From Lentisphaeria bacterium (GTDB lineage: Bacteria > Verrucomicrobiota > Lentisphaeria > Victivallales > Victivallaceae), in the NCBI GenBank assembly GCA_017504585.1, contig JAFVQX010000190.1, forward strand, positions 250 to 64,249: a DNA stretch of 64,000 bases. The letters are read 5' to 3'. The translations under genes and the position numbers were made by a program. The notes beneath the pieces were generated by a model. That model was not told the DNA's origin. It did not search any database and worked only from the letters and a program-made list of their open reading frames with translations. Of the stretch, positions 1 through 64,000 are shown piece by piece; position 1 is the stretch's first letter; each line of letters begins with the position of its first letter.

Positions 1-40
1 TAAAAATTTCTGTTTTGTCAGTCGTTACAAGACTTTGCAA

Positions 41-1096
41 TCACTTTTCCTGCTGCAAACGGAATATCTCTTTTTGCTGTTCGATTTCTGTTCGCAACTG
101 TTCCTGGGTCGGCAAATAGGTCAGATATTTTGCCGCAAACAGTTGTTCATTGTCGTGCAGCACCGAATATCGGGCTATATCGTGACTGGTTTCTGAACAA
201 AGCAATATGCCGATCGTTGGATTGTCGCCTTCTGAACGCTTCAGGTCATCGAACATTCTGACATACATATCCATTTGACCGACATCCTGATGGGTGATTT
301 GAGTTGTTTTTAAATCTATCAGCACAAAGCATTTCAATATATAGTTGTAAAAGACCAGATCAATAAAATAATCTCCGGCATCGGTGGCAATATGCTGTTG
401 CCGGGCAACAAACGCATAGCCTTTGCCCAGCTCCATAAGAAACTTTTGCAAGTGGTCAAGTATGCTTTGCTCCAGCTGACTTTCGGTAAAACTGCTGTGG
501 TTGGAAAAACCCAAAAACTCCGCCACTACCGGATTTTTGATAAATTCAAGCTTGTCTGCTTGAGTTGGAGCTGTAAGTTTCTGCATTTCTGCAACCACAG
601 GTTTGGTATCGTGGCTTGCCAGCAATCTATGATAATACTGACTGCCGATATTGCGCTCAAGCGTTCTGGAACTCCATGCTTCATTGGCAGCCTCATTCAG
701 ATACCAGATCCGTGCTTCAGCATTAGGTTCCCGCAAAACCGCCCGGAAATGCGTCCAACTTAAATTTTGAACGCGCGCGTTCAAAATTGACAGATCCGGG
801 AAGCACAAGTAGAACTTTTTGTAATAAGCCAAATTGCGGGCATTGTAATTACTTCCGAATTCCAGAGAAAGGCTTTCGGCAAGAGCATTGAGCAAGTTTT
901 TGCCATATTCAGCACGAACTTTGCCCTGTTGTTCTTCTTCGACAATACGCTGACCGATTTTCCAATAAGTATTTGTTATGACGGCATTAACTGCAGTATA
1001 CGCTGCCTGTCGCCCGTCAGCGATTATCTGCCGAATGTCGCCAAGCAGCGCCAAGTCGGGAGCAGATACAGAAAAAATATTCTCTTCTTTGTTCAA
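41..1096 (-). CDS. PDDEXK-family nuclease, YhcG/DUF1016-like
   Basis: The translation matches the DUF1016 pattern: N-terminal 'YWKIGQRIVEEEQ...YGKNLL' and a C-terminal PD-(D/E)xK-like core 'YFIDLVFYNYILKCFVLIDLKTTQ'. The ORF-track start is GTG at 1177. I prefer TTG at 1096 (AAGG 8 nt upstream) because a terminator ends at 1178 and a TTGTAA-N16-TATATT promoter-like element lies at 1137-1164 inside the long version. The start remains uncertain. Confidence 0.8.
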   Translation of the reverse strand: MNKEENIFSVSAPDLALLGDIRQIIADGRQAAYTAVNAVITNTYWKIGQRIVEEEQQGKVRAEYGKNLLNALAESLSLEFGSNYNARNLAYYKKFYLCFPDLSILNARVQNLSWTHFRAVLREPNAEARIWYLNEAANEAWSSRTLERNIGSQYYHRLLASHDTKPVVAEMQKLTAPTQADKLEFIKNPVVAEFLGFSNHSSFTESQLEQSILDHLQKFLMELGKGYAFVARQQHIATDAGDYFIDLVFYNYILKCFVLIDLKTTQITHQDVGQMDMYVRMFDDLKRSEGDNPTIGILLCSETSHDIARYSVLHDNEQLFAAKYLTYLPTQEQLRTEIEQQKEIFRLQQEK

Positions 1097-1177
1097 AGTC
1101 ACTACCTTATGCGTTAAAATTGCCTGTTTATGAGTAAATATAGCATGGCTATCGAGTTTTACAAGCCGCACAAGCAC

Positions 1178-1208
1178 AAAAAAACGCTCCCTCTTGCGAG
1201 AGAGCGCT
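1178..1208 (-). terminator. Rho-independent terminator after pseudopilin paralog 1
   Basis: The minus strand reads CGCTCTCT-cgcaag-AGGGAGCG followed by TTTTTTT. Confidence 0.7.
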
Positions 1209-1243
1209 CTTTATCAGACTTGTAGTATCAGACTACGCAAACA

Positions 1244-1840
1244 TTAGTTGTAGGTGATCTGGTCAAGTACTTTGTAATCGGAGACGCCAGAAACAAGTTG
1301 AGGCAGTCCGCCAACATGACCACCAAGGTAGCAAACATTGGTATTTTTAGGATGGCAGCCACTCATATCCCACCAAGTGGCTGCACCGGGATTGTCGCGA
1401 CCGACGATCACGCGCTTTTTGCCATTGGTATCATCGTCTTTGATCCAATTGAAATAGGAAGATTTAGCCGGTTTAGCCTCAGTAGCCCCCTCGCCTTCGC
1501 CTGAAGCAGCTACTGCGTCAGCAAAGTTGGTGCTGTCGCTGGGGCATTTGAAGCATTTTTCTGCAATGTCTTTAGTGAGGGTTGTGACATTCATGCCCAT
1601 AAAACCACCGAGGACCAACTTATCCCCAGGGGCGGTACCTCCGTAAACAATGCTATCCGCGAAGGGAAGAGCAGCATCCGGGCACGCAACATAATCTTTG
1701 TTGACGCCGGAGTACATGAATTCGCCGAGGCCGATCTGCTTGAGTTTGCTTACGCAGTTGGCACTGCGGGCGCGTTCACGGGCGGCGGAGAGGGCGGGCA
1801 GCAGCATGGCAGCCAAAATCGCGATGATAGCGATTACCAC
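1244..1840 (-). CDS. Prepilin-like (T2SS/T4P pseudopilin-like) protein, H-X9-GG variant, atypical N-terminus (paralog 1)
   Basis: It has the hydrophobic helix '[25 protein letters not shown]' typical of the prepilin-type N-terminal methylation domain. The C-terminus '[15 protein letters not shown]' gives H-X9-GG-H. There is no in-frame ATG (first start is GTG) and no G/FTLIE motif. Confidence 0.7.
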
Positions 1841-1901
1841 CGTAAGTGTGGTGACGGCAAGTGTCGCGGTGGCCGGGGCAAGCCCGACAGTACGGTAGAT
1901 A

Positions 1902-2810
1902 TCAGCTTTTTTTCTGTGTCATCTTCCATAAACTGTGTTGTTGCCAATTTGGGACAAAACCTATCCGGGGCAACGGCAAACACTCAAACTCTTTTGTCAG
2001 AGCTTCGATCCTTTTATGCCAATTTGTTGTTGGCGCACAGAATTTCAACAGATAGCTTAACATCAATAATACAAAGAAAGGTTTCTCATTGTCAAAGTCT
2101 GTCCAGAAAGAAAAACTTTTTCCGTTTGGACGCTTGGGTATAATACCAAGACGCCGGTTCCAGAGCCGGGCATGATGGGCGCAAATATTACGAACGTGGT
2201 TCATTGTATGCAACCAGCTTTCTAAAATTGCAACCGGCAAGTCGAATGACGATGCTACTGCTTTTTTTTCCTGATGATGCATGTTTCTGTACATTGTAAA
2301 TATAGTTCCGAAAGAAACAACTTCTGCAACCATCCAAAGCGGCAGATGCTCATTGGTATATTTTTGGCGGTAATGAGCTACAAAAACTTCTTTACTGCGA
2401 CGAACCTCACTATCTATTGCTGATAGAAATTTTTCAAAATTATCATCATCAAAAGAGTTGAAGTTTTCCTTTTCAAGATATCCGAAAGCTCCATGATTTT
2501 TGACAAATACGCTTATAATGCGAGCTTTAAGAGCTGTTTCGACCCGTTCCAAAGCATCAAATATCAAAATACGCAACCGTCTGTCAAACGCATATCTGCG
2601 ATATATCTCGTCAAAACTTGTTCCATCTCGATAGTTTTCTTGACCGGGAATTCTGAAAGGGTAAAGATAGGCAGACAAGCGGTAATAGCTGATATTTTCC
2701 AATAATGCAACTAATCTTTCTCTGCATTTTACTTGCAAACCTCGTGAAATCAAAAGATCCGCCTGTTGCTCTGCGGAAAGAGGTGGTTTGTTATAAAATT
2801 CCAATTGCAT
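1902..2810 (-). CDS. Abi_2 family (AbiD/AbiF-like) abortive-infection protein
   Basis: Abi_2-like motifs are present: '[11 protein letters not shown]', '[17 protein letters not shown]', '[13 protein letters not shown]', '[14 protein letters not shown]'. The gene is visibly more AT-rich than its surroundings. Confidence 0.85.
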
Positions 2811-2943
2811 ATTTGCCCCTGATAAAAAAACACCCCGGACATTTGAGCATCAACAAACGAGTGTCAAGAGGCTTCCGAGGTTCGCTGGGTATAATATATT
2901 ACAGTATTGTCAACATTGCAAATTACCGAAGAAAAAAAATAAC

Positions 2944-2977
2944 AAAAAAAAAGCGCGCTGTTTTTCAACAACGCGCT
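2944..2977 (-). terminator. Rho-independent terminator after pseudopilin paralog 2
   Basis: The minus strand reads AGCGCG-ttgttgaaaaaca-GCGCGCT followed by a T8-9 run. Confidence 0.7.
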
Positions 2978-3012
2978 CTTTATCAGACTTGTAGTATCAG
3001 ACTACTAAATTA

Positions 3013-3645
3013 TTAGTAGGTGATCTGGTCCACTTTCTTGTACACGGTATCGCCAGGATGGGTGCCAGCTGTAACGTCGATGGACTCAGGCATACTTGCA
3101 ACATGACCACCGAGATAGCAAATATTGGTGGTTTTAGAATGGCAACCATCGAGGTCCCACCAAGTAGCAGCACCAGGATTATCACGACCGACGATCACGC
3201 GTTTTTTTGGACCGGTAGCTACATTGGTAACCCAGTTGACATAAGAAGCCGTAGTAATTTTGGTGGCATCAGTAGTTCCGAAATTGGTGGAATCGCTGGG
3301 ACACTTAAAAAGCTTTTCAAAGGCATCAGCCTTAACTTCGGTAACATTCATACCCATAAAGCCGCCAAGAATCAGTTTGTTGCCGGGCAGCGTAGAGGCT
3401 GTAGCAGTGGAGTCGCCAATGACATTAGTAAAAAATTCAGGAGTTCCAGTGCCATCAATACAGGCAACATGGTCTTTGTTGACGCCGGAGTACATGAATT
3501 CGCCGAGACCGATCTGCTTGAGTTTGCTTACGCAGTTGGCGCTACGGGCGCGTTCACGGGCGGCGGAGAGGGCGGGCAGCAGCATGGCAGCCAAAATCGC
3601 GATGATAGCGATTACCACCGTAAGTGCGGTGACGGCAAGTGTCAC
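3013..3645 (-). CDS. Prepilin-like pseudopilin, H-X9-GG variant, atypical N-terminus (paralog 2)
   Basis: The first ~47 residues after the helix are identical to paralog 1. The C-terminus is '[15 protein letters not shown]'. The start is GTG and there is no upstream in-frame ATG before the stop at 3751-3753. Confidence 0.7.
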
Positions 3646-3690
3646 GGTGCCCGGGGCAAGCCCGGCAGTGTGGATAGTTGGCGGCTTTTT

Positions 3691-3730
3691 ATGAGAAAGT
3701 ATGGGAAAGTATGGGAAAGTATGGGAGTAT
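3691..3730. repeat. 10-bp tandem satellite (atgggaaagt x ~4)
   Basis: Direct reading gives atgagaaagt/atgggaaagt/atgggaaagt/atgggagtat. It is the reverse complement of the array at 13941-14010. Confidence 0.9.
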
Positions 3731-3855
3731 TGCCGCCAGCCGGGGCGACATTATGCGTGGGCGGCGGACTTGTCCTCCGTAGCCTCCGGCGTAGGAGGAT
3801 GCCGCCATACTCCGCATGTGCGGGCTGTACGGTTGTTGGCGGATTTTACTCTATT

Positions 3856-4563
3856 TCAAGCATTTTCAGCAGGATTTTCTGCGGAGAGTTTTTCGCTGTA
3901 TATTTTCTGGCGTTCCATAATGCCCGACACCAGCACGATCAGTGCCAGATTCTGAACCATATCCACCATTTCGTTGGTCAAACAGAGCCAATCCAGTTTT
4001 ATCAGACTTTCAAACGATTCAGCTTTCATGCCCAAGCGGAATGTGGCTCTGCCCAGCAGGCTGCTGATAAGGAACATTGCCCAGAAAATCTTCAAACAGC
4101 CGGGGGCGGGGAGCTTTTTCCAATTCTCCGGCTCATCTTTGTTGAACTCCACAGCGTTCCAAATTTCCCGGAAAAACTCGTAGGGTTTGAACAATGACCA
4201 GACCGGAATGATAAAGTTGAGCCAGCCCCAATGAGGCTTTTGGGTAATATTCTCGATTTTCCAAGCCTGATTATTGGCTGCCGCCCGGTACATCCAGCGG
4301 AGAAATACGATCAATATTATGCCCGAAACGATAATCTGCACACTGCCAACAGCTATTTCGATCAAATCACTGCGGTTGGCGGCGGCTTCGATGGCTTCCT
4401 CCGAAGAAAAACTCTTGTTCTTGAGCTGGTGGAGTATATTCAGTTCGTTAAGGGTACTCAACACCGCTGCCAGCGAAAGGATCACGGCAATTTTCAGCAA
4501 TACTACCAAACTTTTTGCCGGTTTAGCGGGGTCAGTAAATTTGTATACCTTCTCTTTTGCCAT
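3856..4563 (-). CDS. DUF4328-like integral membrane protein
   Basis: The protein has multiple TM helices and the signature 'WLNFIIPVWSLFKPYEFFREIW' resembling DUF4328. The start is moved to ATG at 4563, which has GGAGG 7 nt upstream; the ORF-track start at 4653 runs into repeat DNA. Confidence 0.6.
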   Translation of the reverse strand: MAKEKVYKFTDPAKPAKSLVVLLKIAVILSLAAVLSTLNELNILHQLKNKSFSSEEAIEAAANRSDLIEIAVGSVQIIVSGIILIVFLRWMYRAAANNQAWKIENITQKPHWGWLNFIIPVWSLFKPYEFFREIWNAVEFNKDEPENWKKLPAPGCLKIFWAMFLISSLLGRATFRLGMKAESFESLIKLDWLCLTNEMVDMVQNLALIVLVSGIMERQKIYSEKLSAENPAENA

Positions 4564-4680
4564 GATCTGCCTCCAAATTTTGTGATTTGAGGTTTGTTGC
4601 CGATAAGAACGGCACTCGCCGCCACGCACAATGCTGCTGCTGTTTTGCGGCATTTGCCGCCACCCATACTGTTGCGGCAG

Positions 4681-4741
4681 CTGGCGGCACGATAAACCCC
4701 GTTATTTAGCGGTATTTACCGTTATACTCCTTTATGCCGCC
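4681..4741. repeat. Short hairpin/MITE-like element with terminal inverted repeats (copy 1)
   Basis: The sequence is ctggcggcacgataaa...taccgttatactcc...atgccgcca. Its ends, tggcggca and tgccgcca, are inverted repeats. A second copy in inverted orientation lies at 13851-13903. Confidence 0.8.
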
Positions 4742-4755
4742 ATCTCCCCCCCCTG

Positions 4756-5535
4756 TTACGCTTTGCGGGTGGGGAATTCTCCTGCCAGAGCGTTTTTTAT
4801 TACCGTTTTTACCTCGTCGGAGAAGTCGCTGCGGAGCATCCAGCGCAAAAATCCGGGGTCTTCGCTTGCCAGATCCCGCAAGCGTCGGCCGGAATTTTTT
4901 CCGAAGTTTATCACCACTTCATCGCCGGAAAACTTCAATCTGCCTTCGGAGTCTACAAAGTCAGCATCTCTGGCGGCAGAAAACTCTGCCAAGCCCGCCA
5001 TTTCCCGGGGCAATTCCGGGTGTTTGGCAAGCTGACCGAACAGTACCGACACGGTGGCATCGGTATCGGCTAAAGCGCTGTGGGCATCTTCCAGATTGCC
5101 ATCGCAGAAAAACTTGTATGCCGCACTCAAATTGCGGGGGTACAAACGGCAGAAAATGTTGAATACATCTATGAGTTTGCGTTCTTTCATGCTCAACTCA
5201 AGTCCGCAGCGTTTGAATTCCTCCTGCAGCATGGGCACATCGAACTTTACGATGTTGTAACCGGCTAAATCGCACCCTTCCAGATATTTGTAAAGGTTGT
5301 GTGCCACCACATCAAAGGTGGGGCAATCGGCTACATCTGCATCGAAAATACCATGCACCGCACTGGCTCCGGCGGGTATGGGTATGCAGGGGTTGATCCT
5401 GCGTACCACATCTTCCCGGGAGCCGTCGGGCATGACTTTGATGACCGCGATTTCCACAATGCGGTCACGGTAGGGATTGGTGCCGGTAGATTCTATATCA
5501 AAAAATACCAGCGGCCGTTCAAGCACCAGTTCCAT
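4756..5535 (-). CDS. DEDDh 3'-5' exonuclease (DnaQ/epsilon-like) with C-terminal DUF3820-like tail
   Basis: Exo motifs are 'FFDIESTG' (ExoI), 'GYNIVKFDVPML' (ExoII) and 'HSALADTDA' (ExoIII, H-type). The C-terminus 'FGKNSGRRLRDLASEDPGFLRWML' resembles DUF3820. Confidence 0.8.
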   Translation of the reverse strand: MELVLERPLVFFDIESTGTNPYRDRIVEIAVIKVMPDGSREDVVRRINPCIPIPAGASAVHGIFDADVADCPTFDVVAHNLYKYLEGCDLAGYNIVKFDVPMLQEEFKRCGLELSMKERKLIDVFNIFCRLYPRNLSAAYKFFCDGNLEDAHSALADTDATVSVLFGQLAKHPELPREMAGLAEFSAARDADFVDSEGRLKFSGDEVVINFGKNSGRRLRDLASEDPGFLRWMLRSDFSDEVKTVIKNALAGEFPTRKA

Positions 5536-5538
5536 AAC

Positions 5539-6750
5539 TTACAAACCCAGCAGAAGTTTCACCAGCTGATCGCCGGCAAGTTTGCCCAAAGCTCCATTCG
5601 GACAGACGCTTTCGCCGTAAAACTCCACACTGTCTGCGGCAATATCAACTCCGCAAACTGCCAGCGGTACCGGCGTGGTGGTATGTTTACGCAAACTCAA
5701 GGGCACCGGGTGGTCAGGCAGAATGGCAAAACGCACATCTTTGCGGTCTTTCAACGCTGCCAGCACCGGAGCGACCACTTTGCTGTCAAAGTCTTCGATG
5801 GCTTGCAGTTTAAGTTTCATATCGCCCATGTGGGAACACTCGTCGATAGCTTCCACATGTATATAGACCAGATCGTGATCTTCCAGCGCTTTCAGTGCCG
5901 CTTCCACTTTACCGGCATAGTTGGTGTCGATAAAACCGGTGGCACCAGATATTTCCAGCACATCCATACCGGCACATTTGCCGATACCTTTGACTACATC
6001 CACTGCGCTGACGATGGCGCCTTTTGCACCGTTGTAACGGGCGGTAAAGCCGTCGATGGCAGGTTTTCTGCCGGGGCTCCAGGGCCAGATTGCATTGGCG
6101 GGGCTTTCGCAATTCTGATTCAAGGGGTGATTACGCAAAAACTCATCAGTCCTGACTGCCAGATCTTCGAGGAACTTCTTGGTATAAGCAGTTTTGGGGT
6201 CGTCATCCAATGCGGTCAATTTCAGTTCGCTTACATGGATCCCCTGTGACGAATCCGGCTTATGATAGTCCAGATTGGGCGAAAAATCCTTGCCGTGCAG
6301 CACCAGCAGATTGCGGTAGCTTACGCCGGGATAGAACGATACCTTATCGGAACCGAATTCCTTCTGCAAATCTTCCATAAGGATCCGGGCCTTGGTTTCG
6401 TCCAAATGCCCTGCGGAGTAATCCAGCAGCACCCCTTCGGGGGAAACCGTTACCAGATTGCACCGCCACGCAATGTCATCGGGAGCAAGATCAATACCCT
6501 GACTTACTGCTTCGATGGGGCCGCGGCCCGGATAGTTCTTTTCGGGGTAAAAACCCAGCACCGACATATTAGCTACATCGCTGGAAGTTGGCAAACCATC
6601 CGGCAGTGTAAAGAATGTACCGCAAGCACCATTTTGGGCAATGCTGTCCATTGCCGGAGTTTTGGCGTATTCCACCGGGGTTTTGCCGCCGAGTTCGGCA
6701 ATGGGCAAATCTGCCATGCCGTCGGCTAAAAAGATAACTGCTTTATTCAT
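5539..6750 (-). CDS. ApgM-family cofactor-independent phosphoglycerate mutase homolog (possibly the 'proposed homoserine kinase' subgroup)
   Basis: The N-terminus 'FLADGMADLPIAELGGKTPVEYAKTPAMD...VANMSVLGF...GRGPIEA...WRCNL' fits the alkaline-phosphatase-superfamily ApgM-like pattern. Confidence 0.75.
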   Translation of the reverse strand: MNKAVIFLADGMADLPIAELGGKTPVEYAKTPAMDSIAQNGACGTFFTLPDGLPTSSDVANMSVLGFYPEKNYPGRGPIEAVSQGIDLAPDDIAWRCNLVTVSPEGVLLDYSAGHLDETKARILMEDLQKEFGSDKVSFYPGVSYRNLLVLHGKDFSPNLDYHKPDSSQGIHVSELKLTALDDDPKTAYTKKFLEDLAVRTDEFLRNHPLNQNCESPANAIWPWSPGRKPAIDGFTARYNGAKGAIVSAVDVVKGIGKCAGMDVLEISGATGFIDTNYAGKVEAALKALEDHDLVYIHVEAIDECSHMGDMKLKLQAIEDFDSKVVAPVLAALKDRKDVRFAILPDHPVPLSLRKHTTTPVPLAVCGVDIAADSVEFYGESVCPNGALGKLAGDQLVKLLLGL

Positions 6751-6759
6751 AAAATCAAC

Positions 6760-8415
6760 TCATTTCATATTCATTACAGCCGGGTCGTAGCCTTCGGGCG
6801 CTTCGTAGCCCATAAGCTCCAGACAGGTGGCTGCCAAACTGCTGATGCCCAAGCCTTCGTTCAGCTTGAGGTCATATTCGCCCTTATATTCCGGGTCGTA
6901 GATTATGCACGGCACGGCGTTCAGCGAATGGCTGGTCTTGCGGGCAGGGGCACCGGTCTTTTTATCCAGCTTCACATTGCCTTTTTTGTCGTGTTCAAGC
7001 ATATCGTCGGCGTTGCCGTGGTCGGCAGAAAATACCAGCACGCCGCCGGCTTCTTTGACCGCCTTGACCACTCTGCCCAATGCAATATCCAACGCACCCA
7101 TGCTGACCAGCACCGCCTGAAAATCGCCGGTGTGACCAACCATGTCGCCATTGGGGTAGTTGAGGCGGATAAAGGGATATTTGCCGGACTTGATGGCATC
7201 GACCACCACGTCGGTAACTTCCGCAGATTTCATCCACGGGCGTTCTTCAAAGGGGACCACATCGGAGGGTACTTCCACATAATCTTCCAGAGCGTCGTCG
7301 AATTTGCCGGAGCGGTTGCCGTTGAAGAAGTAAGTCACATGGCCGTACTTCTGGGTTTCGCTCACAGCCAGCTGCTTGACTTTGCTTACGGCAAGGTATT
7401 CGCCCAGCGTGCGGTCGATTTCAGGCGGGCTTACCAGATAGTTTTTGGGGGCGTGCAAGTCGCCGTCGTATTCCATCATACCGGCATACATTACATTGGG
7501 CCGTACTCCCCGGTCGAAATAGGGGAATTCGTCCTGTTCAAACGCCGCAGTGATTTCCAGCGAACGGTCGCCGCGGAAGTTGTAGAAGATCACCGAATCG
7601 TTATCTTTCATGGCACCAACCGGGGTTTTGCCATCTTCGGAAATGACAAAGGCATCCAGATCCTGGTCGATGGCACCGGTGGCTTTACGCAGTTCGGTAA
7701 CTGCTTCGTGGGCGGAAGCAAACATCTTGCCTTCGCCGTGAACATGGACTTTCCAACCGGCTTCCACCATTGCCCAGTTGGCGTTGTAGCGGTCCATGGT
7801 GATCTTCATACGGCCGCCGCCGGAAGCGATCTTGGCATCGCAGCCCGCTGCCCGGATCTCTGAAAGGAACTCTTCAAAGGGGTCGATGTAATCCAATGCC
7901 GAAGTTTCCGGCACATCACGGCCGTCCAGCAAAGCGTGGATGCGGATAACTTTCACCCCTTCAGCAGCGGCCTCTTTGACCATGGCTTTCAGGTGGTTGA
8001 TATTGCTGTGCACATTGCCGTCGCTGAACAAACCCAGAAAATGCAGTGTGGAGTTGTTGTTCAAAACATTGGCAATGACCTTTTTCCAGGTTTCGCCTTC
8101 AAAGAGTTTGCCGCTTTCCACGGCTTCGGCAACCAGTTTGGCACCCTGGGAAAATACTCTGCCGCAGCCGATGGCGTTGTGGCCGACTTCGCTGTTGCCC
8201 ATATCGTCATCGGAGGGCATACCCACGGCGGTACCGTGAGCTTTCAAAGCGGTATTGGGGCAAGAAGCCAAAAGTTCATCCAAAACCGGAGTGCTGGCGG
8301 CCTTGACTGCGTCGCCATCGCTGTATTTGCCGATACCCACACCGTCAGCAATGCAAAGTACCACCGGGCCACGGCGGCCCTGCCACGAAGAATTTTTTTT
8401 AAGTGCTTCCAACAT
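6760..8415 (-). CDS. gpmI: 2,3-bisphosphoglycerate-independent phosphoglycerate mutase (GpmI), plant/eukaryote-like long form
   Basis: Matching motifs are 'MPSDDDMGNSEVGHNAIGCGR', 'LLDGRDV' and 'ADHGNADDM'. The start is moved to ATG at 8415 (AAGGA upstream); the ORF-track start at 8544 would overlap lpxA. Confidence 0.85.
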   Translation of the reverse strand: MLEALKKNSSWQGRRGPVVLCIADGVGIGKYSDGDAVKAASTPVLDELLASCPNTALKAHGTAVGMPSDDDMGNSEVGHNAIGCGRVFSQGAKLVAEAVESGKLFEGETWKKVIANVLNNNSTLHFLGLFSDGNVHSNINHLKAMVKEAAAEGVKVIRIHALLDGRDVPETSALDYIDPFEEFLSEIRAAGCDAKIASGGGRMKITMDRYNANWAMVEAGWKVHVHGEGKMFASAHEAVTELRKATGAIDQDLDAFVISEDGKTPVGAMKDNDSVIFYNFRGDRSLEITAAFEQDEFPYFDRGVRPNVMYAGMMEYDGDLHAPKNYLVSPPEIDRTLGEYLAVSKVKQLAVSETQKYGHVTYFFNGNRSGKFDDALEDYVEVPSDVVPFEERPWMKSAEVTDVVVDAIKSGKYPFIRLNYPNGDMVGHTGDFQAVLVSMGALDIALGRVVKAVKEAGGVLVFSADHGNADDMLEHDKKGNVKLDKKTGAPARKTSHSLNAVPCIIYDPEYKGEYDLKLNEGLGISSLAATCLELMGYEAPEGYDPAVMNMK

Positions 8416-8456
8416 AATTACTCTATCCTTAAATTTTTTACAATGTGTTACTGTTA

Positions 8457-9257
8457 TCAGCCGCGGCGTTCGGATTCGCCGCCGATAAGCACGCCCCGTT
8501 TGCTGTTTTCGCAGAATTCGATAAATTCTTTCACCGGTTCGCACGGTTCAATTTCTGCCTTGATCTTGGCGAGCGTGTTGGGGATGCTCAAGCGGTCAAA
8601 AGCAATGATGCGCAAGATATCCCGCATGGCATTGATTTCGTTGAGCTGGTATCCGGCGCGTTTCATGCCCACACGGTTGACGGCAATGGGGGTGCCGTTC
8701 CGGCCTTCGCAGATCATAAAAGGCGGCACATCTTTGCTGAATACCGAGCCGCCGGCGACCATCGCCATTTTGCCCACCCGGCAGAACTGGTGGATCGCCA
8801 CCAGTCCGGAGAGGATGGCGCGGTCGTGGACCTGACCGTAACCGCCGACCACTGAACCGTTGACCATAATGACGTTGCTGCCGATGGTGCAGTTGTGCGC
8901 CACATGGCTGCAATTCATAAACATACAATGGCTGCCGATGACCGTTTTGGTATCTGCCATGGTACCGGTATGGATAGCGGTGTGTTCGCGGAAGATGTTG
9001 TCGTCGCCGATCTCGAGATAACGTTTGGTGGACAGGTCAAGAGCATGATCCTGTGCGTCGCAGCCGATGGAGGCAAAAGGATAGATGGTATTGTTTTTGC
9101 CGATGGTGGTGTAACCGGTGATGTGCGCCTGGGCGATGAGTTTGGTGCCTTCGCCGATGGTTACATTTTTGCCCACGAAACAAAGCGGCCCGATCTCACA
9201 GCTTTCTGCCAATACGGCGCCGTCTTCAACCACTGCGGTAGGATGGATTTTTGCCAT
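8457..9257 (-). CDS. lpxA: Acyl-ACP--UDP-N-acetylglucosamine O-acyltransferase
   Basis: The protein begins 'IHPTAVVEDGAVL', has hexapeptide repeats throughout, and carries an LpxA-type C-terminal helical domain. Confidence 0.9.
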   Translation of the reverse strand: MAKIHPTAVVEDGAVLAESCEIGPLCFVGKNVTIGEGTKLIAQAHITGYTTIGKNNTIYPFASIGCDAQDHALDLSTKRYLEIGDDNIFREHTAIHTGTMADTKTVIGSHCMFMNCSHVAHNCTIGSNVIMVNGSVVGGYGQVHDRAILSGLVAIHQFCRVGKMAMVAGGSVFSKDVPPFMICEGRNGTPIAVNRVGMKRAGYQLNEINAMRDILRIIAFDRLSIPNTLAKIKAEIEPCEPVKEFIEFCENSKRGVLIGGESERRG

Positions 9258-9436
9258 AGTTTATCTCCTGTTTTTATTGTAATAAAAATCAAAACACATG
9301 TCGTACTGGTAATATAACGCCAAAAGCACTTAATTTCAATATTTTTACCAATAAAAATATGCTCAAAAATTTTGAAATTCCCCCTATTGCCAGTTATATT
9401 AAACAGCAAACCCGTAAACTATGGAGATTTTGCAGT

Positions 9437-10540
9437 ATGAGCGACAAAGCACCCACCAATATCGAAAAGATCGACCCTTATATGGCTATACCCGTTGCCG
9501 ACGAAGAGGGCATAACTTATCACTCGCCTTTTGAAGAACATTTCCGCCTGGGCGGCAGTGCTTTTCAGGAACTTATGGGGCACCAGTTCCGGCGGATACC
9601 TTTTGAACCCTTTGTTTCCAAAGGCGTGGAATTTCTGGCGTGGGAGACAGCCGGTATGCAGCTGCAATTCAAATCCACCTGCAAACGGGTGATCGTCAGA
9701 GCCAAACTCCGCGAAGGCGTCATCATGCACCACATGCCCCAGACCGGGTCATCGAGCTTTGACCTCTATGTGGGCGGCCCCGGTAACTGGCGGCTGGTGC
9801 GGGCGGGGCGTTTTACTTTGCACGCCACCGAGTATACTGTGGAGCTTTTCAACCGCCCCGAACCGGGCTTGCGGGAGTATCTGATAAACTTCCCCCTTTA
9901 CAACAGTGTTGAGGAACTCTTTATCGGCTTGGAAGACGACTGCGAAATCCTGAAGCCTACTCCGTGGAGCCACGACCAGCCGGTGGTGGTTTACGGTACC
10001 AGCATAACTCAAGGTGGATGCTCCTCCCACCCCGGCGGAGCTTGGACGAATCTGCTCTCCCGCTGGCACAACTGCGAATTTTACAACATGGGTTTTTCCG
10101 GCAGCGGCAGAGGCGAACCGGCGGCTGCAGAGATCATGGCAAGCATCAAAAATCCCCGCTGCTACATTCTGGACTACGAAGCCAACGCCCACAATGTAAG
10201 AACAAGGGAAACTCTGGAAACTTTTCTGGATATACTCCGCAGCAAACACCCCACCGTGCCGATCACGGTGATCTCCAAGGCACCCCATGCCGGTACCATG
10301 GTAGCTTTCGGCGCAGATGACGAAACGGATCTGACTTACGAAGACAGTTATCTTGCCCGCCAATTCCAGCGGGAAGTCATCGGCAAACGCCGTGCCGCCG
10401 GAGACAGTAATTTGTACTTTATCAACGGTATACACCTGCTGGGCGCTGATTGGGATGAATGTATGATGGACGGCTGCCACTTCAACGACCTGGGGTATTA
10501 CCGTTTTGCCGAAAACCTCAACCGCCTGCTGCGTTTTTGA
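9437..10540 (+). CDS. SGNH/GDSL-family hydrolase (esterase) with N-terminal beta-sandwich domain
   Basis: Block I is 'VVVYGTSITQG', followed by 'GFSGSG' and block V 'DGCHFNDLG'. The start is taken at ATG 9437. Confidence 0.7.
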   Translation: MSDKAPTNIEKIDPYMAIPVADEEGITYHSPFEEHFRLGGSAFQELMGHQFRRIPFEPFVSKGVEFLAWETAGMQLQFKSTCKRVIVRAKLREGVIMHHMPQTGSSSFDLYVGGPGNWRLVRAGRFTLHATEYTVELFNRPEPGLREYLINFPLYNSVEELFIGLEDDCEILKPTPWSHDQPVVVYGTSITQGGCSSHPGGAWTNLLSRWHNCEFYNMGFSGSGRGEPAAAEIMASIKNPRCYILDYEANAHNVRTRETLETFLDILRSKHPTVPITVISKAPHAGTMVAFGADDETDLTYEDSYLARQFQREVIGKRRAAGDSNLYFINGIHLLGADWDECMMDGCHFNDLGYYRFAENLNRLLRF

Positions 10541-10610
10541 TTACAGACATGTGCGCCGCACCGCAAAGGTGACTGGTCAGGGGACATAGCTTTGCATGTC
10601 CCCGGGGCAG

Positions 10611-10888
10611 CCGCAGCAATGTATTGTTCTATCCTGTTGCGCGGAGTCATCTTGCGTGGAAATGTCGCGTTTTGCAAGGGGACAAGAGAGGGATCCGGCT
10701 TCGTTACACTACGCCGTGACAAGCCGAACGGTTCGCCGCAGCAAAGTATTGTTCTATCCTGTTGCGCGGAGTCATCTTGCGAGGAAATGTCGCGTTTTGC
10801 AAGGCGGGCAAGAGAGGGAGCATACCCTTGTATGTGACCGAACGGTCCGCCGCAGCAAGGCGCGAGATTTCCCGCAAGATGACTCCGC
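10611..10888. repeat. Tandem ~114-125-bp intergenic repeat units with an inverted partial third unit
   Basis: Unit 1 spans 10611-10735 and unit 2 spans 10736-10849; both begin ccgcagcaa(t/a)gtattgttctatcctgttgcgcggagtcatcttgcg. Positions 10861-10888 are the reverse complement of the gcggagtcatcttgcg.ggaaat segment. Confidence 0.9.
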
Positions 10889-10889
10889 A

Positions 10890-12119
10890 TCATATAAAGC
10901 AGATGCGCTTGATGCACTGGTCGAAGTTTTCCTGACCGCTCAAGATGTCGATTTCTACACGCAGGAAATAAAAGTTGATATCTTCCCGCAGCAATCTTGG
11001 TATGCGTACGGCGTCTTTTTCGGTGGTAACGATCATTTCCGCTCCGGCGGCCTTGGCTTTATTTACAAAGTCAAGGATCTGCTGTTCGGTGTAGCGGTGA
11101 TGATCGGCATAACGGGCGGTATGGACGATTTTTGCGCCGAAGCCGGTAAGGAACGCCTCAAAACTTTCGGGCTTGGCAATGGCGGAAATGGCGGCAACGG
11201 GGCAATTTTTCAAATCCTCCAGCGGCCGTTGCGTCCCCCGCATAAAGACCCGTTCCAGATAAAGCGGCTTGTGACAGCACTCAATGATTTCGGCGCGCTG
11301 ATTGTGGCGGCGGAGAAAGGTTTTGAGGTGGCGCAAATGATTGCCCCCATTGGATTTAGTCAAAAAGATGTAGTCGGCACGCCGGATATTTTTGATGGGT
11401 TCGCGCAAAATGCCCCGGGGCAGCACATGGTGGTTGCTGAAAGGCGCGGTGGAGTCCACCAAAACAATGTTGATGTGGGCCTTGAGCCGGAGATACTGAA
11501 AGCCGTCATCCAGGATCAACGTGTCAGTGGCATATTCGTCGATAGCATAAAGTCCGGCATTGACCCGGTCTTTATCCACCAGCACCGCCACGTCTTTCAG
11601 GTTGGATGCCAGCATGTATGGTTCGTCGCCGGCGGCATCGCTTTGCAGTAAAAGATCTCTGCCGTCGGAAACCACCCGCGGCGGCAGAACTTCCCGTTTG
11701 CGGGTGCTGAAAAAACCCTGAAGTTTCTGGAAAAAACTCCGCTGTTCTTTGCTGCGGTAGCCGCGGCTCAAGATGGCGACTTTGCGCCCCTGTTTGCTCA
11801 AACTTTTGGCAAAAACTTCCACCACCGGGGTCTTGCCGGTGCCGCCGCAGCTGACGTTGCCGATGCTGACCACCTGACAGCCTATGGCGTGATTGCGGAT
11901 AAAACGCTTGTCATAAAGCCAGATCCGGAACTGTATTGCCATACGGTAAAAGCGCGAAGCCACAAAAAGGAACGCCAGAACGACCCGGTCGCTGCGGGTG
12001 TGACGGCGCCCCTCGATCAATTCGAGAAAGTATCTTTCGCGGTGTTCCCAGAAATTTTTCAAGCTCACTTGCGTAAATCCCCATTGCAATAAATAACATC
12101 TATAATGTGTAATATACAT
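10890..12119 (-). CDS. lpxK: Tetraacyldisaccharide 4'-kinase
   Basis: It has the P-loop 'GNVSCGGTGKTP', 'AILSRGY' and the C-terminal 'DHHRY...TTEKDAVR'. The exact start is uncertain. Confidence 0.85.
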   Translation of the reverse strand: MYITHYRCYLLQWGFTQVSLKNFWEHRERYFLELIEGRRHTRSDRVVLAFLFVASRFYRMAIQFRIWLYDKRFIRNHAIGCQVVSIGNVSCGGTGKTPVVEVFAKSLSKQGRKVAILSRGYRSKEQRSFFQKLQGFFSTRKREVLPPRVVSDGRDLLLQSDAAGDEPYMLASNLKDVAVLVDKDRVNAGLYAIDEYATDTLILDDGFQYLRLKAHINIVLVDSTAPFSNHHVLPRGILREPIKNIRRADYIFLTKSNGGNHLRHLKTFLRRHNQRAEIIECCHKPLYLERVFMRGTQRPLEDLKNCPVAAISAIAKPESFEAFLTGFGAKIVHTARYADHHRYTEQQILDFVNKAKAAGAEMIVTTEKDAVRIPRLLREDINFYFLRVEIDILSGQENFDQCIKRICFI

Positions 12120-12245
12120 TCATTTGCGTTGAAATCAAACTTGTTAATGCAAAAATAGCTTATAAGGCGGCTTGTAATTTTGCATTTGTCAGGTTATATT
12201 ATCTTGAATTTATTTATATTGATGATATACAACTGGGGATTTTTT

Positions 12246-13319
12246 ATGGTTTTATTGAGTTTTTTCCGGAAGCTGTTTCCGGTATTGCTGATGTTGTGCT
12301 GTGCAGCAGCTGCCGCCGATGATGCGGAAAGCGCCAAAAGTTTCGGTGCAGGACTTAAGGCCTTCAATGAGAAGGATTATGTGGATGCCGCAGAACTTTT
12401 TGCCCGGGCCGAACAGCAGGCTGATACCTTGGATCTGAAGCTGAAAGCCGCCTTGCGCGAGGTGGAAAGCTACCGCGCCGCCGGCTACCGGGGCAAGGAG
12501 TTCGACGCTATCGAAAAAATCATCAAACGCTATCCCACCCAAATAGATTACAGCAAACTGGTGGATCGCCAGTACGCCATTGGTGATGCGTATTTTCATG
12601 GTTACGCCGATCCGGCATTCTGGAGTCTGCGCTTTATACCCTTCCTGACCGACAAGGACCGGATGCAGGAGATTTACACCGCAGCCATAAAAAATGCCCC
12701 CTTTGCCCCCGGCGGCGCCAACGCCCGGCTGCGGCTGGCGGTGCGGGCACTGAAAGCCAAAGAAAATGAAAAAGCATTGAAGCTGCTGCGGGAGATCATC
12801 CGGATCTATCCCGAAACCGAAGCCGCCCGCTATGCCATGCTGGAAATGGGCAACGCATTAAGCGAAATGTCCTACGCCGGAGATGGCGACGGCAAACACT
12901 TTGACGAAGCTATGAGCGTTTTCCGCGAATTCCGCAACAAATACCCCGATTTGAGCGAAAACGAATGGGTGAATCAATGCGAAGTAAGAGCGCGCAATGC
13001 CTACGCCCGGAGATTGCACAATATTGCAAAGTTTTATCACCGGGAAGGGCGCGATGAGCCTGCCAGTACCTATTTGCTGGAAGTCATACGCCGTTTCCCC
13101 GATACTGAAGCGGCACGGGAGAGCGAAAAACTTTTGACCGGGCTGGACAAAAGTTATTTCCCCGAACAGATTTTGCCGGCAGTCCCCAAAGAATATCCCA
13201 AATACGAAATGCTCAAGTTTCCGCAGGAAGAGCGCAAACTTTTGCTGGCTCCGGAAAACAGCAATGGCAAATTTCTGCTGCCGATCTATGACTTGAATAT
13301 CAAAAAGGAGAAAAAATAA
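12246..13319 (+). CDS. TPR-repeat outer-membrane lipoprotein, BamD/YfiO-like
   Basis: It has a signal peptide with a Cys-containing lipobox-like 'LLMLCC' and TPR-like repeats. The context (lptE overlap, lpx genes) supports the call. It is longer than a typical BamD. Confidence 0.45.
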   Translation: MVLLSFFRKLFPVLLMLCCAAAAADDAESAKSFGAGLKAFNEKDYVDAAELFARAEQQADTLDLKLKAALREVESYRAAGYRGKEFDAIEKIIKRYPTQIDYSKLVDRQYAIGDAYFHGYADPAFWSLRFIPFLTDKDRMQEIYTAAIKNAPFAPGGANARLRLAVRALKAKENEKALKLLREIIRIYPETEAARYAMLEMGNALSEMSYAGDGDGKHFDEAMSVFREFRNKYPDLSENEWVNQCEVRARNAYARRLHNIAKFYHREGRDEPASTYLLEVIRRFPDTEAARESEKLLTGLDKSYFPEQILPAVPKEYPKYEMLKFPQEERKLLLAPENSNGKFLLPIYDLNIKKEKK

Positions 13320-13834
13320 TGCTGAAAAATATCTTCCGCGCTGCCCTGCCGGCAGTTTTGATGCTGATTCTGACCGGTTGCGGCTACCATATCGGTTTTA
13401 TCAAACACCCCCAGATCGATTCTGTTGCGGTGGCGCCGGTGGTCAACTCTACGGCGATCTATAACGCCGCAGGCAATATGCGCATGATGGCAAGCGAAGC
13501 GGTGATGCAAGATGGCTCCTATAAACTTGCCGACCTTAAACGTGCCGACGCCATACTCTACATAACAGTCAGCAGGATCGACTTTACCGCCGTGGGCACC
13601 AGCTCGGTGGAGCGCGACCGGGATTACCGGCCCGATGAATGGATCGCCCGGGTGACAGCCGAATACAAACTCATAGTCCCCGGACAGGGTAAACCGGTGC
13701 TTGCCGGTACTGTGACCGGGCAAAGCCATTTTCAGGCAGGTGCCGATGTGGAAAGCGGCCGTTTGAGCGGCGTACGTCAGGCATGTTACGATACCGCCGT
13801 AAAGCTGGTGCGCCAAATCACCGAAGGCTGGTAA
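13319..13834 (+). CDS. lptE: LPS-assembly lipoprotein LptE-like
   Basis: The lipobox 'LTGCGYH' and a size of ~170 aa fit LptE (RlpB). Its ATG overlaps the upstream stop (TAATG). Confidence 0.6.
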   Translation: MLKNIFRAALPAVLMLILTGCGYHIGFIKHPQIDSVAVAPVVNSTAIYNAAGNMRMMASEAVMQDGSYKLADLKRADAILYITVSRIDFTAVGTSSVERDRDYRPDEWIARVTAEYKLIVPGQGKPVLAGTVTGQSHFQAGADVESGRLSGVRQACYDTAVKLVRQITEGW

Positions 13835-13850
13835 TAAAACCGCAGGAGAG

Positions 13851-13903
13851 TTGGCGGCACAACGGAGTATAACGGTAGATAACATGTTTTATCGTGCCGC
13901 CAG
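13851..13903. repeat. Short hairpin/MITE-like element with 9-bp perfect terminal inverted repeats (copy 2)
   Basis: The sequence reads ttggcggcac...gtgccgccag. Its reverse complement aligns to 4681-4741: 16/16 at one end and 14/14 for 'taccgttatactcc'. Confidence 0.85.
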
Positions 13904-13940
13904 TTAATGCGATAGTATGCGTGGTCGGGCTTTGCCCGCT

Positions 13941-14010
13941 TCCCATACTCTCCCATACTCTCCCATACTCTCCCATACTCTCCCATATTTTCCCATATTT
14001 TCCCATGATC
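13941..14010. repeat. 10-bp tandem satellite, 7 units
   Basis: The units are tcccatactc x4, tcccatattt x2 and tcccatgatc x1. Confidence 0.95.
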
Positions 14011-14125
14011 TATCGCGCGGCACATCCGGCTTCGTTGCACTACGCCGCGACAAGCAGGTGTGCGCCTTACGACGTTATATCGTATGCCGTGTTACAGCGC
14101 ATCACCTGTTTGGTTTTGGTGCTTG

Positions 14126-15883
14126 TTATTGGGCGGCTTTTATGCTCGAAACTGTGCCGCGGCGATAACGTTTTGAGCTTGCCGGTATAAGTTTATCGGG
14201 TATGGCGTCGTAACTTACCTGACCTACCACCAGAAGTTCGGTGTGTTTGACTGATTTGCTTTCGCTGCTGAATAAATACCCCAGATACGGTATATCCATC
14301 AGCCACGGGATACCCGATTTGCTGGTAACTTGGGATTGTTTTTTCAATCCGCCGATAATGAACTCGCCGCTGCCGTAGGGCAGACTGACATTCTGCACAA
14401 TGGTGCTGCCCGGAGCTATGCGGGGGGCGCCGTTGGATTGAAAACCCAGCAAACTGGTGTTGACCAGCTTGACGGTAAAGCGGGTTTCATCCAGCCCCAC
14501 CGCCACATTATTTACGCTCATGGAAAAACCGAATTGCTGCGAAAGCGCCGTAAGCTGTTGATTGCCTTTACCCACCCGGATGGGTTCCGCATCGGTCAGG
14601 GTTTCGCCGGTGACTTTGCCGATGATATTGCTCAAAAGTTCGTAAGCCCCCACTCCGGTGTTGGGGAAAAGCACTTCGCCGGTGGAGCTGGGTGCCGGCT
14701 GGGAAGTGTCGCTGTAAAAAATGTGGGTCATGCGCTCCAGTGTGGCAGTGGCAGAATTGCGGACACACATTTCGCCGGTCAGCATCACTTGAGCTTTGCC
14801 CATCGAGGTCAGGAAATCTATGTAGCGGCTGTTCCATTTGGGGTTGAAGTTATAAAAACTTGAGCGTTCGCTGCCCGCCGCCTGACTTAATCCTGTGGCA
14901 TCATAAAGAGCGTTCCAGTTGTTGCGGTAGCGGCCGCCGCCGGAAAAGAAGTCTGCACCCTGATTATTTTTCCAGGACTGAAAATCTATACCCATTTTAT
15001 CATCGTTTTCGCTGTCGATTTCGTAAACGGTTACTTTTATGCGCACTTGCGGGATGGGCACATCGTATTTTTTGAGCATTTCGGCAATGTTGTTTGCCGA
15101 GTAATTTTCCACGTCAAAAATCAGCCAGTTCAGATCCGGGTCGTACGCCACCAGATCCTGCCCCTGCCAGAGTTCGGTGGCATCGCTTATATTCATACCC
15201 ACATTCTGGATCAACGGCTGGAGATTTCTTGCCGGAACGAACTTGGGCATGTAGATAAAAAAGGGATTACCATAGCTTATGGCTCCCAGCGCCGGATCAT
15301 CCAGCGTGGCGACCAAGGTATCTATGCCCATGCCGTTGGGGTGATCCTTGAATCGGTATTCTTCGGCGCTGACCAGCAGCAGACCGGTGCCGTCAACATA
15401 TTTCAGACACTCCACTGCCGTATTGCTGCCCAGCTGGGCGACCGGGGTGTAGCCGACCTGGGCGTTGGGCGGATTGAGAGTCAACTGACTGACAGTGCTG
15501 GTAACCGGCAAAGTCACAGTATTGCCGTTGACTGTGGCGGTGTTGTTTACGTTGGTGGGATACTGCTGAACAAGCGACGTATTACCCACCCGCTTGCTTT
15601 GTACCATTTGCCGGAGATAATCGCGGAAGTTGTAGGCATCGACGTTTTTCACCAGATAAGTTTTGGTTATCACCCGCGGATCGTTGTTGTCGCGGATAAA
15701 GTGTACGGCTTCGGCATTTTCTTTAAGCGGCACCACGATCCGGGCCTCCACCCTTGTAGCGTCATAGCCGCCGGTATTATTATTGTTGCTGTCCCGGGGG
15801 ACGCCGGGGATGGCGGCTGCCGGCAGCATAAAAGTCATGCAGCAAGTGGCAGTACACATAAAAATCGTTTTATATATATTCAT
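14126..15883 (-). CDS. Secretin-family outer-membrane channel protein (paralog B)
   Basis: It has a signal peptide (MNIYKTIFMCTATCCMTFMLPAAA) and a secretin-domain start 'VRIKVTVYEIDSENDDKMGIDF'. The canonical secretin C-terminus is 'FIIGGLKKQSQVTSKSGIPWLMDIPYLGYLFSSESKSVKHTELLVV'. The start is taken at ATG 15883. Confidence 0.75.
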   Translation of the reverse strand: MNIYKTIFMCTATCCMTFMLPAAAIPGVPRDSNNNNTGGYDATRVEARIVVPLKENAEAVHFIRDNNDPRVITKTYLVKNVDAYNFRDYLRQMVQSKRVGNTSLVQQYPTNVNNTATVNGNTVTLPVTSTVSQLTLNPPNAQVGYTPVAQLGSNTAVECLKYVDGTGLLLVSAEEYRFKDHPNGMGIDTLVATLDDPALGAISYGNPFFIYMPKFVPARNLQPLIQNVGMNISDATELWQGQDLVAYDPDLNWLIFDVENYSANNIAEMLKKYDVPIPQVRIKVTVYEIDSENDDKMGIDFQSWKNNQGADFFSGGGRYRNNWNALYDATGLSQAAGSERSSFYNFNPKWNSRYIDFLTSMGKAQVMLTGEMCVRNSATATLERMTHIFYSDTSQPAPSSTGEVLFPNTGVGAYELLSNIIGKVTGETLTDAEPIRVGKGNQQLTALSQQFGFSMSVNNVAVGLDETRFTVKLVNTSLLGFQSNGAPRIAPGSTIVQNVSLPYGSGEFIIGGLKKQSQVTSKSGIPWLMDIPYLGYLFSSESKSVKHTELLVVGQVSYDAIPDKLIPASSKRYRRGTVSSIKAAQ

Positions 15884-15890
15884 AGTGAAA

Positions 15891-17318
15891 TCACTTTTCC
15901 ATGGCAAAAAGTTTACCGGGTTCAAGCTCGGCTGGTGCGGCGGCACTCAAGAGTTTGGCAGTTACGGTCAAATAGACTTTGCATTGCTCTTTTTGGGTGG
16001 TCGTGGTACTGAAAAGGTATTTCAGTATGGGTATTCTCGATAAAAAGGGTACCCCGATGACCTGTTCCACTTCCTGCTGACAATCCCATTGACCGAGAAT
16101 GAACTCTTTATCCAGATCCAGCAGTACGCTGGAATCCATACTGTTGGTATTGACCAGTTCTTCGCCGGTGTTGCTGCGCTCCAGTACGGTGGCGCTCTGG
16201 ATGCTGTAAGAAAAAAACACCGTGCCGGGATATTGATTGTAAGCACCGGGTTTATAAGGTTTTACCGAAAAAACTTCGCTGCTGTCATACCCCGCTTGCC
16301 CCTGACCGTAATGGAGATTGACAATAGGCTGATCGATCCGCAGATAAAGCTGATTGAACCCCTCCGGCAAATTCAGATTGCTGGCAGTCACCGAGGTTAT
16401 ATCGTTGTTGTTTTTGACGATATTTTGCAGCTGGGGGTTGAAAAATATCTCGTAACTTGCTGTATCGCTGTTGGATGCATTGAGCGTGGCGGTGCCGGTA
16501 ACGCTGGCATTGCCTTTTTGTGCCAGCATACGGATAAAGCTGGCATCAAACTGGGGCGCCACCAGAAATCCCCCCACCGGCCCGGAGATGGCAGTCAAAG
16601 CCGCCGAACCGCCGGAACTCAAACTAAAGGCGTCAAAAGCGGTCTGAAAGATGTTCAATCCGGGGCCGTTTTTCCACGCCAGATACTCTATGCCCAGATC
16701 CCGGAGGGTGCTTTCGCGTAATTCATAAAGTTTAAGCTCAAAAACGATCTGGGGCGCCGGGCGGTCGATAAAGGTGAGAAACTCAAAAACAAAAGGTGTG
16801 TTGGAGCTGTTGTCTTTCCAATAGATCTGGTTGGAATTCTGGTCGTAGGCGTAGACCGCCCCCGCCGGGCCGGTGCCGATGACAGAATTTACCAGCACAT
16901 TGATCAGGCCGGAACCGGAACGGTATTTGGGCTGATAAACGGCGCGGGTTATACCTGTACCGCGGATAATATCGCCGGGTTTTCTGCCGTCGATCCTGAT
17001 ATTGCGGTCCACTTTGGCAACAAAATCATCCACATAAGGCATCATCTTTTCGGGACAGCTTACGGTCAAAAGCTGTTCGTTGTTGCCGCCGAGGATGGTA
17101 TTGGCGCTGGAATTTATATTGTAACGCATGACCATACCCAGCACAAAAGGAACCAGATCGTTGGCTTGAACATATTTGAGCTTGTAGATCTTGGAAACCA
17201 TGTAATCCTGGGCATCGTCCTGGATCAGATGCACTTTCTGTACTGTTTTTTCCTGGGGTACAGCCAATAATGGCAGCATAATACCGAGTACTGCCGCTCC
17301 TGTAAAAAATTTTCTCAT
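15891..17318 (-). CDS. Secretin-family outer-membrane channel protein (paralog A)
   Basis: It has a signal peptide, 'FELKLYELRESTLRDLGIEY', and the C-terminus 'VIGVPFLSRIPILKYLFSTTTTQKEQCKVYLTVTAKLL'. Its N-terminal domain is alignable to paralog B. Confidence 0.7.
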   Translation of the reverse strand: MRKFFTGAAVLGIMLPLLAVPQEKTVQKVHLIQDDAQDYMVSKIYKLKYVQANDLVPFVLGMVMRYNINSSANTILGGNNEQLLTVSCPEKMMPYVDDFVAKVDRNIRIDGRKPGDIIRGTGITRAVYQPKYRSGSGLINVLVNSVIGTGPAGAVYAYDQNSNQIYWKDNSSNTPFVFEFLTFIDRPAPQIVFELKLYELRESTLRDLGIEYLAWKNGPGLNIFQTAFDAFSLSSGGSAALTAISGPVGGFLVAPQFDASFIRMLAQKGNASVTGTATLNASNSDTASYEIFFNPQLQNIVKNNNDITSVTASNLNLPEGFNQLYLRIDQPIVNLHYGQGQAGYDSSEVFSVKPYKPGAYNQYPGTVFFSYSIQSATVLERSNTGEELVNTNSMDSSVLLDLDKEFILGQWDCQQEVEQVIGVPFLSRIPILKYLFSTTTTQKEQCKVYLTVTAKLLSAAAPAELEPGKLFAMEK

Positions 17319-17344
17319 TTAACGACTCTCTGTTATCCGGCTAT

Positions 17345-17384
17345 TAAAAATCCTGCTGTTGCCAAAGGAACAAACAACAGCAGG
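17345..17384 (-). terminator. Rho-independent terminator after lipoprotein gene
   Basis: A perfect 10-bp stem CCTGCTGTTG/CAACAGCAGG (17352-17361 and 17375-17384) is followed on the minus strand by ATTTTTAA. Confidence 0.75.
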
Positions 17385-17410
17385 AAATACTTATGCTTTA
17401 TCGATCTCGA

Positions 17411-18058
17411 TCAAATAAAGCCAAAGCTGACGACTTGCGCTTTTTTATCGACTTCGCCAATAGTCACCTGAAAAAGCGCCTGCTGAACCAGCTCACCGGA
17501 GTTTTTGCTCAATTTCTTGAAGCCGATCTTCCAGAGCCGGATGCTCAACACCGGGTGCTTGAGGTCGGTAACAAAATCCGCGCTGACCACTTCGCCCATG
17601 GCGTCGGTCATCATTTTATGCGCTTCAAGGAATTTCTTTTCGTTGAAATCCTTGCGGAGATTCTCCGGCAGTGCGGCAACAAAAGCTTTGGCATCGCCGT
17701 TTTTGAAAGCATGGGCAAGGGTGGACGCCAGTTTGGAGGACTCTTTTTCAAACTCCGCCAGCGGGCATTTGTGCTGACGGGCAACTTCCACAGTTTTGGC
17801 GGTTTTGGCGTCGGCTTTGGGGGCGGTTTTGTCATCGCACTTGGCATCTTTGCAAGGGGCGGTCGACTGCATGGCGCTCTTGGCTTTATGCGCAGCGGGG
17901 CAGTTGGCGGTGGCGGCACATTCTTCTACGATGATGGCTGAACCGCCGGGGACGGCGGCGACTTCTACGGTTTCGCTGGTCTGGCATCCGGCAAAAATCG
18001 AACCTGCACTCAATACGATTGCCAGCGAACCAGCGAGCTTCCACGACATTTTTTTCAT
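17411..18058 (-). CDS. Hypothetical lipoprotein
   Basis: It has a signal peptide plus lipobox 'IFAGC' and a Cys/Lys/Ala-rich linker. No family was recognised. Confidence 0.6.
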   Translation of the reverse strand: MKKMSWKLAGSLAIVLSAGSIFAGCQTSETVEVAAVPGGSAIIVEECAATANCPAAHKAKSAMQSTAPCKDAKCDDKTAPKADAKTAKTVEVARQHKCPLAEFEKESSKLASTLAHAFKNGDAKAFVAALPENLRKDFNEKKFLEAHKMMTDAMGEVVSADFVTDLKHPVLSIRLWKIGFKKLSKNSGELVQQALFQVTIGEVDKKAQVVSFGFI

Positions 18059-18392
18059 CTTTTTTCTCCTGTTAAAAAGTTGATGTTCTGCTCCGTGTTC
18101 CTTAAACGGAGCGGCATTTTTCTTGGAGCAGCAACAAAAGAAAAAAGTTCCCGAAAAACTGCGGGGGGCAATTTATAAGATGCGTATGGGATGCGGCATT
18201 TGCCGCCGCACACAATATTGCCCGGTTGGCTGCTGCTGTCACATCTCTCCCCCCGCGCGGAGCTTTGCGGCAATATACCGCATGGGTTATGCAGAGATTT
18301 TGCCAAAAAAGCCGACCATGTGTTTGACAAACTCTGTTATCTGTTATACATTAAGAAAAATATCGCAAAACATTTTAAACGCAGGTGGATTT

Positions 18393-20441
18393 ATGCTCAA
18401 CAAAGTAAGAACTGTCAGCTATACATTGCCGTGGGATGACGCTCCGGTGGATATATCGTTTGTTTTTGAAAACGAGAAACCCGCCGGGATCCATGGCTTT
18501 GTTACTCAAAAAGAAGATAAATTTGTTTTTGAAGACGGCACCGCTGCCCGCTTCTGGGGAACCAACTTCAACAGCGCCGCCAATTTCCCCAGCCACGAAT
18601 ACAGCGATATGGTCGCCAAAAGACTGGCAAAGTTCGGTTTGAATTTAGTGCGTTTTCATCAGCTGGATGGCGACTGGTCGAACCCCAACATTTTTCAGTT
18701 CACCAAAGGCAGACGCCTTAATGATACCATGAGCCTTGACCCCGAAAGCATGGATCGGCTGGATTATCTGATCTACGCTTTGAAAAAAGAGGGTATCTAT
18801 GTATATATGGATATGCTCACTTACCGCAGATTCCGCACCGGCGATGGCGCACGTTCTCCGGAAGATCTTGCCGACGGGGCGCGTCCGGCATCCAACTTTG
18901 ACCCGGTGCTGATCCAGCGGCAGAAGGAGTTCTGTTCCCAGATCTGGGAGCGTTACAACCCCTACACCAAGCTCAAATATTGCGATGACCCGGTCTTTGC
19001 CATGATGGAGATCGTAAATGAAAACGAATTGTTGAGCAATTACTCCTGCAAATTCCTTACCGAACCCTACCGCACCGAGCTGGAAGATATGTATCAGGAG
19101 TGGCGGCAGAAAAAAGGTCTGGCGCCGGAAACGGTTCCCGTGGATCTTGCCAGCGAAAGTAATGCCGAACTGATGCGGTTTAAAATGGAAGTGCAGACAC
19201 GTTATTTTGAAGATATGTACAGCTATATGCGCAAGATCGGCGTCCGGATCCCCATTGCCGGGACCACCTGGAAGTTCGGTTTTGCCGCCAGCCAGCAGTC
19301 GCAGACCAAAATGGACTTTATGGATGTGCACCCCTATCACTACAACTGGGGCTGGAAGCCGGAAATGAAACTGGTGGACAACCGCAGTATGCTGGCTCAC
19401 TTTGACCCGTGGTACAACGCCGGATCGTTCATGCGCCTTGCCAACAAACCATTCTTTATTTCGGAGTGGGATGTACCGTGGCCCAATCCGTGGCGTGCAG
19501 AGTGTGTACTGAATCTGGCGGCAGTATCCGCCTTGCAGGGCTGGGGCGGTACTGCCATACATACTTACCGCTACGACTGCCGGCCCAATGTGGATATGAT
19601 CGCCGAACCCATCACCGGCGATGCGCTGGCGGGGGTGCCTTACCGCAGCGGGGTCTTTGACACCTTCAACGATCCGGCGAAATTCGGGTTGTTTTATCAT
19701 GCGGCACTGATCATGCGCCGGGGCGACGTGGCAGAGTCGCAGCGTTTTCTGGCGGTGCCTTACAAGGGGATCATGGCATCTGACTGCAATGCGGATTTGC
19801 CCGACGGAAAAGATCACATCCTCTGTCAGGACGATTTTCCGGCTCTGGATGGCGCTGCCGAAGTGGTCAAGATCGGCACGCTGCCCGAAGGGGTGGCTAA
19901 ACCCGCTCACGCCGAACTCCATGACGGCAGCGAGCGCATTGTGGCAAAAGATGCCGTGGAATTCGTTTCCGAAAGCGGCGAACTCTACCGCAACAGCGCC
20001 AGAAAAGTTGCTTACATCGATACCGCGCGCACCAAAGCCGCTTACGGTTTTTTGGGCGCCGCCGGCGAGATCAAGCTCAAAAATCTCAAGATCAAGTGCG
20101 AAAATCCCTTTGCGGTGATCGCTCTTTCCAGCTTGAGCGATGCGCCTTTGGCGGATTCGGACAACATTCTGCTAACCGCCGTGGGGCGTGCCGATAATAC
20201 CGATACAGTTTACAACAACGAAGGCACCGTGCAGTACAGCAAAGGTCACGGCCCGGTGCAGGCGGAAGTTATCACTGCGGATATCGAACTGGAAAGCTCC
20301 CAAACCGGATTCCATGTGGAAGCCATCACCTCGCACGGTATGCATGTGGGGCGCACCGAGGTTACCGAAAAAGAGGGCAAAGTATCTTTCCGCATCGGCG
20401 GAACCTTTGCTTCGATCTACTACCTGATACAGAAAATGTGA
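18393..20441 (+). CDS. Clan GH-A (GH5-like) TIM-barrel glycoside hydrolase
   Basis: Matching motifs are 'RFWGTNFN...LAKFGLNLVRFHQLD', the acid/base-like 'EIVNENE' and the nucleophile-like 'FFISEWD'. The start is at ATG 18393 with AGGTGG upstream; the upstream part of the ORF-track ORF is repeat-laden leader. Confidence 0.65.
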   Translation: MLNKVRTVSYTLPWDDAPVDISFVFENEKPAGIHGFVTQKEDKFVFEDGTAARFWGTNFNSAANFPSHEYSDMVAKRLAKFGLNLVRFHQLDGDWSNPNIFQFTKGRRLNDTMSLDPESMDRLDYLIYALKKEGIYVYMDMLTYRRFRTGDGARSPEDLADGARPASNFDPVLIQRQKEFCSQIWERYNPYTKLKYCDDPVFAMMEIVNENELLSNYSCKFLTEPYRTELEDMYQEWRQKKGLAPETVPVDLASESNAELMRFKMEVQTRYFEDMYSYMRKIGVRIPIAGTTWKFGFAASQQSQTKMDFMDVHPYHYNWGWKPEMKLVDNRSMLAHFDPWYNAGSFMRLANKPFFISEWDVPWPNPWRAECVLNLAAVSALQGWGGTAIHTYRYDCRPNVDMIAEPITGDALAGVPYRSGVFDTFNDPAKFGLFYHAALIMRRGDVAESQRFLAVPYKGIMASDCNADLPDGKDHILCQDDFPALDGAAEVVKIGTLPEGVAKPAHAELHDGSERIVAKDAVEFVSESGELYRNSARKVAYIDTARTKAAYGFLGAAGEIKLKNLKIKCENPFAVIALSSLSDAPLADSDNILLTAVGRADNTDTVYNNEGTVQYSKGHGPVQAEVITADIELESSQTGFHVEAITSHGMHVGRTEVTEKEGKVSFRIGGTFASIYYLIQKM

Positions 20442-20534
20442 TATATTGGGGTAAGGTTATAAGGTCTGTTTGCCGCCTGCACGGAAATTTACTGCGCGCA
20501 GGCAGGTAATTTTGAATACGGAAGATATTTTTTT

Positions 20535-21038
20535 ATGGAAATAAGAAATTTGCATTTTGCCAAATATATATTGATAACCACACTCCTGCTGGAATTTGTG
20601 TGGTTTTTTCTGGTCTGGGCTTTGATGTATAAAACCCAATGGGCAGGGGTGATTTGCACGCTGCTGCTGCCAGCGCTGGCGCTGCTCTACTGCCGGATAC
20701 CGGCGGAAAAACGGGAGCTTTGCACCGCTAAAGACCTTAAATTGCTCAACGATCTGGCGCGGGGGGCATTTTTTGCTACGGCGGCATTTGCGGTAATGAT
20801 GCTGCTGGGGGTGTGGAAATATCTCTCCGCAGACTTTGTAAAAAACTGTCTTTTCAGTGTGCTTATAGCGCAATTTGCCCTGCATGTGTTTGCCATATTG
20901 CTTTTCAGCGTACTGGCGGTGCTGGCACCGAAAAATGCCCGGAAAAAGCCGATCAAACTGGCGGTGGCGATCTATGTGGTAAGCACCCTGATGCAGCTGA
21001 TAGTTTTTCCGGAAACGCTGATGATAACCGCCCGCTGA
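20535..21038 (+). CDS. Hypothetical polytopic membrane protein
   Basis: About 5 hydrophobic helices are present. No family was recognised. Confidence 0.5.
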   Translation: MEIRNLHFAKYILITTLLLEFVWFFLVWALMYKTQWAGVICTLLLPALALLYCRIPAEKRELCTAKDLKLLNDLARGAFFATAAFAVMMLLGVWKYLSADFVKNCLFSVLIAQFALHVFAILLFSVLAVLAPKNARKKPIKLAVAIYVVSTLMQLIVFPETLMITAR

Positions 21039-21049
21039 AAAGAGCGCTC

Positions 21050-23590
21050 TTACTGCATTTTACTGTCAGAATATTTCTGCCACAGGAATTTTTCGTGGTT
21101 GTCCAGCGGTATATTTTTTATTGCTTCGGCTATGGTGTGACTTATTTTCCACTCATCCAGCTTCCGGGCTATGTGCAATCTTAACAAGCCGTCGGAGCGG
21201 CGTACCGGGGCTTCATCACCCTTTAACTTTTCGACCATCTGCCATGCGGGGTCTTGAGCTTTTGCCGCCAGAGCATTGGCGATCTTCTGACGGGCTGCCA
21301 AGTGGGCATCGGCAATTTTTATCAATGCCATAACCGTATGGCCGAAAAACTTTTCGCAATCCCAATTTTCCAGATTTTTCAATAAGAGATCCACAGCTTC
21401 CACGCTGCGCAATTTGCCCAATAGATAGGTCGCGGCGATCCGGCGTGGCGCTGAATACCGCAAATTTTCGTTGAGGCAAGTTGTGTCATTACACTCAACA
21501 AGTTTTATCAGCTCGGGCACTGTTCTGCTGTCGCCCGCCAGAGCCAGAGCCAATGCGGCATTGATTTTTGCCGGGGAATTTTCCCGGGCACTTTGATAAA
21601 GCTCCCACGCCAGAGCAGTTTTATTTTGCTGTTTGATGTTCCAGATCGCCAGCGCGGGATTTTTGCCTGCCAAACCTGCTGCGATCTCCTCGTCGCTTGC
21701 CGAATGCCAGACAGAATTGATGTCGCCACGGGGTATCTTGCTTTGGGCGGAAGCATGGACTCCGGGATTTTCCGGCAACAGGTGTTTGATGCTTGCAAAG
21801 TCGATTTCGTGGGGCAGAAGTTGCCGTTTTTGAGCTTCAAATGCCAGATTGCCCGCCAATTCTCCGGCGGCAGTCATCAAAGCGATCATCCGCAAGGCAC
21901 ACCCCAGATCGTGATCCACGCCTAAATGGCGTGCCGCGGCGATCACGCCATGAAGATTTTCCGGAAAAAGCAAACTCATGGGTACGGGTATGGAAACGCG
22001 GATCTCCCAGCAGGAGGCGGCAATGGTCCAATCCTGATAATCTTCGCTTTCAAAAAAGAGGTCTTGAGCATGGGTATCCAAGTTGGATATCACATGGAAA
22101 AATGCTTCTTTGTGTTCCCCCTTGCCCGCAAAAAAGTCTTGAATGGTGTAGGGTTCAACTGGTTTGATCCGCAAACCTTCCCGCACGCCGGGGTTGTCGG
22201 CAAGCTGTATGCAGAGCCGTTTGGTGCGGAAATCATCCTGCAAATGCAAACTTGTGCTGTAAAGGAAACTTTTGGAGAAATCTTCCAGATCATATTGAGC
22301 CACCCGCCCGGCATCGAAGTTCTGCACATAAAAGAATTTGCCGCCGATCTTGCCCATGCTGTTGGTGTAGCTGTTGAACTCCCCATCGCCGGTTCTTCCG
22401 CAAGTCAGAGGGGCGTTTGCCATGGTGCAAAGCACCGCATCGGCTGTGGAATCTATGAATGTATAAGCCGATACTTTATACAGTTTGCCCGAAGCATTGC
22501 GGTAAGTTACGGCAGTGACCCGGTCGCCGGATTTTTCCACCCCGGCAATGGCAGAACCGTATTCCAAAGTTACTCCGGCATGGCGGGCGGCACTTTCCAG
22601 CTCCAGCTTCAAACTCTCGCTCATGGAGTGATAGCCGGAGTATTTTGCGGAATTATCCTGCAAAACTTTGGCAAGCCCACCTACATCCTGAATGTACGAC
22701 CGGGCTACAAAGCCCCCGGTCCAGACGCCGCCGGGATAGAAGTTTTTTTCGATCGCCAACACCTTTGCACCACGCCGGGCGGCAGTGATAGCGGCGATGA
22801 TTCCGGCAGTGCCCAAGCCGGCAACTACGCAATCAAATCCAACATTTTCCGGGGCAGGAGCCTCGGGGATCCAGGCATATCCATACTTGCCTTGCAGCCC
22901 GGCATCCAACGCTGCTGCAGCATTGTCAAAGCGTGGGAAGTTGAAACGGGAAGCTGACCAGATGATTTGAGCTTCGCTTAACTCATCGGGGCGAGCTGAC
23001 CACAGCTTTTGCAAATTCTGCCGGGCAAGGTCGGGGGTGTCAGCAGAATTGCAAGGCATTTCCAAAGTGTATATCTTCTCTGCCGGAGTGCGGAACAATT
23101 CAAAGCTGCCGTATTTGCCTTCAGCAAGAGCTTTTTCGGAAAAAACTGCGGCGGTAAAGAGCTTTTCAGGACCCTGACTCCGGGCGTCGATCACCTTTTC
23201 CGCTTCAATATTTACTTCGTTGCCGCCCCAGTCGATAAAGGTGTAAACTTTGCCGGATCTGCGGATAAATTCCAGCCCCAGCAGGGGTTGTATCTGGTGT
23301 TTCATGCACCACGCCGCCAGCGTCGGAGCCAGTGCCGCCGGTAAGATACGATCGTTTTCCAGAGCATGACGAAGAGCCAGCTCCTGCCGGAACTCTTCAG
23401 CTCCGGGCGAAGTCAAGGGTTGCGACCAGTTTTTTCCCTGCATAAAACCAAAAGCATGATCGCTGCCGACAGCAATGGAACTTTCCACCACCAGCGAATT
23501 TTTTATTACCGAAGCCAGACCGCAACCGTAAAAGGTCGCTCCCAGAATAAGCGTTTCAACGGAGTAATTTACTTTTACAGCAGCAGTCAT
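21050..23590 (-). CDS. FAD-dependent oxidoreductase (FAD_oxidored-type) with C-terminal HEAT-like repeats
   Basis: The dinucleotide-binding motif is 'DCVVAGLGTAGIIAAITAARRGAKVLAIEK'. The C-terminal ~200 aa is alpha-helical repeat ('ALALALAGDSRTVPELIKL...RIAATYLLGKL'). There is no signal peptide. Confidence 0.7.
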   Translation of the reverse strand: MTAAVKVNYSVETLILGATFYGCGLASVIKNSLVVESSIAVGSDHAFGFMQGKNWSQPLTSPGAEEFRQELALRHALENDRILPAALAPTLAAWCMKHQIQPLLGLEFIRRSGKVYTFIDWGGNEVNIEAEKVIDARSQGPEKLFTAAVFSEKALAEGKYGSFELFRTPAEKIYTLEMPCNSADTPDLARQNLQKLWSARPDELSEAQIIWSASRFNFPRFDNAAAALDAGLQGKYGYAWIPEAPAPENVGFDCVVAGLGTAGIIAAITAARRGAKVLAIEKNFYPGGVWTGGFVARSYIQDVGGLAKVLQDNSAKYSGYHSMSESLKLELESAARHAGVTLEYGSAIAGVEKSGDRVTAVTYRNASGKLYKVSAYTFIDSTADAVLCTMANAPLTCGRTGDGEFNSYTNSMGKIGGKFFYVQNFDAGRVAQYDLEDFSKSFLYSTSLHLQDDFRTKRLCIQLADNPGVREGLRIKPVEPYTIQDFFAGKGEHKEAFFHVISNLDTHAQDLFFESEDYQDWTIAASCWEIRVSIPVPMSLLFPENLHGVIAAARHLGVDHDLGCALRMIALMTAAGELAGNLAFEAQKRQLLPHEIDFASIKHLLPENPGVHASAQSKIPRGDINSVWHSASDEEIAAGLAGKNPALAIWNIKQQNKTALAWELYQSARENSPAKINAALALALAGDSRTVPELIKLVECNDTTCLNENLRYSAPRRIAATYLLGKLRSVEAVDLLLKNLENWDCEKFFGHTVMALIKIADAHLAARQKIANALAAKAQDPAWQMVEKLKGDEAPVRRSDGLLRLHIARKLDEWKISHTIAEAIKNIPLDNHEKFLWQKYSDSKMQ

Positions 23591-23603
23591 TGGTTCATTA
23601 TCC

Positions 23604-24323
23604 TTACATTTCGGGTTTCATTTCGGCGATTTCGGCATCGGTGAGAACTTTGTCAAAGAGTTTGACATCGCTTATAATACCGTTGAAGCCGTATGCCGAA
23701 CCGCGGGGACTGCTGGCGCCGATGGCTGCCCATTGGCGGGTGGATTTGGTCATAACGCCTTGGGCAGAGTTCCGCAAAGTACCGTTGACATAGACTTTGA
23801 CAGTTTCGCCATCGTAGCTGACGGCGACCCGGTAGAAGGTGTTGTCTTTGAGGGTACCCTGTGAATTTTTGGAAGCGATCCTGACCGCTTTTTTGCCGTC
23901 GCCAACACATACCCAGAGAGCTTTCCAGCTTACATAAATACGGAAACCGGGGCCTTTGCCGTGAGAATTGCTCCAGAAAAAGAGCTCGTACTGGCGGCTG
24001 CGGTGCATATTTTCCGGAGTTTTGACCAATGCCGTAAAGGTAAAACCTTTGGCGGGGTCAAATCCGGAAGGCATGTTAAAACAAAGTCCGGCGTAAGTTT
24101 TGATTTTATCGGGGGTGTTGAAGTTAAAGGCTTTGCCGTCAGGGCCATCGACCACCTCAAACTGATTGGCGTTCCAAACGGTCACTTTGTCGATCTTGCC
24201 GGTGGCTTCTCTGACCTTGTTTACATCGCCCTCGTTCAAAGGAAAGCTCAAGTAGGGTTCGGCTCCGCAAAGGGCAAAAGCACTCAAAGCAACAGCGGCA
24301 AAAAGAGTTTTAAAAGTGTTCAT
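23604..24323 (-). CDS. Secreted LamG (concanavalin-A-like lectin/glucanase) domain protein
   Basis: It has a signal peptide and the LamG_3-like ending 'GFNGIISDVKLFDKVLTDAEIAEM'. Confidence 0.75.
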   Translation of the reverse strand: MNTFKTLFAAVALSAFALCGAEPYLSFPLNEGDVNKVREATGKIDKVTVWNANQFEVVDGPDGKAFNFNTPDKIKTYAGLCFNMPSGFDPAKGFTFTALVKTPENMHRSRQYELFFWSNSHGKGPGFRIYVSWKALWVCVGDGKKAVRIASKNSQGTLKDNTFYRVAVSYDGETVKVYVNGTLRNSAQGVMTKSTRQWAAIGASSPRGSAYGFNGIISDVKLFDKVLTDAEIAEMKPEM

Positions 24324-24466
24324 TTTTTATCCTTTTATTAAATTATCTCATTTATGATTATCAATATACCACACAAGTTATGATTTGTCAAAAACGCCCA
24401 AACTATAGCGAGCCTCCGGTGGATACAGCGTGAGGCAATGTCGAGTTTTGCAATGCACTGCCCGAG

Positions 24467-24547
24467 GGATCCGGCTTCGTTTTACTACGCCGTGACAAGG
24501 TGTACCTTTCGATCCGCCTTCGCATAAAGCTACGGCGGACAAGCCGA
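24467..24547. repeat. Intergenic repeat module (ggatccggcttcgtt..ctacgccgtgacaag type)
   Basis: The same module occurs at 10691-10726 and 14033-14066. A related 'ctacggcggacaagccg' lies at 24530-24547, and an inverted relative lies at about 3765-3800. Confidence 0.8.
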
Positions 24548-24615
24548 GGTGCAGGGTTGCGAGCCCGGCTCGAGATTGCCCGCGATGTGCCACCGTACTT
24601 TGCTTGCTCACAAAT

Positions 24616-27453
24616 TTATTTTTCGTAAGCCTCGATTTCGGCAATTATGGTGTTCTTGCCGTTGTTTCTGGTTACATAAATGCGGATGCTGTCGGCAGCT
24701 TGGGGGGCAAACTTGAATTCGTACATATCCTGTTTGCTGTTCACTGCTTTGCCTACGGTTTGCCATTCGCCATTGCCTGATTTCAGCTGCACTTCAAAGT
24801 CCCGCAGCGATTGTTTTTCCGGGTAGACCACCACTCTGCCGATAGTGGCAGATTTTTTGAGATTGAGTTCGATCCAGTCCGGGCACTTGTTGGGGGTTTT
24901 ATCCTTCCACGGGCAGCCGCCTCTGGGGCTGTTGGTGGTGATCACACCATCGGTAACATGCCACAGCTGGTTGGCAATGGGGTCGCGTGAATCGCGGTTG
25001 GCATTGCTGGAAGGAATAATTTCCATTTTTACTTCATCCATACGCTGGAAGAGGATGTTGCCGGGTTTTTCACGCTTTTTGTACTCTGCTTCGATAAGTG
25101 CATTGATTTCATCAACTGTCTTGAGCTTGAAATCACGCATATCAGTTGTGTAGACATGTACTTCAAACGGACGGAACTTATCTTTGATTTTGCCGTTGCT
25201 GGCGTTTATGGTGCGGTTTTCACTCAAGACCTGCAGTTTGGAGTTGCCGAATTCGGGAAGTTCAAATTCATACTCGGCATCTTCGTATTCCACATTACAC
25301 GCCAACAGCCAGACCGCTCCGGTTTCCGGATTTTTTGCTGCACGCAGACGCAGACTCTTGCTGGGAGCTTTGGCTTTGAGCTGCGTGTGGATAATAGCTT
25401 CTTCGCCTACGATCTTTTGTTCTTTGACCAATATCGGCATACCCACATTGATTTCCGGATAATCGCCCCGGAAGACGTTGTAATGCAGCAGCCCCTGGGC
25501 GCCCAGAATGAGTGCCAGCAAGTTCTGCGAACGGTATTCTTCATAGCTCGGCACGCGGCTGCTGCGTGAACCGTGATCGCCGTAGTTGAAGCCCTGATGC
25601 AGATAAGCAATACTCTGGGCGTCGACTTTATCTTTGAAATATTCGGCTGCAATATCCATGCAGATCACGATTTTTTTGAAGTTATTCATCTGTTTGGTCT
25701 GGCTGGGGTGCGGATAGCAGTGGAAACCGTTGATTTCGCCGCAATCCGGGTAAGCGATCACCCCTTTGGTGCCGGTGGAAATGACCACCGGGTGCCACGG
25801 GTCAACATCCGCTGCAATGGCGGCGACTTTGGCGGCCGATTCCCGGCTCAAGCCGGAGCAGTCCGGTTCGTCCACCCAGTAGTGGGCAAAGACATTCGCA
25901 GACTGCATATATTTAGCCACCCGCTTGCGGAAAAACGCTTCTGCCGCCGGAGTAATGCCCTGCTTGGCAAGCACATTACGCAAGCCGAAACCGGGGGCTG
26001 CCAATCCGAACCCCAGAGGAGTTATTGTCTTGACATGTGAGTATTTGCCGGTATTGGTCATAACTGCCAGAAATTCAGGAAAATAGAAATCTTTGACATT
26101 CCAGCTCAACAGCAGAAACACCTTTTTGCCGTCGATATACCAGTTGCGGTCTTTGCCCCGCCACACTTCGCCTTTGCGGTATTCGAGTTTGCGGATAGGA
26201 GCAGCGGTAGCGGCGGTAACTTTGCCGGACTTATCCACCAATTCGCCCACAACTTCCAATCTGCCGAAAGGCAGTTTGGTGGCGTCGAACTCAAAATTCA
26301 CGCTTTTGGCTGCCGCCTTTTCGGCAGAAACCAGCGCTGTTTTTTCACCGGCTTTGCGGATGGAGCCGCGGATGAGCATACCTTTTTTCAGGTCGGAAGC
26401 GGAAACTTTGAACCGCACTTTATCCAGCTTTTGCGTTACAAAGATCGCCTGCCGGTAATGGGGGTCGATCAAGTCGATGGATATGGGGGTGAATTCCAGA
26501 TTTTCAGTGACTTTCTTTTCTGCCAGCAGACGGTAATTTTCTGCATCACGCAAGGAGAAAGTCACCTGATATTTGCCGCTTTTTTCCAGCATCTGGGTGG
26601 GGAACTTTATGTTCAGCGTGCCGTTGGCGGCAACTTGCTGTTTAAGCAATGTACGGGTAAAGCATTTGCCGTCCGGAGCTTGCCACATAACTTCCGGCAG
26701 AACCGTCCGGGCTTTGCCGCCAGCTTCTTTGATGGTGATCTGGTAATCGGCGGCAAGTTTGCCTTTTTTGATAGAGGCATTGATCTTCGGTTCGCCCACT
26801 TCCCATGCATAACATGCCATATCCAGTTGGGGCGGAGCCATTTTTACAAACACACCTTTGACATTGAGTACGCCGTTTTTACCGATGGCAGAGATCTCCG
26901 AAGATTCTCTGGCGCAGTTGACCGTCCAGAAATCCTTGTTGGCAGTCCGCAGATCCAACGCCCGGAAGGGTATGGCGACTTCCGCAGTCCAGAAATCTTT
27001 GCCGTGCCGGACTTTGCCCCGGAATCCGGAGTCGTAGCTTACATCCTGCACAAAGCCCCCCTGATCGCAGGAGCGGTCAAAAAGTTTGCCGTTGTGCCCC
27101 AACGCAAAGTGGTAATAGCTGGCACTGTCGCCCTGGGGGTCGATCATAACTTCCACACATTCCTGAAAAAGCGAGGAGTTGTTGATCTCATTTTCAGGTA
27201 TATAGCATTTGAAGCCGAATACGATATCCACACCATTGTTGATCACCGCTACTTCGGTGCGGCGTTTAGCGGGTTTATTGGTATTCATCAGCAGAAAAGA
27301 GTCCACAAATTTGGCTTTTTTCCATGCCGCTTCGTCCAGCTTGCCATCTATCCTGATGTGTTCGCTGACCACCGGAGTCAGCACTGTTTCGGCAGAAACT
27401 GCGGCAATCGCCAAAAGCATTGCCCCGACAGAATAAAGAGTTTTTTTCCACAT
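24616..27453 (-). CDS. Secreted multidomain carbohydrate-active protein: CBM9-like N-domain, central putative hydrolase, C-terminal F5/8 type C (discoidin) domain
   Basis: It has a signal peptide, 'IRIDGKLDEAAWKKAKFVDSF' (CBM9/DOMON-like), and the C-terminus 'WIELNLKKSATIGRVVVYPE...ADSIRIYV...IAEIEAYE' (discoidin-like). The start is at ATG 27453. Confidence 0.6.
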   Translation of the reverse strand: MWKKTLYSVGAMLLAIAAVSAETVLTPVVSEHIRIDGKLDEAAWKKAKFVDSFLLMNTNKPAKRRTEVAVINNGVDIVFGFKCYIPENEINNSSLFQECVEVMIDPQGDSASYYHFALGHNGKLFDRSCDQGGFVQDVSYDSGFRGKVRHGKDFWTAEVAIPFRALDLRTANKDFWTVNCARESSEISAIGKNGVLNVKGVFVKMAPPQLDMACYAWEVGEPKINASIKKGKLAADYQITIKEAGGKARTVLPEVMWQAPDGKCFTRTLLKQQVAANGTLNIKFPTQMLEKSGKYQVTFSLRDAENYRLLAEKKVTENLEFTPISIDLIDPHYRQAIFVTQKLDKVRFKVSASDLKKGMLIRGSIRKAGEKTALVSAEKAAAKSVNFEFDATKLPFGRLEVVGELVDKSGKVTAATAAPIRKLEYRKGEVWRGKDRNWYIDGKKVFLLLSWNVKDFYFPEFLAVMTNTGKYSHVKTITPLGFGLAAPGFGLRNVLAKQGITPAAEAFFRKRVAKYMQSANVFAHYWVDEPDCSGLSRESAAKVAAIAADVDPWHPVVISTGTKGVIAYPDCGEINGFHCYPHPSQTKQMNNFKKIVICMDIAAEYFKDKVDAQSIAYLHQGFNYGDHGSRSSRVPSYEEYRSQNLLALILGAQGLLHYNVFRGDYPEINVGMPILVKEQKIVGEEAIIHTQLKAKAPSKSLRLRAAKNPETGAVWLLACNVEYEDAEYEFELPEFGNSKLQVLSENRTINASNGKIKDKFRPFEVHVYTTDMRDFKLKTVDEINALIEAEYKKREKPGNILFQRMDEVKMEIIPSSNANRDSRDPIANQLWHVTDGVITTNSPRGGCPWKDKTPNKCPDWIELNLKKSATIGRVVVYPEKQSLRDFEVQLKSGNGEWQTVGKAVNSKQDMYEFKFAPQAADSIRIYVTRNNGKNTIIAEIEAYEK

Positions 27454-27624
27454 GATTTTTGCACCTTTTTTTGAAATATTTACCGAATCATTTTCCAACG
27501 ATCATTCCAAGAACAGTGTAAGGTACAACTGTTTTAAGAAAAATGCAAATAAAAATTTTATCCGCAGTTCACATTGTCCGGAGAAAAACAGCCATGTTCA
27601 GCTGTATCAGGCTGCCGGAAGCTT

Positions 27625-28557
27625 TCAGCAGGCACTTCCGTTATCATCCGCGGCGATAACGCTTTTTTTGAGGAGTTTCAAAAAGTTTTTCAGCGTGCGG
27701 GATTGATTGTTTTCGTCCCACGCGGCAATGATGATGCGTTTTATCAGCAAGTCGGTATCGCGGTAAACGATATTTTCGCGCTCATCGATCACGGCGGGTT
27801 TTATCACCAGCCCGATGCCCAGTCCGGCGGAAACCAGCTGGCGGGTCGCCCGCAGCCCCAGCGCTTCGACTTCCACAATGGGGTAGGTGCCGCAATGCTT
27901 GTAAAAGATCTCTTCAAACTTCTTCCGCAGCCACGGCACAAGGTTTGCCGAAGGCAGGATAAAGTTGGAGTTCTTCAAATCGCTGACCCGCAGATCCTCT
28001 TTGTATGCCAGCGGGTGTTTGGCGGGTATGGCAAAACATATAGGCAACTCCAGCAATTTGAAATACTGAAGATTCTGCTCTTCCAGCCCCACCAGATTGT
28101 TTACTGCCAGAAAACCTATATCCGCTTCGCCTGACCGCACCTGATTATATACAGGAGGCGTCCCCTGATAATCGTGTATCTGCAATTTTACTGCGGGATA
28201 TTTTTCGTGCATCTTTTTCAAAATGCCCCCCAAATGCAGATAGTCGTAAACCATGTTGGCTACCGAGATCGAAAGCATCCCCCGTTCGCCCCGCGCCGCC
28301 CGGCGGGCATGTTCATCGGCTCTGGCAAGGAGTTCCGGCAGATTTTTCACCTCTTCGGCGTAGGCTTTTCCTGCGGCAGTCAGGCGGATGTTCCATTTGT
28401 CGGAACGGTCAAACAAACGGCAATCCAGCGATTGCTCCAACTTGCTGATCTCTTTGCTCAAAGCCGCCTGGGTTATGCCCATAAGCGAAGCGGTTTTGCC
28501 GAAATGCAGCTCTTGGGCGAGCTGCAAAAAAATCTCTATTTCCCGGAAAGTAGCCAT
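27625..28557 (-). CDS. LysR-family transcriptional regulator
   Basis: The N-terminal wHTH is 'FREIEIFLQLAQELHFGKTASLMGITQAALSKEISKLEQSL'. It is divergent from the RND operon. Confidence 0.9.
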   Translation of the reverse strand: MATFREIEIFLQLAQELHFGKTASLMGITQAALSKEISKLEQSLDCRLFDRSDKWNIRLTAAGKAYAEEVKNLPELLARADEHARRAARGERGMLSISVANMVYDYLHLGGILKKMHEKYPAVKLQIHDYQGTPPVYNQVRSGEADIGFLAVNNLVGLEEQNLQYFKLLELPICFAIPAKHPLAYKEDLRVSDLKNSNFILPSANLVPWLRKKFEEIFYKHCGTYPIVEVEALGLRATRQLVSAGLGIGLVIKPAVIDERENIVYRDTDLLIKRIIIAAWDENNQSRTLKNFLKLLKKSVIAADDNGSAC

Positions 28558-28609
28558 TTTTTAATAACCTTTCGTTTATCAAGATAATGCGATAAATATA
28601 TTGCATTTT

Positions 28610-28633
28610 ATCTGAAATGCAATTATTTTGCTT
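28610..28633. promoter_or_regulatory. Perfect inverted repeat, candidate LysR-type operator
   Basis: The sequence ATTGCATTT-tatctg-AAATGCAAT (9-bp arms) lies in the divergent LysR/RND intergenic region. Confidence 0.5.
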
Positions 28634-28670
28634 GAAATATGTTTATTAAATATATAAAGATGGTGGTAAA

Positions 28671-29828
28671 ATGAAAAAGATCCTTGTCAGTTCCGGGTTG
28701 GTGTTGTTGGTATTGTGCAGCGTCTCTTGCAGCAAAAAAGTGGTGCGCGCCAAGGAGCGTTCAGTCCGTGTGGGCGTTCAGAAGCTGGAAAAACGCACAT
28801 TCCGCGAACAGCTGCCGGTGCAGGGAACGGTCAAACCGGTGGAATACGCCACTATTTCTGCAAAAATCAGCGGCACATTGGAAATGCTCAATGTGGATGA
28901 AGGCGATCACCGCAAAACCGGCGATGTGCTTTTCGGCATCGACCGGCAGGTTCTGAAAAATCAGGTGGTGGTCAAAGAAGACGAGATCAATGTTAAAGAA
29001 GCCGCTTTGAAAAGTGCCGAACTGCAGCTCAAAACCGAAGAGATCACCTTGCAGCAGGCCAAGCGCGATTACGAACGCGCTTTGACCCTCTCCCGCTCCA
29101 ACGCCTTGAGTCAGAGCAATCTGGAAACCACCGAAACCGCCTACAAAACAGCCCAGATGGATGTTCAGAACGCCCACAGTGCCATCGTCAACGCCCGCGC
29201 CCAGCTCAAACAGGCGCAAAGCAATCTTGCCATCGCCAGAAAAAATCTGGATGACTCGGTAGTACGCGCCCCCTTCGATTGCGTGGTTTTTGATAAATAT
29301 GTGGAAGCCAACGAATATGTTTCTGCCGGTCAGAACATACTCAAGCTGGAAAATCATGATAAACTGGAAGTGGAAACCTTTATCAGTGCCGGTTATTACC
29401 ACCAGATCGAAGCCGGCAAGACCAAAGTGGAGTTCAAAGATGTGAACGGTAAAGTTTTGGGTACTGCTGTCGTAACTTACAAATCCCCCGGGGTCGACCC
29501 CGAAAGCCGTACTTTCAAACTCAAAGCAGTGGTTCCGAAAAATGTCAAACTGGTCAGCGGTATGCTGGCAGACATCAATTTGATCCTGCAGGAAAAAGTT
29601 GCCTACGGTCTGCCCGCCGACGCCATGATGCTTCGCGCCAACGACCGCTACATGGTCTACACTGTCACAGCCGACAAGCGCGCCAAAGATACCACCGTGG
29701 AGCGGGGGATCATCGACGGTGGCTATTGCGAAGTACTCAACACTGCCGAACTGCTGGGCAAAGAGGTGGTCACCACCGGTCAGACCTTTGTCAACAACAA
29801 TGCTCTGCTGAACATCATCAACAAGTAA
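28671..29828 (+). CDS. RND efflux periplasmic adaptor (MFP/HlyD family)
   Basis: It has a lipoprotein-like signal 'LCSVSC', a coiled-coil hairpin region and beta-barrel domains typical of AcrA-like adaptors. Confidence 0.85.
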   Translation: MKKILVSSGLVLLVLCSVSCSKKVVRAKERSVRVGVQKLEKRTFREQLPVQGTVKPVEYATISAKISGTLEMLNVDEGDHRKTGDVLFGIDRQVLKNQVVVKEDEINVKEAALKSAELQLKTEEITLQQAKRDYERALTLSRSNALSQSNLETTETAYKTAQMDVQNAHSAIVNARAQLKQAQSNLAIARKNLDDSVVRAPFDCVVFDKYVEANEYVSAGQNILKLENHDKLEVETFISAGYYHQIEAGKTKVEFKDVNGKVLGTAVVTYKSPGVDPESRTFKLKAVVPKNVKLVSGMLADINLILQEKVAYGLPADAMMLRANDRYMVYTVTADKRAKDTTVERGIIDGGYCEVLNTAELLGKEVVTTGQTFVNNNALLNIINK

Positions 29829-29849
29829 GTTTAGGGGAGTTTATTCAAG

Positions 29850-32800
29850 ATGTTTTTAAGTCGGATAAGTGTGCGCCGTCCCATTGCCATGACGGCATTT
29901 ATCATTGTTCTTATTATGATCGGGGCTTCCCTTTACCCCCGGTTGAGTATCGACCTGCTGCCAAATATTGAGATCCCCACCGTACTGGTTCGCTGCGAAT
30001 ACGAAGGGGCAAGTCCCGCAGAAATCGAAGTGGAGATCATCCGCCGTATAGAAGACGCAGTTTCTTCGTTGGACGGCATCCGGCATATATCCAGCGTGGC
30101 GGTGGAAGATCAGGCGAATATCTCGCTGGAATTCAACATGGGTACCAACGTGGATATTGCCGCTACTGACATCCGGGAAGCGTTGAACACCATCCGCGAC
30201 CAGCTGCCCGACGGTGCTAAAGAGCCCCGTATCCGCAAGATCGATACCAACGCCACATCGGTTGTGCAGATCTTTCTGGTGGGCGACCGCACCCAGGAAG
30301 ACCTTTACGACTTTGCCGACGATGTTATTGCCGACAAGTTTGCCGCTGTTTCCGGCGTAGGCGAAGTGCGGGTCTACGGCTCCAACGAAATGCAGATACA
30401 CATTTTGCTTGACCGCGCCAAACTTACTGCCATGAACCTTTCCATCGGCACTATTGTAAATAAGCTCAAAGCCAACAACGTGCGTAAGCCGCTGGGGCGT
30501 ATCCAGGTCGATAAAAACGAGAAAAACGTGACTTTTGCCGGCGACTACAAGGACATCGAAGAGATCCGGTCGCTGGAAATCGGTACTGTAAAAAACAAAC
30601 GCGTTTACCTGCGGGATATTGCCGAAGTCAAACTTATGAGCCGCGAAGTCCGCAATAAAGCATATGTCAACGGCAAACCGGCAGCATTTTTCAATGTGGT
30701 CAAAAAAGCCGAAGCTAACGCTATTGAGGTTATCAAAGGCATCCGCCAGCGGGTGGAGCAAATGAAACGCAACGGCGAACTGCCCTCGGGTATGGAAATG
30801 GTCTGGTTCAAGGATTCCGGGGAGTTTATTCAGGCGTCGGTGGATGATGCCAAAAGCTCCATTGTTACGGGTATCATCCTGACTGCTGTGCTGCTCTTCC
30901 TCTTTCTGCACGACATCCGCAGTACCTTTATTGTGATGATCTCCATGCCGATTTCGGTGGTGGTGACCTTTGCGGCAATGGTCTGGCTGGGGTACTCCTT
31001 TAACATCATGACCCTCTTGAGTCTGGGCTGTTCGGTGGGGGTGCTGGTGACCAACAGTATCGTGGTTATCGAAAATATCTTCAACCACCTTAACCGTAAC
31101 GAAGATATTAAAACAGCTTCCGAAGAGGGTACCGGCGAGGTTATCGCCGCGGTTTCTGCCAGTGCTTTGACCAATGTGGTGGTGTTTGTGCCGGTGATGA
31201 TCATGATGACCACCCGTATCGGGACGATGATGCGCCCCTTTGCCGGGGTGATGGTGGCGGCTACGATCGTATCGCTTTTTATCAGCTTTACTTTGACCCC
31301 CATCTTGAGCTGCGTTCTGCTTAAAAACTACAAACCCGCCCAAGTTGGCGACAAAAAGACTTTGCTGCAAAAGTTCTTTATTCCGTGGGATATGGGTTAC
31401 GACTGGCTTTGCGGAAAGTTCAACAGATCCATCGAGTGGACCAGCCGGCACCCCCGGATCATTGTGGCAACGGTTTTTGCCGGAGCGATTTGTGTGTGGG
31501 CGTTTATCATGCCCAAAGTGGGGTTGAGCTTCCTGCCCTTCTGCGACCAGGGCGAGATCCGCATCCGCTTTGAGTTCCCCACCAGCTACAATCTGGAAAC
31601 CACCGAAAAACTGCTGAAAGAAGCCGAAGATCACCTTAAAAAGTATGATTTTATTACCGGTATAAATCTCTGGACCGGTCGGTCAGGTGCCCCCCGCGGA
31701 CAGGTTTCCAGCGCTGTTTATATCGGTCAGATGAACCTGAAGACCACCAAAAAGTTTGAGCGTGAAGAAACGATCGATGACCTTCAGGAAATATTGCGCA
31801 AAGAGTTGAGCTATCTGGATAACTGCCGTATCACCATGAGTATACCCGCAACTTTCGGCAGCAGTACATCGGAAATCAACTGTACCATCAGCGGCCCCGA
31901 TCTGGAAGTCCTTGAAGAAGTGGAAAAGAAAGTCATGGAAACCATTCCCGCTTTGGGGATCACCCGTGACCTTGACAGCAGCAGCCGTGAACGCAAAACC
32001 AATATCAATATCACGCCTGACCGCACCATTCTGCAGAACCTCGGTTTGAGTGCCAACGACCTTTACACCAATTTAGTTGGCTCCCTTGACGGTATCGAAG
32101 TGGGGGACTACCGCACCGGTACCCGTACTTACGACATAAGATTGAAAAACCGCAAGGAATACGGCGAAACCCAGCTTAAACAGAACGCGCTTGCCACCAA
32201 AGATAACAACCCGTTGAATACCGAAGTTCTGGCAAAGATCACCGAAGAGGCCCGCCCGGTTATCATCAACCGTTACGACAAAAACCGCAACATGTATATT
32301 TACGCCAACAGTGCTCCGGGCATGGCTCTGGGGGTGGTTTCCGGTAAGATCTCCGAAACTGCCCGCCCCATGCTGCCCCCCGGGTACACACTGCGTATGC
32401 GCGGTAATGTGGAAATGATGAACGAAACTGCCGCCGAATTCGGTCAGGTGCTTATTCTGGCGGCGATCCTCACCTATCTGCTGATCGCTGCGATCATGGA
32501 ATCGGGGACCAAACCCTTCCTGATCATGTTCACCGTGCCGCTGGGCTTTTTGGGTATGTATTTAACGCTTTACTGCTTTAATATGTCCATGTCCATGATG
32601 GGTCTGCTGGGCGGTGTTATGATGATCGGGATCGTGGTGAACAACGCTATTCTGATCCTTGACGAGTGTTCCACGCTGACCAAAAATGGCGTGCCCACCC
32701 ATCAGGCGATGCTGCAAGCTACTGAAGCCAAGTTCCGACCTATCGTTATGACCAGTATTGCTTCGGTAGCCGGTATGCTGCCCATGGCGTTCGGTACCGG

Positions 32801-32939
32801 GCTGGGGTCGGAACTGCGGTCAAGCTGCGGTGTGGGGGTGGTAGGCGGTCTTTTGATAGCGTCGCTCCTGACGCTTTATGTGATCCCCGCACTCTACTTT
32901 GCCTTTGTGCGCGATACTGCGCCCCGGCAGAACAGCTGA
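29850..32939 (+). CDS. RND efflux inner-membrane transporter (AcrB/HAE-like)
   Basis: At 1029 aa it begins 'SVRRPIAMTAFIIVLIMIGASLY' and has the 12-TM two-lobe organisation typical of AcrB/CzcA-type pumps. Confidence 0.9.
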   Translation: MFLSRISVRRPIAMTAFIIVLIMIGASLYPRLSIDLLPNIEIPTVLVRCEYEGASPAEIEVEIIRRIEDAVSSLDGIRHISSVAVEDQANISLEFNMGTNVDIAATDIREALNTIRDQLPDGAKEPRIRKIDTNATSVVQIFLVGDRTQEDLYDFADDVIADKFAAVSGVGEVRVYGSNEMQIHILLDRAKLTAMNLSIGTIVNKLKANNVRKPLGRIQVDKNEKNVTFAGDYKDIEEIRSLEIGTVKNKRVYLRDIAEVKLMSREVRNKAYVNGKPAAFFNVVKKAEANAIEVIKGIRQRVEQMKRNGELPSGMEMVWFKDSGEFIQASVDDAKSSIVTGIILTAVLLFLFLHDIRSTFIVMISMPISVVVTFAAMVWLGYSFNIMTLLSLGCSVGVLVTNSIVVIENIFNHLNRNEDIKTASEEGTGEVIAAVSASALTNVVVFVPVMIMMTTRIGTMMRPFAGVMVAATIVSLFISFTLTPILSCVLLKNYKPAQVGDKKTLLQKFFIPWDMGYDWLCGKFNRSIEWTSRHPRIIVATVFAGAICVWAFIMPKVGLSFLPFCDQGEIRIRFEFPTSYNLETTEKLLKEAEDHLKKYDFITGINLWTGRSGAPRGQVSSAVYIGQMNLKTTKKFEREETIDDLQEILRKELSYLDNCRITMSIPATFGSSTSEINCTISGPDLEVLEEVEKKVMETIPALGITRDLDSSSRERKTNINITPDRTILQNLGLSANDLYTNLVGSLDGIEVGDYRTGTRTYDIRLKNRKEYGETQLKQNALATKDNNPLNTEVLAKITEEARPVIINRYDKNRNMYIYANSAPGMALGVVSGKISETARPMLPPGYTLRMRGNVEMMNETAAEFGQVLILAAILTYLLIAAIMESGTKPFLIMFTVPLGFLGMYLTLYCFNMSMSMMGLLGGVMMIGIVVNNAILILDECSTLTKNGVPTHQAMLQATEAKFRPIVMTSIASVAGMLPMAFGTGLGSELRSSCGVGVVGGLLIASLLTLYVIPALYFAFVRDTAPRQNS

Positions 32940-32964
32940 AAAGCAGCCGATAGAAACAAAAAAA

Positions 32965-33010
32965 GGGTGTTGCAAAACCTCGCAAAAGGTTGCAGCACCC
33001 CTCGTTTTTT
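32965..33010 (+). terminator. Rho-independent terminator after RND operon
   Basis: A GGGTGTTGCAA...TTGCAGCACCC stem is followed by CTCGTTTTTT. Confidence 0.6.
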
Positions 33011-33043
33011 ACTTGATAAAACACGAAAATAAACGTTCTATCC

Positions 33044-33072
33044 TTGACAAACTGCCTTTTATGATGTATAAT
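33044..33072 (+). promoter_or_regulatory. Consensus sigma70-type promoter
   Basis: The element is TTGACA (33044-33049), a 17-nt spacer and TATAAT (33067-33072), about 120 nt upstream of the pseudopilin gene. Confidence 0.65.
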
Positions 33073-33191
33073 TTACATATCTGTTTGCGTTATTTCGCAT
33101 AATATGCATTATGTGAAGTGAAGATACAGTTGTAAGTTTTTTATTTATAAAATATTACAAATATAAAAAAATAAAATCGAATGGGAGTTTT

Positions 33192-33956
33192 ATGAAAAAA
33201 TCAATGATTTTCAGCTCAAGGACTTCACATAATGCATATTATGCGAAGCAACAGAAGTTTACGCTGATCGAACTCTTGGTCGTGATCGCCATTATTGCCA
33301 TTCTGGCGGCCATGCTGCTGCCGGCGCTGTCGGCTGCCCGGGAGCGTGCCCGTACTTCCAACTGTATAAACAACTGCAAGCAGATCGGTTTGGGCGTAAA
33401 TATGTATGCCGACAGTCACAATGATTATGTTCCGCCCCATGCAGTAGCCAATGTTGATTACCCCTCGGTAAAAATCTCATGGGCGGGGCTGATGTGGAAA
33501 GAAGGCTTGATCGACAGCGAAGTGATTTCCTGCCCCAACGCCCCGATTTCGGCGGGGGCTAAATTCAATAATTACCGTATGACCAGCCAGAGCAGCCAAA
33601 CCATTTCTTTTGATATACCTTACGGTATCCACCGTTGGCTTATCCGCAGTACGCTCTATAAGCGCGCCACACCAGCCAATCCGGCGGCAGCAATGCTTTA
33701 TGCCGACAGTGCCAATGGCGGTTCCTCCAAAGGCTACTATGTGGTTGCTGAAAGGTGGAGCGTTGTAGCCAAAAACAACTTCGGCTCTATTGCCTCCCGG
33801 CACGCCGGAGCTGCCAACTTTGTGTATTTTGACGGCCACGCAGAAACCATTATGACCAAATGCAATATCGAACCGGCAAATTATACTGCTGATACCAACC
33901 CCTATAATGATTTGCCCGCATTTGACACTACCGAAGAATTCTGGGGTGCCAAATAA
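33192..33956 (+). CDS. Prepilin-type N-terminal domain protein with H-X9-DG C-terminal motif (DUF1559/HX9DG pseudopilin-like)
   Basis: The N-terminus is '[33 protein letters not shown]'. The C-terminus is '[13 protein letters not shown]', exactly H-X9-DG. Confidence 0.85.
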
Positions 33957-33989
33957 CCTTTTTATGCTGAAACCAAGGAGATTTTTTAT

Positions 33990-34643
33990 ATGAAAAAACA
34001 ATTTTTTACCATTGCCGTATCCGCCCTCGCTCTTACCACGCTTTTTGCCGCTGAACCTACGCTGGATATTACCGGCGACAAAGCACAGGATGTGGTTGTG
34101 GCGGGCAAAACTTATAAATTTGATGGAGCAATCAAAGATGTTGCCGGAGCCAAAGTCATGGCTTTCGGCGAAAAACCCCTTGCGGTGCCCGGCAAAACTT
34201 TAGTGGACGAATCCGGCTCTATTGTTATGGAATACGCCATTGATACCAAAACCTCCAAAAGCGGCGCCCGTCCGCTGGTCTGTCTGCGGTTGGAAGGCAA
34301 CAAGCAGATAGCGTTTTTCACCTTCCACGGCAATCCGGTGATCCAGCTGCGGTTCGGCAATCCGGTTTTTGCCGACAGAAACATCAAACTTACGCCCAAA
34401 AAAATTCACCAGTCGGCAGTTACCTGGGATGGCAAGCAGATCAAGTTCTATTTGGATGGCAAACTTATTTACGAAGCCAAACAGCCGCTGCCGGTCAAGC
34501 CTGCCAACATTGCTCTCTTGACCGTAGGGCCTTTCCGCGATCAGTATTTTATCACGCCCACCTGGGATAACGACTGCTTTATGAAGCGGCTGCGGGTTTA
34601 CAACACTGCTCTTTCGGCAAAAGAAATTGCAGAACTCAAATAA
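33990..34643 (+). CDS. Secreted LamG-like domain protein
   Basis: It has a signal peptide and is clearly alignable to the N-terminal ~220 aa of the next gene ('WDGKQIKFYLDGKLIYEAKQ' vs 'WDGDKIRCYFDGKLIKEAKQ'; 'TPTWDNDCFMKRLRVYNTALSAKEIAEL' vs 'VPAWDNDTFIKSLRLYDRVLSNEEVAKL'). Confidence 0.75.
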   Translation: MKKQFFTIAVSALALTTLFAAEPTLDITGDKAQDVVVAGKTYKFDGAIKDVAGAKVMAFGEKPLAVPGKTLVDESGSIVMEYAIDTKTSKSGARPLVCLRLEGNKQIAFFTFHGNPVIQLRFGNPVFADRNIKLTPKKIHQSAVTWDGKQIKFYLDGKLIYEAKQPLPVKPANIALLTVGPFRDQYFITPTWDNDCFMKRLRVYNTALSAKEIAELK

Positions 34644-34673
34644 GTGATCCAAACATATTTTCCGAGGTTTTCC

Positions 34674-37600
34674 ATGAAGTTATCCAAACTCTTTACTGCC
34701 CTTTTCGTCTTTTTTGCGGCAGTGGCCATGATGGCAAAAGATGCCACGCTTGCCATTGATTTTTCCAGTGATAAATCAATCAAAGTCAACAACCAGACTG
34801 TTGAGTTTACCGGCACTCTCCACGAGATCGACGGCGAAAAACTTATGGCTTACGGCGATAAACCCTGCCAGATACCGGTCAAAGGGCTGGTGGGCAAACA
34901 AGGCACGATGGTTTTGGAGTTTGCTTTTGATAAACCCATGCGTAAAACCAAAAGTGTAGTCCGCACGCTGGCAGTACTCCGGGCCAACGGCAGAGAAGAG
35001 GTGGGGTTTTACTCCTTTGTCAACAACCCCATAGTGCAGTTCCGCTTTGCCAACGGCAGAAAGAATTTTTACGGCGGCACCAAAAAGCTCCCCGGCAGAA
35101 AGCTCCACAAAGCGGCGTTCAGTTGGGATGGCGACAAGATCCGCTGCTATTTTGACGGCAAACTTATCAAAGAAGCCAAACAGGATTTCCCCATTGCAGA
35201 CGGCAAGCTGGAAATTTTGAATATCGGGCCCCTCAAAGACCGCTGGTACCGGGTCCCGGCGTGGGATAACGATACATTCATCAAAAGTTTGCGGCTCTAC
35301 GACCGGGTGCTTTCCAACGAAGAAGTTGCCAAACTTGCCGGGGTGAAAAATAAGCTCATCCATCAGCGTTACCCCAGAGTTATGGCAGTTCCACAGCGGA
35401 ACAGCGAGTTTTCAGGCGGTATATCTTACATGCTTTTGCACCGCTTGAGAAACAGCGAAAAATCATGGGAACTGCCCAAAAACGACGCGGCATTTTCTTA
35501 CGATAAAGATAATCTTTATGTGGATTTTACTACCATTTTCCCCGCTAAAACTTCGGTTTTGAAAGGTCATTCGGCAGCCGATCCCGAATCCGGGGTGTGG
35601 GGCTTTGAATCTTTTGAACTGCACTTGCGCCACAGCGGCAAGCAATACTACTTTGGCGGTACCGCAGCGGGCGGCAAAGCCGATTCGCTGAAAAATGTGC
35701 CCAACTATAACCCCAAGTGGGATTACAGCTCGCATATTTCCATGCAGATAGATGATACATTTCTCTGGCAGGGCAAAGTGGCGATCCCGTGGAAAGCCAT
35801 CGGTTTGAGCAAGGTACCCCAAGAGCTTAAAATGAATTTCTGCCGCAGCTTTTTCAATACAGCTGTTACGGCGGCGACCGACCTTGCCGCCCAGCCGGGC
35901 AAAAGTTACTGGGCTGATGATGAATACTTTTTCACCCTCAAATTCCCCAAAAACGCGCCCTCACTTAAGGTAATCAGCCGGGGCAATCCCTCTTTTGGCA
36001 ACATAGAGCAGGAGTTTGAATTTGTTTCGCCGGTGGATCGCACGGTCAAGTTTTTCATTATTCAGGAAAGCAATTCCGGCTTGCTGACCCCGCAGGCGTT
36101 GGCGGCTCTTACCATCAAGCTCAAAGCCAACGAACCGGTTCGCCAAAAGGTGCAAACGCCTTTGACCATGCTCCACGCCGACCGGCTGGTGTATAAACTT
36201 ACTTCGGCAGACGAAAAAACCGTATTCTTTTCGCAGGATGTACCGCTGAAAATATCGGCTCAATACTTTACGGTAACACCCCTGTATTACGCCGGAAAAA
36301 TCGAACTTGCCGTAAAAACCGCCATCCTCAAAAGCAAATACGGCAACAGTGCCAAGCTGCTCATCACCCTCAAAGATCCTTCCGGCAAAGTGATTTACAA
36401 AAACAGTAAACTTGCCGACCTTGTCAGCATACCCTTTGCTGTTCAAAGTGTTCCCGGCTCCTATCTGCTGGAAATAACCGACGGCAAGGGCGAAGTCATT
36501 TCCGGTCAAACCCTCTATTACCCCGGCATCGGCGAATGGAGCAAACTTGACTTTGATATGACCAGAATAATCCCGCCTTATACCCCCATGACTTACGCTG
36601 AAAATGGCACTTTTACCGCCCAAGTGGTCAACCGGGATTATCGCTGGAACAAAGATGATTTCCTGCCTCAAACCATCACTTCCAGGGGCGAAAATCTCAT
36701 TAAAAGTGCGTCGATCCTGGTCAACGGTCAGGCAATTTCCGGAACGTTTCAGAAAAAATCCGCCTTGCCCCACCGTGCCGAATTTTCCGTTAAGGGCGGC
36801 AATGCCGACTGCCGGATAAATTCCGATGGCTGGCTGGAATTTGACGGCGTTCAGCACAATGTTGTGGAAGTTACGGCGTTGAAAAATATCCGTTCTTTGG
36901 AATTGCAGTTTGTGCTGCCCGCCAGATTTGCCAAATATCTGCACACTTCCGCCAACGGCTGGAGCAACAAGATCACAGCCAAGATCCCCAACGGCAAGTT
37001 TGAATATAAGTTTTATCCGGTGAATTTTATCGGCAACGAAGAGAAAGGTTTGTGTTTCTTTGCCGAAAGCTCCCGCAGCTGGAACGGCAGCGCCAAACCC
37101 TTTATCATTACCAAAAATGACCAAGACGCCGTCTTTACCGTTGTTATTGCCAAAAATCTGCAAGCCGGGGAAATGCTCACTTTCGATTACGGCTTGCTGG
37201 CTTCTCCGGTCAAACCCCAGCACCCCCGCTACCCCCTGAACACCGCCAGCTGGCAGTGGAACGTTACCATGAACCGCCCGGGCAAAACGCCCACAAGCTG
37301 GTGCGGGTATCTGCCCGGCGTAGGGGGGACTCTTGCCGACGCCTTTGCCGATGTGCCGGGCGTGGATAACGATACACTTGTCCGCAAAGTGCAGGAAAAT
37401 GTGGAAATTTTCAAAAAGAATAATGTCAAACCATTTATTTACAACCCCTTCTACACCTCCGACGAATACCCCGAAGTTCAGGCTTTCGGCAACGAGTGGG
37501 AGTGCGTGCCCCGTCAGGTCTGGACGGGCAAACGCAAAAACAAGACCCACACCCTGTTCCTGCTCTGCCCCGCCAGCCGGGGGGCGGATTTCTTCCTCTA

Positions 37601-38552
37601 CCGGGTCAGAGAATTTGCCCGCAAGACCAAGATCCACGGTGTGAACTTTGACTTCGGCATCGTGCCCCATTGCGACAATAATCACCACGGTTGTTACAGC
37701 CGCACGCCGCTTCTGGCATACCGCAACTTCTACCGCAAGCTGGCGATGATCTTAATGGATAACGGGGTGGAAGATTACATTATCCATGTGCATAACACCA
37801 GTTCCGTACAGCTGCCCAGTTATACATTTGTAACTCACTTGCTCAATGGCGAACACATCCGCCAGCAATCCAGTACCCTCATGCACAACGGCAAAGATAT
37901 TCTTGACAGCTACCCGGTGGAGATGTTTGCCTGCGAGTTGAGCAGTCTGCCCTTTGGCATAAACAACGCTGTTTATCAGTCCAATGATAATTTGATGAAG
38001 CAATTCGGCGGCGGCAAGGAAGATGAGGAACTCTACAAATTGCGGATAACCCGGGCATTTTTGAGCGGCACGCTGCTGCACAACACCATAATCTCCCTCA
38101 ACCGCTGTCACCACGGTATCTTTGATAAAATCGTGCGTATCTACGATAAATTCAATGTTCCGGCAGCTGAATTCATCGGCTATTGGAGCGAAAAGGCTCC
38201 CAAAGTGGTGCAAGGTAAAGAGGTGTACGCCAGCGTATACAAACACCCCACGGAAAATAAACTTTTGGCAGTAATTTCCCACATCGGCAATCAGCGGCTG
38301 GATCAGGAAGTAGTGGTCAAATTTGCGCCGGCAGCGCTGGGCATGAAAACTTTCAAAACCGCCAGAGAATTGCTGGAAGCCGACGATCCGGAATATTCCG
38401 AACTTTACAAGTTGCGCAAAGCCAACGATTTGCCTATTGTCAGAATTCAGCTCAAGTGGCAAAACCCCGGCATAAAGCTTTTGGAGTTCAAAAACAACAC
38501 CATAAAACTCAAGCTCCCCGCCCACAGCTTTGCCATAGTGGAACTGCAGTAA
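34674..38552 (+). CDS. Secreted ~1290-aa protein: LamG-like N-domain, CBM9-like domain, large putative glycoside-hydrolase-like C-terminal region
   Basis: It has a signal peptide 'MKLSKLFTALFVFFAAVAMMA' and a LamG-like N-domain. 'FSYDKDNLYVDF...FELHLRH' is CBM9-like. The remainder is unassigned by eye. The start is at ATG 34674. Confidence 0.6.
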   Translation: MKLSKLFTALFVFFAAVAMMAKDATLAIDFSSDKSIKVNNQTVEFTGTLHEIDGEKLMAYGDKPCQIPVKGLVGKQGTMVLEFAFDKPMRKTKSVVRTLAVLRANGREEVGFYSFVNNPIVQFRFANGRKNFYGGTKKLPGRKLHKAAFSWDGDKIRCYFDGKLIKEAKQDFPIADGKLEILNIGPLKDRWYRVPAWDNDTFIKSLRLYDRVLSNEEVAKLAGVKNKLIHQRYPRVMAVPQRNSEFSGGISYMLLHRLRNSEKSWELPKNDAAFSYDKDNLYVDFTTIFPAKTSVLKGHSAADPESGVWGFESFELHLRHSGKQYYFGGTAAGGKADSLKNVPNYNPKWDYSSHISMQIDDTFLWQGKVAIPWKAIGLSKVPQELKMNFCRSFFNTAVTAATDLAAQPGKSYWADDEYFFTLKFPKNAPSLKVISRGNPSFGNIEQEFEFVSPVDRTVKFFIIQESNSGLLTPQALAALTIKLKANEPVRQKVQTPLTMLHADRLVYKLTSADEKTVFFSQDVPLKISAQYFTVTPLYYAGKIELAVKTAILKSKYGNSAKLLITLKDPSGKVIYKNSKLADLVSIPFAVQSVPGSYLLEITDGKGEVISGQTLYYPGIGEWSKLDFDMTRIIPPYTPMTYAENGTFTAQVVNRDYRWNKDDFLPQTITSRGENLIKSASILVNGQAISGTFQKKSALPHRAEFSVKGGNADCRINSDGWLEFDGVQHNVVEVTALKNIRSLELQFVLPARFAKYLHTSANGWSNKITAKIPNGKFEYKFYPVNFIGNEEKGLCFFAESSRSWNGSAKPFIITKNDQDAVFTVVIAKNLQAGEMLTFDYGLLASPVKPQHPRYPLNTASWQWNVTMNRPGKTPTSWCGYLPGVGGTLADAFADVPGVDNDTLVRKVQENVEIFKKNNVKPFIYNPFYTSDEYPEVQAFGNEWECVPRQVWTGKRKNKTHTLFLLCPASRGADFFLYRVREFARKTKIHGVNFDFGIVPHCDNNHHGCYSRTPLLAYRNFYRKLAMILMDNGVEDYIIHVHNTSSVQLPSYTFVTHLLNGEHIRQQSSTLMHNGKDILDSYPVEMFACELSSLPFGINNAVYQSNDNLMKQFGGGKEDEELYKLRITRAFLSGTLLHNTIISLNRCHHGIFDKIVRIYDKFNVPAAEFIGYWSEKAPKVVQGKEVYASVYKHPTENKLLAVISHIGNQRLDQEVVVKFAPAALGMKTFKTARELLEADDPEYSELYKLRKANDLPIVRIQLKWQNPGIKLLEFKNNTIKLKLPAHSFAIVELQ

Positions 38553-38573
38553 CAGAAAATCGCTCCGCATTAT

Positions 38574-38603
38574 CAGGCGGCAGAATGTCAGTTCTGCCGT
38601 CTG
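38574..38603 (+). terminator. Hairpin terminator after the LamG operon
   Basis: CAGGCGGCAGAA-tgtcag-TTCTGCCGTCTG pairs at 11/12 positions. The following T-tract is weak. Confidence 0.5.
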
Positions 38604-38643
38604 ACTGAAAATTTAAATCTTGCACTTTTCTGCTCTTTGGGAC

Positions 38644-38672
38644 TTGACAGGAAGATATAAAGCGTTTATATT
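38644..38672 (+). promoter_or_regulatory. Sigma70-type promoter
   Basis: The element is TTGACA, a 17-nt spacer and TATATT, immediately followed by a LacI-type operator. Confidence 0.6.
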
Positions 38673-38675
38673 ATT

Positions 38676-38695
38676 TTGTTGAAACGATTAAACAA
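38676..38695. promoter_or_regulatory. LacI-family operator-like imperfect palindrome
   Basis: TTGTTGAAACGATTAAACAA is self-complementary at 16/20 positions. It shares the core TGAAACG.TT with the sites at 40071, 41106 and 41135. Confidence 0.6.
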
Positions 38696-38748
38696 AATGG
38701 TTTTTGCAATCGTTGGAGTGAAAAAAAGATCAAAAAAGGAGCAAGATT

Positions 38749-39981
38749 ATGAAAATTGCCAGCGTGCGAGCGATCATTCCCAGTGAAGTCGGAGATCTTA
38801 TTTCCGGATACGGCCCCAATTTCGGAACTGTTGCCAAGCATGATGAATTGGAAGTAAACGGCTTTTGTCTGGATGACGGCAAAAGCCGGGCTCTTTTTTT
38901 GAGTTTTGATATTCTGGGACTTGACCGGGATGTGGTTCTGGAACTCCGCAGCAGTTGCGCCCAAATTCTGAATTGTCCTGAAAGTGCGGTATTGTTGAGC
39001 TGTACTCACACTCACGGTGGGCCTGCCTATCGCAGTAACGCCGCCCAGGAGCGCAATCATGAACGCACCCGGCAGTTGATCGGGGCAACGGTCGAAGCGG
39101 TGAAAAATATCCGGGCGCAGGACTTTGCGGAAGTTGATGTTTTCAGCTATTCCAACATCTGTTGTGCCAATACCAACCGCCGTTATCTTACGCCCGATAA
39201 TAAATGTTACTTTGTGCCGCATCACATTCAGCTGGAACCGTTGGCAAATGGTGTTTGCGACCCGGAAGTGGGGGTCTTGTTTTTCCGGCCCAAAAATTCG
39301 GATTATGCAGTGGAAGTCTTTGTCAATTACGCGGCTCACCCGCTGGCATCGCATGCCCCGGGGCTGGCGGGGCACTCCATTACCGCAGATTTTCCGGCAG
39401 AGGTACGCAAGTATATACAAAATGCCATCGGCGGACATTGTTCCTATTTTTCCGGAGCCGCCGGCGACCAGTTCCCGGTGGATTCCCAGGTGGGCGAACT
39501 GGGGGTGGAAACTATTGCCAAACCACTTTCGGCCGCGGTGATCAAGGCTTGTATAGATATTCGTGCCAATCTTGAGCGTTACAAGGTGCAAGATCCGGAA
39601 TTACGCTCAAAACTGGTGCCGGTGGAAGGCAAGATCCGCCCCAACGCCGCCAATCGCGTGTGGTGCCGTAATGGCGATAAATACACTATGGAATTGCAGC
39701 TGATTTCCATTGGCAGCGATGTTTGTATGATCGGCGTACCCGGCGAACTTTTGGGCGAAGTTGGCCTGGAAATGAAATGGCACTCGCCGTTCAGACATAC
39801 TTGGATAGCCTATAATTCAACAGATTATGTAAGTTATCTTTGTCATGCCAATGCCATATTTTCCGGCGGTTACGAAGCCAGAATGCAGCAGTTTGAACCC
39901 CGCATCGGGTTGAAACTGGTCAACAGCGCGGTGGATGCGATGTTTGAAATATGTCCGGAAATAAAAACTCCGGAATGGTGA
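38749..39981 (+). CDS. Neutral/alkaline ceramidase-like hydrolase (N-terminal-domain family), cytoplasmic
   Basis: The pattern 'GYG...KHDELEVNGFCLDDG...LFLSFDILGLD...LLSCTHTHGGP' resembles the neutral ceramidase family. There is no signal peptide. Confidence 0.5.
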   Translation: MKIASVRAIIPSEVGDLISGYGPNFGTVAKHDELEVNGFCLDDGKSRALFLSFDILGLDRDVVLELRSSCAQILNCPESAVLLSCTHTHGGPAYRSNAAQERNHERTRQLIGATVEAVKNIRAQDFAEVDVFSYSNICCANTNRRYLTPDNKCYFVPHHIQLEPLANGVCDPEVGVLFFRPKNSDYAVEVFVNYAAHPLASHAPGLAGHSITADFPAEVRKYIQNAIGGHCSYFSGAAGDQFPVDSQVGELGVETIAKPLSAAVIKACIDIRANLERYKVQDPELRSKLVPVEGKIRPNAANRVWCRNGDKYTMELQLISIGSDVCMIGVPGELLGEVGLEMKWHSPFRHTWIAYNSTDYVSYLCHANAIFSGGYEARMQQFEPRIGLKLVNSAVDAMFEICPEIKTPEW

Positions 39982-40027
39982 AAACACGGCCGGCACAAGA
40001 AAAATCGTTTTTTTTTCTGATTAAGCC

Positions 40028-40056
40028 TTGACAAAACAGTTTTTTTGTATTATACT
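40028..40056 (+). promoter_or_regulatory. Sigma70-type promoter of the lacI-family gene
   Basis: The element is TTGACA, a 17-nt spacer and TATACT. Confidence 0.55.
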
Positions 40057-40070
40057 GTAAAAGCGGGGCT

Positions 40071-40085
40071 TTGAAACGATTAAAT
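40071..40085. promoter_or_regulatory. LacI-family operator-like site (autoregulation)
   Basis: TTGAAACGATTAAAT lies just downstream of the -10 element. The TGAAACGATTAAA core is identical to the site at 38676-38695. Confidence 0.55.
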
Positions 40086-40115
40086 ATATGGTGATTTTCA
40101 GTCGAGGTTTTTATT

Positions 40116-41081
40116 ATGGTAACCCTTAAAGATGTGGCACGGGAGCTGGGACTTTCCACCGGCACTGTGTCGATGGCACTGAACAATTCACCGCGGATCA
40201 GTGCGGAAACGACTAAACAGGTGCATGCTGCTGTCCGGGCATTGGGGTATACACCCAATAACTTCGGTCGGGGGTTGCGTTCCGGCAAAAGCCGTCTGGT
40301 TGGTTATTTCTCCAATCATCTGGATGCTTCGTTTCTTACCGAGATCTTTCTGGGGGCGGGCGAAAAGCTTGCTGAACGCGAATATGGTATACTTTCCTGC
40401 TGGCCGGCAAAGCGTTCGGCAGGCAATATATCGCACAATTTGGATATGATGCTTTCCAAAAATGTCGATGGTATAATTTTTGTCGGCGGCGACTGGTTGT
40501 CGCTGGGCGGTGAGGCGTTTCAAATGCTGGAAGATCGCAACATACCATTTGTTTTTTGCAGCCGCCATTGTCAGGAATATAATGTACCTTTTATTGTGAC
40601 CGACGACCTGCTGGGCGGCGAAATGGCTGCCAACTGTCTGCTGGAGCACGGTCACCGGGTCATATTGTGCGAATACAACGACTCCATCGAACGGCGGCTA
40701 CGGGGAAATCTGAACGCGATCAACCGTTACAGCGATGCCAAAAGTGTAATGTTTTATCAGGCAGAAGAAGTTCCGGAACTGATAAAAAAGCATCATGCCA
40801 CGGCTGTGCTGACTTTTTCTGACCGGCACGCTTTTGATGTGATGCATGTTTTGCGGCAGGCCGGATACCGTATTCCGGAAGATATATCAATTATCGGCTA
40901 TGATGATATAGAATATGCCGCCCGCCCGGAATTTGACCTGACCACCATACGGCAGCAGCGCAAGAAACTTGGTGAACTGGTAGCAGAATACATCTTGGAT
41001 CGCCTGGATGGCAAAGAGCCGGAAAAAGCACAGCTTCTGCCACCGGAGCTGATAATGCGCGGGTCGGTAAAGGTGATGTAA
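40116..41081 (+). CDS. LacI-family transcriptional regulator
   Basis: The HTH is 'VTLKDVARELGLSTGTVSMALNNSPRISAETTKQVHAAVRALGYTPN', followed by a periplasmic-binding-protein-like sugar-binding fold. Confidence 0.9.
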   Translation: MVTLKDVARELGLSTGTVSMALNNSPRISAETTKQVHAAVRALGYTPNNFGRGLRSGKSRLVGYFSNHLDASFLTEIFLGAGEKLAEREYGILSCWPAKRSAGNISHNLDMMLSKNVDGIIFVGGDWLSLGGEAFQMLEDRNIPFVFCSRHCQEYNVPFIVTDDLLGGEMAANCLLEHGHRVILCEYNDSIERRLRGNLNAINRYSDAKSVMFYQAEEVPELIKKHHATAVLTFSDRHAFDVMHVLRQAGYRIPEDISIIGYDDIEYAARPEFDLTTIRQQRKKLGELVAEYILDRLDGKEPEKAQLLPPELIMRGSVKVM

Positions 41082-41105
41082 TAATGATTTTTTTTATGTT
41101 GTTTA

Positions 41106-41119
41106 TTGAAACGTTTCAA
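41106..41119. promoter_or_regulatory. LacI-family operator, perfect 14-bp palindrome
   Basis: TTGAAACGTTTCAA is a perfect palindrome. Confidence 0.7.
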
Positions 41120-41134
41120 TAGTTCAATTATTTG

Positions 41135-41147
41135 TTGAACCGTTCAA
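41135..41147. promoter_or_regulatory. LacI-family operator, perfect 13-bp palindrome
   Basis: TTGAAC-C-GTTCAA lies 16 bp after the first operator and upstream of the pseudopilin-led operon. Confidence 0.65.
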
Positions 41148-41207
41148 TAAAAATGATATTTTTTGTAGTATAACTGATAAAAAATCAACAAGCAACAGGA
41201 GGAAGAA

Positions 41208-42047
41208 ATGAACATCAGAAAGAGTTTCACTCTGATCGAGCTATTGGTGGTTATTGCCATCATAGCTATTCTGGCAGCGATGCTGCTGCCGGCTTTGAGT
41301 GCAGCCCGCAGCCGCGCCAAAACCGCCAACTGTGCCAACAACCTCAAGCAGATCGGGCTGGCACAAACTATGTACTCTGCAGATTTCGGAGACTGGATCA
41401 TCACAGCATTTCCCAAGCCGTGGAACAGCGATCAGGCATGGTTCTGTATTTTAAGCGGCAAAACATTTTACGGCACCAAACTCAATGACGGTTACGGTTT
41501 GGATATGACCGGTTCCCAGGCCGCTCCCAGCAAAGTGGACAACTTTCAATGCCCCGGCGAAGCTGTGCCCTACAAACTTAAAACTTCCGGTCATGTGACA
41601 ACGGAGTTTTCTTTTACTCATTACATAACAAACTGTGCGGTTACCGGCAGTTTTTTGGGAGGATCCAGTGACCGTAACTCTGCAAGCCTCGGAGCCAATT
41701 GTACCCAAAGTTACCGTCATTTGAACGGTGTGAGCGATCCCTCGCTGGCGATGTTTGCCGGCGACAGTTATCGTTATAACGCTCTTACCGGTGCACGCCC
41801 GTGTCATTTTGCATTCCGTCACGGTGCCGGAGAAAGCCGTAAATTCGGTGAAAATTACACCAACAACGATGGTATTTCCAAGGGAAGTACCGGTAACTTT
41901 ACCTTTATTGACGGCCACGTGGAAGAGCTGACGCTTGACGAACTTATGAGTCACAAAGATGAAATGGGCCGCTCCGGGCATGACGGAACGGCCAGCGACT
42001 GTCTGCGTTCGGGCATCTGGATAGATAAAGTAACGGCATATCCGTGA
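41208..42047 (+). CDS. Prepilin-type N-terminal domain protein, degenerate H-X9-DG tail (K-X9-DGH)
   Basis: The N-terminus is '[33 protein letters not shown]' and the C-terminus is '[16 protein letters not shown]'. Confidence 0.8.
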
Positions 42048-42080
42048 TAACAAGTTATAAACTTTTAAGGATAAAAAAGT

Positions 42081-45008
42081 ATGAAAAAATTCAATCTCAA
42101 AAGTTGCCTGACTGCCGCAGTATGTTTTACCGCTGCGGTACTTACAGGTTCCAACATCATCCCCAATGGGGATCTGAGCTATAAAATCAACAATGTACCG
42201 GCATTCTGGAGTCTGGGCAAAAAAAATGCAGTTTACAGCGCAACTGCCTGCGAGGGGAAACCGGCATTGGTGCTGACCGACGGCGGTATGGCACGGCAGT
42301 TTGCATCGTTTCGGATCGTGCCCAAAGCCAAATACCGTTTGAGTGCCAAAGTGCGTTTGAGTCAGGGCAATGCCAACGGCAGTGCTGATATTATGGTGGT
42401 CAATCAGAACTGGAAGAGTTCCAGCGGTTTGATGAAAATCAAACCCACTGATAAGTGGCAAACCATCAGCCGGGAGTTTTACGGCTTTACTTCTTCGGAT
42501 AAAACTTACGGTGTAGTGGTTCGAGCCAGAGCCATCCAGGGCAAATTTGAAGTTGCCGACATCAAATTGGAAGCTTTGACCGCCGAAGGCAAAGCCAACA
42601 GCCGTTCGCTGTTTTCCACCCCCGGCAGCCGTGAAAGCCTCAATACCAATGGTGCTTTGGATGCCGACCAAAGCGAGTTTCCTGCTTACTGGGCAACTGA
42701 TGGCGGCGCTGAATTCCTCCGCGGCGGCGGGCCCAACGGCAAAAATGCTTTGCGTTTTGATACAGTAAAAGTCAAAAAAGCCGCTGTCCGTCAGGATCGG
42801 GCAATGATCCTCAATGCCGGAAAACGCTACCGGGTCAGCATGATGGTCAAAGCGGTCAACTTCAAAGCCCGGCGGATGAGCTACACGATCTTTGCCGACA
42901 GCTGGGCAAAAGAAGCCGGTGTGGTCAGAGTGCCGCAAAATTGTGATTGGACTCTGGTGGAAGCGATCGTTTTTGCACCCAAGTGCAAAGCCAATTACGG
43001 CAGCGGTCTGGCAATGCGTGCTGATGCCAGGAGTTCCGGCTATATCGACATAGCTGATTTGCGGATCGAACCGCTGGACGAAGCTGCCGCCAATGGTGCA
43101 TATTCGCTGCTGCGCGGGCTGGAAAAAAACCGTCTGGTGGTTTTGAGCAAACTTGCAGAAATTCCGGTCAATGCTCCGGGTATTTCCGCTCTGTGGTTTG
43201 GCAAACTTGCTGAAAATGCCAAATTGGAATACCGCATAGATAACAAAAACTGGCAGCAGCTTGCACCAGCTGAGTCCGGCAGATACAATATAAAACTTAC
43301 CGGGATCAAACTTGGCAAACACACCTTTGAGTTCCGCTGCGGCGAATTCAAGCGCAAATGGGATTTTACAGTTGTTCCGCCGGTGCCCAAGGTAAAAAGC
43401 AAGCGGCTGAACAATCTGGTGCGTGAACTGGAGCCGCTGCAGCTGAAAGATGGCGAAAGCAGAGAATTTATCAATCCGCGTACCGGATGGGTCTATTTTA
43501 TTTTACCCAACGCCGATGCCACGCTGGAAGTTGCCACTCAAAAACCGGTCCGCAGCGCCGGTCACGCATATCTTACCCGTGGAAAACACAAGATAACACT
43601 CAAAGGAGCTTCCGGCAAAGTCATTATCCGTCTGATCCCGGAAATCTACACCTATCAGCTTGCCGGCGGTCCTTATTTGAAGGTTGCCCCAAAGAATGAT
43701 TACAAGCTTATCAAGAAATATCTGCTGCCTTACATCAACAGTTACGCCCAGCCCGGTAAAGGCAACCTGACCGCCAAAGAATGGGAAATCATCTATTCGA
43801 CCAATCTGCAGCGGCAGCACGGCAACCATATAGCCAAATACCCCACCAGCCAGGCGATGATCGACGGGGTAAACAACAACGAAGGCTTGAATGATCCGGC
43901 TTTTGTGGGTATAACCTTTGACGAATTTCCCGCCGGTGATGTAACTTTGATGGCGCGTTACAACGAAGCACACGATTTTATCAAACGCCCGGAAGGACAT
44001 CGTTTCTTTTACTGCCTGTACGGCAAGCTTGCTGCCGGTGGTATATCAGCAGAGTTTATTTCCAACGCTATCAATTCCGGGCATGGCGACAGCATCATAA
44101 AGTACGAATCCTACTGCCAGCCGGTGCCGACCGAAGAAGCTGCCAGATCTTATATCAGAAACATCATTGTTGAAACCGCCAAATCGCTGGAACGCACCTT
44201 TCCCGGAGCGGTGAAAAATCTCTGTATGTATATGATCAACAGCAATGTGCCGTCAACATTGACCGCGGCGTATCTTACCAATGTGGATTTGAAATACTAT
44301 CTGGATATGCAGTTCAATCTGATCGCCAACGATCCGGCGCTGGAAGGTTTGGCAATGGCGGGCAACTGGGGCAGTAATTACTCTGACAACGAGATGGTGC
44401 GTTGGACAGGCCGGCTTTTCCGGCACTATCTGATCGAAGGCAACACCGAGCCGCTGGCTCCCAGATACGGCTTTACCTACAATGTTAATTTTGTAAAAAA
44501 TGCCGACTTTGAAAAAGGACTCACCGGTTGGCAGGTGGAGGGTACAGTAAAAACCGGTCATACTCCCCTTTATGGCCGAACTATGGAAAAACGCTGGGCG
44601 GCGCCCAATGGGATCGGCGACTACTACGCAATTCTTGAACGCGGCAGCAAGCCCAATGTGATGTCGCAGAAAATGCAAGGGATCAAAAGTGGCAAATATT
44701 ATAAAATACAGTATATTACCAGCGATGCAGAAGATGTGATGCTTACCGGCAAAGGCAAACCCGGCGACCTTTCCATCGATTGCGAAATCGACGGCGCAGA
44801 GTTTGTGCCCAAAGAAACCATGAAATACCGTGCTCATGGCCCGTTCCGCAAGATCGATAAAAACATGTTCAAAGTCAATCTTGATTGCCGGGTGTTCAAG
44901 GCTGTCAAGGATGATCCGGTGATCCGTTTTACCGATAAATCAGTCAAACCCGGGCGTAAAACCGCTCTTAACTACATATATATAACCCCATTTTTTGAGG
45001 AAGAATAA
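42081..45008 (+). CDS. Secreted 975-aa protein with repeated CBM4_9-like carbohydrate-binding modules and a central unassigned (putative hydrolase) region
   Basis: It has a signal peptide. Modules begin 'NIIPNGDLS...FW', 'NTNGALDADQSEFPAYW' and 'VKNADFEKGLTGWQVEG', each with 'KYRLS/RYRVS/YYKIQ' strands typical of CenC-like CBMs. Confidence 0.55.
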   Translation: MKKFNLKSCLTAAVCFTAAVLTGSNIIPNGDLSYKINNVPAFWSLGKKNAVYSATACEGKPALVLTDGGMARQFASFRIVPKAKYRLSAKVRLSQGNANGSADIMVVNQNWKSSSGLMKIKPTDKWQTISREFYGFTSSDKTYGVVVRARAIQGKFEVADIKLEALTAEGKANSRSLFSTPGSRESLNTNGALDADQSEFPAYWATDGGAEFLRGGGPNGKNALRFDTVKVKKAAVRQDRAMILNAGKRYRVSMMVKAVNFKARRMSYTIFADSWAKEAGVVRVPQNCDWTLVEAIVFAPKCKANYGSGLAMRADARSSGYIDIADLRIEPLDEAAANGAYSLLRGLEKNRLVVLSKLAEIPVNAPGISALWFGKLAENAKLEYRIDNKNWQQLAPAESGRYNIKLTGIKLGKHTFEFRCGEFKRKWDFTVVPPVPKVKSKRLNNLVRELEPLQLKDGESREFINPRTGWVYFILPNADATLEVATQKPVRSAGHAYLTRGKHKITLKGASGKVIIRLIPEIYTYQLAGGPYLKVAPKNDYKLIKKYLLPYINSYAQPGKGNLTAKEWEIIYSTNLQRQHGNHIAKYPTSQAMIDGVNNNEGLNDPAFVGITFDEFPAGDVTLMARYNEAHDFIKRPEGHRFFYCLYGKLAAGGISAEFISNAINSGHGDSIIKYESYCQPVPTEEAARSYIRNIIVETAKSLERTFPGAVKNLCMYMINSNVPSTLTAAYLTNVDLKYYLDMQFNLIANDPALEGLAMAGNWGSNYSDNEMVRWTGRLFRHYLIEGNTEPLAPRYGFTYNVNFVKNADFEKGLTGWQVEGTVKTGHTPLYGRTMEKRWAAPNGIGDYYAILERGSKPNVMSQKMQGIKSGKYYKIQYITSDAEDVMLTGKGKPGDLSIDCEIDGAEFVPKETMKYRAHGPFRKIDKNMFKVNLDCRVFKAVKDDPVIRFTDKSVKPGRKTALNYIYITPFFEEE

Positions 45009-45011
45009 AAG

Positions 45012-45956
45012 ATGAAAAGAATTCAAATCAGAGCCACTTTTCTGGACGAAGTCAGTACAGATATCCCCCATCATAACTGGGGGTATGAGGAGTGGGATCA
45101 GGATTTTCAGGCAATGAAAGCTATCGGGATCGATACGGTGGTAATGATCCGCTGCGGTCTGGAAAAGTTCCTTGCCTATCCCTCGGAGCTGTTGATCAAA
45201 GAACGCGGTGCCTACCGCCCCCCGGTGGACTGGGTGGAAATGTTTTTGGAGCTGGCTGGCAAATATGGTATGCGGTTTTTTTTCGGTACCTATGTTGGGC
45301 AGCGTTGGTGGGGCGATAAGCGTATCGACTTTGCCACCGAGTGCGCTTTGGATAAACGCATCGTTGCCGAAGCCTGGGAGCGTTACGGTAATTATCCGGC
45401 ATTTCAAGGCTGGTATTTGAGCAAAGAAATTGCCACCTATCATGCCGAAATCGTAGATGAATTTGTGGAGCTTGGGCAATACTGCAAAAAGATCTCCGGT
45501 AATCTGCCGATACTTATATCGCCCGGAATGCTGGGCCGCAAAGCCTGGTACAATAACGAACCAGAAGCTCACGATCTTGACTTTGAAAAGCATTTGCGCG
45601 ACTGGGATATGATCATGGGCAAGATCTCCGGCACGGTGGATATTGTGGCATTTCAGGATGGTCATCTTATTTATGAAGAATTGCCGCAAGCTTTGCAAAT
45701 CAATAAAGCTCTGGCGGATAAGCACGGCATTGAATGCTGGACAAATTCGGAAAGTTTCGACCGGGATATGCCCTTCCGTTTCCCGCCGATCAAGTGGGAA
45801 AAGCTGCTGCTGAAATTGCGTGCAGCTCAAAGCGTGGGCGTGGAACGGGCGATCACATTCGAGTTTTCGCACTTTATGAGCCCCAATTCCATGTGGCAGT
45901 CGGCACATGGATTATATAAGCGTTATCAGGAATACCTTGCCGGCAAGTTTGACTGA
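45012..45956 (+). CDS. DUF4434-family protein (TIM-barrel glycosidase-like)
   Basis: 'IRATFLDEVSTDIPHHNWGYEEWDQDFQAMKAIGIDTVVMIR' matches my recollection of the DUF4434 N-terminus. It starts 4 nt after the upstream stop. Confidence 0.65.
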   Translation: MKRIQIRATFLDEVSTDIPHHNWGYEEWDQDFQAMKAIGIDTVVMIRCGLEKFLAYPSELLIKERGAYRPPVDWVEMFLELAGKYGMRFFFGTYVGQRWWGDKRIDFATECALDKRIVAEAWERYGNYPAFQGWYLSKEIATYHAEIVDEFVELGQYCKKISGNLPILISPGMLGRKAWYNNEPEAHDLDFEKHLRDWDMIMGKISGTVDIVAFQDGHLIYEELPQALQINKALADKHGIECWTNSESFDRDMPFRFPPIKWEKLLLKLRAAQSVGVERAITFEFSHFMSPNSMWQSAHGLYKRYQEYLAGKFD

Positions 45957-45982
45957 TAACGCTTGCAGTAATATTTTCCGGA

Positions 45983-46027
45983 GCTGTTGCAAACCGAAAT
46001 TCACTTCAGTTTGCAACAGCGTTTTTC
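45983..46027 (+). terminator. Rho-independent terminator
   Basis: A perfect 12-bp stem GCTGTTGCAAAC/GTTTGCAACAGC is followed by GTTTTTCT. Confidence 0.8.
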
Positions 46028-46044
46028 TGTTCTTTGTGGCGGTT

Positions 46045-46629
46045 TCAGAGTATTCGGGTTATGGCTTCCACGCTGTATTTAGGCACATGCAAGCGGTCGA
46101 ATTCATCCAGATAATAGGCCACGCTTTCGCCCTGTTGGATGGTGTCTTCCACCGGAGTTTCTGCCGGATGACCTACTGCCACCAGAAAGAGGATCTGTTC
46201 GGTTTCCGGTATCGCCAGGAGTTCTGTGACTTCTTTGGCTTTGAACGCACCTATCCAGCAGCATCCCAGTTTTTCTTCCACCGCGGCAAACGATATGCTC
46301 ATAACTGCTGCTCCGGCATCGGCGTAGACCATATTGCTCAACACCGGACCGTTTTTTACTGCGCTTATGGCGATAAATGCCGTGGGGGCGTTCACTCCCC
46401 ATTGGGGCGAACGGCGGGGCGTGACTCTGCCGGCGTAGCTTGTGTTATAAAAAACCGCCTGTACCAGATCGGGGGTGCGCACCACAGTATAACGCAAGAC
46501 CTGATTGTTGGCGGCGCTGGGTGCATGGCAGGCGCTTTCCACCAATTTGAGCAAATGCTTTTCGGCAACCGGCATCTGACGGTAAAAGCGGATGGTGCGC
46601 CGCTTGCGCAAGATAGCTGAAAAATCCAT
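46045..46629 (-). CDS. Nitroreductase-family protein
   Basis: 'ILRKRRTIRFY...ESACHAPSAANNQ' is the classic nitroreductase N-terminus. Confidence 0.85.
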   Translation of the reverse strand: MDFSAILRKRRTIRFYRQMPVAEKHLLKLVESACHAPSAANNQVLRYTVVRTPDLVQAVFYNTSYAGRVTPRRSPQWGVNAPTAFIAISAVKNGPVLSNMVYADAGAAVMSISFAAVEEKLGCCWIGAFKAKEVTELLAIPETEQILFLVAVGHPAETPVEDTIQQGESVAYYLDEFDRLHVPKYSVEAITRIL

Positions 46630-46736
46630 GATGAAAACTCTTTCTCCATTTTTAAGTGACGGATAAATGACGGAATATAACTTATTTATTTACAATATCT
46701 TTTAAAATTGACGATTTAAAGTGACGGGTCGATTTT

Positions 46737-48983
46737 TCACCCTTTCGGATACTTCTGCCGCACCTGGGGATTGATGGCAAGTTTGTGAATGGCTTTTTCG
46801 TAATCCTGCCACCAGCGTTTGCCGCCGAAATGCTGCCACGGATCGGGGTATTTGTGTAAATTTTCCCACTTTTGCATAAACAATTCGCCTTTTTCGCAGC
46901 CGATAAAGTAACTGCCCCTGATACCCATGGCGATCGCTTCTGCAAGATTGCGTACCGCAAAGTAGCCGAAACGTACCGCCTGGATACGGTCGATGGGCGA
47001 TGGCACCCCGCCTTGCTGCAAGGGCCCCAGTACGGCTTTGCGCACATCGAACTCGCTGCCGCCTTCGGCTTCAAAAAGCGATGCTATAAAGTTTGTGGTA
47101 TAATCTTTATGAGCGTTTTCGTTGCGGATGATCAAACCGGTGTGGCGGTTTTCCAGCCGGAAAGCTGCCGTAAGTTCCTGCACGTCGTGGCGCAGATCAT
47201 CCAGCGAAACGGGCTTTTCCGGCGTGTAGCAATATTCTGCACCGGACGCCAGTGCAGCGCAGCATGCCAGATACCCCGAATAACGCCCCATAACTTCCAC
47301 AACATAGGTGCGTTTGGCTGTATCTGTGGAATTCCGGATCTTGTCCACCGCGTCAACGATATTGTTCAAAGCTGTATCGCACCCGATGCTGTATTCGCTG
47401 CCGGGCAGATCGTTGTTGATGGAGGCCGGAATGGCGATCATGGGTATATTGAACTCTTTGTGGTATCTTTTGCTGCTCAAGAGTTTATTCATCAGCCGGT
47501 AGCCGCCCCAGTCGCCGATCAATATCAGACCGTCCAGCTGCCATTGGCGGAAATTGGCGGCGATTCTGGCCATATCGCCCCGGCGGGGAGTGTATCTGCC
47601 GGCACCCAGCCGGGAACCGCCAAAGGCGTTCCAGAGTTCCGGTTCCATCCAGTGGGCAAGGTGCATCTTATTTTCCAGCAAGCCCACCGGGCCCTCTTCG
47701 ATGCACAAAACTTCGGCGCCGGATGCCATGCCCATACGGATAATGGTGCGCACCGCACTGTTGACCCCGGCGGCGGCACGTCCGGCGGTAACTACTCCGA
47801 TGCGGGGGCGTTTTTTGCCGGGTTCTTCGCCGGGGGGCGAGATACGCATAAGGGTTTTCTGGATATTGACCATGCGCAGCCACTCATCGCCCCGCGCCAT
47901 GGCGGCAGTCTGATGATCTCCGGCAGCCAGAGCCTGACCCGCGGCGCGGGTTTTGGCTACGGCGCTGGTCAAACCCGTAGCGGTGATGCGGTTCTGCTGC
48001 AAACAGGCAATGCTGGAAGTGTCGCCGCCCCGGGCAAGGATGTTGAAGGCTTCCATGCCGAAAAGCGTACTCATGCAGCGGTCGTAGGCGCTGGGCACTC
48101 CGCCCCGCTGCACATGCCCGAGAATAGTTATACGCGAATCGATACTGCGTTCCGCCAGCGCATCTTTGATGATCCGGGCATCCAATTTATTATTTTTTCG
48201 ATCCCGGGCGCCTTCGGCAACGATTATCAGATTGACCCGGCGACCGGCGGCGGCACCGTCGAGAATATTTTTTTGCAGTTGATCCGCCCAATCTTCTTCC
48301 GGCGGCGCTTCGGGTATGAAACAGCCCGAAGCCCCTGATGCCAGTGCCGCCATCAACGCCAGATGACCGCAGTTGCGCCCCATGACTTCGATGATAAAAG
48401 TCCGCTGATGGCTGTAAGCGGTGCTGGTAATGGCGTCAAGAGCTTCCACAATGCGGTGCAGTGCGGAGTCGGCTCCGATGGTCACTTCGCTGTCGATCAT
48501 GTCGTTATCGATACTGCCGATGGCTCCGGCAACGGAAAGATTGCGGAATTTCCGGGCGGTTTCCGGCGGGATCCTGCCGGCGGCGGCAAGTTCGTCCACC
48601 AAACCGGGGAACTCTTCGCGCAAAGCTTCGGCACCGGAGAGCGAGCCGTCGCCGCCGATGACCACCAGTTTGTCGATCTGGTGTTTCAGCAAATTGTATG
48701 CGGCTTGCAGTCTGCCGGAACGCTCCCGGAACTCGCTGCTGCGGGCGGTGCCGATGACTGTGCCGCCCAGATGGATGATATTGGCAACATTGTCCCACTT
48801 GAGTTCGCCGATATTGCCGGCGATCAACCCCTGATAGCCCTCGTAAATGGCGAATACCCGGTAGTTGGCCTCCAGTGCGGTACGCACACACCCCCGCAGA
48901 CAGGCGTTCATGCCGGGAGCATCGCCGCCGCTGGTCATAATGGCAATGGCACCCCGGGGGCGGGAAGAAGTTTTATCTGACAT
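46737..48983 (-). CDS. pfkA: ATP-dependent 6-phosphofructokinase, fused tandem-duplicated (eukaryote-type) form
   Basis: The N-half has 'IAIMTSGGDAPGMNA', 'VVIGGDGSLSGA', 'GSIDNDM', 'EVMGRNCGHLAL' and 'LGHVQRGG'. The C-half has 'IGVVTAGRAAAGVNSA', 'ILIGDWGG', 'IPASINNDLPG', 'EVMGRYSGYLA' and 'LGPLQQGG'. Confidence 0.85.
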   Translation of the reverse strand: MSDKTSSRPRGAIAIMTSGGDAPGMNACLRGCVRTALEANYRVFAIYEGYQGLIAGNIGELKWDNVANIIHLGGTVIGTARSSEFRERSGRLQAAYNLLKHQIDKLVVIGGDGSLSGAEALREEFPGLVDELAAAGRIPPETARKFRNLSVAGAIGSIDNDMIDSEVTIGADSALHRIVEALDAITSTAYSHQRTFIIEVMGRNCGHLALMAALASGASGCFIPEAPPEEDWADQLQKNILDGAAAGRRVNLIIVAEGARDRKNNKLDARIIKDALAERSIDSRITILGHVQRGGVPSAYDRCMSTLFGMEAFNILARGGDTSSIACLQQNRITATGLTSAVAKTRAAGQALAAGDHQTAAMARGDEWLRMVNIQKTLMRISPPGEEPGKKRPRIGVVTAGRAAAGVNSAVRTIIRMGMASGAEVLCIEEGPVGLLENKMHLAHWMEPELWNAFGGSRLGAGRYTPRRGDMARIAANFRQWQLDGLILIGDWGGYRLMNKLLSSKRYHKEFNIPMIAIPASINNDLPGSEYSIGCDTALNNIVDAVDKIRNSTDTAKRTYVVEVMGRYSGYLACCAALASGAEYCYTPEKPVSLDDLRHDVQELTAAFRLENRHTGLIIRNENAHKDYTTNFIASLFEAEGGSEFDVRKAVLGPLQQGGVPSPIDRIQAVRFGYFAVRNLAEAIAMGIRGSYFIGCEKGELFMQKWENLHKYPDPWQHFGGKRWWQDYEKAIHKLAINPQVRQKYPKG

Positions 48984-49172
48984 TTAATGCTCCATTTTTT
49001 CTGAAAAAAGTTTCTGTTTTACAATATTGGCAACAAAATAACCCGCCTGACGGGCTAATGCAAGAAAAAAACGGTGTTTTTTGCTGAAAAAATTAGTTTT
49101 TTCGGATAAATGGTAGTATTTTAAATAGATTATGTATATATTGATAATGTTTAACTTGTAAAGGATTTTATC

Positions 49173-51500
49173 ATGAGTTTTTCTCTGGGCAAAATAAGTT
49201 GTTTGGCAATTCTGACCTGCGCGCTTTTGCTGACCGCATTTACTGCCGGAGCTGCCGCTAAAGCTCCCGAGATCGGTCAACTGATCTTTGAACAGACCGG
49301 CGGCAAACCGGTGGCGGAAGATATGCTGCGGTTCAACGTGCGCCAGCAGCCGGGCAAAACTTACGATGCCGGAATGCTGGATGAAGATGTCAAGCGTCTG
49401 CACGATCTGGGCTTTTTTGCCGATGCCTCCGCCCGGGCGCTCCCCGGCAAAGACGGCAAATACAACATCACATTCAAGCTCAAACTCCACGCCCGGGTAA
49501 GCGAAGTGATCTTTGACGGACATCAGAAGTTTGAAACTGCCGACCTGGCAAAATTGGTCAATATTGCCGCCGATACCCCCCTTAATGAACGCAATCTCCG
49601 GGATGGCGCCGCTGCTTTGCGGGAGTTCTACCGCGACAAAGGCTACTACGATGCCGAAATATCCCCCTTGCTGGAACGGGGCAAAGACAACAGCGTAAAA
49701 GTGATTTTCAAGATCAAAGAGAACCTGAAACTCAAGGTCAACGATGTCTTTTTTGCGGGCAACAATGTTTACAGCGCCTGGACCTTGCGCCACGCCCTTG
49801 CCAACCAGTACAGCTACTTTAACTGGATCGGTTTTCTGAATTTGGGTCTGCTGGACCGGGAAGCGCTGGAAGTGGACAAAGTCCGCCTGCGGGATATGTA
49901 CTGGAACAAAGGGTATCTGGATTTTAAGATCAAGTCGGTCAAGATCGCTGCCGACGAGTCCGATCCGGAGTTTGTCAACCTTTATTTTGACCTCGACGAA
50001 GGCAAACCCTACACCGTCAGCGCCATCAAGGTCGAGGGCGCCAAAAGCTTCTCCGCCGACGAGATCAAAGCGCTTGCGCCCATTGCCATTGGCAGCACTT
50101 TTGATTACAGGAGCGAAAATGCGGCCAAAAGCGCCATCCTTGCGCTGCTGCACAGCGAAGGTTTTGCCGATGCTGTATGCAATGTCCGGCGGGATGCGGA
50201 TTTTGAAAAACAGACCGTGGAACTGGTGTTTGTCATTCAGGAAGGCAGAAAATACAAGGTCGATCAGGTCATGATCGTGGGCAACGAATACACCCGCGAC
50301 GATGTCATCCGCCGCGAGCTGGTGCTGTACCCCGGCGATCCTGCCGACGAAGCGCTGCTGGATGTCAGCAAATCCCGTTTGATGAATACCGATATGTTTG
50401 AAAGTGTGGAAAGCAGCTTTGTCAACGCCGACGATTTGGGCGAAAAAAATGCGGTGATCAAAGTGCAGGAGAAAAACGCATACGATGTGCGCGTGGGCGC
50501 CGGTTACTCCGATGTGGACAGCCTCTTTGGTATGATCGAAGCCAGCAGCCGCAACTTTGACATCACCAACCCCGCCAACTACTTCCGCGGCGGCGGCCAG
50601 CGGGTGCGTTTGCAGGGGGCGCTGGGTATCGAACGCGCCGCATTGAACTTTGACTTTACCGAACCGTGGCTTTTTGATATACCCCTGCGGCTGGATCTCT
50701 CGGCATTTTTGCGCGAATCCATCTACGAATACTGGGATGAAGAACGCTGGGGCGCCCGCATTGCCTTGAGCAAGAAGTTTTTCGACGATTTTACCAGCGC
50801 CACTTTGGCATACAAGTTCGAACAGGTCAATGTGCATGATATGGCTCACCGCATGGGCCCCGAAACCCGGGATGAACGGGGGCGGGATTGGGTCAGCCAG
50901 TTCTCGCTGGAACTTGACCGCACCACACTGGACAGCCTGACCGACCCCCGCAACGGTTATCAGGTGAATCTGCTGGGGGCTGTTTCGCCCAAAATACTTG
51001 GTTCGTCGGTGGATTTCTACCGGGCGGAAGCCAAGGCGCTCTATGTCAAGAGCTTTTTGGATAACGCCATAACTTTGCAGATGGGCGCCCGCATCGGGAT
51101 TGTGGATAACTTCCACAGCGAACGCGCTCCTATCTACGAACGCTACTTCCTCGGCGGCAGCGGCAGTCTGCGCGGCTTCCCCTACCGGGAAGTGTCGCCG
51201 GTGGACTCCAGCGGCCGGGAAGTCGGCGGTCAGAGCATGAGCGTATTTACGCTGGAAATATCGCACCCAATCTGGGGCTTTATCCGCGGTGCCGCATTTG
51301 CCGATGCCGGTGGTGTCAGCAAAACCGAATATGACTTCGGGTTTGACCACTTCAATATCGGGGCCGGTTACGGTCTGCGGATCAAACTGCCCCAGATACC
51401 CATGCCCATCAAGCTGGATCTGGCGTTCCCGGTGCTGAACAATCAGGATAATGTCAAGAGCCGCTTGCGGTTCCACTTCAACATGGGTTTCAGTTTCTGA
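49173..51500 (+). CDS. bamA: Outer membrane protein assembly factor BamA
   Basis: It has a signal peptide, repeated POTRA-like units and a C-terminal Omp85 barrel with 'RGF', 'GG..SLRGF' and the terminal 'FNMGFSF'. Confidence 0.9.
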   Translation: MSFSLGKISCLAILTCALLLTAFTAGAAAKAPEIGQLIFEQTGGKPVAEDMLRFNVRQQPGKTYDAGMLDEDVKRLHDLGFFADASARALPGKDGKYNITFKLKLHARVSEVIFDGHQKFETADLAKLVNIAADTPLNERNLRDGAAALREFYRDKGYYDAEISPLLERGKDNSVKVIFKIKENLKLKVNDVFFAGNNVYSAWTLRHALANQYSYFNWIGFLNLGLLDREALEVDKVRLRDMYWNKGYLDFKIKSVKIAADESDPEFVNLYFDLDEGKPYTVSAIKVEGAKSFSADEIKALAPIAIGSTFDYRSENAAKSAILALLHSEGFADAVCNVRRDADFEKQTVELVFVIQEGRKYKVDQVMIVGNEYTRDDVIRRELVLYPGDPADEALLDVSKSRLMNTDMFESVESSFVNADDLGEKNAVIKVQEKNAYDVRVGAGYSDVDSLFGMIEASSRNFDITNPANYFRGGGQRVRLQGALGIERAALNFDFTEPWLFDIPLRLDLSAFLRESIYEYWDEERWGARIALSKKFFDDFTSATLAYKFEQVNVHDMAHRMGPETRDERGRDWVSQFSLELDRTTLDSLTDPRNGYQVNLLGAVSPKILGSSVDFYRAEAKALYVKSFLDNAITLQMGARIGIVDNFHSERAPIYERYFLGGSGSLRGFPYREVSPVDSSGREVGGQSMSVFTLEISHPIWGFIRGAAFADAGGVSKTEYDFGFDHFNIGAGYGLRIKLPQIPMPIKLDLAFPVLNNQDNVKSRLRFHFNMGFSF

Positions 51501-51523
51501 AAAAACAACACAGCGAGGCCGAT

Positions 51524-52297
51524 ATGAAAATACACATTCTGGGCGCACTATCCGGTACCGAACCTTTCCCCAACCGCAACCATACTTCCTGGGCATTGGA
51601 GCTGGACAACGGCAATATTTATCTCTTTGATGCCGGCGAAAACTGCTCAAGGACTGCATATTTATCGCAAATGGATCTTATGCAGATCAAAACGATTTTT
51701 ATATCGCACTCTCATTACGACCATCTGGCGGGATTGGTCAACGTATTTTCCACTATCCTCAAGATGCGGGCGCTCTACCGGGATACCCAGCCTCGCAGTA
51801 TAGATATTTTTATGCCCGAAGAAAAGGTGTGGGCTGGCTTCAACGCTTTTGCCGAAAGCATCGGGGCTTATCCGCTGCATACCGAAATCAACGATCACAT
51901 ACTTTCTGACGGCGGATTTTTCAAAAACGACGATATAATGGTGGAGTTCCGGGGCAACGAACATGTTGCCAAAGCAGAAAACGGCGATTTCCGGTCATTT
52001 TCGTTCCGCATAACCGTCGGCGATAAAGTCATTGTTTATTCCGGCGACGTGCGCAGTGCCGATGAATTTGCCGATTGGAGCAAAGAGTGCGACGTTGTGC
52101 TTATGGAAAGCGGCCACCACCACCCGTGGGAAGTTTGCGAAAAATGGCGCAATGACAACTGCCGGATCGGCAAGGTGGTGTTTATGCATCACGGCAGAGA
52201 TTATATAAATCTGCCCACCCAGACCGCCGTTGCCACCCGCCGGGCATGGGGCAGAGATGTGATCTTTGCCGAAGATGATATGATCATAGAACTTTGA
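51524..52297 (+). CDS. MBL-fold metallo-hydrolase
   Basis: The 'ISHSHYDH' motif is present. Confidence 0.8.
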   Translation: MKIHILGALSGTEPFPNRNHTSWALELDNGNIYLFDAGENCSRTAYLSQMDLMQIKTIFISHSHYDHLAGLVNVFSTILKMRALYRDTQPRSIDIFMPEEKVWAGFNAFAESIGAYPLHTEINDHILSDGGFFKNDDIMVEFRGNEHVAKAENGDFRSFSFRITVGDKVIVYSGDVRSADEFADWSKECDVVLMESGHHHPWEVCEKWRNDNCRIGKVVFMHHGRDYINLPTQTAVATRRAWGRDVIFAEDDMIIEL

Positions 52298-52318
52298 AAT
52301 CAATAACGAGGTAAAAAA

Positions 52319-52795
52319 ATGATATTTGATGAATTGGCTTGCTGGCGGCGTTATGTACCGCACCGCAACGCGTCTGAATTTTGTCAGGCGATTGAGTTTT
52401 TGAGAACTTTCTCCCCCGACATTGCCGTGGGCAAACATGTATTCAAAGAGGGTTTGATCTACGCCAATGTGCAGGAATACACCCCCAAAAAACTTGCCGA
52501 GGGCGCCATGGAGTACCATCGGGATTTTGTGGATGTGCAAACTCTGCTGGCGGGGACCGAATATATCTATTATTCGCCGCTGGCGGGATTGACCGAAAAA
52601 AGCGCATTTGATGCCGAAAAGGATTGCGGTTTTTACTACTTCGATCCGGCAAGCGCGCTTGCCTGCAAGCTGCAGCCGGGCAACTTTGCCATGCTCTTTC
52701 CGGAAGAGGGCCACATGCCTTGCATTGAGTGCATGGAGGATCCGGGAACGGTCAAAAAAGTGGTGCTGAAGATCCACCGTTCCATCTTTGAGTAA
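52319..52795 (+). CDS. YhcH/YjgK/YiaL-family (DUF386) protein
   Basis: At ~158 aa it has 'HRDFVDVQTLLAGTEYIYY' and 'FAMLFPEEGHMP', typical of the family. Confidence 0.7.
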   Translation: MIFDELACWRRYVPHRNASEFCQAIEFLRTFSPDIAVGKHVFKEGLIYANVQEYTPKKLAEGAMEYHRDFVDVQTLLAGTEYIYYSPLAGLTEKSAFDAEKDCGFYYFDPASALACKLQPGNFAMLFPEEGHMPCIECMEDPGTVKKVVLKIHRSIFE

Positions 52796-52853
52796 GCGAT
52801 ATATCCGGTAAAGTGCTGTAAATATCTGAAGCATCAAATCAGGAGATAAACCT

Positions 52854-54653
52854 TTGAAACATATCCGTAATTTTTCAATTATTGCCCACATCGACCACGG
52901 CAAATCCACTCTGGCTGACCGTTTGCTGGAGTATACCGGCACCGTGGAAAAGCGGGAAATGCAGGATCAGCTCCTTGACGGTATGGATCTGGAGCGGGAG
53001 CGGGGTATCACTATCAAATCCCATCCGGTTCGCATGTACTGCAAGGGTTCGGACGGCGAAGAGTACCAGATCAACCTTATCGACACTCCCGGACATGTGG
53101 ACTTCAACTACGAAGTCAGCCGCTCGCTGGGTGCTTGCGAAGGCGCTTTGCTTTTGATCGACGCCACCCAGGGCGTGCAGGCGCAAACTGTTGCCAATGT
53201 CAGTTTGGCGTTCAAGGAAAATCTGCACATCATTCCTTTGATCAACAAAATCGACCTGCCCGCTGCCAATCTTGAGCTTTGTTATGAGCAAATGGAAGAA
53301 GTTCTGGCCATCCCCCGGGAAGAAGCTCTGCTGGTTTCCGGCAAGACCGGCGAGGGCGTGCCAGAACTTTTTGAAGCGGTCATCGACCGCATTCCCCCGC
53401 CGAAAGACCGGGGCGGCAACGCCAGTGCGTTGATTTTTGACTCCACCTACGATGCCTACCGGGGGGTGGTGGTCTATGTCAGAGTCATGTCCGGCTGTTT
53501 CAAGCGGGGCGACCGGCTGAAACTTTTCAGCACCGGCTTGGAGAGCGAAATCAAGGAAGTCGGATTTTTCAGCCCCGAAATGCGGGCGGCTGATTGCTTG
53601 AGTGCCGGCGAAGTGGGCTATCTGATCCCCAATATCAAGAGCCCTTCCGATACTAAAATCGGTGACACTGTTACCCTTGCCAAAGAGCCGTGCGAGGAGC
53701 CGTTGCCCGGATTCAAGGAAGTCCGGCCCATGGTTTTCAGCGGTATCTACCCCATTGACAGTGCCGATTACGACCAGCTCAAGTTTTCCATGAGCAAATT
53801 GCAGCTCAACGATGCGGCATTCATCTATCAGGCAGAGAGTTCGGCGGCGCTGGGCTTCGGTTTCCGCTGCGGATTTTTGGGCTTGCTGCACATGGAGATC
53901 ATTCAGGAGCGGCTGCGTCGGGAATACAATATGGATATTATTGCCACCTACCCCAGCGTGATCTATCATGTTTACTTGAAAGATGGCTCCATGGTCGAGG
54001 TGGACAACCCGGTTTATCTGCCCGATCCCAGCGGCATCGACCGCATCGAAGAACCCCTTATTCAGGCGCGTTTGATGCTGCCCAATACCTATATCGGGGA
54101 TGTGATGAATTTGATCATGAGCAAGCGGGGCATCTGCACCCGTACTGATTCGGTGGACGCCAACCATGTTATCATTACTGCCGAACTGCCTATGCACGAA
54201 ATCCTTATCGACTTCCACGACAAGCTCAAAAGCATCACCCGCGGCTACGGCAGCATGGACTACGAGCCTGCCGGATACCGTGCCGACAAGCTCGTGAAAC
54301 TGGATATATTGGTCAATGGCGAACCGGTGGATGCCTTTGCTTCCATCGTTCACGCCGACATGGCTTACGGCCGGGGCAGACAGATCTGCGAACGGTTGAA
54401 AGATGTGATCCCGCCCCAGCAGTTCCAGATCGCCATTCAGGCGGCGATCGGCGGCAAAGTTGTTGCCCGGGAAACCATCCGCCAGCTGCGCAAAAACGTG
54501 CTTGCCAAATGCTACGGCGGCGATATTACCCGTAAACGCAAGCTTCTGGAAAAGCAGAAAGAGGGCAAAAAGCGTATGAAGATGATCGGTCAGGTCAATA
54601 TCCCGCAGGAAGCCTTTGTGGCGGTTTTGCGCAATAATGACGACGATAACTGA
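52854..54653 (+). CDS. lepA: Translation elongation factor 4
   Basis: '[22 protein letters not shown]' is present and the protein has LepA-like similarity over its full length. The start codon is TTG. Confidence 0.95.
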
Positions 54654-54676
54654 TCGCTTTTTTGAGGTAAAATGCT

Positions 54677-55912
54677 ATGAGTCCGGTTGGGAAAATCCTG
54701 CGAGAGTATCAGCTGCGCAAAGCGTTGAAAAAACAGCTTGGCGTGCTGAAAAACTTTTTGCATACCGACGACGATATTCTGGAAGCTTCTGCCCGTCAGG
54801 AACTTGCCGGAGTGATCGCCGATGGCGAAAAACTTTTGCAGTCGCCATCGGCAGAAAGCTCCCGGGAGTGGAAAAAATCTGCTTCAGCAGTGCTGAAAAA
54901 GTATAATCCCCACAGCTCCATGCGGGAGATATTGGATATTCTGGCAGTGGCGCTGATGGTGGCATTCGGTATCAGAGCGCTCTTTTTTCAGCCGTTTAAA
55001 ATTCCCACCAGCTCCATGCAGCCCACGCTTTATGGTATACACTTTATAAATACAGAAAAAGCTCACAAACTCAAAGGGGTAAGTCCGCTTTTCGGCAAGC
55101 TGGGTAAAGTGGGCAATTACGCACTTTTTTCCAGCCGCAAAGCGTTGCTGGAAGTTCCGGGAACGGTGCAAATGGGCAACGAACTTTACCCGGCAAAAGA
55201 GTGGATGATTTTCGACAGCACCATACTGCCTTTATCCGACGGCACAACCGCGATACTGCCGGGAGTGCCCTCCAAAGTGGCGGATTACGCGGAGCTTTAT
55301 CCCGGCAAATACCTTTCCGGCAAGGCGGTCAACGGCTATTTATCCGATGGCGACCATTTGTTCGTCAACCGTTTGAGCTTGCACTTCCGGGAGCCGAAGC
55401 GGGGCGATGTGATGGTGTTTGCCACCGAAAATATCGTGGGCCCCAACGGCGAAAAACCCTCCGACAGCGGCGATTATTACATCAAGCGACTGGTGGGGCT
55501 GCCGGGGGATACATTGAAGATCATGGATGATGTACTTTACATAAAGCCGGATAAAGCGGAAAAATTTGTGCCGGTCTATGAGCTGGCAGAAAATATGAAA
55601 AAACTTTATTCCGGCAAAGGCGGTTATCAGGGGCACAGCAACAGCATCCCCGGATACAGCAACTTTTTGCGCCACAGCAGCGAAGAATATACCGTACCGC
55701 AAGATCACTATTTTATGCTGGGCGACAACACCCGGTTCAGTGCCGACAGCCGGGTGTGGGGACCGGTGCCCCGGCGCAATCTGATCGGGCGGCCGGCAAT
55801 AATTTTCTGGCCCTTCAGCCGCCGCTGGGGTACGGTGGACCGGCTGGAACCCCTGGATATACCCACCGGGCAATCCGGAGTGCGGACATTTTCGAGCATG
55901 AATTTACAATAA
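54677..55912 (+). CDS. lepB: Signal peptidase I
   Basis: Matching motifs are 'IPTSSMQPTL', 'RGDVMVF', 'YIKRLVGLPGD' and 'YFMLGDNTRFSADSR'. The N-terminal cytoplasmic extension is long. Confidence 0.9.
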   Translation: MSPVGKILREYQLRKALKKQLGVLKNFLHTDDDILEASARQELAGVIADGEKLLQSPSAESSREWKKSASAVLKKYNPHSSMREILDILAVALMVAFGIRALFFQPFKIPTSSMQPTLYGIHFINTEKAHKLKGVSPLFGKLGKVGNYALFSSRKALLEVPGTVQMGNELYPAKEWMIFDSTILPLSDGTTAILPGVPSKVADYAELYPGKYLSGKAVNGYLSDGDHLFVNRLSLHFREPKRGDVMVFATENIVGPNGEKPSDSGDYYIKRLVGLPGDTLKIMDDVLYIKPDKAEKFVPVYELAENMKKLYSGKGGYQGHSNSIPGYSNFLRHSSEEYTVPQDHYFMLGDNTRFSADSRVWGPVPRRNLIGRPAIIFWPFSRRWGTVDRLEPLDIPTGQSGVRTFSSMNLQ

Positions 55913-55927
55913 ATTATTAAGGGATAA

Positions 55928-56794
55928 ATGATTATGACACAACATGCTGTATTTTTGATTTCGGCGGCTGACCGCAAGGGGCTGCTGGCGGAAACGACGA
56001 TGTTTTTTTACAAGCGTTCTTTCAATATCCTCCACTGCCGTCAGTATACTGATGCCATGGAAAACAGCTATTTTATGCGCATAAAAATCGACCTTGCGGG
56101 AATGACCATGACCCGGCGTAAGTTGGAAGAAGAGTTTGCCGAATTGGGTAAAGAACTTAACTTCACTTTCAAAGTTTATTACTCCGACGCCGTAAGCCGG
56201 GTGGCGATCATGGTCAGCAAGACCTCCCACTGCCTTTACGACCTTTTGGTGCGGCGGGAGGATGGCTTTCTGCCCTGCGAAGTACCTTTGATCATCAGCA
56301 ATCACCCGGATCTGGAGGCGGTCGCCGACCGTTTCCACATACCCTATTACTGCTGCCCTATCAAGGATAAAAGCTGCAAGGCAGAGCAGGAGGCACAGGT
56401 CATCGAACTTTGCGACAAACACCACATCGATCTGGTGGTCATGGCGCGCTATATGCAAGTTTTGAGCGACGACTTTATTGCCCATTTCAAGGGCAATATC
56501 ATCAACATCCACCACGCCTTTCTCCCGGCATTTCAGGGTGGCAACCCCTACAACCGCGCCTGGCAGCGGGGGGTGAAGATGATCGGGGCAACCGCTCACT
56601 ACGCCACTGCCGATTTGGACGAAGGACCCATCATCGAACAGGATGTGGAGCGCGTTTCCCACGAACACAGCCCTGAAGACCTTAAAGAGATCGGCCGCGA
56701 TATCGAACGCCGGGTGCTGACCCGGGCGGTCAAAGCCCACCTGGAACACCGGGTGATCACCGCCGGATTGCGGACGATCGTTTTCGACGGCTGA
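55928..56794 (+). CDS. purU: Formyltetrahydrofolate deformylase
   Basis: It has an N-terminal ACT domain and 'IINIHHAFLPAFQGGNPY...GATAHYATADLDEGPIIEQD'. Confidence 0.9.
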   Translation: MIMTQHAVFLISAADRKGLLAETTMFFYKRSFNILHCRQYTDAMENSYFMRIKIDLAGMTMTRRKLEEEFAELGKELNFTFKVYYSDAVSRVAIMVSKTSHCLYDLLVRREDGFLPCEVPLIISNHPDLEAVADRFHIPYYCCPIKDKSCKAEQEAQVIELCDKHHIDLVVMARYMQVLSDDFIAHFKGNIINIHHAFLPAFQGGNPYNRAWQRGVKMIGATAHYATADLDEGPIIEQDVERVSHEHSPEDLKEIGRDIERRVLTRAVKAHLEHRVITAGLRTIVFDG

Positions 56795-57027
56795 AAAGTC
56801 TTGGTTTTTGATAAAGGTTGATGTGGAAGACTTGGAGAAAAGGGAAAAAAACTTTTGCTGGATCGGTTCTTTCCCGCTTCCCCAGAAAACATCGCCCTTT
56901 TCCAAACCTTTTATGGGCATTTATCTCTTGCGTTGCAAATAGATAAATGTCTTTTAAGTCTAAAAAATTGCTTCAGTATCTTTACTGATCATCAACTGAT
57001 ATCGGGAACAGAATATCGATCTGCAGT

Positions 57028-58077
57028 TCAAAGCGGCAAGTTATGCACTTTGGCATCTTTGAAAAATCCGCCATCGGGTATGCTTGTGCAGGTAAAAAAC
57101 ATTTGTCCGGCGGGGGCAATGGTATCAAAAAACATCGCCTGATGCCGCTGGTCAAGCTCGCCGGTGACATCGTCGATCAGAGCAACGAGTTTTTCGGCAC
57201 CGTGATTTTGCATCAACATTCTTGAGGCGGCAAGTTTGCTGTTCAGCGCCGCCATGCGGTTCTGCCCGTTGCTGGCAAAGCCCCGCATGGCTTGTTTGCC
57301 CAGAAAAAAGCGGTAATCATCCAGATGACACCCGGTCAGGGTGGTGCGTTTTTCCATTTCCCGGCGGCGGCTGCGGGCAAAGGCTTCGGCATAAGCCGCC
57401 GCACCGTCGCTGCATTGGGGGTGATACTCCACAGAAACAGTTTCTTTGTTTTCGGGGGCGATCGCCGCCAGCATCCGGTTGAATTCTTCAATGAATTTGC
57501 TCCGGCGCAAAGTCAGCTCGGCGGCGCTCTCTGCCATAAGTTCTTCGTAAATTTCCAGCTTGGCCGGATCGGCTTTGCGGGGCGATTTAAGGAGCATATT
57601 GCGCAGTTTCAGCGCCGAAAGGTAATCGTGGAGTATATTCACATAGCCCGCCGAAAGCTGGCATGCTACCATATCAAAAAACCTTCGCCGTACTCCCGGC
57701 GCCCCGCAAACTATTTCCATATCTTCCGGCGCAAAAATCACCGGGAAATAGTGGCGGATAAAATCTCTGCCCGAGCGCTCCCGCCCGCCGTTGACCGTCA
57801 GCAGCCGCTCGTTGCTGTTGCTTACGGCAACTTCCAAAGTGCTTTGACTGCCCGACTCCTGCCAGACCCCCCGGAGATGAAAACTGTTTGCTTCGTGCCG
57901 CACCAATTCATTGATCCGCGCCGTGCGGAAACTGCGCAAAAGTCCCAGAAAACCCAACGCTTCCAACAAATTGCTTTTGCCGCTGCCGTTGACCCCGACC
58001 AGCAGATTTTTGCGGTCAAAAAACAAGCGCGCCCGTTCAAATGAACGCCAATTCAACACTCTGAATTCGCTGATCAT
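57028..58077 (-). CDS. recF: DNA replication and repair protein RecF
   Basis: It has the Walker A 'GVNGSGKSNLLEAL', lies downstream of dnaN, and has the SMC-like signature/Walker B region 'LIDDVTGELD'. Confidence 0.85.
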   Translation of the reverse strand: MISEFRVLNWRSFERARLFFDRKNLLVGVNGSGKSNLLEALGFLGLLRSFRTARINELVRHEANSFHLRGVWQESGSQSTLEVAVSNSNERLLTVNGGRERSGRDFIRHYFPVIFAPEDMEIVCGAPGVRRRFFDMVACQLSAGYVNILHDYLSALKLRNMLLKSPRKADPAKLEIYEELMAESAAELTLRRSKFIEEFNRMLAAIAPENKETVSVEYHPQCSDGAAAYAEAFARSRRREMEKRTTLTGCHLDDYRFFLGKQAMRGFASNGQNRMAALNSKLAASRMLMQNHGAEKLVALIDDVTGELDQRHQAMFFDTIAPAGQMFFTCTSIPDGGFFKDAKVHNLPL

Positions 58078-58118
58078 AAATCAGGACGCGCTTACTTTTA
58101 GCCCGATCGCGCCGAAAA

Positions 58119-59210
58119 TCAATGGCGCATGGGCATGATTACATAAACAAAACCATCGCCGCCGTCAATGGCGACCGGGCTGAAACCATCGTTGACTTTG
58201 AAAGTCATAGTTTCGCAATCGGCAAAACGCAGCGGATCGGCAAGAAACGCCGGATTGAACGAAGCACTCAAGGGCTCATCCGAAAATTCCACCGGCAGTT
58301 CCGCTGAACCTTCGCCGATGTCGCTGCTGGCAGCCCGCAGTTCCAGCTTGCCTTCGGAGAAGTTCAGAACAATGCATCCGGTGCTGTCTGCCAACACCTG
58401 CGATACCAGTTCGATCTTGCTCAAAAGCGCCGAAGTTGCCAGCGGTATCTGCTGACGGAACGTCGCCGGGATCACCTGGCGGTAGTTGGGGTAATTGCCT
58501 TCGATAAGTTTGCTGGTCAATATGGTGTCGGCGGTAACAAAACGTGCCATCTTTTCGCCGATTTCCAGCGTAATATCTTCCTGGGGGGCTGCCTGACGTT
58601 TGATTTCCTGTGCCGCCTGCAGCGGAATGATGCAATCGCCGTTGCTGCCGGAAACATTTTCCACATTGCGTTCGGTCATTGCCAGACGCTTGCTGTCGGT
58701 AGCAACCATGGTCACCACGCCGTCGCGCAGGCTGAACAGCATACCGTGCAGCACTTTGCGGCTGTCATTGAGCGTAATGGCATAGATGATCTGCCCCAGC
58801 ATACGTTTGAGATCCGCACCCTTGAAAGTGATAGTGCGTACCGGGGTGAGTTCTCCGGCACCGGGGAAATCTTCCGGCGCAATACCCAAAAGTTTGAAGC
58901 AGCTGGTGCCGCAGGTAACTTCGGCATGATGACGCTCGTCGCTGGAAATGACCACCATGGCGTCTTCAAAGTTATTGACCAGCGCCAGCAACCGTTTGGC
59001 AGGTATGGTGGTGGCACCGGCAAGTTCCACTTCGGCCTCAATGCGGGTAACGATGCGGATCTCCAGGTCCGTAGTGGTCAAACTTACCATATTGTCGTTG
59101 GCTTCGATCAATACATTGCCCAGAATGGGCAGGGTATTGCGGCTGCCGATGGTGCTGTTCACACGCTGGAGTGCTTTCAGGAGTTTTTCTCTGCTGACAG
59201 TAAATTTCAT
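58119..59210 (-). CDS. dnaN: DNA polymerase III beta sliding clamp
   Basis: 'MKFTVSREKLLKALQRV...ILGNVLIEA...LTTTDLEIRI' is the canonical DnaN N-terminus. The protein is 363 aa. Confidence 0.95.
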   Translation of the reverse strand: MKFTVSREKLLKALQRVNSTIGSRNTLPILGNVLIEANDNMVSLTTTDLEIRIVTRIEAEVELAGATTIPAKRLLALVNNFEDAMVVISSDERHHAEVTCGTSCFKLLGIAPEDFPGAGELTPVRTITFKGADLKRMLGQIIYAITLNDSRKVLHGMLFSLRDGVVTMVATDSKRLAMTERNVENVSGSNGDCIIPLQAAQEIKRQAAPQEDITLEIGEKMARFVTADTILTSKLIEGNYPNYRQVIPATFRQQIPLATSALLSKIELVSQVLADSTGCIVLNFSEGKLELRAASSDIGEGSAELPVEFSDEPLSASFNPAFLADPLRFADCETMTFKVNDGFSPVAIDGGDGFVYVIMPMRH

Positions 59211-59248
59211 ATTTTATACCTCGCTAAAGTTATTGCACCTTGAATTGT

Positions 59249-60040
59249 TTATGCCAGATATTCCACAGCATTGCGGAAGATCGCCACGCCGTCGCCTTCT
59301 TTGGGCAGATCGCCTTTCAGCTGATCTGCGGTCCAGGTGGGCGAGTTGTAGGGCGAGAGAAACGCTTCCGGGTGGGGCATTAAACCGAACACCCGGCCGG
59401 TTTCGTCGCAAATACCGGCAATGCTGTTGAGCGAACCGTTGGGGTTGGCAGGAAATTCCGTTGCCAGACTGCCGTCGGCATTGGCGTAGCGGAACGCCAC
59501 CAGATTTTTCGCTTCGATCTGCTTGAGCGTGGCGGCATCGGCAACAAATTTGCCTTCGCCGTGGCGCAGGGGCAGGCGGATAAGGTCGATGTTTTTGGTG
59601 AAAATACAGGGGCTGGACTGATTGGCGCGCAGCACGCACCAGTCGTCGCGGAAAACGCCGGAGTCGTTGTGCGCCAGCGCCGCCTGCTGCACAAAGTAGT
59701 TGCCGTTCAGTGCCGGAACGATCCCCAGACGGGAGATGGTCTGGAACCCGTTGCAGATACCGATAATGAGTTTGCCCGCAGCGATAAATTCTTTGAGCTC
59801 ATCCTGCAAACGGAAATGCACCCGGTTGGCAAAAACCGTACCGGCGCCCAGGTGGTCGCCGAAAGAGAAACCGCCGATAAATGCCAGGATCTGAAATTCC
59901 TTGAGTGAACGTTTACCGGAAATAAGGTCGTTGAGGTGAACCATGCTTACTTCGGCGCCCACATATTCAAATGCTGCAGTAGTTTCTTTTTCGCAGTTCA
60001 AACCAAATCCGGTGATGACCAGAGCCTTGACTTTAGCCAT
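59249..60040 (-). CDS. purQ: Phosphoribosylformylglycinamidine synthase glutaminase subunit
   Basis: It has a class-I glutamine amidotransferase fold with 'GICNGFQ' (nucleophile Cys) and 'HGEGKF'. Confidence 0.85.
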   Translation of the reverse strand: MAKVKALVITGFGLNCEKETTAAFEYVGAEVSMVHLNDLISGKRSLKEFQILAFIGGFSFGDHLGAGTVFANRVHFRLQDELKEFIAAGKLIIGICNGFQTISRLGIVPALNGNYFVQQAALAHNDSGVFRDDWCVLRANQSSPCIFTKNIDLIRLPLRHGEGKFVADAATLKQIEAKNLVAFRYANADGSLATEFPANPNGSLNSIAGICDETGRVFGLMPHPEAFLSPYNSPTWTADQLKGDLPKEGDGVAIFRNAVEYLA

Positions 60041-60100
60041 AATTCTGAAAACCCTTCTTATGTAATAATAGTGTTTATTGCTCTTTTATATTATTTTTAT

Positions 60101-60130
60101 ATAATATAAATGCAATTTCAAGATTGTCAA
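60101..60130 (-). promoter_or_regulatory. Sigma70-type promoter for purQ-dnaN-recF
   Basis: The minus strand reads TTGACA, an 18-nt spacer and TATTAT, inside a very AT-rich 170-bp gap. Confidence 0.5.
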
Positions 60131-60209
60131 GTCTGCGGAAAATCAAAAAAAGGTAATTTAGCTTCAAAAGCCGGTTTTTCCGGTCATATTGGCACTCATG
60201 GATATTTTA

Positions 60210-61181
60210 TCAGCTGCGTTTGGTACGGCATCGGACTTTTTTGACCGGAAAACCCAGCGCGTTGCGGAAAAGCCCGGCGATCTCCAAAGCGGTGTTTCTG
60301 CCCTCGGGGTAGGTTATCCCCAGATATTTTTCGGTAAAAACATCCAGCTGGGTCAGCACCAGATACAAGGGCAGCACCTCCGATTGCAGATGTTTGCAGA
60401 GCAAATTCAACAGTATGCCGGTCTTTTCGCCGGCATCGTAGAGCGCCGAAGCGAATTCCAGTTCGGTCAGCGGCACGCTCATATTGGCATGTTCTGCCAG
60501 CGCACTCAAATTCAGCGAAAGCCGGAAATTGGGATAGACCCGGTTGATATCTGACAGGGCAATGATCTTTTTTGACCACAAAACGCGGCAGCTCTCCGGC
60601 ACTAGATCGGCTATTTCGCTGTTGCGGAGCAGGGCTTTGCCCGGTGCAGCGGCATTTGCATTGACCGGACGCTGCCCGGCGGAGAACTCCGCCAGCACCG
60701 GCGGCTGATTATGTTCGTAATAACGCGCCAGTTCCAGATAAAGTGCGGGCGAGGCGCTGGCGATCTTCAGGGTCTTGAGCGCTCCCACGACCTGTTCTGC
60801 CAGCTTCCCGGCGGCGGCTTCCTCCAGTCCCAGATGGCGGCTGATAAGTTTTTCGGCATCCTCACAATTCACATCCAAAGCTATATACAAATGGCTGTTG
60901 GCGCGGCGGAAGACCTGGGCGACCTGGGCGTAACCGGCATTTTCCAATATACGGTTGACTGCGGCATCGACTTCGCTTTGGGTGAAGATGCGTTCGCAGC
61001 GCAAACTTTCCTGCATTGCCGCTTCCACCGCGCAAGCGATATCTTCGGCAAGGTAGCTGTTGGCATTGCCGGAGTTTTCGAAAGCCTCCTGCAATGCGGA
61101 TTTGAGCTTATCCACATCAAAGAGCTGCTGTCTGCCCTCGGCATCAATAACGTAAAGAAAATTGTCGGTCAGCGAAAGCAT
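60210..61181 (-). CDS. ATP-cone-like N-terminal domain protein with uncharacterised ~230-aa C-terminal domain
   Basis: Residues ~10-95, 'YVIDAEGRQQLFDVDKLKSALQEAF...LAEDIACAVEAAM...FTQSEVDAAVNRILENAGYAQVAQVFRR', follow the ATP-cone pattern. The gene starts 3 nt after the nrdR stop. Confidence 0.5.
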   Translation of the reverse strand: MLSLTDNFLYVIDAEGRQQLFDVDKLKSALQEAFENSGNANSYLAEDIACAVEAAMQESLRCERIFTQSEVDAAVNRILENAGYAQVAQVFRRANSHLYIALDVNCEDAEKLISRHLGLEEAAAGKLAEQVVGALKTLKIASASPALYLELARYYEHNQPPVLAEFSAGQRPVNANAAAPGKALLRNSEIADLVPESCRVLWSKKIIALSDINRVYPNFRLSLNLSALAEHANMSVPLTELEFASALYDAGEKTGILLNLLCKHLQSEVLPLYLVLTQLDVFTEKYLGITYPEGRNTALEIAGLFRNALGFPVKKVRCRTKRS

Positions 61182-61184
61182 GGG

Positions 61185-61631
61185 TCACTTGAGAGATCGT
61201 ATTTCGTTGATAAATTCTTCCACATCATGAAATTTGCGGTAAACACTGGCAAATCTTACATACGCCACCTGATCCAGCGCTTTCAATGCCAGCATCACCC
61301 GGTTGCCGATCTCGCTGCTGGGTACTTCGCGGTCAAAATCCCGCTGCAAAGCCTGACTTACATCGTCGATCAGCCGGTTGATATCTTCGGGGTCGATGGG
61401 GCGTTTATAGCAGGCGTTTTCGATACCTTTGCGGAGTTTATCGGCATCAAAATCCTCGCGCTCGCTGTTGCGTTTGACCACCTTGAGCTCGCTTTGGATG
61501 ATGCTTCCGTAAGTGCTGAAACGGTGGGCGCAAGCCAGACACTCCCGGCGGCGGCGCACCCCGAAACCCTCTTTGACCACCCGCGAGTCTATAACTTTAT
61601 CATCCTGAAATCCACAAGCCGGACAACGCAT
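61185..61631 (-). CDS. nrdR: Transcriptional repressor NrdR
   Basis: It has the zinc ribbon 'MRCPACG...CLAC' followed by an ATP-cone. The protein is 148 aa. Confidence 0.95.
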   Translation of the reverse strand: MRCPACGFQDDKVIDSRVVKEGFGVRRRRECLACAHRFSTYGSIIQSELKVVKRNSEREDFDADKLRKGIENACYKRPIDPEDINRLIDDVSQALQRDFDREVPSSEIGNRVMLALKALDQVAYVRFASVYRKFHDVEEFINEIRSLK

Positions 61632-61805
61632 AAAACCTCCTCATACTTTTACTTGCATATAATATGCCGCAATTTTGTATAAATGCAACGTTTTATATAA
61701 AAAATATGGCGGTTTTTATCTATATTTTCAGCAAGGAATTTGCAAAAAAGGGGCAGGAAGTGTATTTTAAACAAAATTTTGTTTTAATGAAAGGATCATT
61801 TTTTG

Positions 61806-62879
61806 ATGAAAGATGAAGATTTACAGAAATTGCGTTGCGAGATCGACTCCATCGATGCCGATCTTATAGCCTTGCTCAACCGCCGTTACAAAGCGGTCGA
61901 AGCCATCGGCGAATATAAACGTGAACGCCATTTGCCGGTCTATGACCCCTCCCGTCAGCGCAAACTTATGGAACGGCTGCAGGAGCTTAACAACGGGCCT
62001 ATGACTGCCGATATACTCAACGCCATTTACCGCGAGATCATGTCCGGATCCCACCGTTTGGAACGCCCCATCAGGGCGGCGTTTCTGGGGCCGCTGGGGA
62101 CATTTTCCCATCAGGCAACGCTGGAAATTTTCGGCAACGGTGCTGATCTGGCTCCGGAGAAAACCATTCCCGAAGTCTTCCGCGCCATCGAGTGCGACCG
62201 CGCTGATTACGGCTGCGTGCCTATCGAAAACTCCGCCGAAGGGGTCATCAATTACACTTTGGACTGGCTGGTGCGCTCCAGCGTGCGGATCACTGCCGAA
62301 AAATATTGCCGTGTGCATCACTCGCTGATGGCAAAATGCAAGCGCAATGAGATCAAACGCATCTGCAGTCACCCCCAGGTGCTGGGGCAATGCCGCGGCT
62401 ATCTGCTGGAAAACTTCCCCGGGATCGAACTGGTGGAAATGACCAGCACGGCTTACGCCGCTGAACGTGCTGCCGCCGAAGAATTTACCGCTACATTGGG
62501 CAGTCCGGTGGCAAGCGAACTTTACAAACTTGCCATTCTGGAAGAAAATGTGGAAGACTCCAGTTTTAACACCACCCGTTTTCTGGTGATCGGCAATCAG
62601 ACCACCAGCCGCAGCGGCGACGACAAAACCAGCTTGTGTTTTGTGGTCAAAAACCGCCCCGGCGCCCTTTACGAAGCGCTGGATCCGTTCCGCCGCGCCG
62701 GACTGCAGATGACTATGATCGAAAGCCGTCCGTGGCAGCAGCAGTCGGGCTGGGAATATTGCTTCTTTGTGGATTTGCTGGGACACCGCGACGATCCCAA
62801 AGTTGCCGAAGCATGTGCCGATGTGGAAAAACTCTCCGCATTTTTCAAGATCCTCGGCAGTTATCCCCGCATGGGCTGA
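61806..62879 (+). CDS. pheA: Bifunctional chorismate mutase / prephenate dehydratase
   Basis: The N-terminal CM is 'LRCEIDSIDADLIALLNRR', the PDT domain has 'AFLGPLGTFSHQA', and the C-terminal ACT has 'IESRP'. The ATG at 61806 is preferred over the TTG at 61803. Confidence 0.9.
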   Translation: MKDEDLQKLRCEIDSIDADLIALLNRRYKAVEAIGEYKRERHLPVYDPSRQRKLMERLQELNNGPMTADILNAIYREIMSGSHRLERPIRAAFLGPLGTFSHQATLEIFGNGADLAPEKTIPEVFRAIECDRADYGCVPIENSAEGVINYTLDWLVRSSVRITAEKYCRVHHSLMAKCKRNEIKRICSHPQVLGQCRGYLLENFPGIELVEMTSTAYAAERAAAEEFTATLGSPVASELYKLAILEENVEDSSFNTTRFLVIGNQTTSRSGDDKTSLCFVVKNRPGALYEALDPFRRAGLQMTMIESRPWQQQSGWEYCFFVDLLGHRDDPKVAEACADVEKLSAFFKILGSYPRMG

Positions 62880-62903
62880 AGAGAGCTGTAAAGGTACTGT
62901 ATC

Positions 62904-63914
62904 ATGAAAGAATATATCCGTAAAACTGCTTTTGTGGTGCTGGCATTGGCATTTTTCTTTGTGCCGTGGGCAGTTCCGGCGGTGCGTAATTATGCTCCCG
63001 GGATCGCAGTCATCGCCGGGATCATTTTTGCTGTCAGTGCCGGAAATCCATTCAGCCAGATCACCGGCAGGATCTCCAGTCAGCTTTTGGGTGTGGCGAT
63101 CGTGCTTATGGGGTTCGGCATGGATTTGCACAAGGTGCTTGCCGCCGGTGCGCAGGGGTTTTTTTACACCCTTATCGGTATTGCATTGGGGTTGAGTCTG
63201 GGGGTGTTTTTCGGCAAACTGTTCAAGATCGACAAAAACTGCTCATGGCTGGTCAGCGTGGGTACCAGTATTTGCGGCGGCAGCGCTATTGCCGCGGCGG
63301 CACCGGCATTGAAAGCCAAAGCTGACGATATAGCTTTGGCATCGGCGACAGTGTTTACCCTTAACGCGGTGGCTCTGCTGGTTTTTCCGTGGATCGGGCA
63401 GATGCTGGGCTTCAGCCAGACGGAATTCGGCTACTTTGCGGCTCTTGCCATCCACGATACCTCCAGCGTGGTCGGGGCGGCGTTCCAGTACGGAGAACAG
63501 GCGTTGGAAGTGGGTACTACTGTTAAACTTGCCCGGGCGCTGTGGATCGTGCCGGTAACACTTTTTATTGCCACATTCGTTGCGGCAAAAGAGGAGGGCG
63601 AAAAGAGAACTTTCAAGCTCAAAGTTCCCTGGTTCATCCCCGGATTTATTATTGCCGCAGCACTGATGACCTATCTGCCGCAGCTCTTCGGGGCAGACAG
63701 TATGGCCGCAACTGTTATTGATGGCACGGGCAGTTTGCTGAAAAGCATCAGCAAATATCTGATGATCTTCACATTGTTCATCATTGGCGCCAATCTCAGT
63801 CGATCCAAGCTCAAACAGCTGGGTGTCAGACCCTTATTGCACGGTGTGGTGCTGTGGCTGCTGCTGTCGACTGTCTGGTGTACTGCCATTTATTTTGACT
63901 GGGTAAAAGCCTGA
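62904..63914 (+). CDS. YeiH/UPF0324-family putative sulfate exporter membrane protein
   Basis: The protein is polytopic and carries 'GTSICGGSAIAAAAPALKA', characteristic of YeiH. Confidence 0.8.
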   Translation: MKEYIRKTAFVVLALAFFFVPWAVPAVRNYAPGIAVIAGIIFAVSAGNPFSQITGRISSQLLGVAIVLMGFGMDLHKVLAAGAQGFFYTLIGIALGLSLGVFFGKLFKIDKNCSWLVSVGTSICGGSAIAAAAPALKAKADDIALASATVFTLNAVALLVFPWIGQMLGFSQTEFGYFAALAIHDTSSVVGAAFQYGEQALEVGTTVKLARALWIVPVTLFIATFVAAKEEGEKRTFKLKVPWFIPGFIIAAALMTYLPQLFGADSMAATVIDGTGSLLKSISKYLMIFTLFIIGANLSRSKLKQLGVRPLLHGVVLWLLLSTVWCTAIYFDWVKA

Positions 63915-64000
63915 TGATCTACCTTGACCACGCGGCGGCAGCTCTGATCCTGCCCGAAGTGAAAGCCAGCTGCGAAATGCTGCTGGACAGATACTCCGGC
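63914..64000 (+). CDS. Class-V aminotransferase / cysteine desulfurase-like protein (5' fragment, runs off the window)
   Basis: The ATG overlaps the upstream stop (ATGA). 'MIYLDHAAA' is typical of NifS/IscS-like N-termini, but only 29 codons are visible. Confidence 0.4.
   Translation, partial: MIYLDHAAAALILPEVKASCEMLLDRYSG

Follow-up and report, generated by a model that had tools for sequence, protein, structure and literature searches.

Two adjacent secretin paralogues in a Lentisphaeria bacterium: a conserved pair and candidate partners in one outer-membrane complex

We found that two adjacent genes in a 64-kb window (the whole stretch of DNA analysed) from a Lentisphaeria bacterium encode complete secretin-family proteins with a shared domain order, and that about 100 related gut and environmental bacteria carry the pair in the same order. 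Secretins gate the outer membrane for type II and type III secretion, for type IV pili, for DNA uptake, and for the export of filamentous phages, and to our knowledge all those characterised to date are rings of one protein. We tentatively favor a reading in which the two proteins, S1 and S2, are ancient lineage-specific paralogues that would be obligate partners within a single outer-membrane complex, itself part of a type IV-filament machine encoded elsewhere in the genome.

Our literature searches, on tandem, heteromeric, or paralogous secretins and on secretins in Lentisphaerae, Victivallis, and Kiritimatiellota, found no description of such a pair. If our reading is true, an S1/S2 pair co-inherited across the order Victivallales would be the first case needing two secretin subunits. 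It would then bear on what sets the symmetry of the ring and its number of subunits, on how the periplasmic N-domain rings engage the inner-membrane platform, and on how paralogous hetero-oligomers evolve out of homo-oligomers. Victivallales are common in human and ruminant guts, and the pair offers a definite way into the secretion apparatus of Lentisphaerota and other PVC bacteria, so far unexplored.

Architecture and family membership of S1 and S2

The features of the locus are as follows, in the direction of transcription of the pair.

17411..18058, minus strand: 215-aa lipoprotein with lipobox FAGC (translation)
17345..17385, minus strand: 13-bp hairpin with five U after it, in the gap that separates the lipoprotein gene from S1 (RNA fold)
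15891..17318, minus strand: S1, the upstream secretin paralogue (ORF and translation, Pfam Secretin)
15884..15890, minus strand: S1-S2 spacer from S1 stop to S2 start (direct sequence read)
14126..15883, minus strand: S2, the downstream secretin paralogue (ORF, Pfam Secretin)

S1 starts with an ATG at 17318, stops at a TGA at 15891-15893, and encodes 475 aa; S2 starts with an ATG at 15883, extends to 14126, and encodes 585 aa. The initial annotation had placed the two genes 7 nt apart in tandem, and the spacer (15884-15890) is exactly that long. Metagenome gene callers chose an alternative S2 start at M16 (570 aa); a start at ATG 15883 gives the protein a normal signal peptide. The last codons of S1 contain a GGA-rich stretch ahead of the S2 start, and together with the 7-nt spacer this arrangement fits translational coupling of S2 to S1, judging from the nucleotide sequence.

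Signal peptides were read off the sequence for both proteins. In S1, a Sec signal peptide is followed by two N-domains of beta-alpha-beta-beta-alpha type (residues ~28-110 and ~120-188), the secretin domain (~190-457), and a short tail. In S2, the signal peptide is followed by a conserved N-terminal peptide, by two N-domains, the first of which carries an insertion of ~50 aa, and by the secretin domain, which has an insertion at residues ~390-450. The beta-alpha-beta-beta-alpha pattern was predicted twice in the secondary structure of the models of the pair, each protein has room for only two N-domains, and the post-barrel tails are ~20-30 aa long. The secretin C-terminal strings quoted in the initial annotation are present in both proteins, as is the shared N-terminal strand VH[LF]I[QR]D. 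In the orthologue alignment the S1 N-domains are unusually invariant, and in the main lineage the S1 C-terminal motif G-x-P-x-L...P-x-L-x-Y-x-F is made up of invariant columns.

We ran the proposed searches with the Pfam Secretin and Secretin_N models. Both proteins pass Secretin (PF00263; gathering cut-off of 27.5 bits), with 40.3 bits for S1 and 53 bits for S2, and the Secretin_N match in the search of the pair was sub-threshold (14.7 bits). The S1 and S2 of the window match only positions ~85-168 of the PF00263 model, whose 169 positions are spanned from 2 to 167 by the S2-type protein of a second cassette in a relative (L029). The MshL model covers S1 residues 190-445. Against S2, the GspD, MshL, and PilQ models scored 61-73 bits, all far under their cut-offs. 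GspD (TIGR02517) gave 72.6 bits for S2 and 35.3 bits for S1 against an equivalog cut-off of 351.35; PilQ (TIGR02515) gave 61.4 (S2) and 43.9 bits (S1) against 284.35; and the Amuc_1098 family (NF042912) gave 23.9 bits for S2 against 750 and did not match S1. S1 scores below S2 on the Pfam Secretin and GspD models, and the Pfam scan found a TPR region in neither protein.

That the genes encode real, full-length, and divergent secretin paralogues is further borne out by comparing them with each other. BLASTP aligned S1 and S2 colinearly over their full length (E 6e-16, 20% identity), and hhalign aligned their family profiles over 418 columns (probability 99.6%, E 1.5e-24). When 1.84 billion proteins were searched with a profile, the nearest relatives outside the S1 group were S2-type proteins.

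Among solved structures, the best profile match for S1 was phage f1 pIV (7ofh, E 2e-9), which led the GspD and PilQ matches by only a small margin and whose N3 domain aligns to S1 residues 41-109. The best match for S2 was GspD/EpsD (6i1y, E 1e-8). AlphaFold2 monomers, built from alignments of 15 (S1) and 25 (S2) close orthologues, were of low confidence (pLDDT 54.5 and 44, respectively), and we used them only to show that the significant Foldseek matches are secretins, leaving out gate, lip, and interface. The best 40 Foldseek matches for each model were secretins throughout, with PulD and GspD first for both; XcpQ N0-N2 was matched weakly (E 0.06-0.19).

What S1 and S2 share with GspD/PulD/EpsD is a signal peptide, N-domains that build rings, and, at the C-terminus, a secretin domain with a conserved G-[IV]-P-x-L motif. 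GspD, however, has four N-domains where S1 and S2 have two each, and in S1 and S2 we recognised no helical tail resembling an S-domain, nor was an N0 domain demonstrated. GspD is also encoded by one gene within the gspC-M operon, whereas S1 and S2 are two co-inherited paralogues outside such an operon. Phage f1 pIV is, like S1, a short secretin of about that size that has few N-domains and lacks an S-domain, but it belongs to a phage context and is a homo-pentadecamer encoded once, whereas S1 and S2 are chromosomal and encoded by two genes. PilQ and Amuc_1098 share the secretin domain, and S2 matches both models weakly, but PilQ-type secretins have AMIN or TPR N-terminal domains that are missing from S1 and S2. 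In another PVC bacterium, Amuc_1098 is the abundant secretin of the outer membrane, and Lentisphaera has a homologue (PMC4960237). S1 and S2 appear to form a family separate from the PilQ-type secretins and probably coexist with a PilQ-type secretin in the phylum.

Conservation, duplication, and fusion of the pair

The suggested check for conservation across relatives found the pair maintained with few departures. Orthologue clusters number more than 120 for S1 (at least 58% identity) and more than 120 for S2 (at least 60% identity), and neither gene is a pseudogene. S2 lies directly downstream of S1 in all 80 of the 80 species-level genomes, and the order S1 then S2 on the same strand was found at 94 loci; wherever a locus had room for both genes they stood together, with one degenerate lineage as the exception. 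The median gap over the 94 loci is ~10 nt, and many have a 4-nt ATGA overlap, with the start codons behind these figures picked heuristically. The gene order also holds in the divergent loci L087-L096, which are 31-43% identical to the pair in the window. Patterns for the metagenome scan were built from a 4-sequence alignment, a 9-sequence alignment being too divergent for patterns.

Pairwise distances for S1 and S2 correlate strongly (r = 0.97), with near-equal identities, although this would also be expected for any two adjacent, vertically inherited genes. Locus L029 carries two entire cassettes 7 kb apart with unrelated genes in between; the cassette thus duplicates as a unit. One fusion was also found, in which the S1 N-domains are joined directly to an S2-type protein (P0316, P0317, P0341), and a profile search with the fusion alignment returned nine proteins only. 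Taken together, the pairing at 94 loci, the co-divergence, the co-duplication, and the fusion match what a two-subunit complex would predict.

The initial annotation had held that its idea would fail if one copy lacked a complete secretin barrel. This is not so in the main lineage and is partly the case in a GC-rich lineage only, the one in which the fusion occurs. At one locus of that lineage (L085), S1 is without its barrel, and its N-domains and an Ala-rich tail remain, unfused, beside S2; at another (L105), S1 is absent. A mixed ring with two barrels is not required in the GC-rich lineage.

Gene neighborhood and the companion lipoprotein

The pair had been described as an orphan, lying apart from other type II secretion (T2SS), type IV pilus (T4P), or type III secretion (T3SS) genes, and this holds in the window and, with a single exception, at the ~100 loci. 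In the 64-kb window, tblastn found no homologues of PilB/GspE or PilC/GspF, and no further secretin is encoded elsewhere in it. The only genes in the window related to type IV filaments are three pseudopilin-like genes with N_methyl and DUF1559 domains; besides these, the Pfam hits and labels of the window genes (some of them precomputed and taken from contigs of the same species) include no type IV-filament assembly family. Lentisphaerota and other PVC genomes are rich in such DUF1559/HX9DG pseudopilin-like genes beside polysaccharide-degrading enzymes; the initial annotation's idea of the pair as their shared conduit would be conjecture. The exception is L024, where a unit of lipoprotein, S1, and S2 stands divergently beside two genes for PilB/GspE-like ATPases and one for PilC/GspF, the single platform gene by the pair. 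Genes for gspE or gspF are absent beside the pair at the rest of the ~100 loci, which gave no sign of a gsp operon (gspC-M).

The outer-membrane biogenesis genes around the pair, to which the initial annotation had pointed, proved to be a species-specific setting that is not kept in the 80 other genomes. Pfam supports the identity of the BamD-like (YfiO) and LpxK neighbors, but the gene labelled lptE (a 171-aa lipoprotein) has no Pfam hit. BamD, LptE, and LpxK accompany the pair only in L001 and L002, which are of the same species, and, at some distance, in L072, and because the BamD and LpxK neighbors are not conserved across loci we rejected a functional tie. What looked like a difference from L003 near 49-51.6 kb of the window was an antisense shadow ORF over bamA.

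When all ORFs at the loci were clustered, the lipoprotein was the only conserved neighbor; the clusters that came after it were an antisense artefact, a glycosyltransferase of PMT_2 type at 14 loci, and frr at 11 loci. A homologue of the 215-aa lipoprotein adjoins the pair on the same strand at 64 loci, upstream of S1 at 11 of them and downstream of S2 at 53, and the conserved portion of the protein is its C-terminal domain of ~110 aa. Among Pfam and NCBIfam families none passed, with DUF3887 sub-threshold (E 0.077). With its FAGC lipobox and its adjacency at the 64 loci, the protein is a small lipoprotein encoded with a secretin, as expected of a pilotin; no homology was found to the pilotins and partners PulS/OutS, AspS, MxiM/ExsB, PilF/PilW/Tgl, or TadD. 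Its size, lipoprotein nature, and gene position resemble those of pilotins, and on these grounds it is a candidate pilotin or assembly factor.

The hairpin between the lipoprotein gene and S1 (-22.2 kcal/mol; z -2.8 against shuffled sequences) stops ~30 nt ahead of the S1 ATG. It was not called by a scan for consensus terminators, and its predicted fold is terminator- or attenuator-like.

One complex or two channels

In favor of S1 and S2 being obligate partners, we counted the strict pairing, co-divergence, co-duplication, and fusion, the link to a machine at L024, and the companion lipoprotein. Counted against it were the single-species rings of solved secretin structures, the losses in S1 of the GC-rich lineage, and the adjacency of core machine genes at only one of ~100 loci. 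The machine served would be T2SS- or T4P-like and belong to the Victivallales or Lentisphaerota, with its ATPases, platform, and (pseudo)pilins encoded at other sites in the genome. Coupled translation would supply S1 and S2 in fixed proportion, and both would be exported through the Sec pathway and assembled into a single gated channel needing both subunit types, perhaps with the lipoprotein aiding as a pilotin. The likeliest form would be a mixed ring, for example an alternating one, which is plausible if unproven. The two very highly conserved kinds of N-domain would dock onto different periplasmic or inner-membrane partners, and the substrate may be exoproteins driven by a pseudopilus, of which the many glycoside hydrolases are an example; it may also be a pilus or a polymer. 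In its boldest form, this reading would make the pair the first natural hetero-oligomeric secretin, probably with an even-numbered alternating ring, coupled through its two distinct N-domain sets to a type IV-filament machine whose ATPases are duplicated, and assembled with the help of a new type of lipoprotein pilotin; we regard this version as possible but doubtful.

Some precedent exists for rings of mixed composition. Kazmierczak and colleagues are said to have seen, in 1994, mixed multimers of f1 and IKe pIV form in experiments, so related secretins can co-assemble, but this is not a natural two-gene system. The NfpA/NfpB channel of Nocardia is a hetero-oligomeric, MspA-like channel (TC 1.B.58; PMC4827864) in which two paralogous subunits build a single outer-membrane barrel, a precedent by analogy only given its unrelated fold and envelope.

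We consider it rather unlikely that S1 and S2 form two independent homo-oligomeric channels that are co-transcribed for regulatory convenience, each serving a machine or class of substrates of its own, such as a T2SS-like exporter alongside a pilus or DNA-uptake system. The finding would then simply come down to two new and very divergent secretin subfamilies that share a conserved operon. Each protein does look complete, the two different PilB/GspE-type ATPases at L024 could mean two machines, and solved secretin structures each hold a single secretin species, which in every structure returned by our profile and Foldseek searches is present in 12-17 copies. Genes for independent channels would nevertheless be expected to part occasionally or to lie beside their own machines, yet the S1-S2 order is kept at 94 loci, only a few nucleotides apart, and down to ~31% identity. 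The duplication of the whole cassette in L029, the fusion of S1 N-domains onto an S2-type protein, and the presence of only one platform gene at L024 also argue against independent channels, as does the fact that PVC bacteria already have a separate PilQ-type secretin in Amuc_1098 (PMC4960237).

A second alternative, which we hold to be quite improbable, is that S2 alone is the membrane channel and S1 is a secretin-derived accessory in the same complex, with its N-domains as the essential part. S1 might then serve as a periplasmic ring, an adaptor to the inner-membrane platform, a gate or plug, or an assembly scaffold. This would agree with the N-domains and Ala-rich tail that are all L085 retains of S1, with the N-domains alone preceding S2 in P0316, P0317, and P0341, with the unusual invariance of these domains, and with the lower scores of S1 on the Pfam and GspD models. 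Stoichiometric partners that are not channels are also known, as in BfpB-BfpG at 17:17 (PMC12531336) and RcpA-TadD (8odn). The BfpB-BfpG (T4bP), RcpA-TadD (Tad), and GspD-AspS/PulS systems resemble S1-S2 in encoding a secretin and a stoichiometric partner nearby, but BfpG, TadD, and AspS/PulS are not secretin paralogues, whereas each partner in the S1/S2 pair has its own complete secretin domain. The main lineage keeps the entire S1 secretin domain strongly conserved, including the C-terminal motif, the MshL model aligns along S1 residues 190-445, and Foldseek aligns S1 to full-length secretins, all of which speak against an accessory role.

Finally, we find it scarcely credible that the pair is left over from an export module of a filamentous phage or mobile element and is no part of a cellular machine. 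S1 is of pIV-like size and finds its best solved-structure match in f1 pIV, but genes for phage functions or mobility are absent from the flanks of the pair, both in the window and at the ~100 loci, and pIV leads GspD and PilQ by little. At least 80 species-level genomes, moreover, carry the pair in chromosomal, housekeeping contexts, with 58% identity or more.

Domain plan of the two secretin genes

The two genes account for all of window positions 14126-17318 and lie on the minus strand, with 7 nt (read from the sequence) between the S1 stop and the S2 ATG. They and the features immediately upstream are as follows:

14126-15883, minus: S2, the downstream secretin gene (ATG at 15883, end at 14126, 585 aa)
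15891-17318, minus: S1, the upstream secretin gene (ATG at 17318, TGA at 15891-15893, 475 aa)
17345-17385: hairpin from RNA folding (13 bp, then five U), between S1 and the lipoprotein gene
17411-18058, minus: lipoprotein gene upstream of S1 (215 aa, lipobox FAGC)

In metagenome gene calls S2 begins at Met16 (570 aa), but translation from the ATG at 15883 yields a normal signal peptide: MNIYK, then hydrophobic residues, then AAA/IPG. Against the Pfam Secretin model, whose gathering threshold is 27.5 bits, S1 scores 40.3 bits and S2 scores 53 bits. They aligned colinearly across their full length by BLASTP (E 6e-16, 20% identity), and a profile-profile comparison of their orthologue alignments gave a probability of 99.6% (E 1.5e-24, 418 aligned columns). 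The two are thus paralogous along their whole length and share one plan: a signal peptide, two beta-alpha-beta-beta-alpha N-domains, a secretin domain, and a short tail. S2 owes its extra length to a conserved peptide at the N-terminus and to two insertions, one in the first N-domain and one within the secretin domain. Among solved structures, profile searches matched secretins exclusively, with f1 pIV the top match for S1 and EpsD/GspD for S2. The AlphaFold2 monomer models were poor (pLDDT 54.5 for S1 and 44 for S2), and all 40 significant Foldseek matches to each of these low-confidence models were to secretins, with alignments that covered almost the entire length. The tandem secretin pair described in the initial annotation is thus real, and both proteins belong to the secretin superfamily. 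They fall outside the named families, however: matches to the NCBIfam GspD, PilQ, MshL, SctC, and HofQ models lie far under each equivalog cut-off, which excludes both proteins from GspD and PilQ, and neither belongs to the PVC Amuc_1098 family. An Amuc_1098-type PilQ exists separately in PVC bacteria, Lentisphaera included (PMC4960237).

Conservation and co-inheritance of the pair

At about 58% identity or more, each protein has more than 120 orthologue clusters, nearly all from Lentisphaeria or Victivallales metagenome-assembled genomes. A scan in which a single genome stood for each species recovered S1 relatives from 138 genomes; in all 80 loci kept, every one from Victivallales/Lentisphaeria, an S2 orthologue was immediately 3' of S1 on the same strand. 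The same order recurs in divergent cassettes that are only 31-43% identical to the window pair; of these, L088 comes from groundwater and L089-L096 from other metagenomes. Both genes are present in 94 loci overall. Some of the distant pairs may be second cassettes inside the same phylum and not orthologues of distant taxa. The median distance from S1 stop to S2 ATG is about 10 nt, and the genes overlap by 4 nt in many loci, given heuristically chosen start codons. A few ORFs are split (L041, L044, L065), apparently through errors of assembly or long-read sequencing.

HMM scoring with S1 and S2 profiles split the relatives cleanly into S1-type and S2-type families. Among 1.84 billion representative proteins, the nearest non-S1 relatives of S1 were S2-type proteins, which points to a putative lineage-specific duplication as the origin of the pair. 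Pairwise distances for S1 and S2 correlate at r = 0.97 across 85 cassettes, with near-equal identities. One yak-rumen Lentisphaeria genome (L029) carries two complete cassettes (L029:155-3107 and L029:9884-13146). The two share about 40% identity and are separated by 7 kb that holds unrelated genes (ABC permease, CYTH, thioredoxin-reductase-like); the cassette therefore duplicates as a unit.

The pair is degenerating in one GC-rich lineage. In its locus L085:8880-11344, the S1-type protein comprises two N-domains and an Ala-rich tail (370 aa), and the gene for a shortened S2-type protein begins 8 nt later. At L104:2872-4611, S1 N-domains are fused in frame to an S2-type protein (P0316, 579 aa), which matches L085 S1 residues 15-179 at 49% identity and then L085 S2 residues 36-439 at 57%; this architecture recurs in two further representative clusters (P0317, P0341). 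At L105:2395-3711 the S1 gene is gone. The S2-type protein of this lineage has no Pfam Secretin match. These loci show that the S1 barrel is dispensable in this lineage, and the fusion provides evidence of the Rosetta-stone type for the N-domains of S1 acting in one complex with S2.

One functional unit or two channels

Adjacency, co-duplication, and fusion favour S1 and S2 as one putative functional unit, which supports in part the interpretation proposed in the initial annotation; a true mixed ring is rather less likely than not. Judged from sequence, the two proteins probably work in the same complex. Most of that expectation comes from an arrangement in which both would be required channel partners, which we favour tentatively, at a little short of an even chance; the rest is the smaller chance that S1 is a non-channel accessory in the S2 complex.

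The chief alternative is a pair of independent homo-oligomeric channels whose genes are simply co-transcribed. Every solved secretin among the structure matches is a homo-oligomer, and paralogous secretins have separate roles in Myxococcus (PMC12475490), but two separate channels are hard to reconcile with the strict adjacency, with duplication of the whole cassette, or with the fusion of S1 N-domains to S2, and we consider them unlikely. A phage origin of the pair is very unlikely.

Related secretins could feasibly co-assemble on chemical grounds, since f1 and IKe pIV reportedly form mixed multimers in experiments. Tandem or heteromeric secretins did not turn up in our searches of the literature. 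In contrast to S1-S2, the partner in known two-protein secretin complexes is a non-secretin (BfpB-BfpG, RcpA-TadD, GspD with pilotins), with a 17:17 stoichiometry for BfpB-BfpG (PMC12531336). A hetero-oligomeric outer-membrane channel built of paralogues is known only in the NfpA/B family, which is unrelated to secretins (PMC4827864).

Companion genes and surroundings

Genes for a 171-aa lipoprotein, a YfiO/BamD-like TPR protein, and LpxK lie 3' of S2 on the opposite strand. This neighbourhood, stressed in the initial annotation, is not conserved across the loci compared, and its 'lptE' label is unverified because the 171-aa lipoprotein has no Pfam match. The sole recurrent neighbour is the C-terminal domain of the small lipoprotein encoded upstream of S1 in the window. 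In 64 loci it is encoded beside the pair and in the same orientation, before S1 in 11 and after S2 in 53. S1 and S2 form a conserved, co-evolving two-secretin cassette with a companion lipoprotein. The window's 215-aa lipoprotein was assigned no family (sub-threshold DUF3887 match only); the hairpin following its gene has a folding energy of -22.2 kcal/mol (z -2.8 vs shuffled sequences).

The 64-kb window holds no PilB/GspE or PilC/GspF homologue and no other secretin, and no PilB/GspE or PilC/GspF-type genes flank the divergent cassettes. Being an 'orphan', as first described, is the usual state of the pair but not a universal one. In one genome, Lentisphaerae SIG83 (L024), the lipoprotein-S1-S2 unit divergently adjoins the following:

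L024:4569-9287, minus: two tandem PilB/GspE-type ATPase genes and one PilC/GspF platform gene

The two ATPases share 44% identity, and each scores slightly below the NCBIfam cut-offs for both PilB and GspE. By this association, the pair may belong with a type IV-filament machine. The duplicated ATPase parallels the duplicated secretin.

Some genomes have frr and a gene for a PMT_2 (ArnT-like) membrane glycosyltransferase directly 5' of S1 (e.g., L087:6006-8463), the PMT_2 gene in about 14 loci; this may reflect functional linkage or synteny only. Candidate substrates are exoproteins, for example the numerous glycoside hydrolases whose genes adjoin DUF1559 genes, a pilus, or an exopolymer. Secretins have recently been linked to slime export (PMC12475490).

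The rest of the window encodes housekeeping proteins, glycoside hydrolases, carbohydrate-binding proteins, an RND efflux pump, and regulators, together with three pseudopilin-like genes:

1244-1840: N_methyl+DUF1559 gene
33192-33956: N_methyl+DUF1559 gene
41208-42047: N_methyl+DUF1559 gene

These HX9DG-type genes directly precede large LamG/GH123-like or CBM_4_9 proteins (33192-38552 and 41208-45008; also 1244-1840), which suggests pseudopilin-glycanase modules. A LacI-type regulator gene (40116-41081) is just upstream of the 41208-45008 cluster. At 41-2810 (minus), a YhcG/DUF1016 PDDEXK nuclease gene, a truncated DUF1559 gene, and an Abi_2 abortive-infection-like gene lie together at the edge of the window and may constitute a small defence islet. 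The convergent gap between the stops of S2 and the 171-aa lipoprotein gene contains 6.6 copies of a 10-nt tandem repeat, TCCCATACTC (plus strand, 96% matches, 13941-14006). An 891-aa ORF lacking a Pfam match (48984-51659, minus) is most likely spurious, an antisense shadow of the 775-aa ORF at 49173-51500 (plus), which is bamA (POTRA, Omp85) as called in a same-species contig (L003).

Follow-up and report, generated by a model that had tools for sequence, protein, structure and literature searches.

Known Systems and the Studied Locus

In the Pul system of Klebsiella, sugar induces a large Sec-exported starch/glycan enzyme together with pseudopilin genes. The full machine (pulC-O), including five pseudopilins and a peptidase, is encoded beside the cargo gene, and the pseudopilins carry Gly at position -1. 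Known prepilin peptidases need Gly, or rarely Ala, at this position.

Proteins of the DUF1559/H-X9-DG family show large paralog expansions, and their function is not established (PMC10632474, PMC2754498). Planctopirus limnophila has 68 DUF1559 paralogs, of which two copies are essential (PMC10632474). Verruconatronum alginivorum has 67 paralogs and a pulG-like pseudopilin within its alginate gene cluster; one pseudopilin was among the alginate-induced proteins, and the authors suggested T2SS export of the lyases (PMC13274419). The minor pilin PilC of S. sanguinis has a glycan-binding, ConA-like lectin module (PMC9934059). In the crateriform structures of Planctomycetes, dextran binds pili-like fibres, to which no gene is assigned (PMC5394234).

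The window analysed here is a 64,000-nucleotide stretch of DNA. The source genome is that of a gut-type Lentisphaeria. Two cassettes in this window join one pseudopilin (A or F) to genes of exported, enzyme-like proteins. They share the FTLIEL...E5...P22 helix with the Pul secreton, and alpha1 matches GspG (5wda); unlike in Pul, one lone pseudopilin stands in each enzyme operon, without Gly(-1) and without adjacent machine genes. By curated cut-offs, A is a member of the DUF1559/H-X9-DG family of the PVC bacteria, but the Lentisphaerota members differ from the others in lacking Gly or Ala at -1 and in lying in cassettes of regulator, pseudopilin and exported CAZyme. As at the V. alginivorum locus, a pulG-like pseudopilin is associated with polysaccharide genes; that report, in contrast, concerns a single locus in another phylum, in a passing remark, with no census and no regulator-pseudopilin-enzyme rule. 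Literature searches on DUF1559, H-X9-DG and pseudopilins in Lentisphaerae, Verrucomicrobia and PULs turned up the architecture in one remark only.

PilC is likewise a type IV pilin associated with a glycan-handling ConA-like/LamG module, which lies at the filament tip. The lectin module is fused to PilC, whereas here LamG is on the separate exported proteins B and C. The cassettes resemble the polysaccharide utilization loci (PULs) of Bacteroidota in being putatively substrate-inducible, with a regulator, a repeated divergent small envelope protein and exported CAZymes. They differ in that the repeated component is a pilin-class protein, and no SusC/TonB-dependent transporter or SusD domains were found among the window genes scanned. 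The Planctomycetes fibres are comparable as filaments with a putative part in polysaccharide capture within a PVC phylum; the sampled Planctomycetota DUF1559 genes, in contrast, are not beside large exported enzymes.

Organization of the A-B-C Operon

An intrinsic terminator (32965-33010, + strand), identified by sequence and fold as a hairpin with a U-run, closes the upstream RND efflux operon. Its fold energy is -21.2 kcal/mol (z = -3.9; 0/200 shuffles equally stable), and it sets the A-B-C transcription unit apart from the efflux operon. The unit has a sigma-70-type promoter, TTGACA-17-TATAAT (33044-33072, + strand), which agrees with the consensus at 12/12 positions and lies about 120 nt 5′ of the A start codon. 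When the whole window was scanned for near-consensus promoters (at most one mismatch), five were found against 0.23 expected, and four of the five lie directly upstream of correctly oriented genes. The intergenic gaps are 33 nt (A/B) and 30 nt (B/C). A hairpin 3′ of C (38573-38604, + strand) contains an inverted repeat of 13–14 bp (13 nt, 92% complementary; fold z = -3.8). It has no T-run and was therefore missed by the terminator scan; it is likely the transcript 3′ end of the unit. The perfect promoter, the three tightly packed genes and the terminal hairpin had been claimed in an earlier note on this DNA, and all three were confirmed.

B (33990-34643, + strand; 217 aa) is a LamG (ConA-like) protein that stands alone and is secreted, with a LamG_3 domain and a Sec-type signal peptide. 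B and the N-terminal domain of C are paralogs, 38% identical over C residues 5–221 with the signal peptide counted; orthologs of B fall in 16 clusters. C (34674-38552, + strand) is an exported enzyme-like protein of 1292 aa, whose start ATG agrees with the public gene call. Its Sec-type signal peptide and N-terminal LamG domain are followed by beta-sandwich repeats and, at the C-terminus, a GH123-like part. LamG_3 and GH123_N both score above cut-off; the GH123_N match (PF19543, 46.9 bits, cut-off 22) covers only a short stretch, residues 1153–1228. The Pfam scan of C found no match to GH123_cat (PF13320) and no CBM9-like domain. C had been taken for a LamG/CBM9-like enzyme of about 1290 aa; the LamG domain and the length stand, and a CBM9 domain was not detected. 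Homologs of C were found in Lentisphaeria MAGs only, and a phmmer search of the PDB with C had no match. The AF2 model of C residues 230–1292 has a pLDDT of 63.5 with a disordered catalytic region, and its Foldseek matches are uninformative because of this low confidence. A Foldseek likeness of C to GH2 beta-galactosidase (TM ~0.15, rmsd ~27 Å) was discarded.

Features of Pseudopilin A

Pseudopilin A (33192-33956, + strand) has 254 aa. A basic leader of 22 aa with Lys at -1 is followed by an invariant 24-residue helix (Phe+1, Glu+5, Pro+22); next come a divergent globular domain, which contains C58/C114, and the tail motif H204-X9-D214-G215-H216. A scores above the cut-offs of PF07963 N_methyl (31.6, cut-off 21.2), TIGR02532 (21.7, cut-off 16.3), TIGR04294 H-X9-DG (23.4, cut-off 19) and PF07596 DUF1559 (45.5, gathering score 23.3), the last over just the first ~50 of 268 profile positions. 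It is below the GspG equivalog TIGR01710 (29.1, cut-off 88.85), with the alignment confined to the N-terminal helix. Its earlier description as a prepilin-type protein with an exact H-X9-DG tail is borne out by TIGR02532, TIGR04294 and the H204-X9-D214-G215 motif; the residue at -1 departs from it, being Lys and not the canonical Gly.

The AF2 model of A (pLDDT 90.5) has a helix at residues 25–75 (51 residues) and a beta sheet, with seven strands in all. A family profile matched assembled pilins and GspG (5wda) among PDB sequences over alpha1, with E down to 1e-16. Foldseek of the model against the PDB matched the N-terminal helix alone and gave no relative of the head among solved pilins. Neither Foldseek against the PDB nor the profile against PDB sequences showed similarity of the head to carbohydrate-binding folds. 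The pseudopilin head, of about 180 aa, is hypervariable: the head of A alone matched 46 representative clusters among 1.84 billion, and full-length A matched more than 7000. A Rosetta-stone search, in which the query joined the helix of A to the LamG of B, found no pilin-LamG fusion, only stand-alone LamG proteins or pseudopilins.

The Second Cassette

The second cassette opens with a LacI-family regulator of 321 aa (40116-41081, + strand; PF00356, PF13377). Pseudopilin F (41208-42047, + strand; 279 aa) follows, with Ser at -1 and an N-terminal invariant helix identical to that of A. F is above the cut-offs of PF07963 (30.8, cut-off 21.2) and PF07596 (27.3, cut-off 23.3), the latter over just the first ~30 of 268 profile positions, and below TIGR01710 GspG (34.2, cut-off 88.85), where the alignment is again confined to the N-terminal helix. 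The alignment of A and F is limited to about 60 N-terminal residues, and their globular domains are unrelated. On profile matches and helix sequence, both are assigned to the type IV filament (pilin/pseudopilin) class and the DUF1559/H-X9-DG family.

Downstream of F are G (42081-45008, + strand), an exported protein/CBM enzyme of 975 aa with an N-terminal CBM_4_9 domain (Pfam), and H (45012-45956, + strand), a glycosidase-like DUF4434 protein without a signal peptide (PF14488, E = 1.4e-67). The layout of the first operon had been said to recur at 41208-45956. Pseudopilin F, enzyme G and H agree with this; the motif of F does not, being H-X29-DG and not H-X9-DG, with no TIGR04294 match.

A metagenome scan with G found one locus. 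The G ortholog in the genome locus L088 has 56% identity and is also preceded by a LacI gene and a pseudopilin, but the globular domain of that pseudopilin is unrelated to that of F. A strict match of head to cargo is thus not general, and these sequences argue against strict cargo specificity. The pseudopilin-DUF4434 pair is present in L002 as well.

Sugar Regulators and Candidate Operators

A pattern search for LacI-type operators gave four matches against 0.57 expected. One candidate, TTGAAACGATTAAA (38679-38692), lies directly after the promoter (38644-38672, promoter scan) of gene D (38749-39981). A second (40071-40084) lies upstream of the lacI-family gene, behind a promoter at 40028-40056, and its position is consistent with autoregulation of this gene. 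The perfect palindrome TTGAAACGTTTCAA (41106-41119) is a candidate operator before pseudopilin F. The pattern search found no LacI operator upstream of A.

The gene upstream of the pseudopilin encodes a regulator with GntR/LacI-HTH and Peripla_BP_3 domains in 10/10 cases tested. In the locus sample, the order regulator–pseudopilin was seen for 13 of 34 Lentisphaerota pseudopilins, and 13 of the 23 GntR/LacI regulators precede a pseudopilin. The pseudopilin had been placed first in its operon. This holds for A in A-B-C; in most cassettes a GntR/LacI regulator gene lies ahead of it on the same strand, which often makes the pseudopilin the second gene.

Pairing of Pseudopilin and Exported Enzyme

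An A-type pseudopilin lies directly 5′ of a C-type enzyme in seven contexts that differ in their flanks: the window, L002, L004, L007, L091, L092 and L093. Where pseudopilin identities were measured, they came to 52, 44, 38 and 38%, and those of the enzymes to 83, 64, 48 and 36%. The A-B-C trio is kept in L092 and L093.

The census covered 80 genome loci and counted signal-peptide proteins of at least 500 aa on the same strand and within 100 nt downstream. In Lentisphaerota, such a protein followed 11/34 pseudopilins and 9/359 other genes (OR 18.6, p = 4e-8); the ORF calling behind these counts was crude, the signal-peptide rule was heuristic, and the Lentisphaerota genes numbered only 34. With the window and its orthologs removed, the counts were 8/29 and 6/272 (p = 6e-6). 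None was found behind the sampled pseudopilins of Verrucomicrobiota (0/23) and Planctomycetota (0/15), whose members precede small genes instead. The enrichment expected from the earlier note is therefore seen in Lentisphaerota and in neither of the other two phyla. Large proteins carried a signal peptide in 13/16 cases behind a pseudopilin and in 21/72 elsewhere (p = 3e-4). The proteins downstream of pseudopilins include GH78 rhamnosidase, heparinase II/III-like, DUF4838/GH67N, GH123-like, LamG, CBM9 and CBM4_9 domains. The pairing of pseudopilin and enzyme is non-random. The seven contexts, the census, the signal peptides and the CAZyme-type domains downstream all uphold the earlier idea of one private pseudopilin per exported-CAZyme operon.

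Prepilin Signal and Assembly Genes

Gly/Ala(-1) is lost phylum-wide in Lentisphaerota (G 2/35, A 0/35), where about 90% of members have K, R, S, H, L or others at this position. The sister phyla keep it (Planctomycetota 15/15, Verrucomicrobiota 23/25; 38/40 together). Among the 120 closest homologs, 13 have G and 9 have A at -1. The 24-residue helix, including F+1, E+5 and P+22, is invariant among 89 homologs, and its synonymous sites differ between paralogs. This combination points to selection at the protein level, of the kind that a common machine and filament core would be expected to impose. Gene conversion as the origin of the invariant helix was rejected, since third codon positions differ among A, F and orthologs.

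No GspE/F/PilB/C/PilD-like genes were found in the window (about 45 ORFs against Pfam; Walker-motif scan), and the earlier statement that no GspE/F/PilB/C genes accompany either cassette is correct. In 1.2 Mb of sampled loci, no secretion-ATPase Walker motif was found in Lentisphaerota; only an Omnitrophota locus matched. The secretins reported at 14126-17318 (- strand) proved to be two tandem divergent secretin-domain genes (606 and 475 aa; PF00263 above cut-off), which score below all NCBIfam subfamily cut-offs. They are a possible outer-membrane channel of a shared machine, a link that we infer.

Proposed Function and Alternatives

The analysis demonstrates which family the proteins belong to, how the operons are built, that pseudopilin and enzyme are inherited together, and that the pseudopilins are associated, statistically, with exported large proteins and also with sugar regulators. 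We tentatively propose, as a reading with a fair prospect of being correct, that A and F serve a shared type IV-filament/T2SS-like machine as sugar-inducible subunits, each private to its operon, and that they are coupled to the export or display of the neighbouring enzyme. That they are processed, polymerise, use such a machine and touch the enzyme physically are steps that we infer. The Lentisphaerota mini-operon would be ordered as a GntR/LacI sugar sensor, one pseudopilin and one large Sec-exported CAZyme. The cognate sugar would lift repression, and pseudopilin and enzyme would be co-produced. The pseudopilin would enter the inner membrane via its invariant alpha1 helix and be taken up by a shared type II secretion/type IV pilus-like assembly machine encoded elsewhere, for which the tandem secretins may be one candidate outer-membrane channel. 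The variable globular head would link the filament to the co-expressed enzyme, which would be either pushed out or held at the filament. The suspected contact point is the N-terminal ConA-like/CBM domain of the enzyme. Evidence against this explanation is the lack of linked assembly genes, the absence of Gly/Ala(-1), the unrelated head in L088, the lack of a pilin-LamG fusion and a head without a relative among solved pilins.

The pseudopilins may instead bind the substrate, as subunits or as the tip of a retractile pilus or pseudopilus, and bring the polysaccharide of the enzyme to the surface or periplasm, which we consider rather unlikely. The evidence from operon, regulator and co-inheritance serves this reading as well as the main one. 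Hypervariable heads on a constant stalk (46 against more than 7000 clusters) would suit many ligand specificities, and there are precedents in S. sanguinis PilC (PMC9934059) and the dextran-binding Planctomycetes fibres (PMC5394234). Such subunits would correspond in function to SusD, to DNA-binding competence pseudopili and to these fibres. However, the head has no detectable similarity to carbohydrate-binding folds, the enzyme family of G is paired with unrelated heads, and the lectin-like domains are on B, C and G, not on the pseudopilin. The association is also specific to adjacent signal-peptide proteins, which fits export coupling at least equally.

It is improbable that the protein is an uncleaved bitopic inner-membrane anchor, whose periplasmic head would act as a chaperone, tether or sensor partner of the exported enzyme. 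Cleavage would not occur because Gly(-1) has been lost. The noncanonical -1 residue in most Lentisphaerota members, the lack of linked assembly genes and the very short MKKx leaders, which resemble simple positive-inside anchors, are in its favour. However, a stretch of 24 residues with a membrane-embedded Glu+5 and Pro+22, invariant in hundreds of paralogs whose synonymous sites diverge, would be needless in a plain anchor. In T4P and T2SS structures, these residues serve the subunit–subunit and subunit–machine contacts of assembled filaments. Members of the same family in sister phyla retain G/A(-1), so a peptidase of relaxed specificity would be the simpler change.

That there is no functional link, CAZyme adjacency being a by-product of gene density or cassette duplication, is very improbable. 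In its favour, the family is huge (more than 7000 matches; P. limnophila has 68 paralogs, PMC10632474, and Verruconatronum 67, PMC13274419) and the head before the G ortholog is entirely different, but against this stand odds ratios of 10–19 relative to other genes of the same loci (p = 4e-8 and 6e-6 for adjacency, 3e-4 for signal peptides), the strong orientation bias with the pseudopilin upstream, the retention of the pair in seven unrelated flanking contexts, and a Verrucomicrobium alginate cluster that holds a pulG-like gene, with one pseudopilin alginate-induced (PMC13274419).

Significance

The proposed coupling of operon-private pseudopilins to enzyme export or display may be extended to a pilin-based counterpart of PULs, a broader proposal that we regard as doubtful. 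Each sugar regulator would induce one exported enzyme and, with it, a dedicated but exchangeable subunit of a common type IV filament or secretion machine. The hundreds of DUF1559/H-X9-DG paralogs would then be substrate- or cargo-specific heads on one filament, processed by a Gly(-1)-independent peptidase, and the family could supply the fibres with which other PVC bacteria bind glycans.

In PVC bacteria, the DUF1559/H-X9-DG proteins rank with the largest paralog families, and a single genome has tens to hundreds of them. The cassettes provide an experimental handle on this family, as each pairs, under sugar regulation, a defined pseudopilin with a defined exported enzyme. Should the coupling prove real, it would account for the export or display of large CAZymes by glycan degraders of gut and sediment that lack SusC/D systems. 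It would also be a new route to diversify the type IV filament machine, and the prepilin signal would be an exception to the Gly(-1) rule.

Organization of the First Unit

The first unit comprised three genes: the pseudopilin A (33192–33956, 254 aa), the secreted LamG protein B (33990–34643, 217 aa), and the large enzyme C (34674–38552, 1292 aa). The upstream RND efflux operon ended at a hairpin with a U-run (32965–33010, fold z = −3.9). The motif scan placed a perfect TTGACA-17-TATAAT promoter at 33044–33072. The gaps between A and B and between B and C were 33 and 30 nt, and the unit closed at a 13–14 bp inverted-repeat hairpin without a T-run (38573–38604, fold z = −3.8). These scans reproduced the promoter, spacing, and closing hairpin described in the earlier note, and A-B-C is predicted to be a well-bounded transcription unit. 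Allowing up to one mismatch, the window contained five promoter-like sites versus 0.23 expected, and four of the five lay just upstream of genes. Because of this excess and position, the consensus seems to be a working promoter sequence in this organism.

Gene A matched PF07963 (N_methyl), PF07596 (DUF1559), TIGR02532, and TIGR04294 (H-X9-DG), all above the curated thresholds, in agreement with its first description as a prepilin-type gene with an H-X9-DG tail. The window derives from a metagenomic Lentisphaeria contig, and an exact copy of A was found on ENA contig ERZ27256852 k141_1877435. B and C both had signal peptides and Pfam LamG domains, that of C being N-terminal; C also matched GH123_N, weakly but above threshold. 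C had been described as a LamG/CBM9-like enzyme of about 1290 aa; the LamG domain and length were correct, but no CBM9 domain was found in the Pfam scan. Sequence search gave no relative of C among solved structures, and its AF2 model was of too low quality for classification. The named homologs of C were all from Lentisphaeria MAGs.

B and the N-terminal LamG domain of C were paralogous (38% identity across the whole of B, signal peptide included; 33990–34643 vs. 34674–35340), with B encoded as a protein of its own. B was present in some lineages (16 protein clusters). Among homologous loci from other genomes, the A-B-C-type trio was kept in L092 (B at 2459–3115) and L093 (B at 7001–7654), and B was missing at L002, the 83%-identical locus, and at L004, L007, and L091.

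The Second Unit and Its Putative Regulon

The second unit comprised a LacI regulator (40116–41081), the pseudopilin F (41208–42047, prepilin motif), the CBM_4_9 protein G with a signal peptide (42081–45008), and the DUF4434 protein H without one (45012–45956); all four had Pfam matches. The first-unit layout was said to recur at 41208–45956. The order of pseudopilin and exported protein did recur, but F has H-X29-DG in place of the exact H-X9-DG. No prepilin motif was found in the window outside A and F, whose common sequence was limited to approximately 60 N-terminal residues.

The pattern search of the window gave four matches to a candidate LacI operator (TTGAAACGxTTxAA) versus 0.57 expected. 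Candidates lay just downstream of promoter-like sites before gene D (38679–38692), the lacI gene itself (40071–40084), and F (41106–41119, a perfect palindrome), and the same search found none upstream of A. This distribution suggests that D, lacI, and F-G-H form a single regulon, with A-B-C under separate control. Gene D (38749–39981, 410 aa) lies between the two units, with its own promoter and the candidate operator ahead. It had no signal peptide and no Pfam or NCBIfam match.

Co-Inheritance of Pseudopilin and Enzyme

Four C homologs (83, 64, 48, and 36% identity) were located on contigs whose flanking genes were all different. Each had a pseudopilin directly upstream on the same strand that aligned to A over its full length (52, 44, 38, and 38% identity). 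The full trio on two more contigs, beside a GntR-type regulator in L092 and an AraC-type regulator in L093, brought the pairing to seven genomic contexts. In at least one family, the pseudopilin and enzyme are inherited together long-term. No fused pilin-LamG protein was found in a search for such fusions.

The only G ortholog found (56% identity) was in locus L088 (2016–6439), which retained the order LacI, pseudopilin, enzyme. Its pseudopilin had a globular head unrelated to that of F, and an exact H-X9-DG where F has H-X29-DG. Because the order was kept with an unrelated head, operon position is conserved more strongly than head sequence. L088 is evidence against strict head-to-cargo specificity. 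The heads are either fast-evolving or swappable; exposed pilin domains typically evolve very fast. In L004 (8874–9210), a decayed second leader and FTLIELL start lay just upstream of the real pseudopilin in the same ORF, which may be a scar of recombination in the conserved 5′ part of these genes.

The Lentisphaeria MAG GCA_036677805.1 contained dense cassettes, two in 7.5 kb (L090, 1–7483) and three in 12.8 kb (L091, 2938–12580). Their regulators differed (GntR-type in L090; in L091, a divergent AraC gene and an upstream protein of 347 aa without Pfam match), as did their enzymes (GH123_cat and melibiase-like, or LamG/GH123_N).

Census of Neighboring Genes

The census covered 80 loci across the PVC superphylum from a scan of one-genome-per-species contigs, for which ORF calling was crude and signal-peptide assignment heuristic. 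In Lentisphaerota, 11/34 pseudopilins had a protein of 500 aa or more with a signal peptide encoded no further than 100 nt downstream in the same orientation, versus 9/359 other genes of the same loci (OR 18.6, p = 4e-8). The enrichment persisted without the window and its orthologs (8/29 vs. 6/272, p = 6e-6). No such protein followed any of the 23 Verrucomicrobiota or 15 Planctomycetota pseudopilins, where the downstream gene was small. The proposed association of pseudopilins with signal-peptide enzymes was thus recovered in Lentisphaerota and not in the other two phyla. Large Lentisphaerota proteins of the sample carried a signal peptide in 13/16 cases behind a pseudopilin versus 21/72 elsewhere (p = 3e-4). 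Carbohydrate-related domains were found in eight of ten downstream proteins scanned, and two had no Pfam match. The domains were GH78 rhamnosidase, heparinase II/III-like, DUF4838/GH67N, GH123-like with LamG, CBM9, CBM4_9, and beta-helix.

The upstream gene very often encoded a sugar-sensing transcription factor, a rule absent from the earlier note. All ten upstream proteins tested (~360 aa) were of the sugar-regulator type: nine had the sugar-binding domain Peripla_BP_3, eight of these with a GntR/LacI-type HTH, and the tenth had a GntR HTH only. With an HMM built from these regulators, a pseudopilin directly followed 13/23 regulators in the Lentisphaerota sample. The complete regulator-pseudopilin-large protein cassette, of which the second unit is an exact instance, was present for 8/34 Lentisphaerota pseudopilins.

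In the window, one operon (21050–24391, minus strand) encoded a 239-aa secreted LamG protein and an FAD-oxidoreductase-like protein of 846 aa, with its own near-consensus promoter (24391–24363) and next to the gene of a 960-aa F5/8 type C protein. This operon lacked a pseudopilin, so the pseudopilin is not universal in exported glycan-related operons.

Constant Helix, Variable Head, and Position −1

The first 24 mature residues, with Phe+1, Glu+5, and Pro+22, were invariant across 89 homologs. The third codon positions of this stretch differed among paralogs, which rules out gene conversion as its source and indicates selection on the protein. The family profile matched solved assembled type IV pilins and GspG over the N-terminal helix alpha1 only (E down to 1e-16). 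A belongs to the DUF1559/H-X9-DG family and not to the GspG equivalog (29 bits vs. cut-off 88.85).

The AF2 model of A was confident (pLDDT 90.5), with a helix of 51 residues and then a beta-rich head, which had no structural match in the PDB. The head alone (residues 76–254) retrieved 46 representative clusters among 1.84 billion, all pseudopilin-sized, versus more than 7000 for whole A; by these searches, the head is very diverse in sequence. Its conserved residues were C58, C114, D172, H204, N209, and D214-G215-H216. C58 and C114 probably form a disulfide. Calcium staples the C-terminal hairpins of GspG, and by analogy we suspect that the H...DGH residues are a metal site with the same role.

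Cleavage by known prepilin peptidases depends on Gly at position −1, with Ala partly tolerated. Position −1 was Lys in A (33255–33260) and Ser in F (41223–41228), so the predicted leader of A lacks one of the features that define class III signal peptides. In the genome sample (loci L008–L087), FTLIELL was preceded by G/A in 15/15 Planctomycetota and 23/25 Verrucomicrobiota members (38/40). In Lentisphaerota, this residue was G in 2/35 and A in 0/35, with S, K, R, L, T, and others instead. The 120 closest metagenomic homologs of A had G in 13 and A in 9. Either the Lentisphaerota peptidase ignores position −1 or the proteins are uncleaved. We lean toward a relaxed peptidase, because the invariant Glu+5 and Pro+22 argue for filament assembly.

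Machinery and Proposed Mechanism

The scans of the 64-kb window found no gene for a secretion ATPase, a platform protein, or a prepilin peptidase, consistent with the reported lack of GspE/F/PilB/C genes beside either unit. Two tandem divergent secretin-domain genes (14126–15946 and 15891–17318, minus strand, domain match) overlapped by 56 nt, and both scored below every NCBIfam subfamily cut-off (GspD, PilQ, MshL, SctC). They were near a BamD/YfiO-like TPR gene (12180–13319), and their neighborhood contained nothing else related to secretion or pili. At the window start (41–2810, minus strand) were genes for a YhcG-type PDDEXK nuclease and for an Abi_2 (abortive-infection-like) protein.

The pseudopilin of these cassettes is a pilin-class protein whose stalk is constant and whose head varies, and a sugar sensor co-regulates it with the large exported CAZyme encoded directly downstream. 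The simplest model, which we infer with slightly less than even confidence, is that each pseudopilin is private to its operon and serves as a minor subunit of one type IV filament or T2SS-like machine, shared among operons and encoded elsewhere. On induction, the pseudopilin would connect the enzyme produced alongside it to this machine, leading to export or to display at the filament. Candidate contact modules are the N-terminal ConA-like/CBM domains of C, G, and the enzymes of L058, L087, and L033, along with B as a free copy.

A glycan-capturing filament, comparable to SusD, competence pseudopili, or the dextran-binding fibres of Planctomycetes (PMC5394234), is a rather less probable alternative. 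An uncleaved inner-membrane accessory protein is favored by the missing Gly(−1) and disfavored by the invariant helix, and we regard it as unlikely. Chance adjacency is highly improbable, since the pairing exceeds chance by two independent lines, the census statistics and the co-inheritance.

The Klebsiella pullulanase secreton, the archetypal T2SS, resembles the cassettes in that its pseudopilins are co-induced with a large glycan enzyme. A pilin presents a ConA-like lectin at the filament tip in S. sanguinis PilC (PMC9934059). The DUF1559/H-X9-DG family is known without an assigned function (PMC10632474, PMC2754498). A 2026 paper reported a pulG-like pseudopilin with 67 paralogs in a Verrucomicrobium alginate gene cluster; a pseudopilin was among the proteins induced by alginate, and the authors suggested that the lyases are exported by a T2SS (PMC13274419). 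Literature searches did not turn up any account of the Lentisphaerota cassette of regulator, pseudopilin, and exported enzyme, of its statistics, or of the loss of Gly(−1). With the mechanism offered as a proposal, the cassettes make a long-standing question about a very large family accessible to simple experiments.

Follow-up and report, generated by a model that had tools for sequence, protein, structure and literature searches.

The pul secreton of Klebsiella is a maltose-induced T2SS with pullulanase, in which the whole machine and all pseudopilins are encoded in one operon for one enzyme. The pili of Ruminococcus and the chitin-regulated pili of Vibrio are further cases in which a pilin is tied to a polysaccharide. 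In addition, pilins of Caldicellulosiruptor bescii are regulated by xylan (bioRxiv 10.1101/614800) and Planctomycetes carry fibres that bind dextran (PMC5394234). The DUF1559 / H-X9-DG family of the PVC superphylum (PF07596 'SBP_bac_10', TIGR04294) is present in Planctomycetes as massively expanded paralogues (PMC8567305). Finally, the polysaccharide utilisation loci (PULs) of Bacteroidota are modular: a single regulator that senses the substrate is combined with secreted enzymes and with a non-catalytic component specific for the substrate, and each genome has many such loci.

The window, that is the whole stretch of 64,000 nucleotides that was analysed, came from a gut or rumen Lentisphaeria bacterium. 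The locus examined here can be compared with each of these systems. As in Klebsiella pul, a sugar would induce a pseudopilin gene plus a secreted glycan-degrading enzyme, but here each enzyme has a single pilin gene, and the genes for the machine must be located at other loci. Pilin expression or function would be tied to a polysaccharide as in the type IV pili and fibres of C. bescii, Planctomycetes, Ruminococcus and Vibrio; however, those systems have one or few pilins in a pilus locus and not one divergent pilin per enzyme operon. The N_methyl and DUF1559 N-terminal region is common to the DUF1559 family and the window pilin, whereas the latter has Lys for His, lacks TIGR04294 and belongs to a Lentisphaerota branch without Gly/Ala at position -1; unlike the family elsewhere, Lentisphaerota members are located directly 5' of large CAZyme genes. 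The likeness to Bacteroidota PULs extends to all the properties listed above, but here the non-catalytic component is pilin-like and the regulators are cytoplasmic LacI/GntR repressors. No TonB-dependent transporter, SusC or SusD domains were found in the cassette genes or the scanned neighbours. The module would play the part of a PUL with a different build.

The gene order was lacI, two palindromes, a DUF1559-type pseudopilin gene, a gene for a 975-aa secreted protein, a DUF4434 gene and a terminator. The features, including those 5' of lacI, were as follows.

38679..38692, plus strand: operator-like site TTGAAACGATTAAA, 57 nt 5' of the 410-aa gene, with 2 mismatches to O1
38749..39981, plus strand: 410-aa protein of a family without assignment and without a signal peptide (Pfam/NCBIfam/PDB searches)
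40028..40056, plus strand: lacI promoter-like site, TTGACA-17-TATACT, 11/12 matches
40071..40084, plus strand: operator-like site TTGAAACGATTAAA, just 3' of the lacI -10 hexamer, same sequence as the site at 38679
40116..41081, plus strand: LacI-family repressor, 321 aa (PF00356 and PF13377)
41104..41121, no strand: operator O1, perfect 18-nt palindrome TATTGAAACGTTTCAATA (sequence and conservation)
41135..41147, no strand: second palindrome TTGAACCGTTCAA (sequence)
41208..42047, plus strand: DUF1559 / H-X9-DG superfamily pseudopilin, 279 aa (N_methyl and DUF1559 matches)
42081..43385, plus strand: 975-aa protein, N-terminal part (signal peptide, two CBM_4_9-like sandwiches, Ig-like sandwich)
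43386..45008, plus strand: 975-aa protein, conserved C-terminal core, residues 436-975 (sandwich, alpha/beta barrel, sandwich)
45012..45956, plus strand: DUF4434 protein, 314 aa, without a signal peptide (PF14488; PDB 4H41)
45983..46036, plus strand: intrinsic terminator (12-bp perfect stem, 14-nt loop, U-rich tail)

The pilin ATG was preceded by AGGAGG, and a Shine-Dalgarno sequence was present before every cistron. The spacing was tight: the 33-nt gap previously given between the pilin and the 975-aa ORF was reproduced from the coordinates, while 3 nt and not 4 separate the 975-aa stop codon from the DUF4434 ATG. No hairpin was found between the cistrons of the pilin-975aa-DUF4434 unit, and the one strong terminator followed DUF4434. 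Both sequence and folding agreed with the perfect 12-bp stem that had been proposed to close the unit; positions 45983-45994 pair with 46009-46020, followed by GTTTTTCTGTTCTTTG, with a folding energy of -24.3 kcal/mol (z = -2.9), and the terminator is flanked by the DUF4434 gene and a nitroreductase gene convergent with it. Co-transcription of the three genes is predicted from this arrangement. The ORFs of the 975-aa and DUF4434 proteins are in frame and one TAA apart; their fusion by read-through was considered and rejected since the frames differ in the orthologous locus L001.

The cassette LacI-pilin-975aa-DUF4434 was kept as a block in relatives at ~80% identity while both flanks differed, and gene order and spacing were kept across about 20-30% protein divergence. 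The preliminary description read the locus as one LacI-controlled, pilin-led catabolic unit, and this reading gained support from the block conservation, the operators, the short hairpin-free gaps and the carbohydrate-related proteins downstream.

The LacI protein matched PF00356 (HTH, 55.3 bits) and PF13377 (periplasmic-binding-protein-like effector domain, 85.7 bits). Its top NCBIfam matches were of the RbsR, PurR and CytR types, all under the equivalog cut-offs. The two perfect palindromes noted earlier before the pilin gene were present, with TTGAAACGTTTCAA at 41106-41119 and TTGAACCGTTCAA at 41135-41147; the first was indeed perfect but its extent had been understated, as the palindrome covers 18 nt (TATTGAAACGTTTCAATA, 41104-41121). 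With its central CG and its position near the promoter that would be regulated, TTGAAACGTTTCAA has the form expected of a LacI/GalR operator. The O1 core TTGAAACG(T/A)TTCAA was kept in the orthologous loci L001 and L004-L006 as a conserved island in a spacer that had otherwise diverged. Only the right half of the second palindrome, GTTCAA, was kept in the orthologous loci, and this palindrome possibly shares bases with the -35 region of the pilin promoter. The lacI promoter TTGACA-17-TATACT was also found in L001 and L004, and the O1-like site directly 3' of it was invariant in 3/3 loci. This related site suggests autoregulation by LacI, and the 410-aa gene probably belongs to the same regulon. 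The 410-aa protein had no Pfam or NCBIfam match and its PDB matches were insignificant; a 409-aa counterpart was located 5' of lacI in L001-L003 and a GH3 gene took its place in L004. Palindromes with 6-nt arms were only slightly more frequent in the window than in shuffled sequence (54 against a mean of 39), so the argument for operators relies on O1 with its 9-nt arms, on how well O1 is conserved and on the sites that resemble it at 38679 and 40071.

The 975-aa protein begins with a Sec-type signal peptide, in agreement with its earlier designation as secreted. The N-terminal part consists of CBM_4_9-like sandwiches at approximately residues 25-166 and 200-331 and an Ig-like sandwich at approximately residues 350-432. 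The CBM_4_9 profile scored 36.7 bits with the whole protein against a cut-off of 25.9, and 19.8 and 16.1 bits with the two N-terminal modules individually. Three CenC-like CBMs had been proposed, which was borne out in part only: the two N-terminal ones matched CBM_4_9 weakly, and the third, the C-terminal sandwich, had no match on its own. Most of the protein is a conserved C-terminal core of ~540 aa, overlooked in the preliminary description, with a barrel at approximately residues 530-800. About 1,300 cluster representatives were found for the core family. Sequence searches of the core in Pfam, NCBIfam and the PDB gave no match; neither the protein nor its family profile retrieved anything significant from the PDB. 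E615, Y678, D742 and H782 were invariant in the barrel, and the core is a candidate catalytic module whose family is uncharacterised. With Foldseek, the top matches of the full-length model included the CBM22 tandem 4XUP (E = 3.5e-11); the matches were mainly CBM-like sandwiches and GH2/GH101-type multidomain enzymes with low TM-scores. The first pilin operon in the window encodes a GH123-like protein of 1302 aa, to which the 975-aa protein proved unrelated. The neighbours of distant core-family members were varied (GH38, BNR_2, PTE, SSF) and pointed to no substrate for the 975-aa protein. No pilin gene adjoined the distant members P0009, P0010 and P0024.

The DUF4434 protein matched PF14488 with 228.7 bits over profile positions 3-282 of 283, and PDB 4H41 ('putative alpha-L-fucosidase') with E = 4e-97 over 306 residues. 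Its N-terminus has no hydrophobic stretch, consistent with the signal peptide having been reported absent, and the protein is predicted to be cytoplasmic. By comparison, 4H41 has approximately 28 extra N-terminal residues (residue 4 of the window protein aligns to residue 32 of 4H41), which presumably form a signal peptide. The literature searched contained no biochemical study of the DUF4434 family. Overall, both proteins downstream of the pilin were related to carbohydrates by HMM or structure, and the lack of carbohydrate-related domains that would have counted against the earlier reading was thus not observed.

The pilin has the short basic leader MNIRKS followed by a FTLIE-type start, in which Phe occupies +1 and Glu +5 and which leads into a hydrophobic helix. 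It scored above the cut-offs for N_methyl (07963; 30.8 bits against 21.2), TIGR02532 (21.7 against 16.3) and DUF1559 (PF07596; 27.3 against 23.3, profile positions 2-32 only), and its full-length identity to named DUF1559 / H-X9-DG proteins was 35-43%. The variable head contains K-X9-DGH, in which Lys replaces His of H-X9-DG, so that its first description as a degenerate K-X9-DG pseudopilin was accurate. TIGR04294 gave no match at E ≤ 0.01, while the other pilin of the window matched this profile with 23.4 bits against a cut-off of 19. DGH and FRHG were invariant in the pilin subfamily, and at least 8,000 matches were obtained in the pilin family search. The AF2 model (pLDDT 88) showed a continuous helix at residues 9-59 and a head domain; Foldseek against the PDB produced no match at E < 1, and the top pilin was C. 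difficile PilA1 with E = 5. A 31-nt inverted repeat surrounds the start of the first pilin of the window; its junction was absent in either orientation from the metagenome contigs, which therefore had no bearing on an invertible switch.

Mature residues 1-28 were identical between the two pilins of the window although 17 of the 28 codons differed synonymously. This pattern led to the rejection of gene conversion as the origin of the identical N-termini and suggests selection by a machine or partner that both pilins share. In the Lentisphaerota pilins, strong purifying selection acts on this stretch of 28 mature residues, and the heads are hypervariable. The -1 residue was Ser, where the prepilin peptidase site has Gly/Ala. 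Gly/Ala was found at -1 in 4/49 Lentisphaerota pilins and 7/119 closest homologues versus 43/43 pilins of Verrucomicrobiota and Planctomycetota, and the Lentisphaerota pilins have lost the canonical residue. Ser was the commonest -1 residue among them, with Lys/Arg at -2 or -3. Because Ser stands at -1 and Gly/Ala is rare in the lineage, cleavage of the pilin and its assembly into a fibre are uncertain. Of the T2SS/T4P machinery, just two secretin genes were found in the window (14126-17318, minus strand, 24 kb upstream of the cassette); no peptidase, ATPase or platform gene was present among the scanned ORFs of the window.

In Lentisphaerota, a protein of at least 500 aa was encoded within 120 nt 3' of a pilin gene and on the same strand for 14/28 pilins, compared to 15/251 other genes, which is a 15.7-fold enrichment (Fisher p = 1e-8). 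A signal-peptide-like N-terminus was present in 13 of the 14 paired proteins. The same pairing was found for 0/29 pilins of Verrucomicrobiota and Planctomycetota, where the next genes encoded small proteins of 110-180 aa or were unrelated. The proteins 3' of Lentisphaerota pilins included heparinase II/III-like, DUF4838, GH78, GH123-like, pectate-lyase-like, Polysacc_lyase and CBM/LamG proteins and are, by domain content, mostly CAZyme-like. The 5' gene was a GntR- or LacI-type regulator with Peripla_BP_3 in 9/10 loci. The loci with two enzymes (L013, L030, L086) had two pilins alternating with the enzymes, and in several loci the pilin stop overlapped the enzyme start (gaps of -4 and -1), as expected for proteins produced in fixed proportion. 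Hypervariable as the heads are, pilins linked to the same enzyme family tended to be mutual best matches, namely the heparinase-linked ones (L011, L012, L029) and, weakly, the GH123-linked ones, from few sequences with low scores. The cultured relative Victivallis vadensis has the same type of module, GntR-pilin-heparinase-like. No common N- or C-terminal sorting motif was seen among the enzymes 3' of pilins, and 3/21 of these enzymes were apparently without a signal peptide (L013 DUF4838, L037 GH78 and L095, 673 aa). A pilin-led operon had been called unusual, which holds against classical T2SS/T4P biology but not within Lentisphaerota, where the layout is common. The literature searched on DUF4434, DUF1559/H-X9-DG and Lentisphaerota pilins contained no functional study and described no pilin-CAZyme operon. 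Perhaps the layout is an undescribed means of coupling enzymes for glycans with a pilus or a secretion machine.

The reading that we prefer, though tentatively and at somewhat short of even odds, is a self-contained sugar-inducible module for glycan utilisation in which the pilin is a dedicated partner of the adjoining enzyme. Without inducer, LacI would bind O1 as well as the related sites that precede lacI and the 410-aa gene; in this strain, the second palindrome, located at the promoter, would help the binding to O1. A substrate-derived sugar would free LacI from its operators, and derepression would yield a single transcript for the pseudopilin, the Sec-exported 975-aa enzyme with its two CBM-like modules and barrel-containing core, and the cytoplasmic DUF4434 protein. 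The invariant N-terminal helix of the pilin would dock into a shared T2SS/T4P-type machine, and its operon-specific head would bind the enzyme for export across the outer membrane or display on a fibre. The TIM-barrel-like DUF4434 protein would complete the breakdown of imported oligosaccharides in the cytoplasm. This reading is favoured by the conservation of block and operators, the tight spacing, the single terminator, the phylum-wide pairing, the mostly CAZyme-like proteins 3' of the pilins, the regulators, the alternation of pilins and enzymes, the overlaps, the selection on the N-terminus, the co-clustering of heads and the secretins. Counted against it are the Ser at -1, with the resulting doubt over cleavage and fibre assembly, the enzymes without signal peptides, the core-family members without a neighbouring pilin, the few, low-scoring sequences behind the co-clustering of heads with enzyme families, and the operon having no transporter, which leaves the route of the sugar to the cytoplasmic DUF4434 protein unexplained. 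In addition, to our knowledge no T2SS requires a cargo-specific pseudopilin.

The lack of signal peptides in some of the enzymes is compatible with another reading, possible but doubtful, in which the head binds the glycan of its operon and pilins mixed in one retractile fibre pull polymers to or through the outer membrane. Such a pilin, with the same limited probability, would replace SusD, surface glycan-binding or solute-binding proteins, and nothing else in the operons would serve for binding or uptake. The hypervariable heads on a constant helix and the precedents of glycan-regulated or glycan-binding pili also agree with this. However, the alternation of one pilin with one enzyme suits an enzyme partner better, the Verrucomicrobiota and Planctomycetota members of the pilin family do not adjoin CAZyme genes, and the head model had no detectable likeness to any solved lectin or CBM fold. 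The absent -1 Gly, furthermore, makes assembly of a fibre doubtful.

The same loss of -1 Gly/Ala is in line with an uncleaved bitopic inner-membrane protein, the periplasmic head of which would have a local role, such as chaperoning or tethering the enzyme or, as a binding protein, feeding a transporter encoded at a distance. Proteins with N_methyl and SBP_bac_10 from the planctomycete Tuwongella co-fractionate with membranes (PMC8567305), and the legacy Pfam name SBP_bac_10 hints at solute binding. A membrane anchor is nevertheless unlikely, as a plain anchor needs no 28 invariant residues, Phe1 and Glu5 included, under strong purifying selection. Moreover, Ser at -1 with Lys/Arg at -2 or -3 could suit a peptidase of relaxed specificity, for which the archaeal class III signal peptidases provide the basis.

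The absence of any specific link, either with abundant mobile pilin paralogues landing 5' of highly expressed genes for secreted proteins or with a general envelope function where adjacency reflects shared regulation alone, is very improbable in both forms: the huge size of the pilin family and the distant core-family members without an adjoining pilin are in its favour, but it is opposed by the phylum-wide enrichment, the order and spacing held across divergent proteins, the overlaps of pilin stops with enzyme starts and the consistent regulator-pilin-enzyme triplet.

The pairing of pilin and enzyme also allows a broader proposal, speculative and rather improbable as it stands, of a 'programmable' pilus or secretion fibre with hundreds of interchangeable heads, one invariant helix, non-Gly processing and one co-regulated pilin per CAZyme. 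If true, the cell would load only the adaptors for the glycans that it currently senses. The module would then be a third polysaccharide-utilisation architecture beside Sus-like PULs and ABC-transporter loci, and its pilins the first cargo- or substrate-specific pseudopilins. The locus flags two uncharacterised and probably carbohydrate-active families, the ~540-aa core and DUF4434, for enzyme discovery in gut and rumen. Few paralogous families of PVC bacteria are larger than that of the DUF1559 / H-X9-DG pilin-like proteins, and the wiring of a pilin with a sugar-sensing repressor and a secreted enzyme provides a tractable handle on DUF1559 function and on cargo recognition by the T2SS.

The operon lay downstream of a LacI-family gene and comprised genes for a pilin-like protein (the pilin), a secreted 975-aa protein and a DUF4434 protein. 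Its features were as follows.

40116-41081: LacI-family gene (Pfam LacI and Peripla_BP_3), stop codon 22 nt short of O1
41104-41121: O1, putative main operator palindrome, 18-nt and perfect, TATTGAAACGTTTCAATA, including the reported TTGAAACGTTTCAA
41135-41147: second palindrome, TTGAACCGTTCAA
41208-42047: pilin-like ORF, 279 aa, AGGAGG ahead of the ATG (Pfam N_methyl and DUF1559)
42081-45008: 975-aa ORF, Sec-type signal peptide (Pfam CBM_4_9)
45012-45956: 314-aa ORF, N-terminus without a hydrophobic stretch (Pfam DUF4434)
45983-45994 / 46009-46020: terminator hairpin, stem of 12 perfect base pairs, then a U-rich tail

The two palindromes ahead of the pilin gene, the 33-nt gap between this gene and that of the secreted 975-aa protein, the absence of a signal peptide from the DUF4434 protein and the perfect 12-bp-stem terminator at the end of the unit were all found as in the preliminary description. 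The DUF4434 gene did follow the 975-aa ORF, but after 3 nt and not 4 nt. Three CenC-like CBMs had been claimed for the 975-aa protein; two N-terminal modules matched CBM_4_9 weakly when scanned alone while the third was not matched. The Pfam scan of the two ORFs assigned CBM_4_9 and DUF4434. The terminator hairpin had a folding energy of -24.3 kcal/mol (z = -2.9 against shuffles). This anatomy would fit repression and co-transcription. At the operon level, there was good support for a module that is sugar-inducible and pairs an exported enzyme of several modules with a finishing enzyme in the cytoplasm. The 975-aa and DUF4434 ORFs share a reading frame with TAA AAG alone between them (window 45006-45014); programmed read-through is improbable and the shared frame is probably coincidence, since it is not shared in L001, an orthologous locus.

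With its 9-nt arms, O1 was the second-longest perfect palindrome of the 64 kb. Palindromes with 6-nt arms were hardly commoner in the window (54) than in shuffles (mean 39), so the second palindrome weighs little on its own. Comparison of orthologous loci showed that the conserved island of the LacI-pilin spacer was the core TTGAAACG(T/A)TTCAA, and GTTCAA alone was retained of the second palindrome. A near-copy of O1, TTGAAACGATTAAA, was located directly 3' of a TTGACA-17-TATACT promoter before lacI and was invariant in 3 loci; the same 14-mer was also found ahead of a 410-aa gene at 38749. Because such sites precede all three, the pilin operon may form a small regulon with lacI and the 410-aa gene. 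The 410-aa gene (38749-39981) encoded a cytoplasmic product with no family assigned, and its resemblance to the neutral ceramidase N-terminus (PDB 4WGK) was insignificant (E = 0.43). No perfect palindrome of the window was longer than AATTTTGAACGCGCGCGTTCAAAATT (26 nt, 763-788), which carried TTGAAC / GTTCAA half-sites as in LacI operators with a longer GC spacer. A possible small defence islet at the left end (41-2810, minus strand) consisted of a gene for a YhcG-type PDDEXK nuclease (DUF1016) and an abortive-infection-like gene, Abi_2.

No O1-like site was found in the window search at the first pilin operon (33192-38552), which encoded a pilin, a 217-aa Laminin_G_3 protein and a 1302-aa GH123-like protein. 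This operon had a separate TTGACA/TATAAT-like promoter but lacked a LacI-type operator, and is therefore regulated differently from the second. A 31-nt inverted repeat (33089-33119 / 33222-33252), with arms 94% complementary and 102 nt apart, flanked the ribosome-binding site, ATG and leader-coding part of its pilin gene (33192-33956). The repeat may act as an on/off switch by inversion, which would cost the gene its in-frame start codon, or may form a long-range hairpin in the 5' RNA.

The model of the 975-aa protein (pLDDT 89, pTM 0.80) showed a signal peptide, two jelly-roll sandwiches and an Ig-like sandwich, followed towards the C-terminus by a sandwich, an alpha/beta barrel (about residues 530-800) and a last sandwich. 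Residues 436-975 formed a conserved core which recurs behind CBM_4_9, Laminin_G_3, CBM9 or no N-terminal module, and proteins bearing it with other N-termini were found in Lentisphaerota, Armatimonadetes and Hydrogenedentes. In a profile search, 1,297 cluster representatives matched the core at E <= 0.001, of which 687 reached E <= 1e-30. The core had no match in Pfam, NCBIfam or PDB sequences. Its invariant residues include E615, Y678, D742 and H782. Fold matches of the whole protein were CBM22 tandems and multidomain GH2 and GH101 enzymes, with low TM-scores, and a putative secreted glycan-active enzyme fits these results. Two distant core members (L009 and L095) each had genes of the PTE family (PF02126) and for a sodium:solute symporter (SSF) nearby, a possible clue to what the core family acts on or produces. 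The DUF4434 protein aligned over 306 residues (E = 4e-97) with PDB 4H41, whose deposited name is 'putative alpha-L-fucosidase', and no biochemical study of this family was found in the literature searched.

The 975-aa protein had close relatives (75-82% identity) in gut and rumen metagenomes, one named 'Lentisphaeria bacterium'. The order and spacing of the LacI, pilin, 975-aa and DUF4434 genes were constant in 6 fetched loci and the neighbours varied. On the left, some loci had a 409-aa gene and glutamine synthetase and others GH3; on the right there was FKBP, an ECF sigma factor or isocitrate dehydrogenase. In addition, long contigs carried three paralogous pilins, one from Victivallis vadensis, each between a regulator (GntR/LacI or AraC) and a large enzyme that was heparinase II/III-like, DUF4838 or GH123-like.

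A total of 80 genome loci encoding pilin relatives were surveyed, with ORFs called by a simple longest-ORF heuristic, signal peptides scored by a crude hydrophobicity rule and taxon labels taken from record titles. A next protein of >= 500 aa within 120 nt on the same strand followed 14 of 28 Lentisphaerota pilin genes (13 with a signal-peptide-like start) against 15 of 251 other genes in the same loci (odds ratio 15.7, Fisher p = 1e-8), and none of 29 pilin genes of Verrucomicrobiota and Planctomycetota. The close downstream gene in the latter encoded 110-300 aa and was often small (110-180 aa). The DUF1559 pilin with a small gene is a different conserved pairing in those phyla (L019-L093). 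Most of the Lentisphaerota downstream proteins resembled CAZymes (heparinase II/III-like, DUF4838, GH78, GH123-like, pectate-lyase or beta-helix, Polysacc_lyase, CBM or LamG). In 9/10 cases the gene upstream of the pilin encoded a GntR- or LacI-HTH regulator that also had a sugar-binding Peripla_BP_3 domain. Two enzymes alternated with two pilins in three loci (L013, L030, L086), and the enzyme start was overlapped by the pilin stop in some. Overall, the regulator-pilin-enzyme layout is a lineage-wide rule in Lentisphaerota.

The pilin belonged over its full length to a very large family (at least 8,000 matches), with paralogues of 35-43% identity over ~87% of its length named as DUF1559 or H-X9-DG proteins of Victivallales. 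Alignment of 30 sequences showed an invariant 21-residue N-terminal stretch (F7 and A17 nearly so), two Cys, the Arg-His of an FRHG motif and DGH. The AF2 model (pLDDT 88) had a 50-residue pilin helix and a head, and the head had no significant fold match in PDB. The first 28 mature residues were identical between the window's two pilins, and 17/28 codons differed synonymously, which rules out recent gene conversion; this identity points to selection for a common partner or machine. Heads were highly divergent, with many pairs at 20-40 bits only. Since pilins linked to heparinase-like enzymes (L011, L012, L029) were mutual best matches, and GH123-like-linked ones weakly so, this small sample suggests that pilin-enzyme pairs duplicate and diverge together.

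The favoured reading is that the pilin would be dedicated to the adjacent enzyme as its adaptor for export or display, because pilins and enzymes alternate one to one and are translationally coupled, and most partner enzymes have signal peptides. Its invariant helix would dock into a shared secretin-containing machine. Tandem secretin genes were present in the window at 14126-17318 on the minus strand.

14126-15946, minus: secretin-domain gene, 606 aa, signal peptide, C-terminal secretin
15891-17318, minus: secretin-domain gene, 475 aa, signal peptide, C-terminal secretin

No further T2SS/T4P gene was found beside them; the two secretins are a candidate outer-membrane channel for the many pilin-like proteins. 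Against a dedicated partner, 3/21 partner enzymes had no signal peptide, distant members of the 975-aa core family had no adjacent pilin and, to our knowledge, no T2SS uses cargo-specific pseudopilins. The main rival is that the pilin captures glycan, as these operons carry no other binding or uptake gene and glycan-regulated or glycan-binding pili have precedents (bioRxiv 10.1101/614800; PMC5394234).

A third possibility, that the pilin is an uncleaved, membrane-anchored periplasmic partner, is suggested by the loss of Gly at -1. The pilin falls within the DUF1559 superfamily, yet it lacks this Gly and the His of H-X9-DG. The latter was replaced by Lys and TIGR04294 did not match the pilin while it matched the window's other pilin, which bears out the 'degenerate K-X9-DG' of the preliminary description. 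The residue before FTLIE was Gly/Ala in 43/43 pilins of Verrucomicrobiota and Planctomycetota against 4/49 of Lentisphaerota loci, and in 7/119 closest homologues, most of which have Ser, Arg, Asn or Lys there (tallied over L014-L093 and P0040-P0159, and window codons 41223-41225 and 33255-33257). The window pilin had Ser (codon 41223-41225). The lineage with this loss is the lineage in which these pilin genes stand upstream of CAZyme genes. Classical prepilin peptidases depend above all on Gly at -1, so these pilins either remain uncleaved or are processed by a peptidase whose specificity is relaxed in this phylum.

The module resembles a PUL in its functions but SusC and SusD are absent. N_methyl and SBP_bac_10 proteins of unknown function are expanded in a planctomycete and often neighbour signal-peptide proteins (PMC8567305). 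Neither regulator-pilin-CAZyme modules nor the loss of Gly at -1 in pilins was found described for Lentisphaerota in the literature searched. The gene architecture is real, general and apparently undescribed, and it is joined with two uncharacterised enzyme families.
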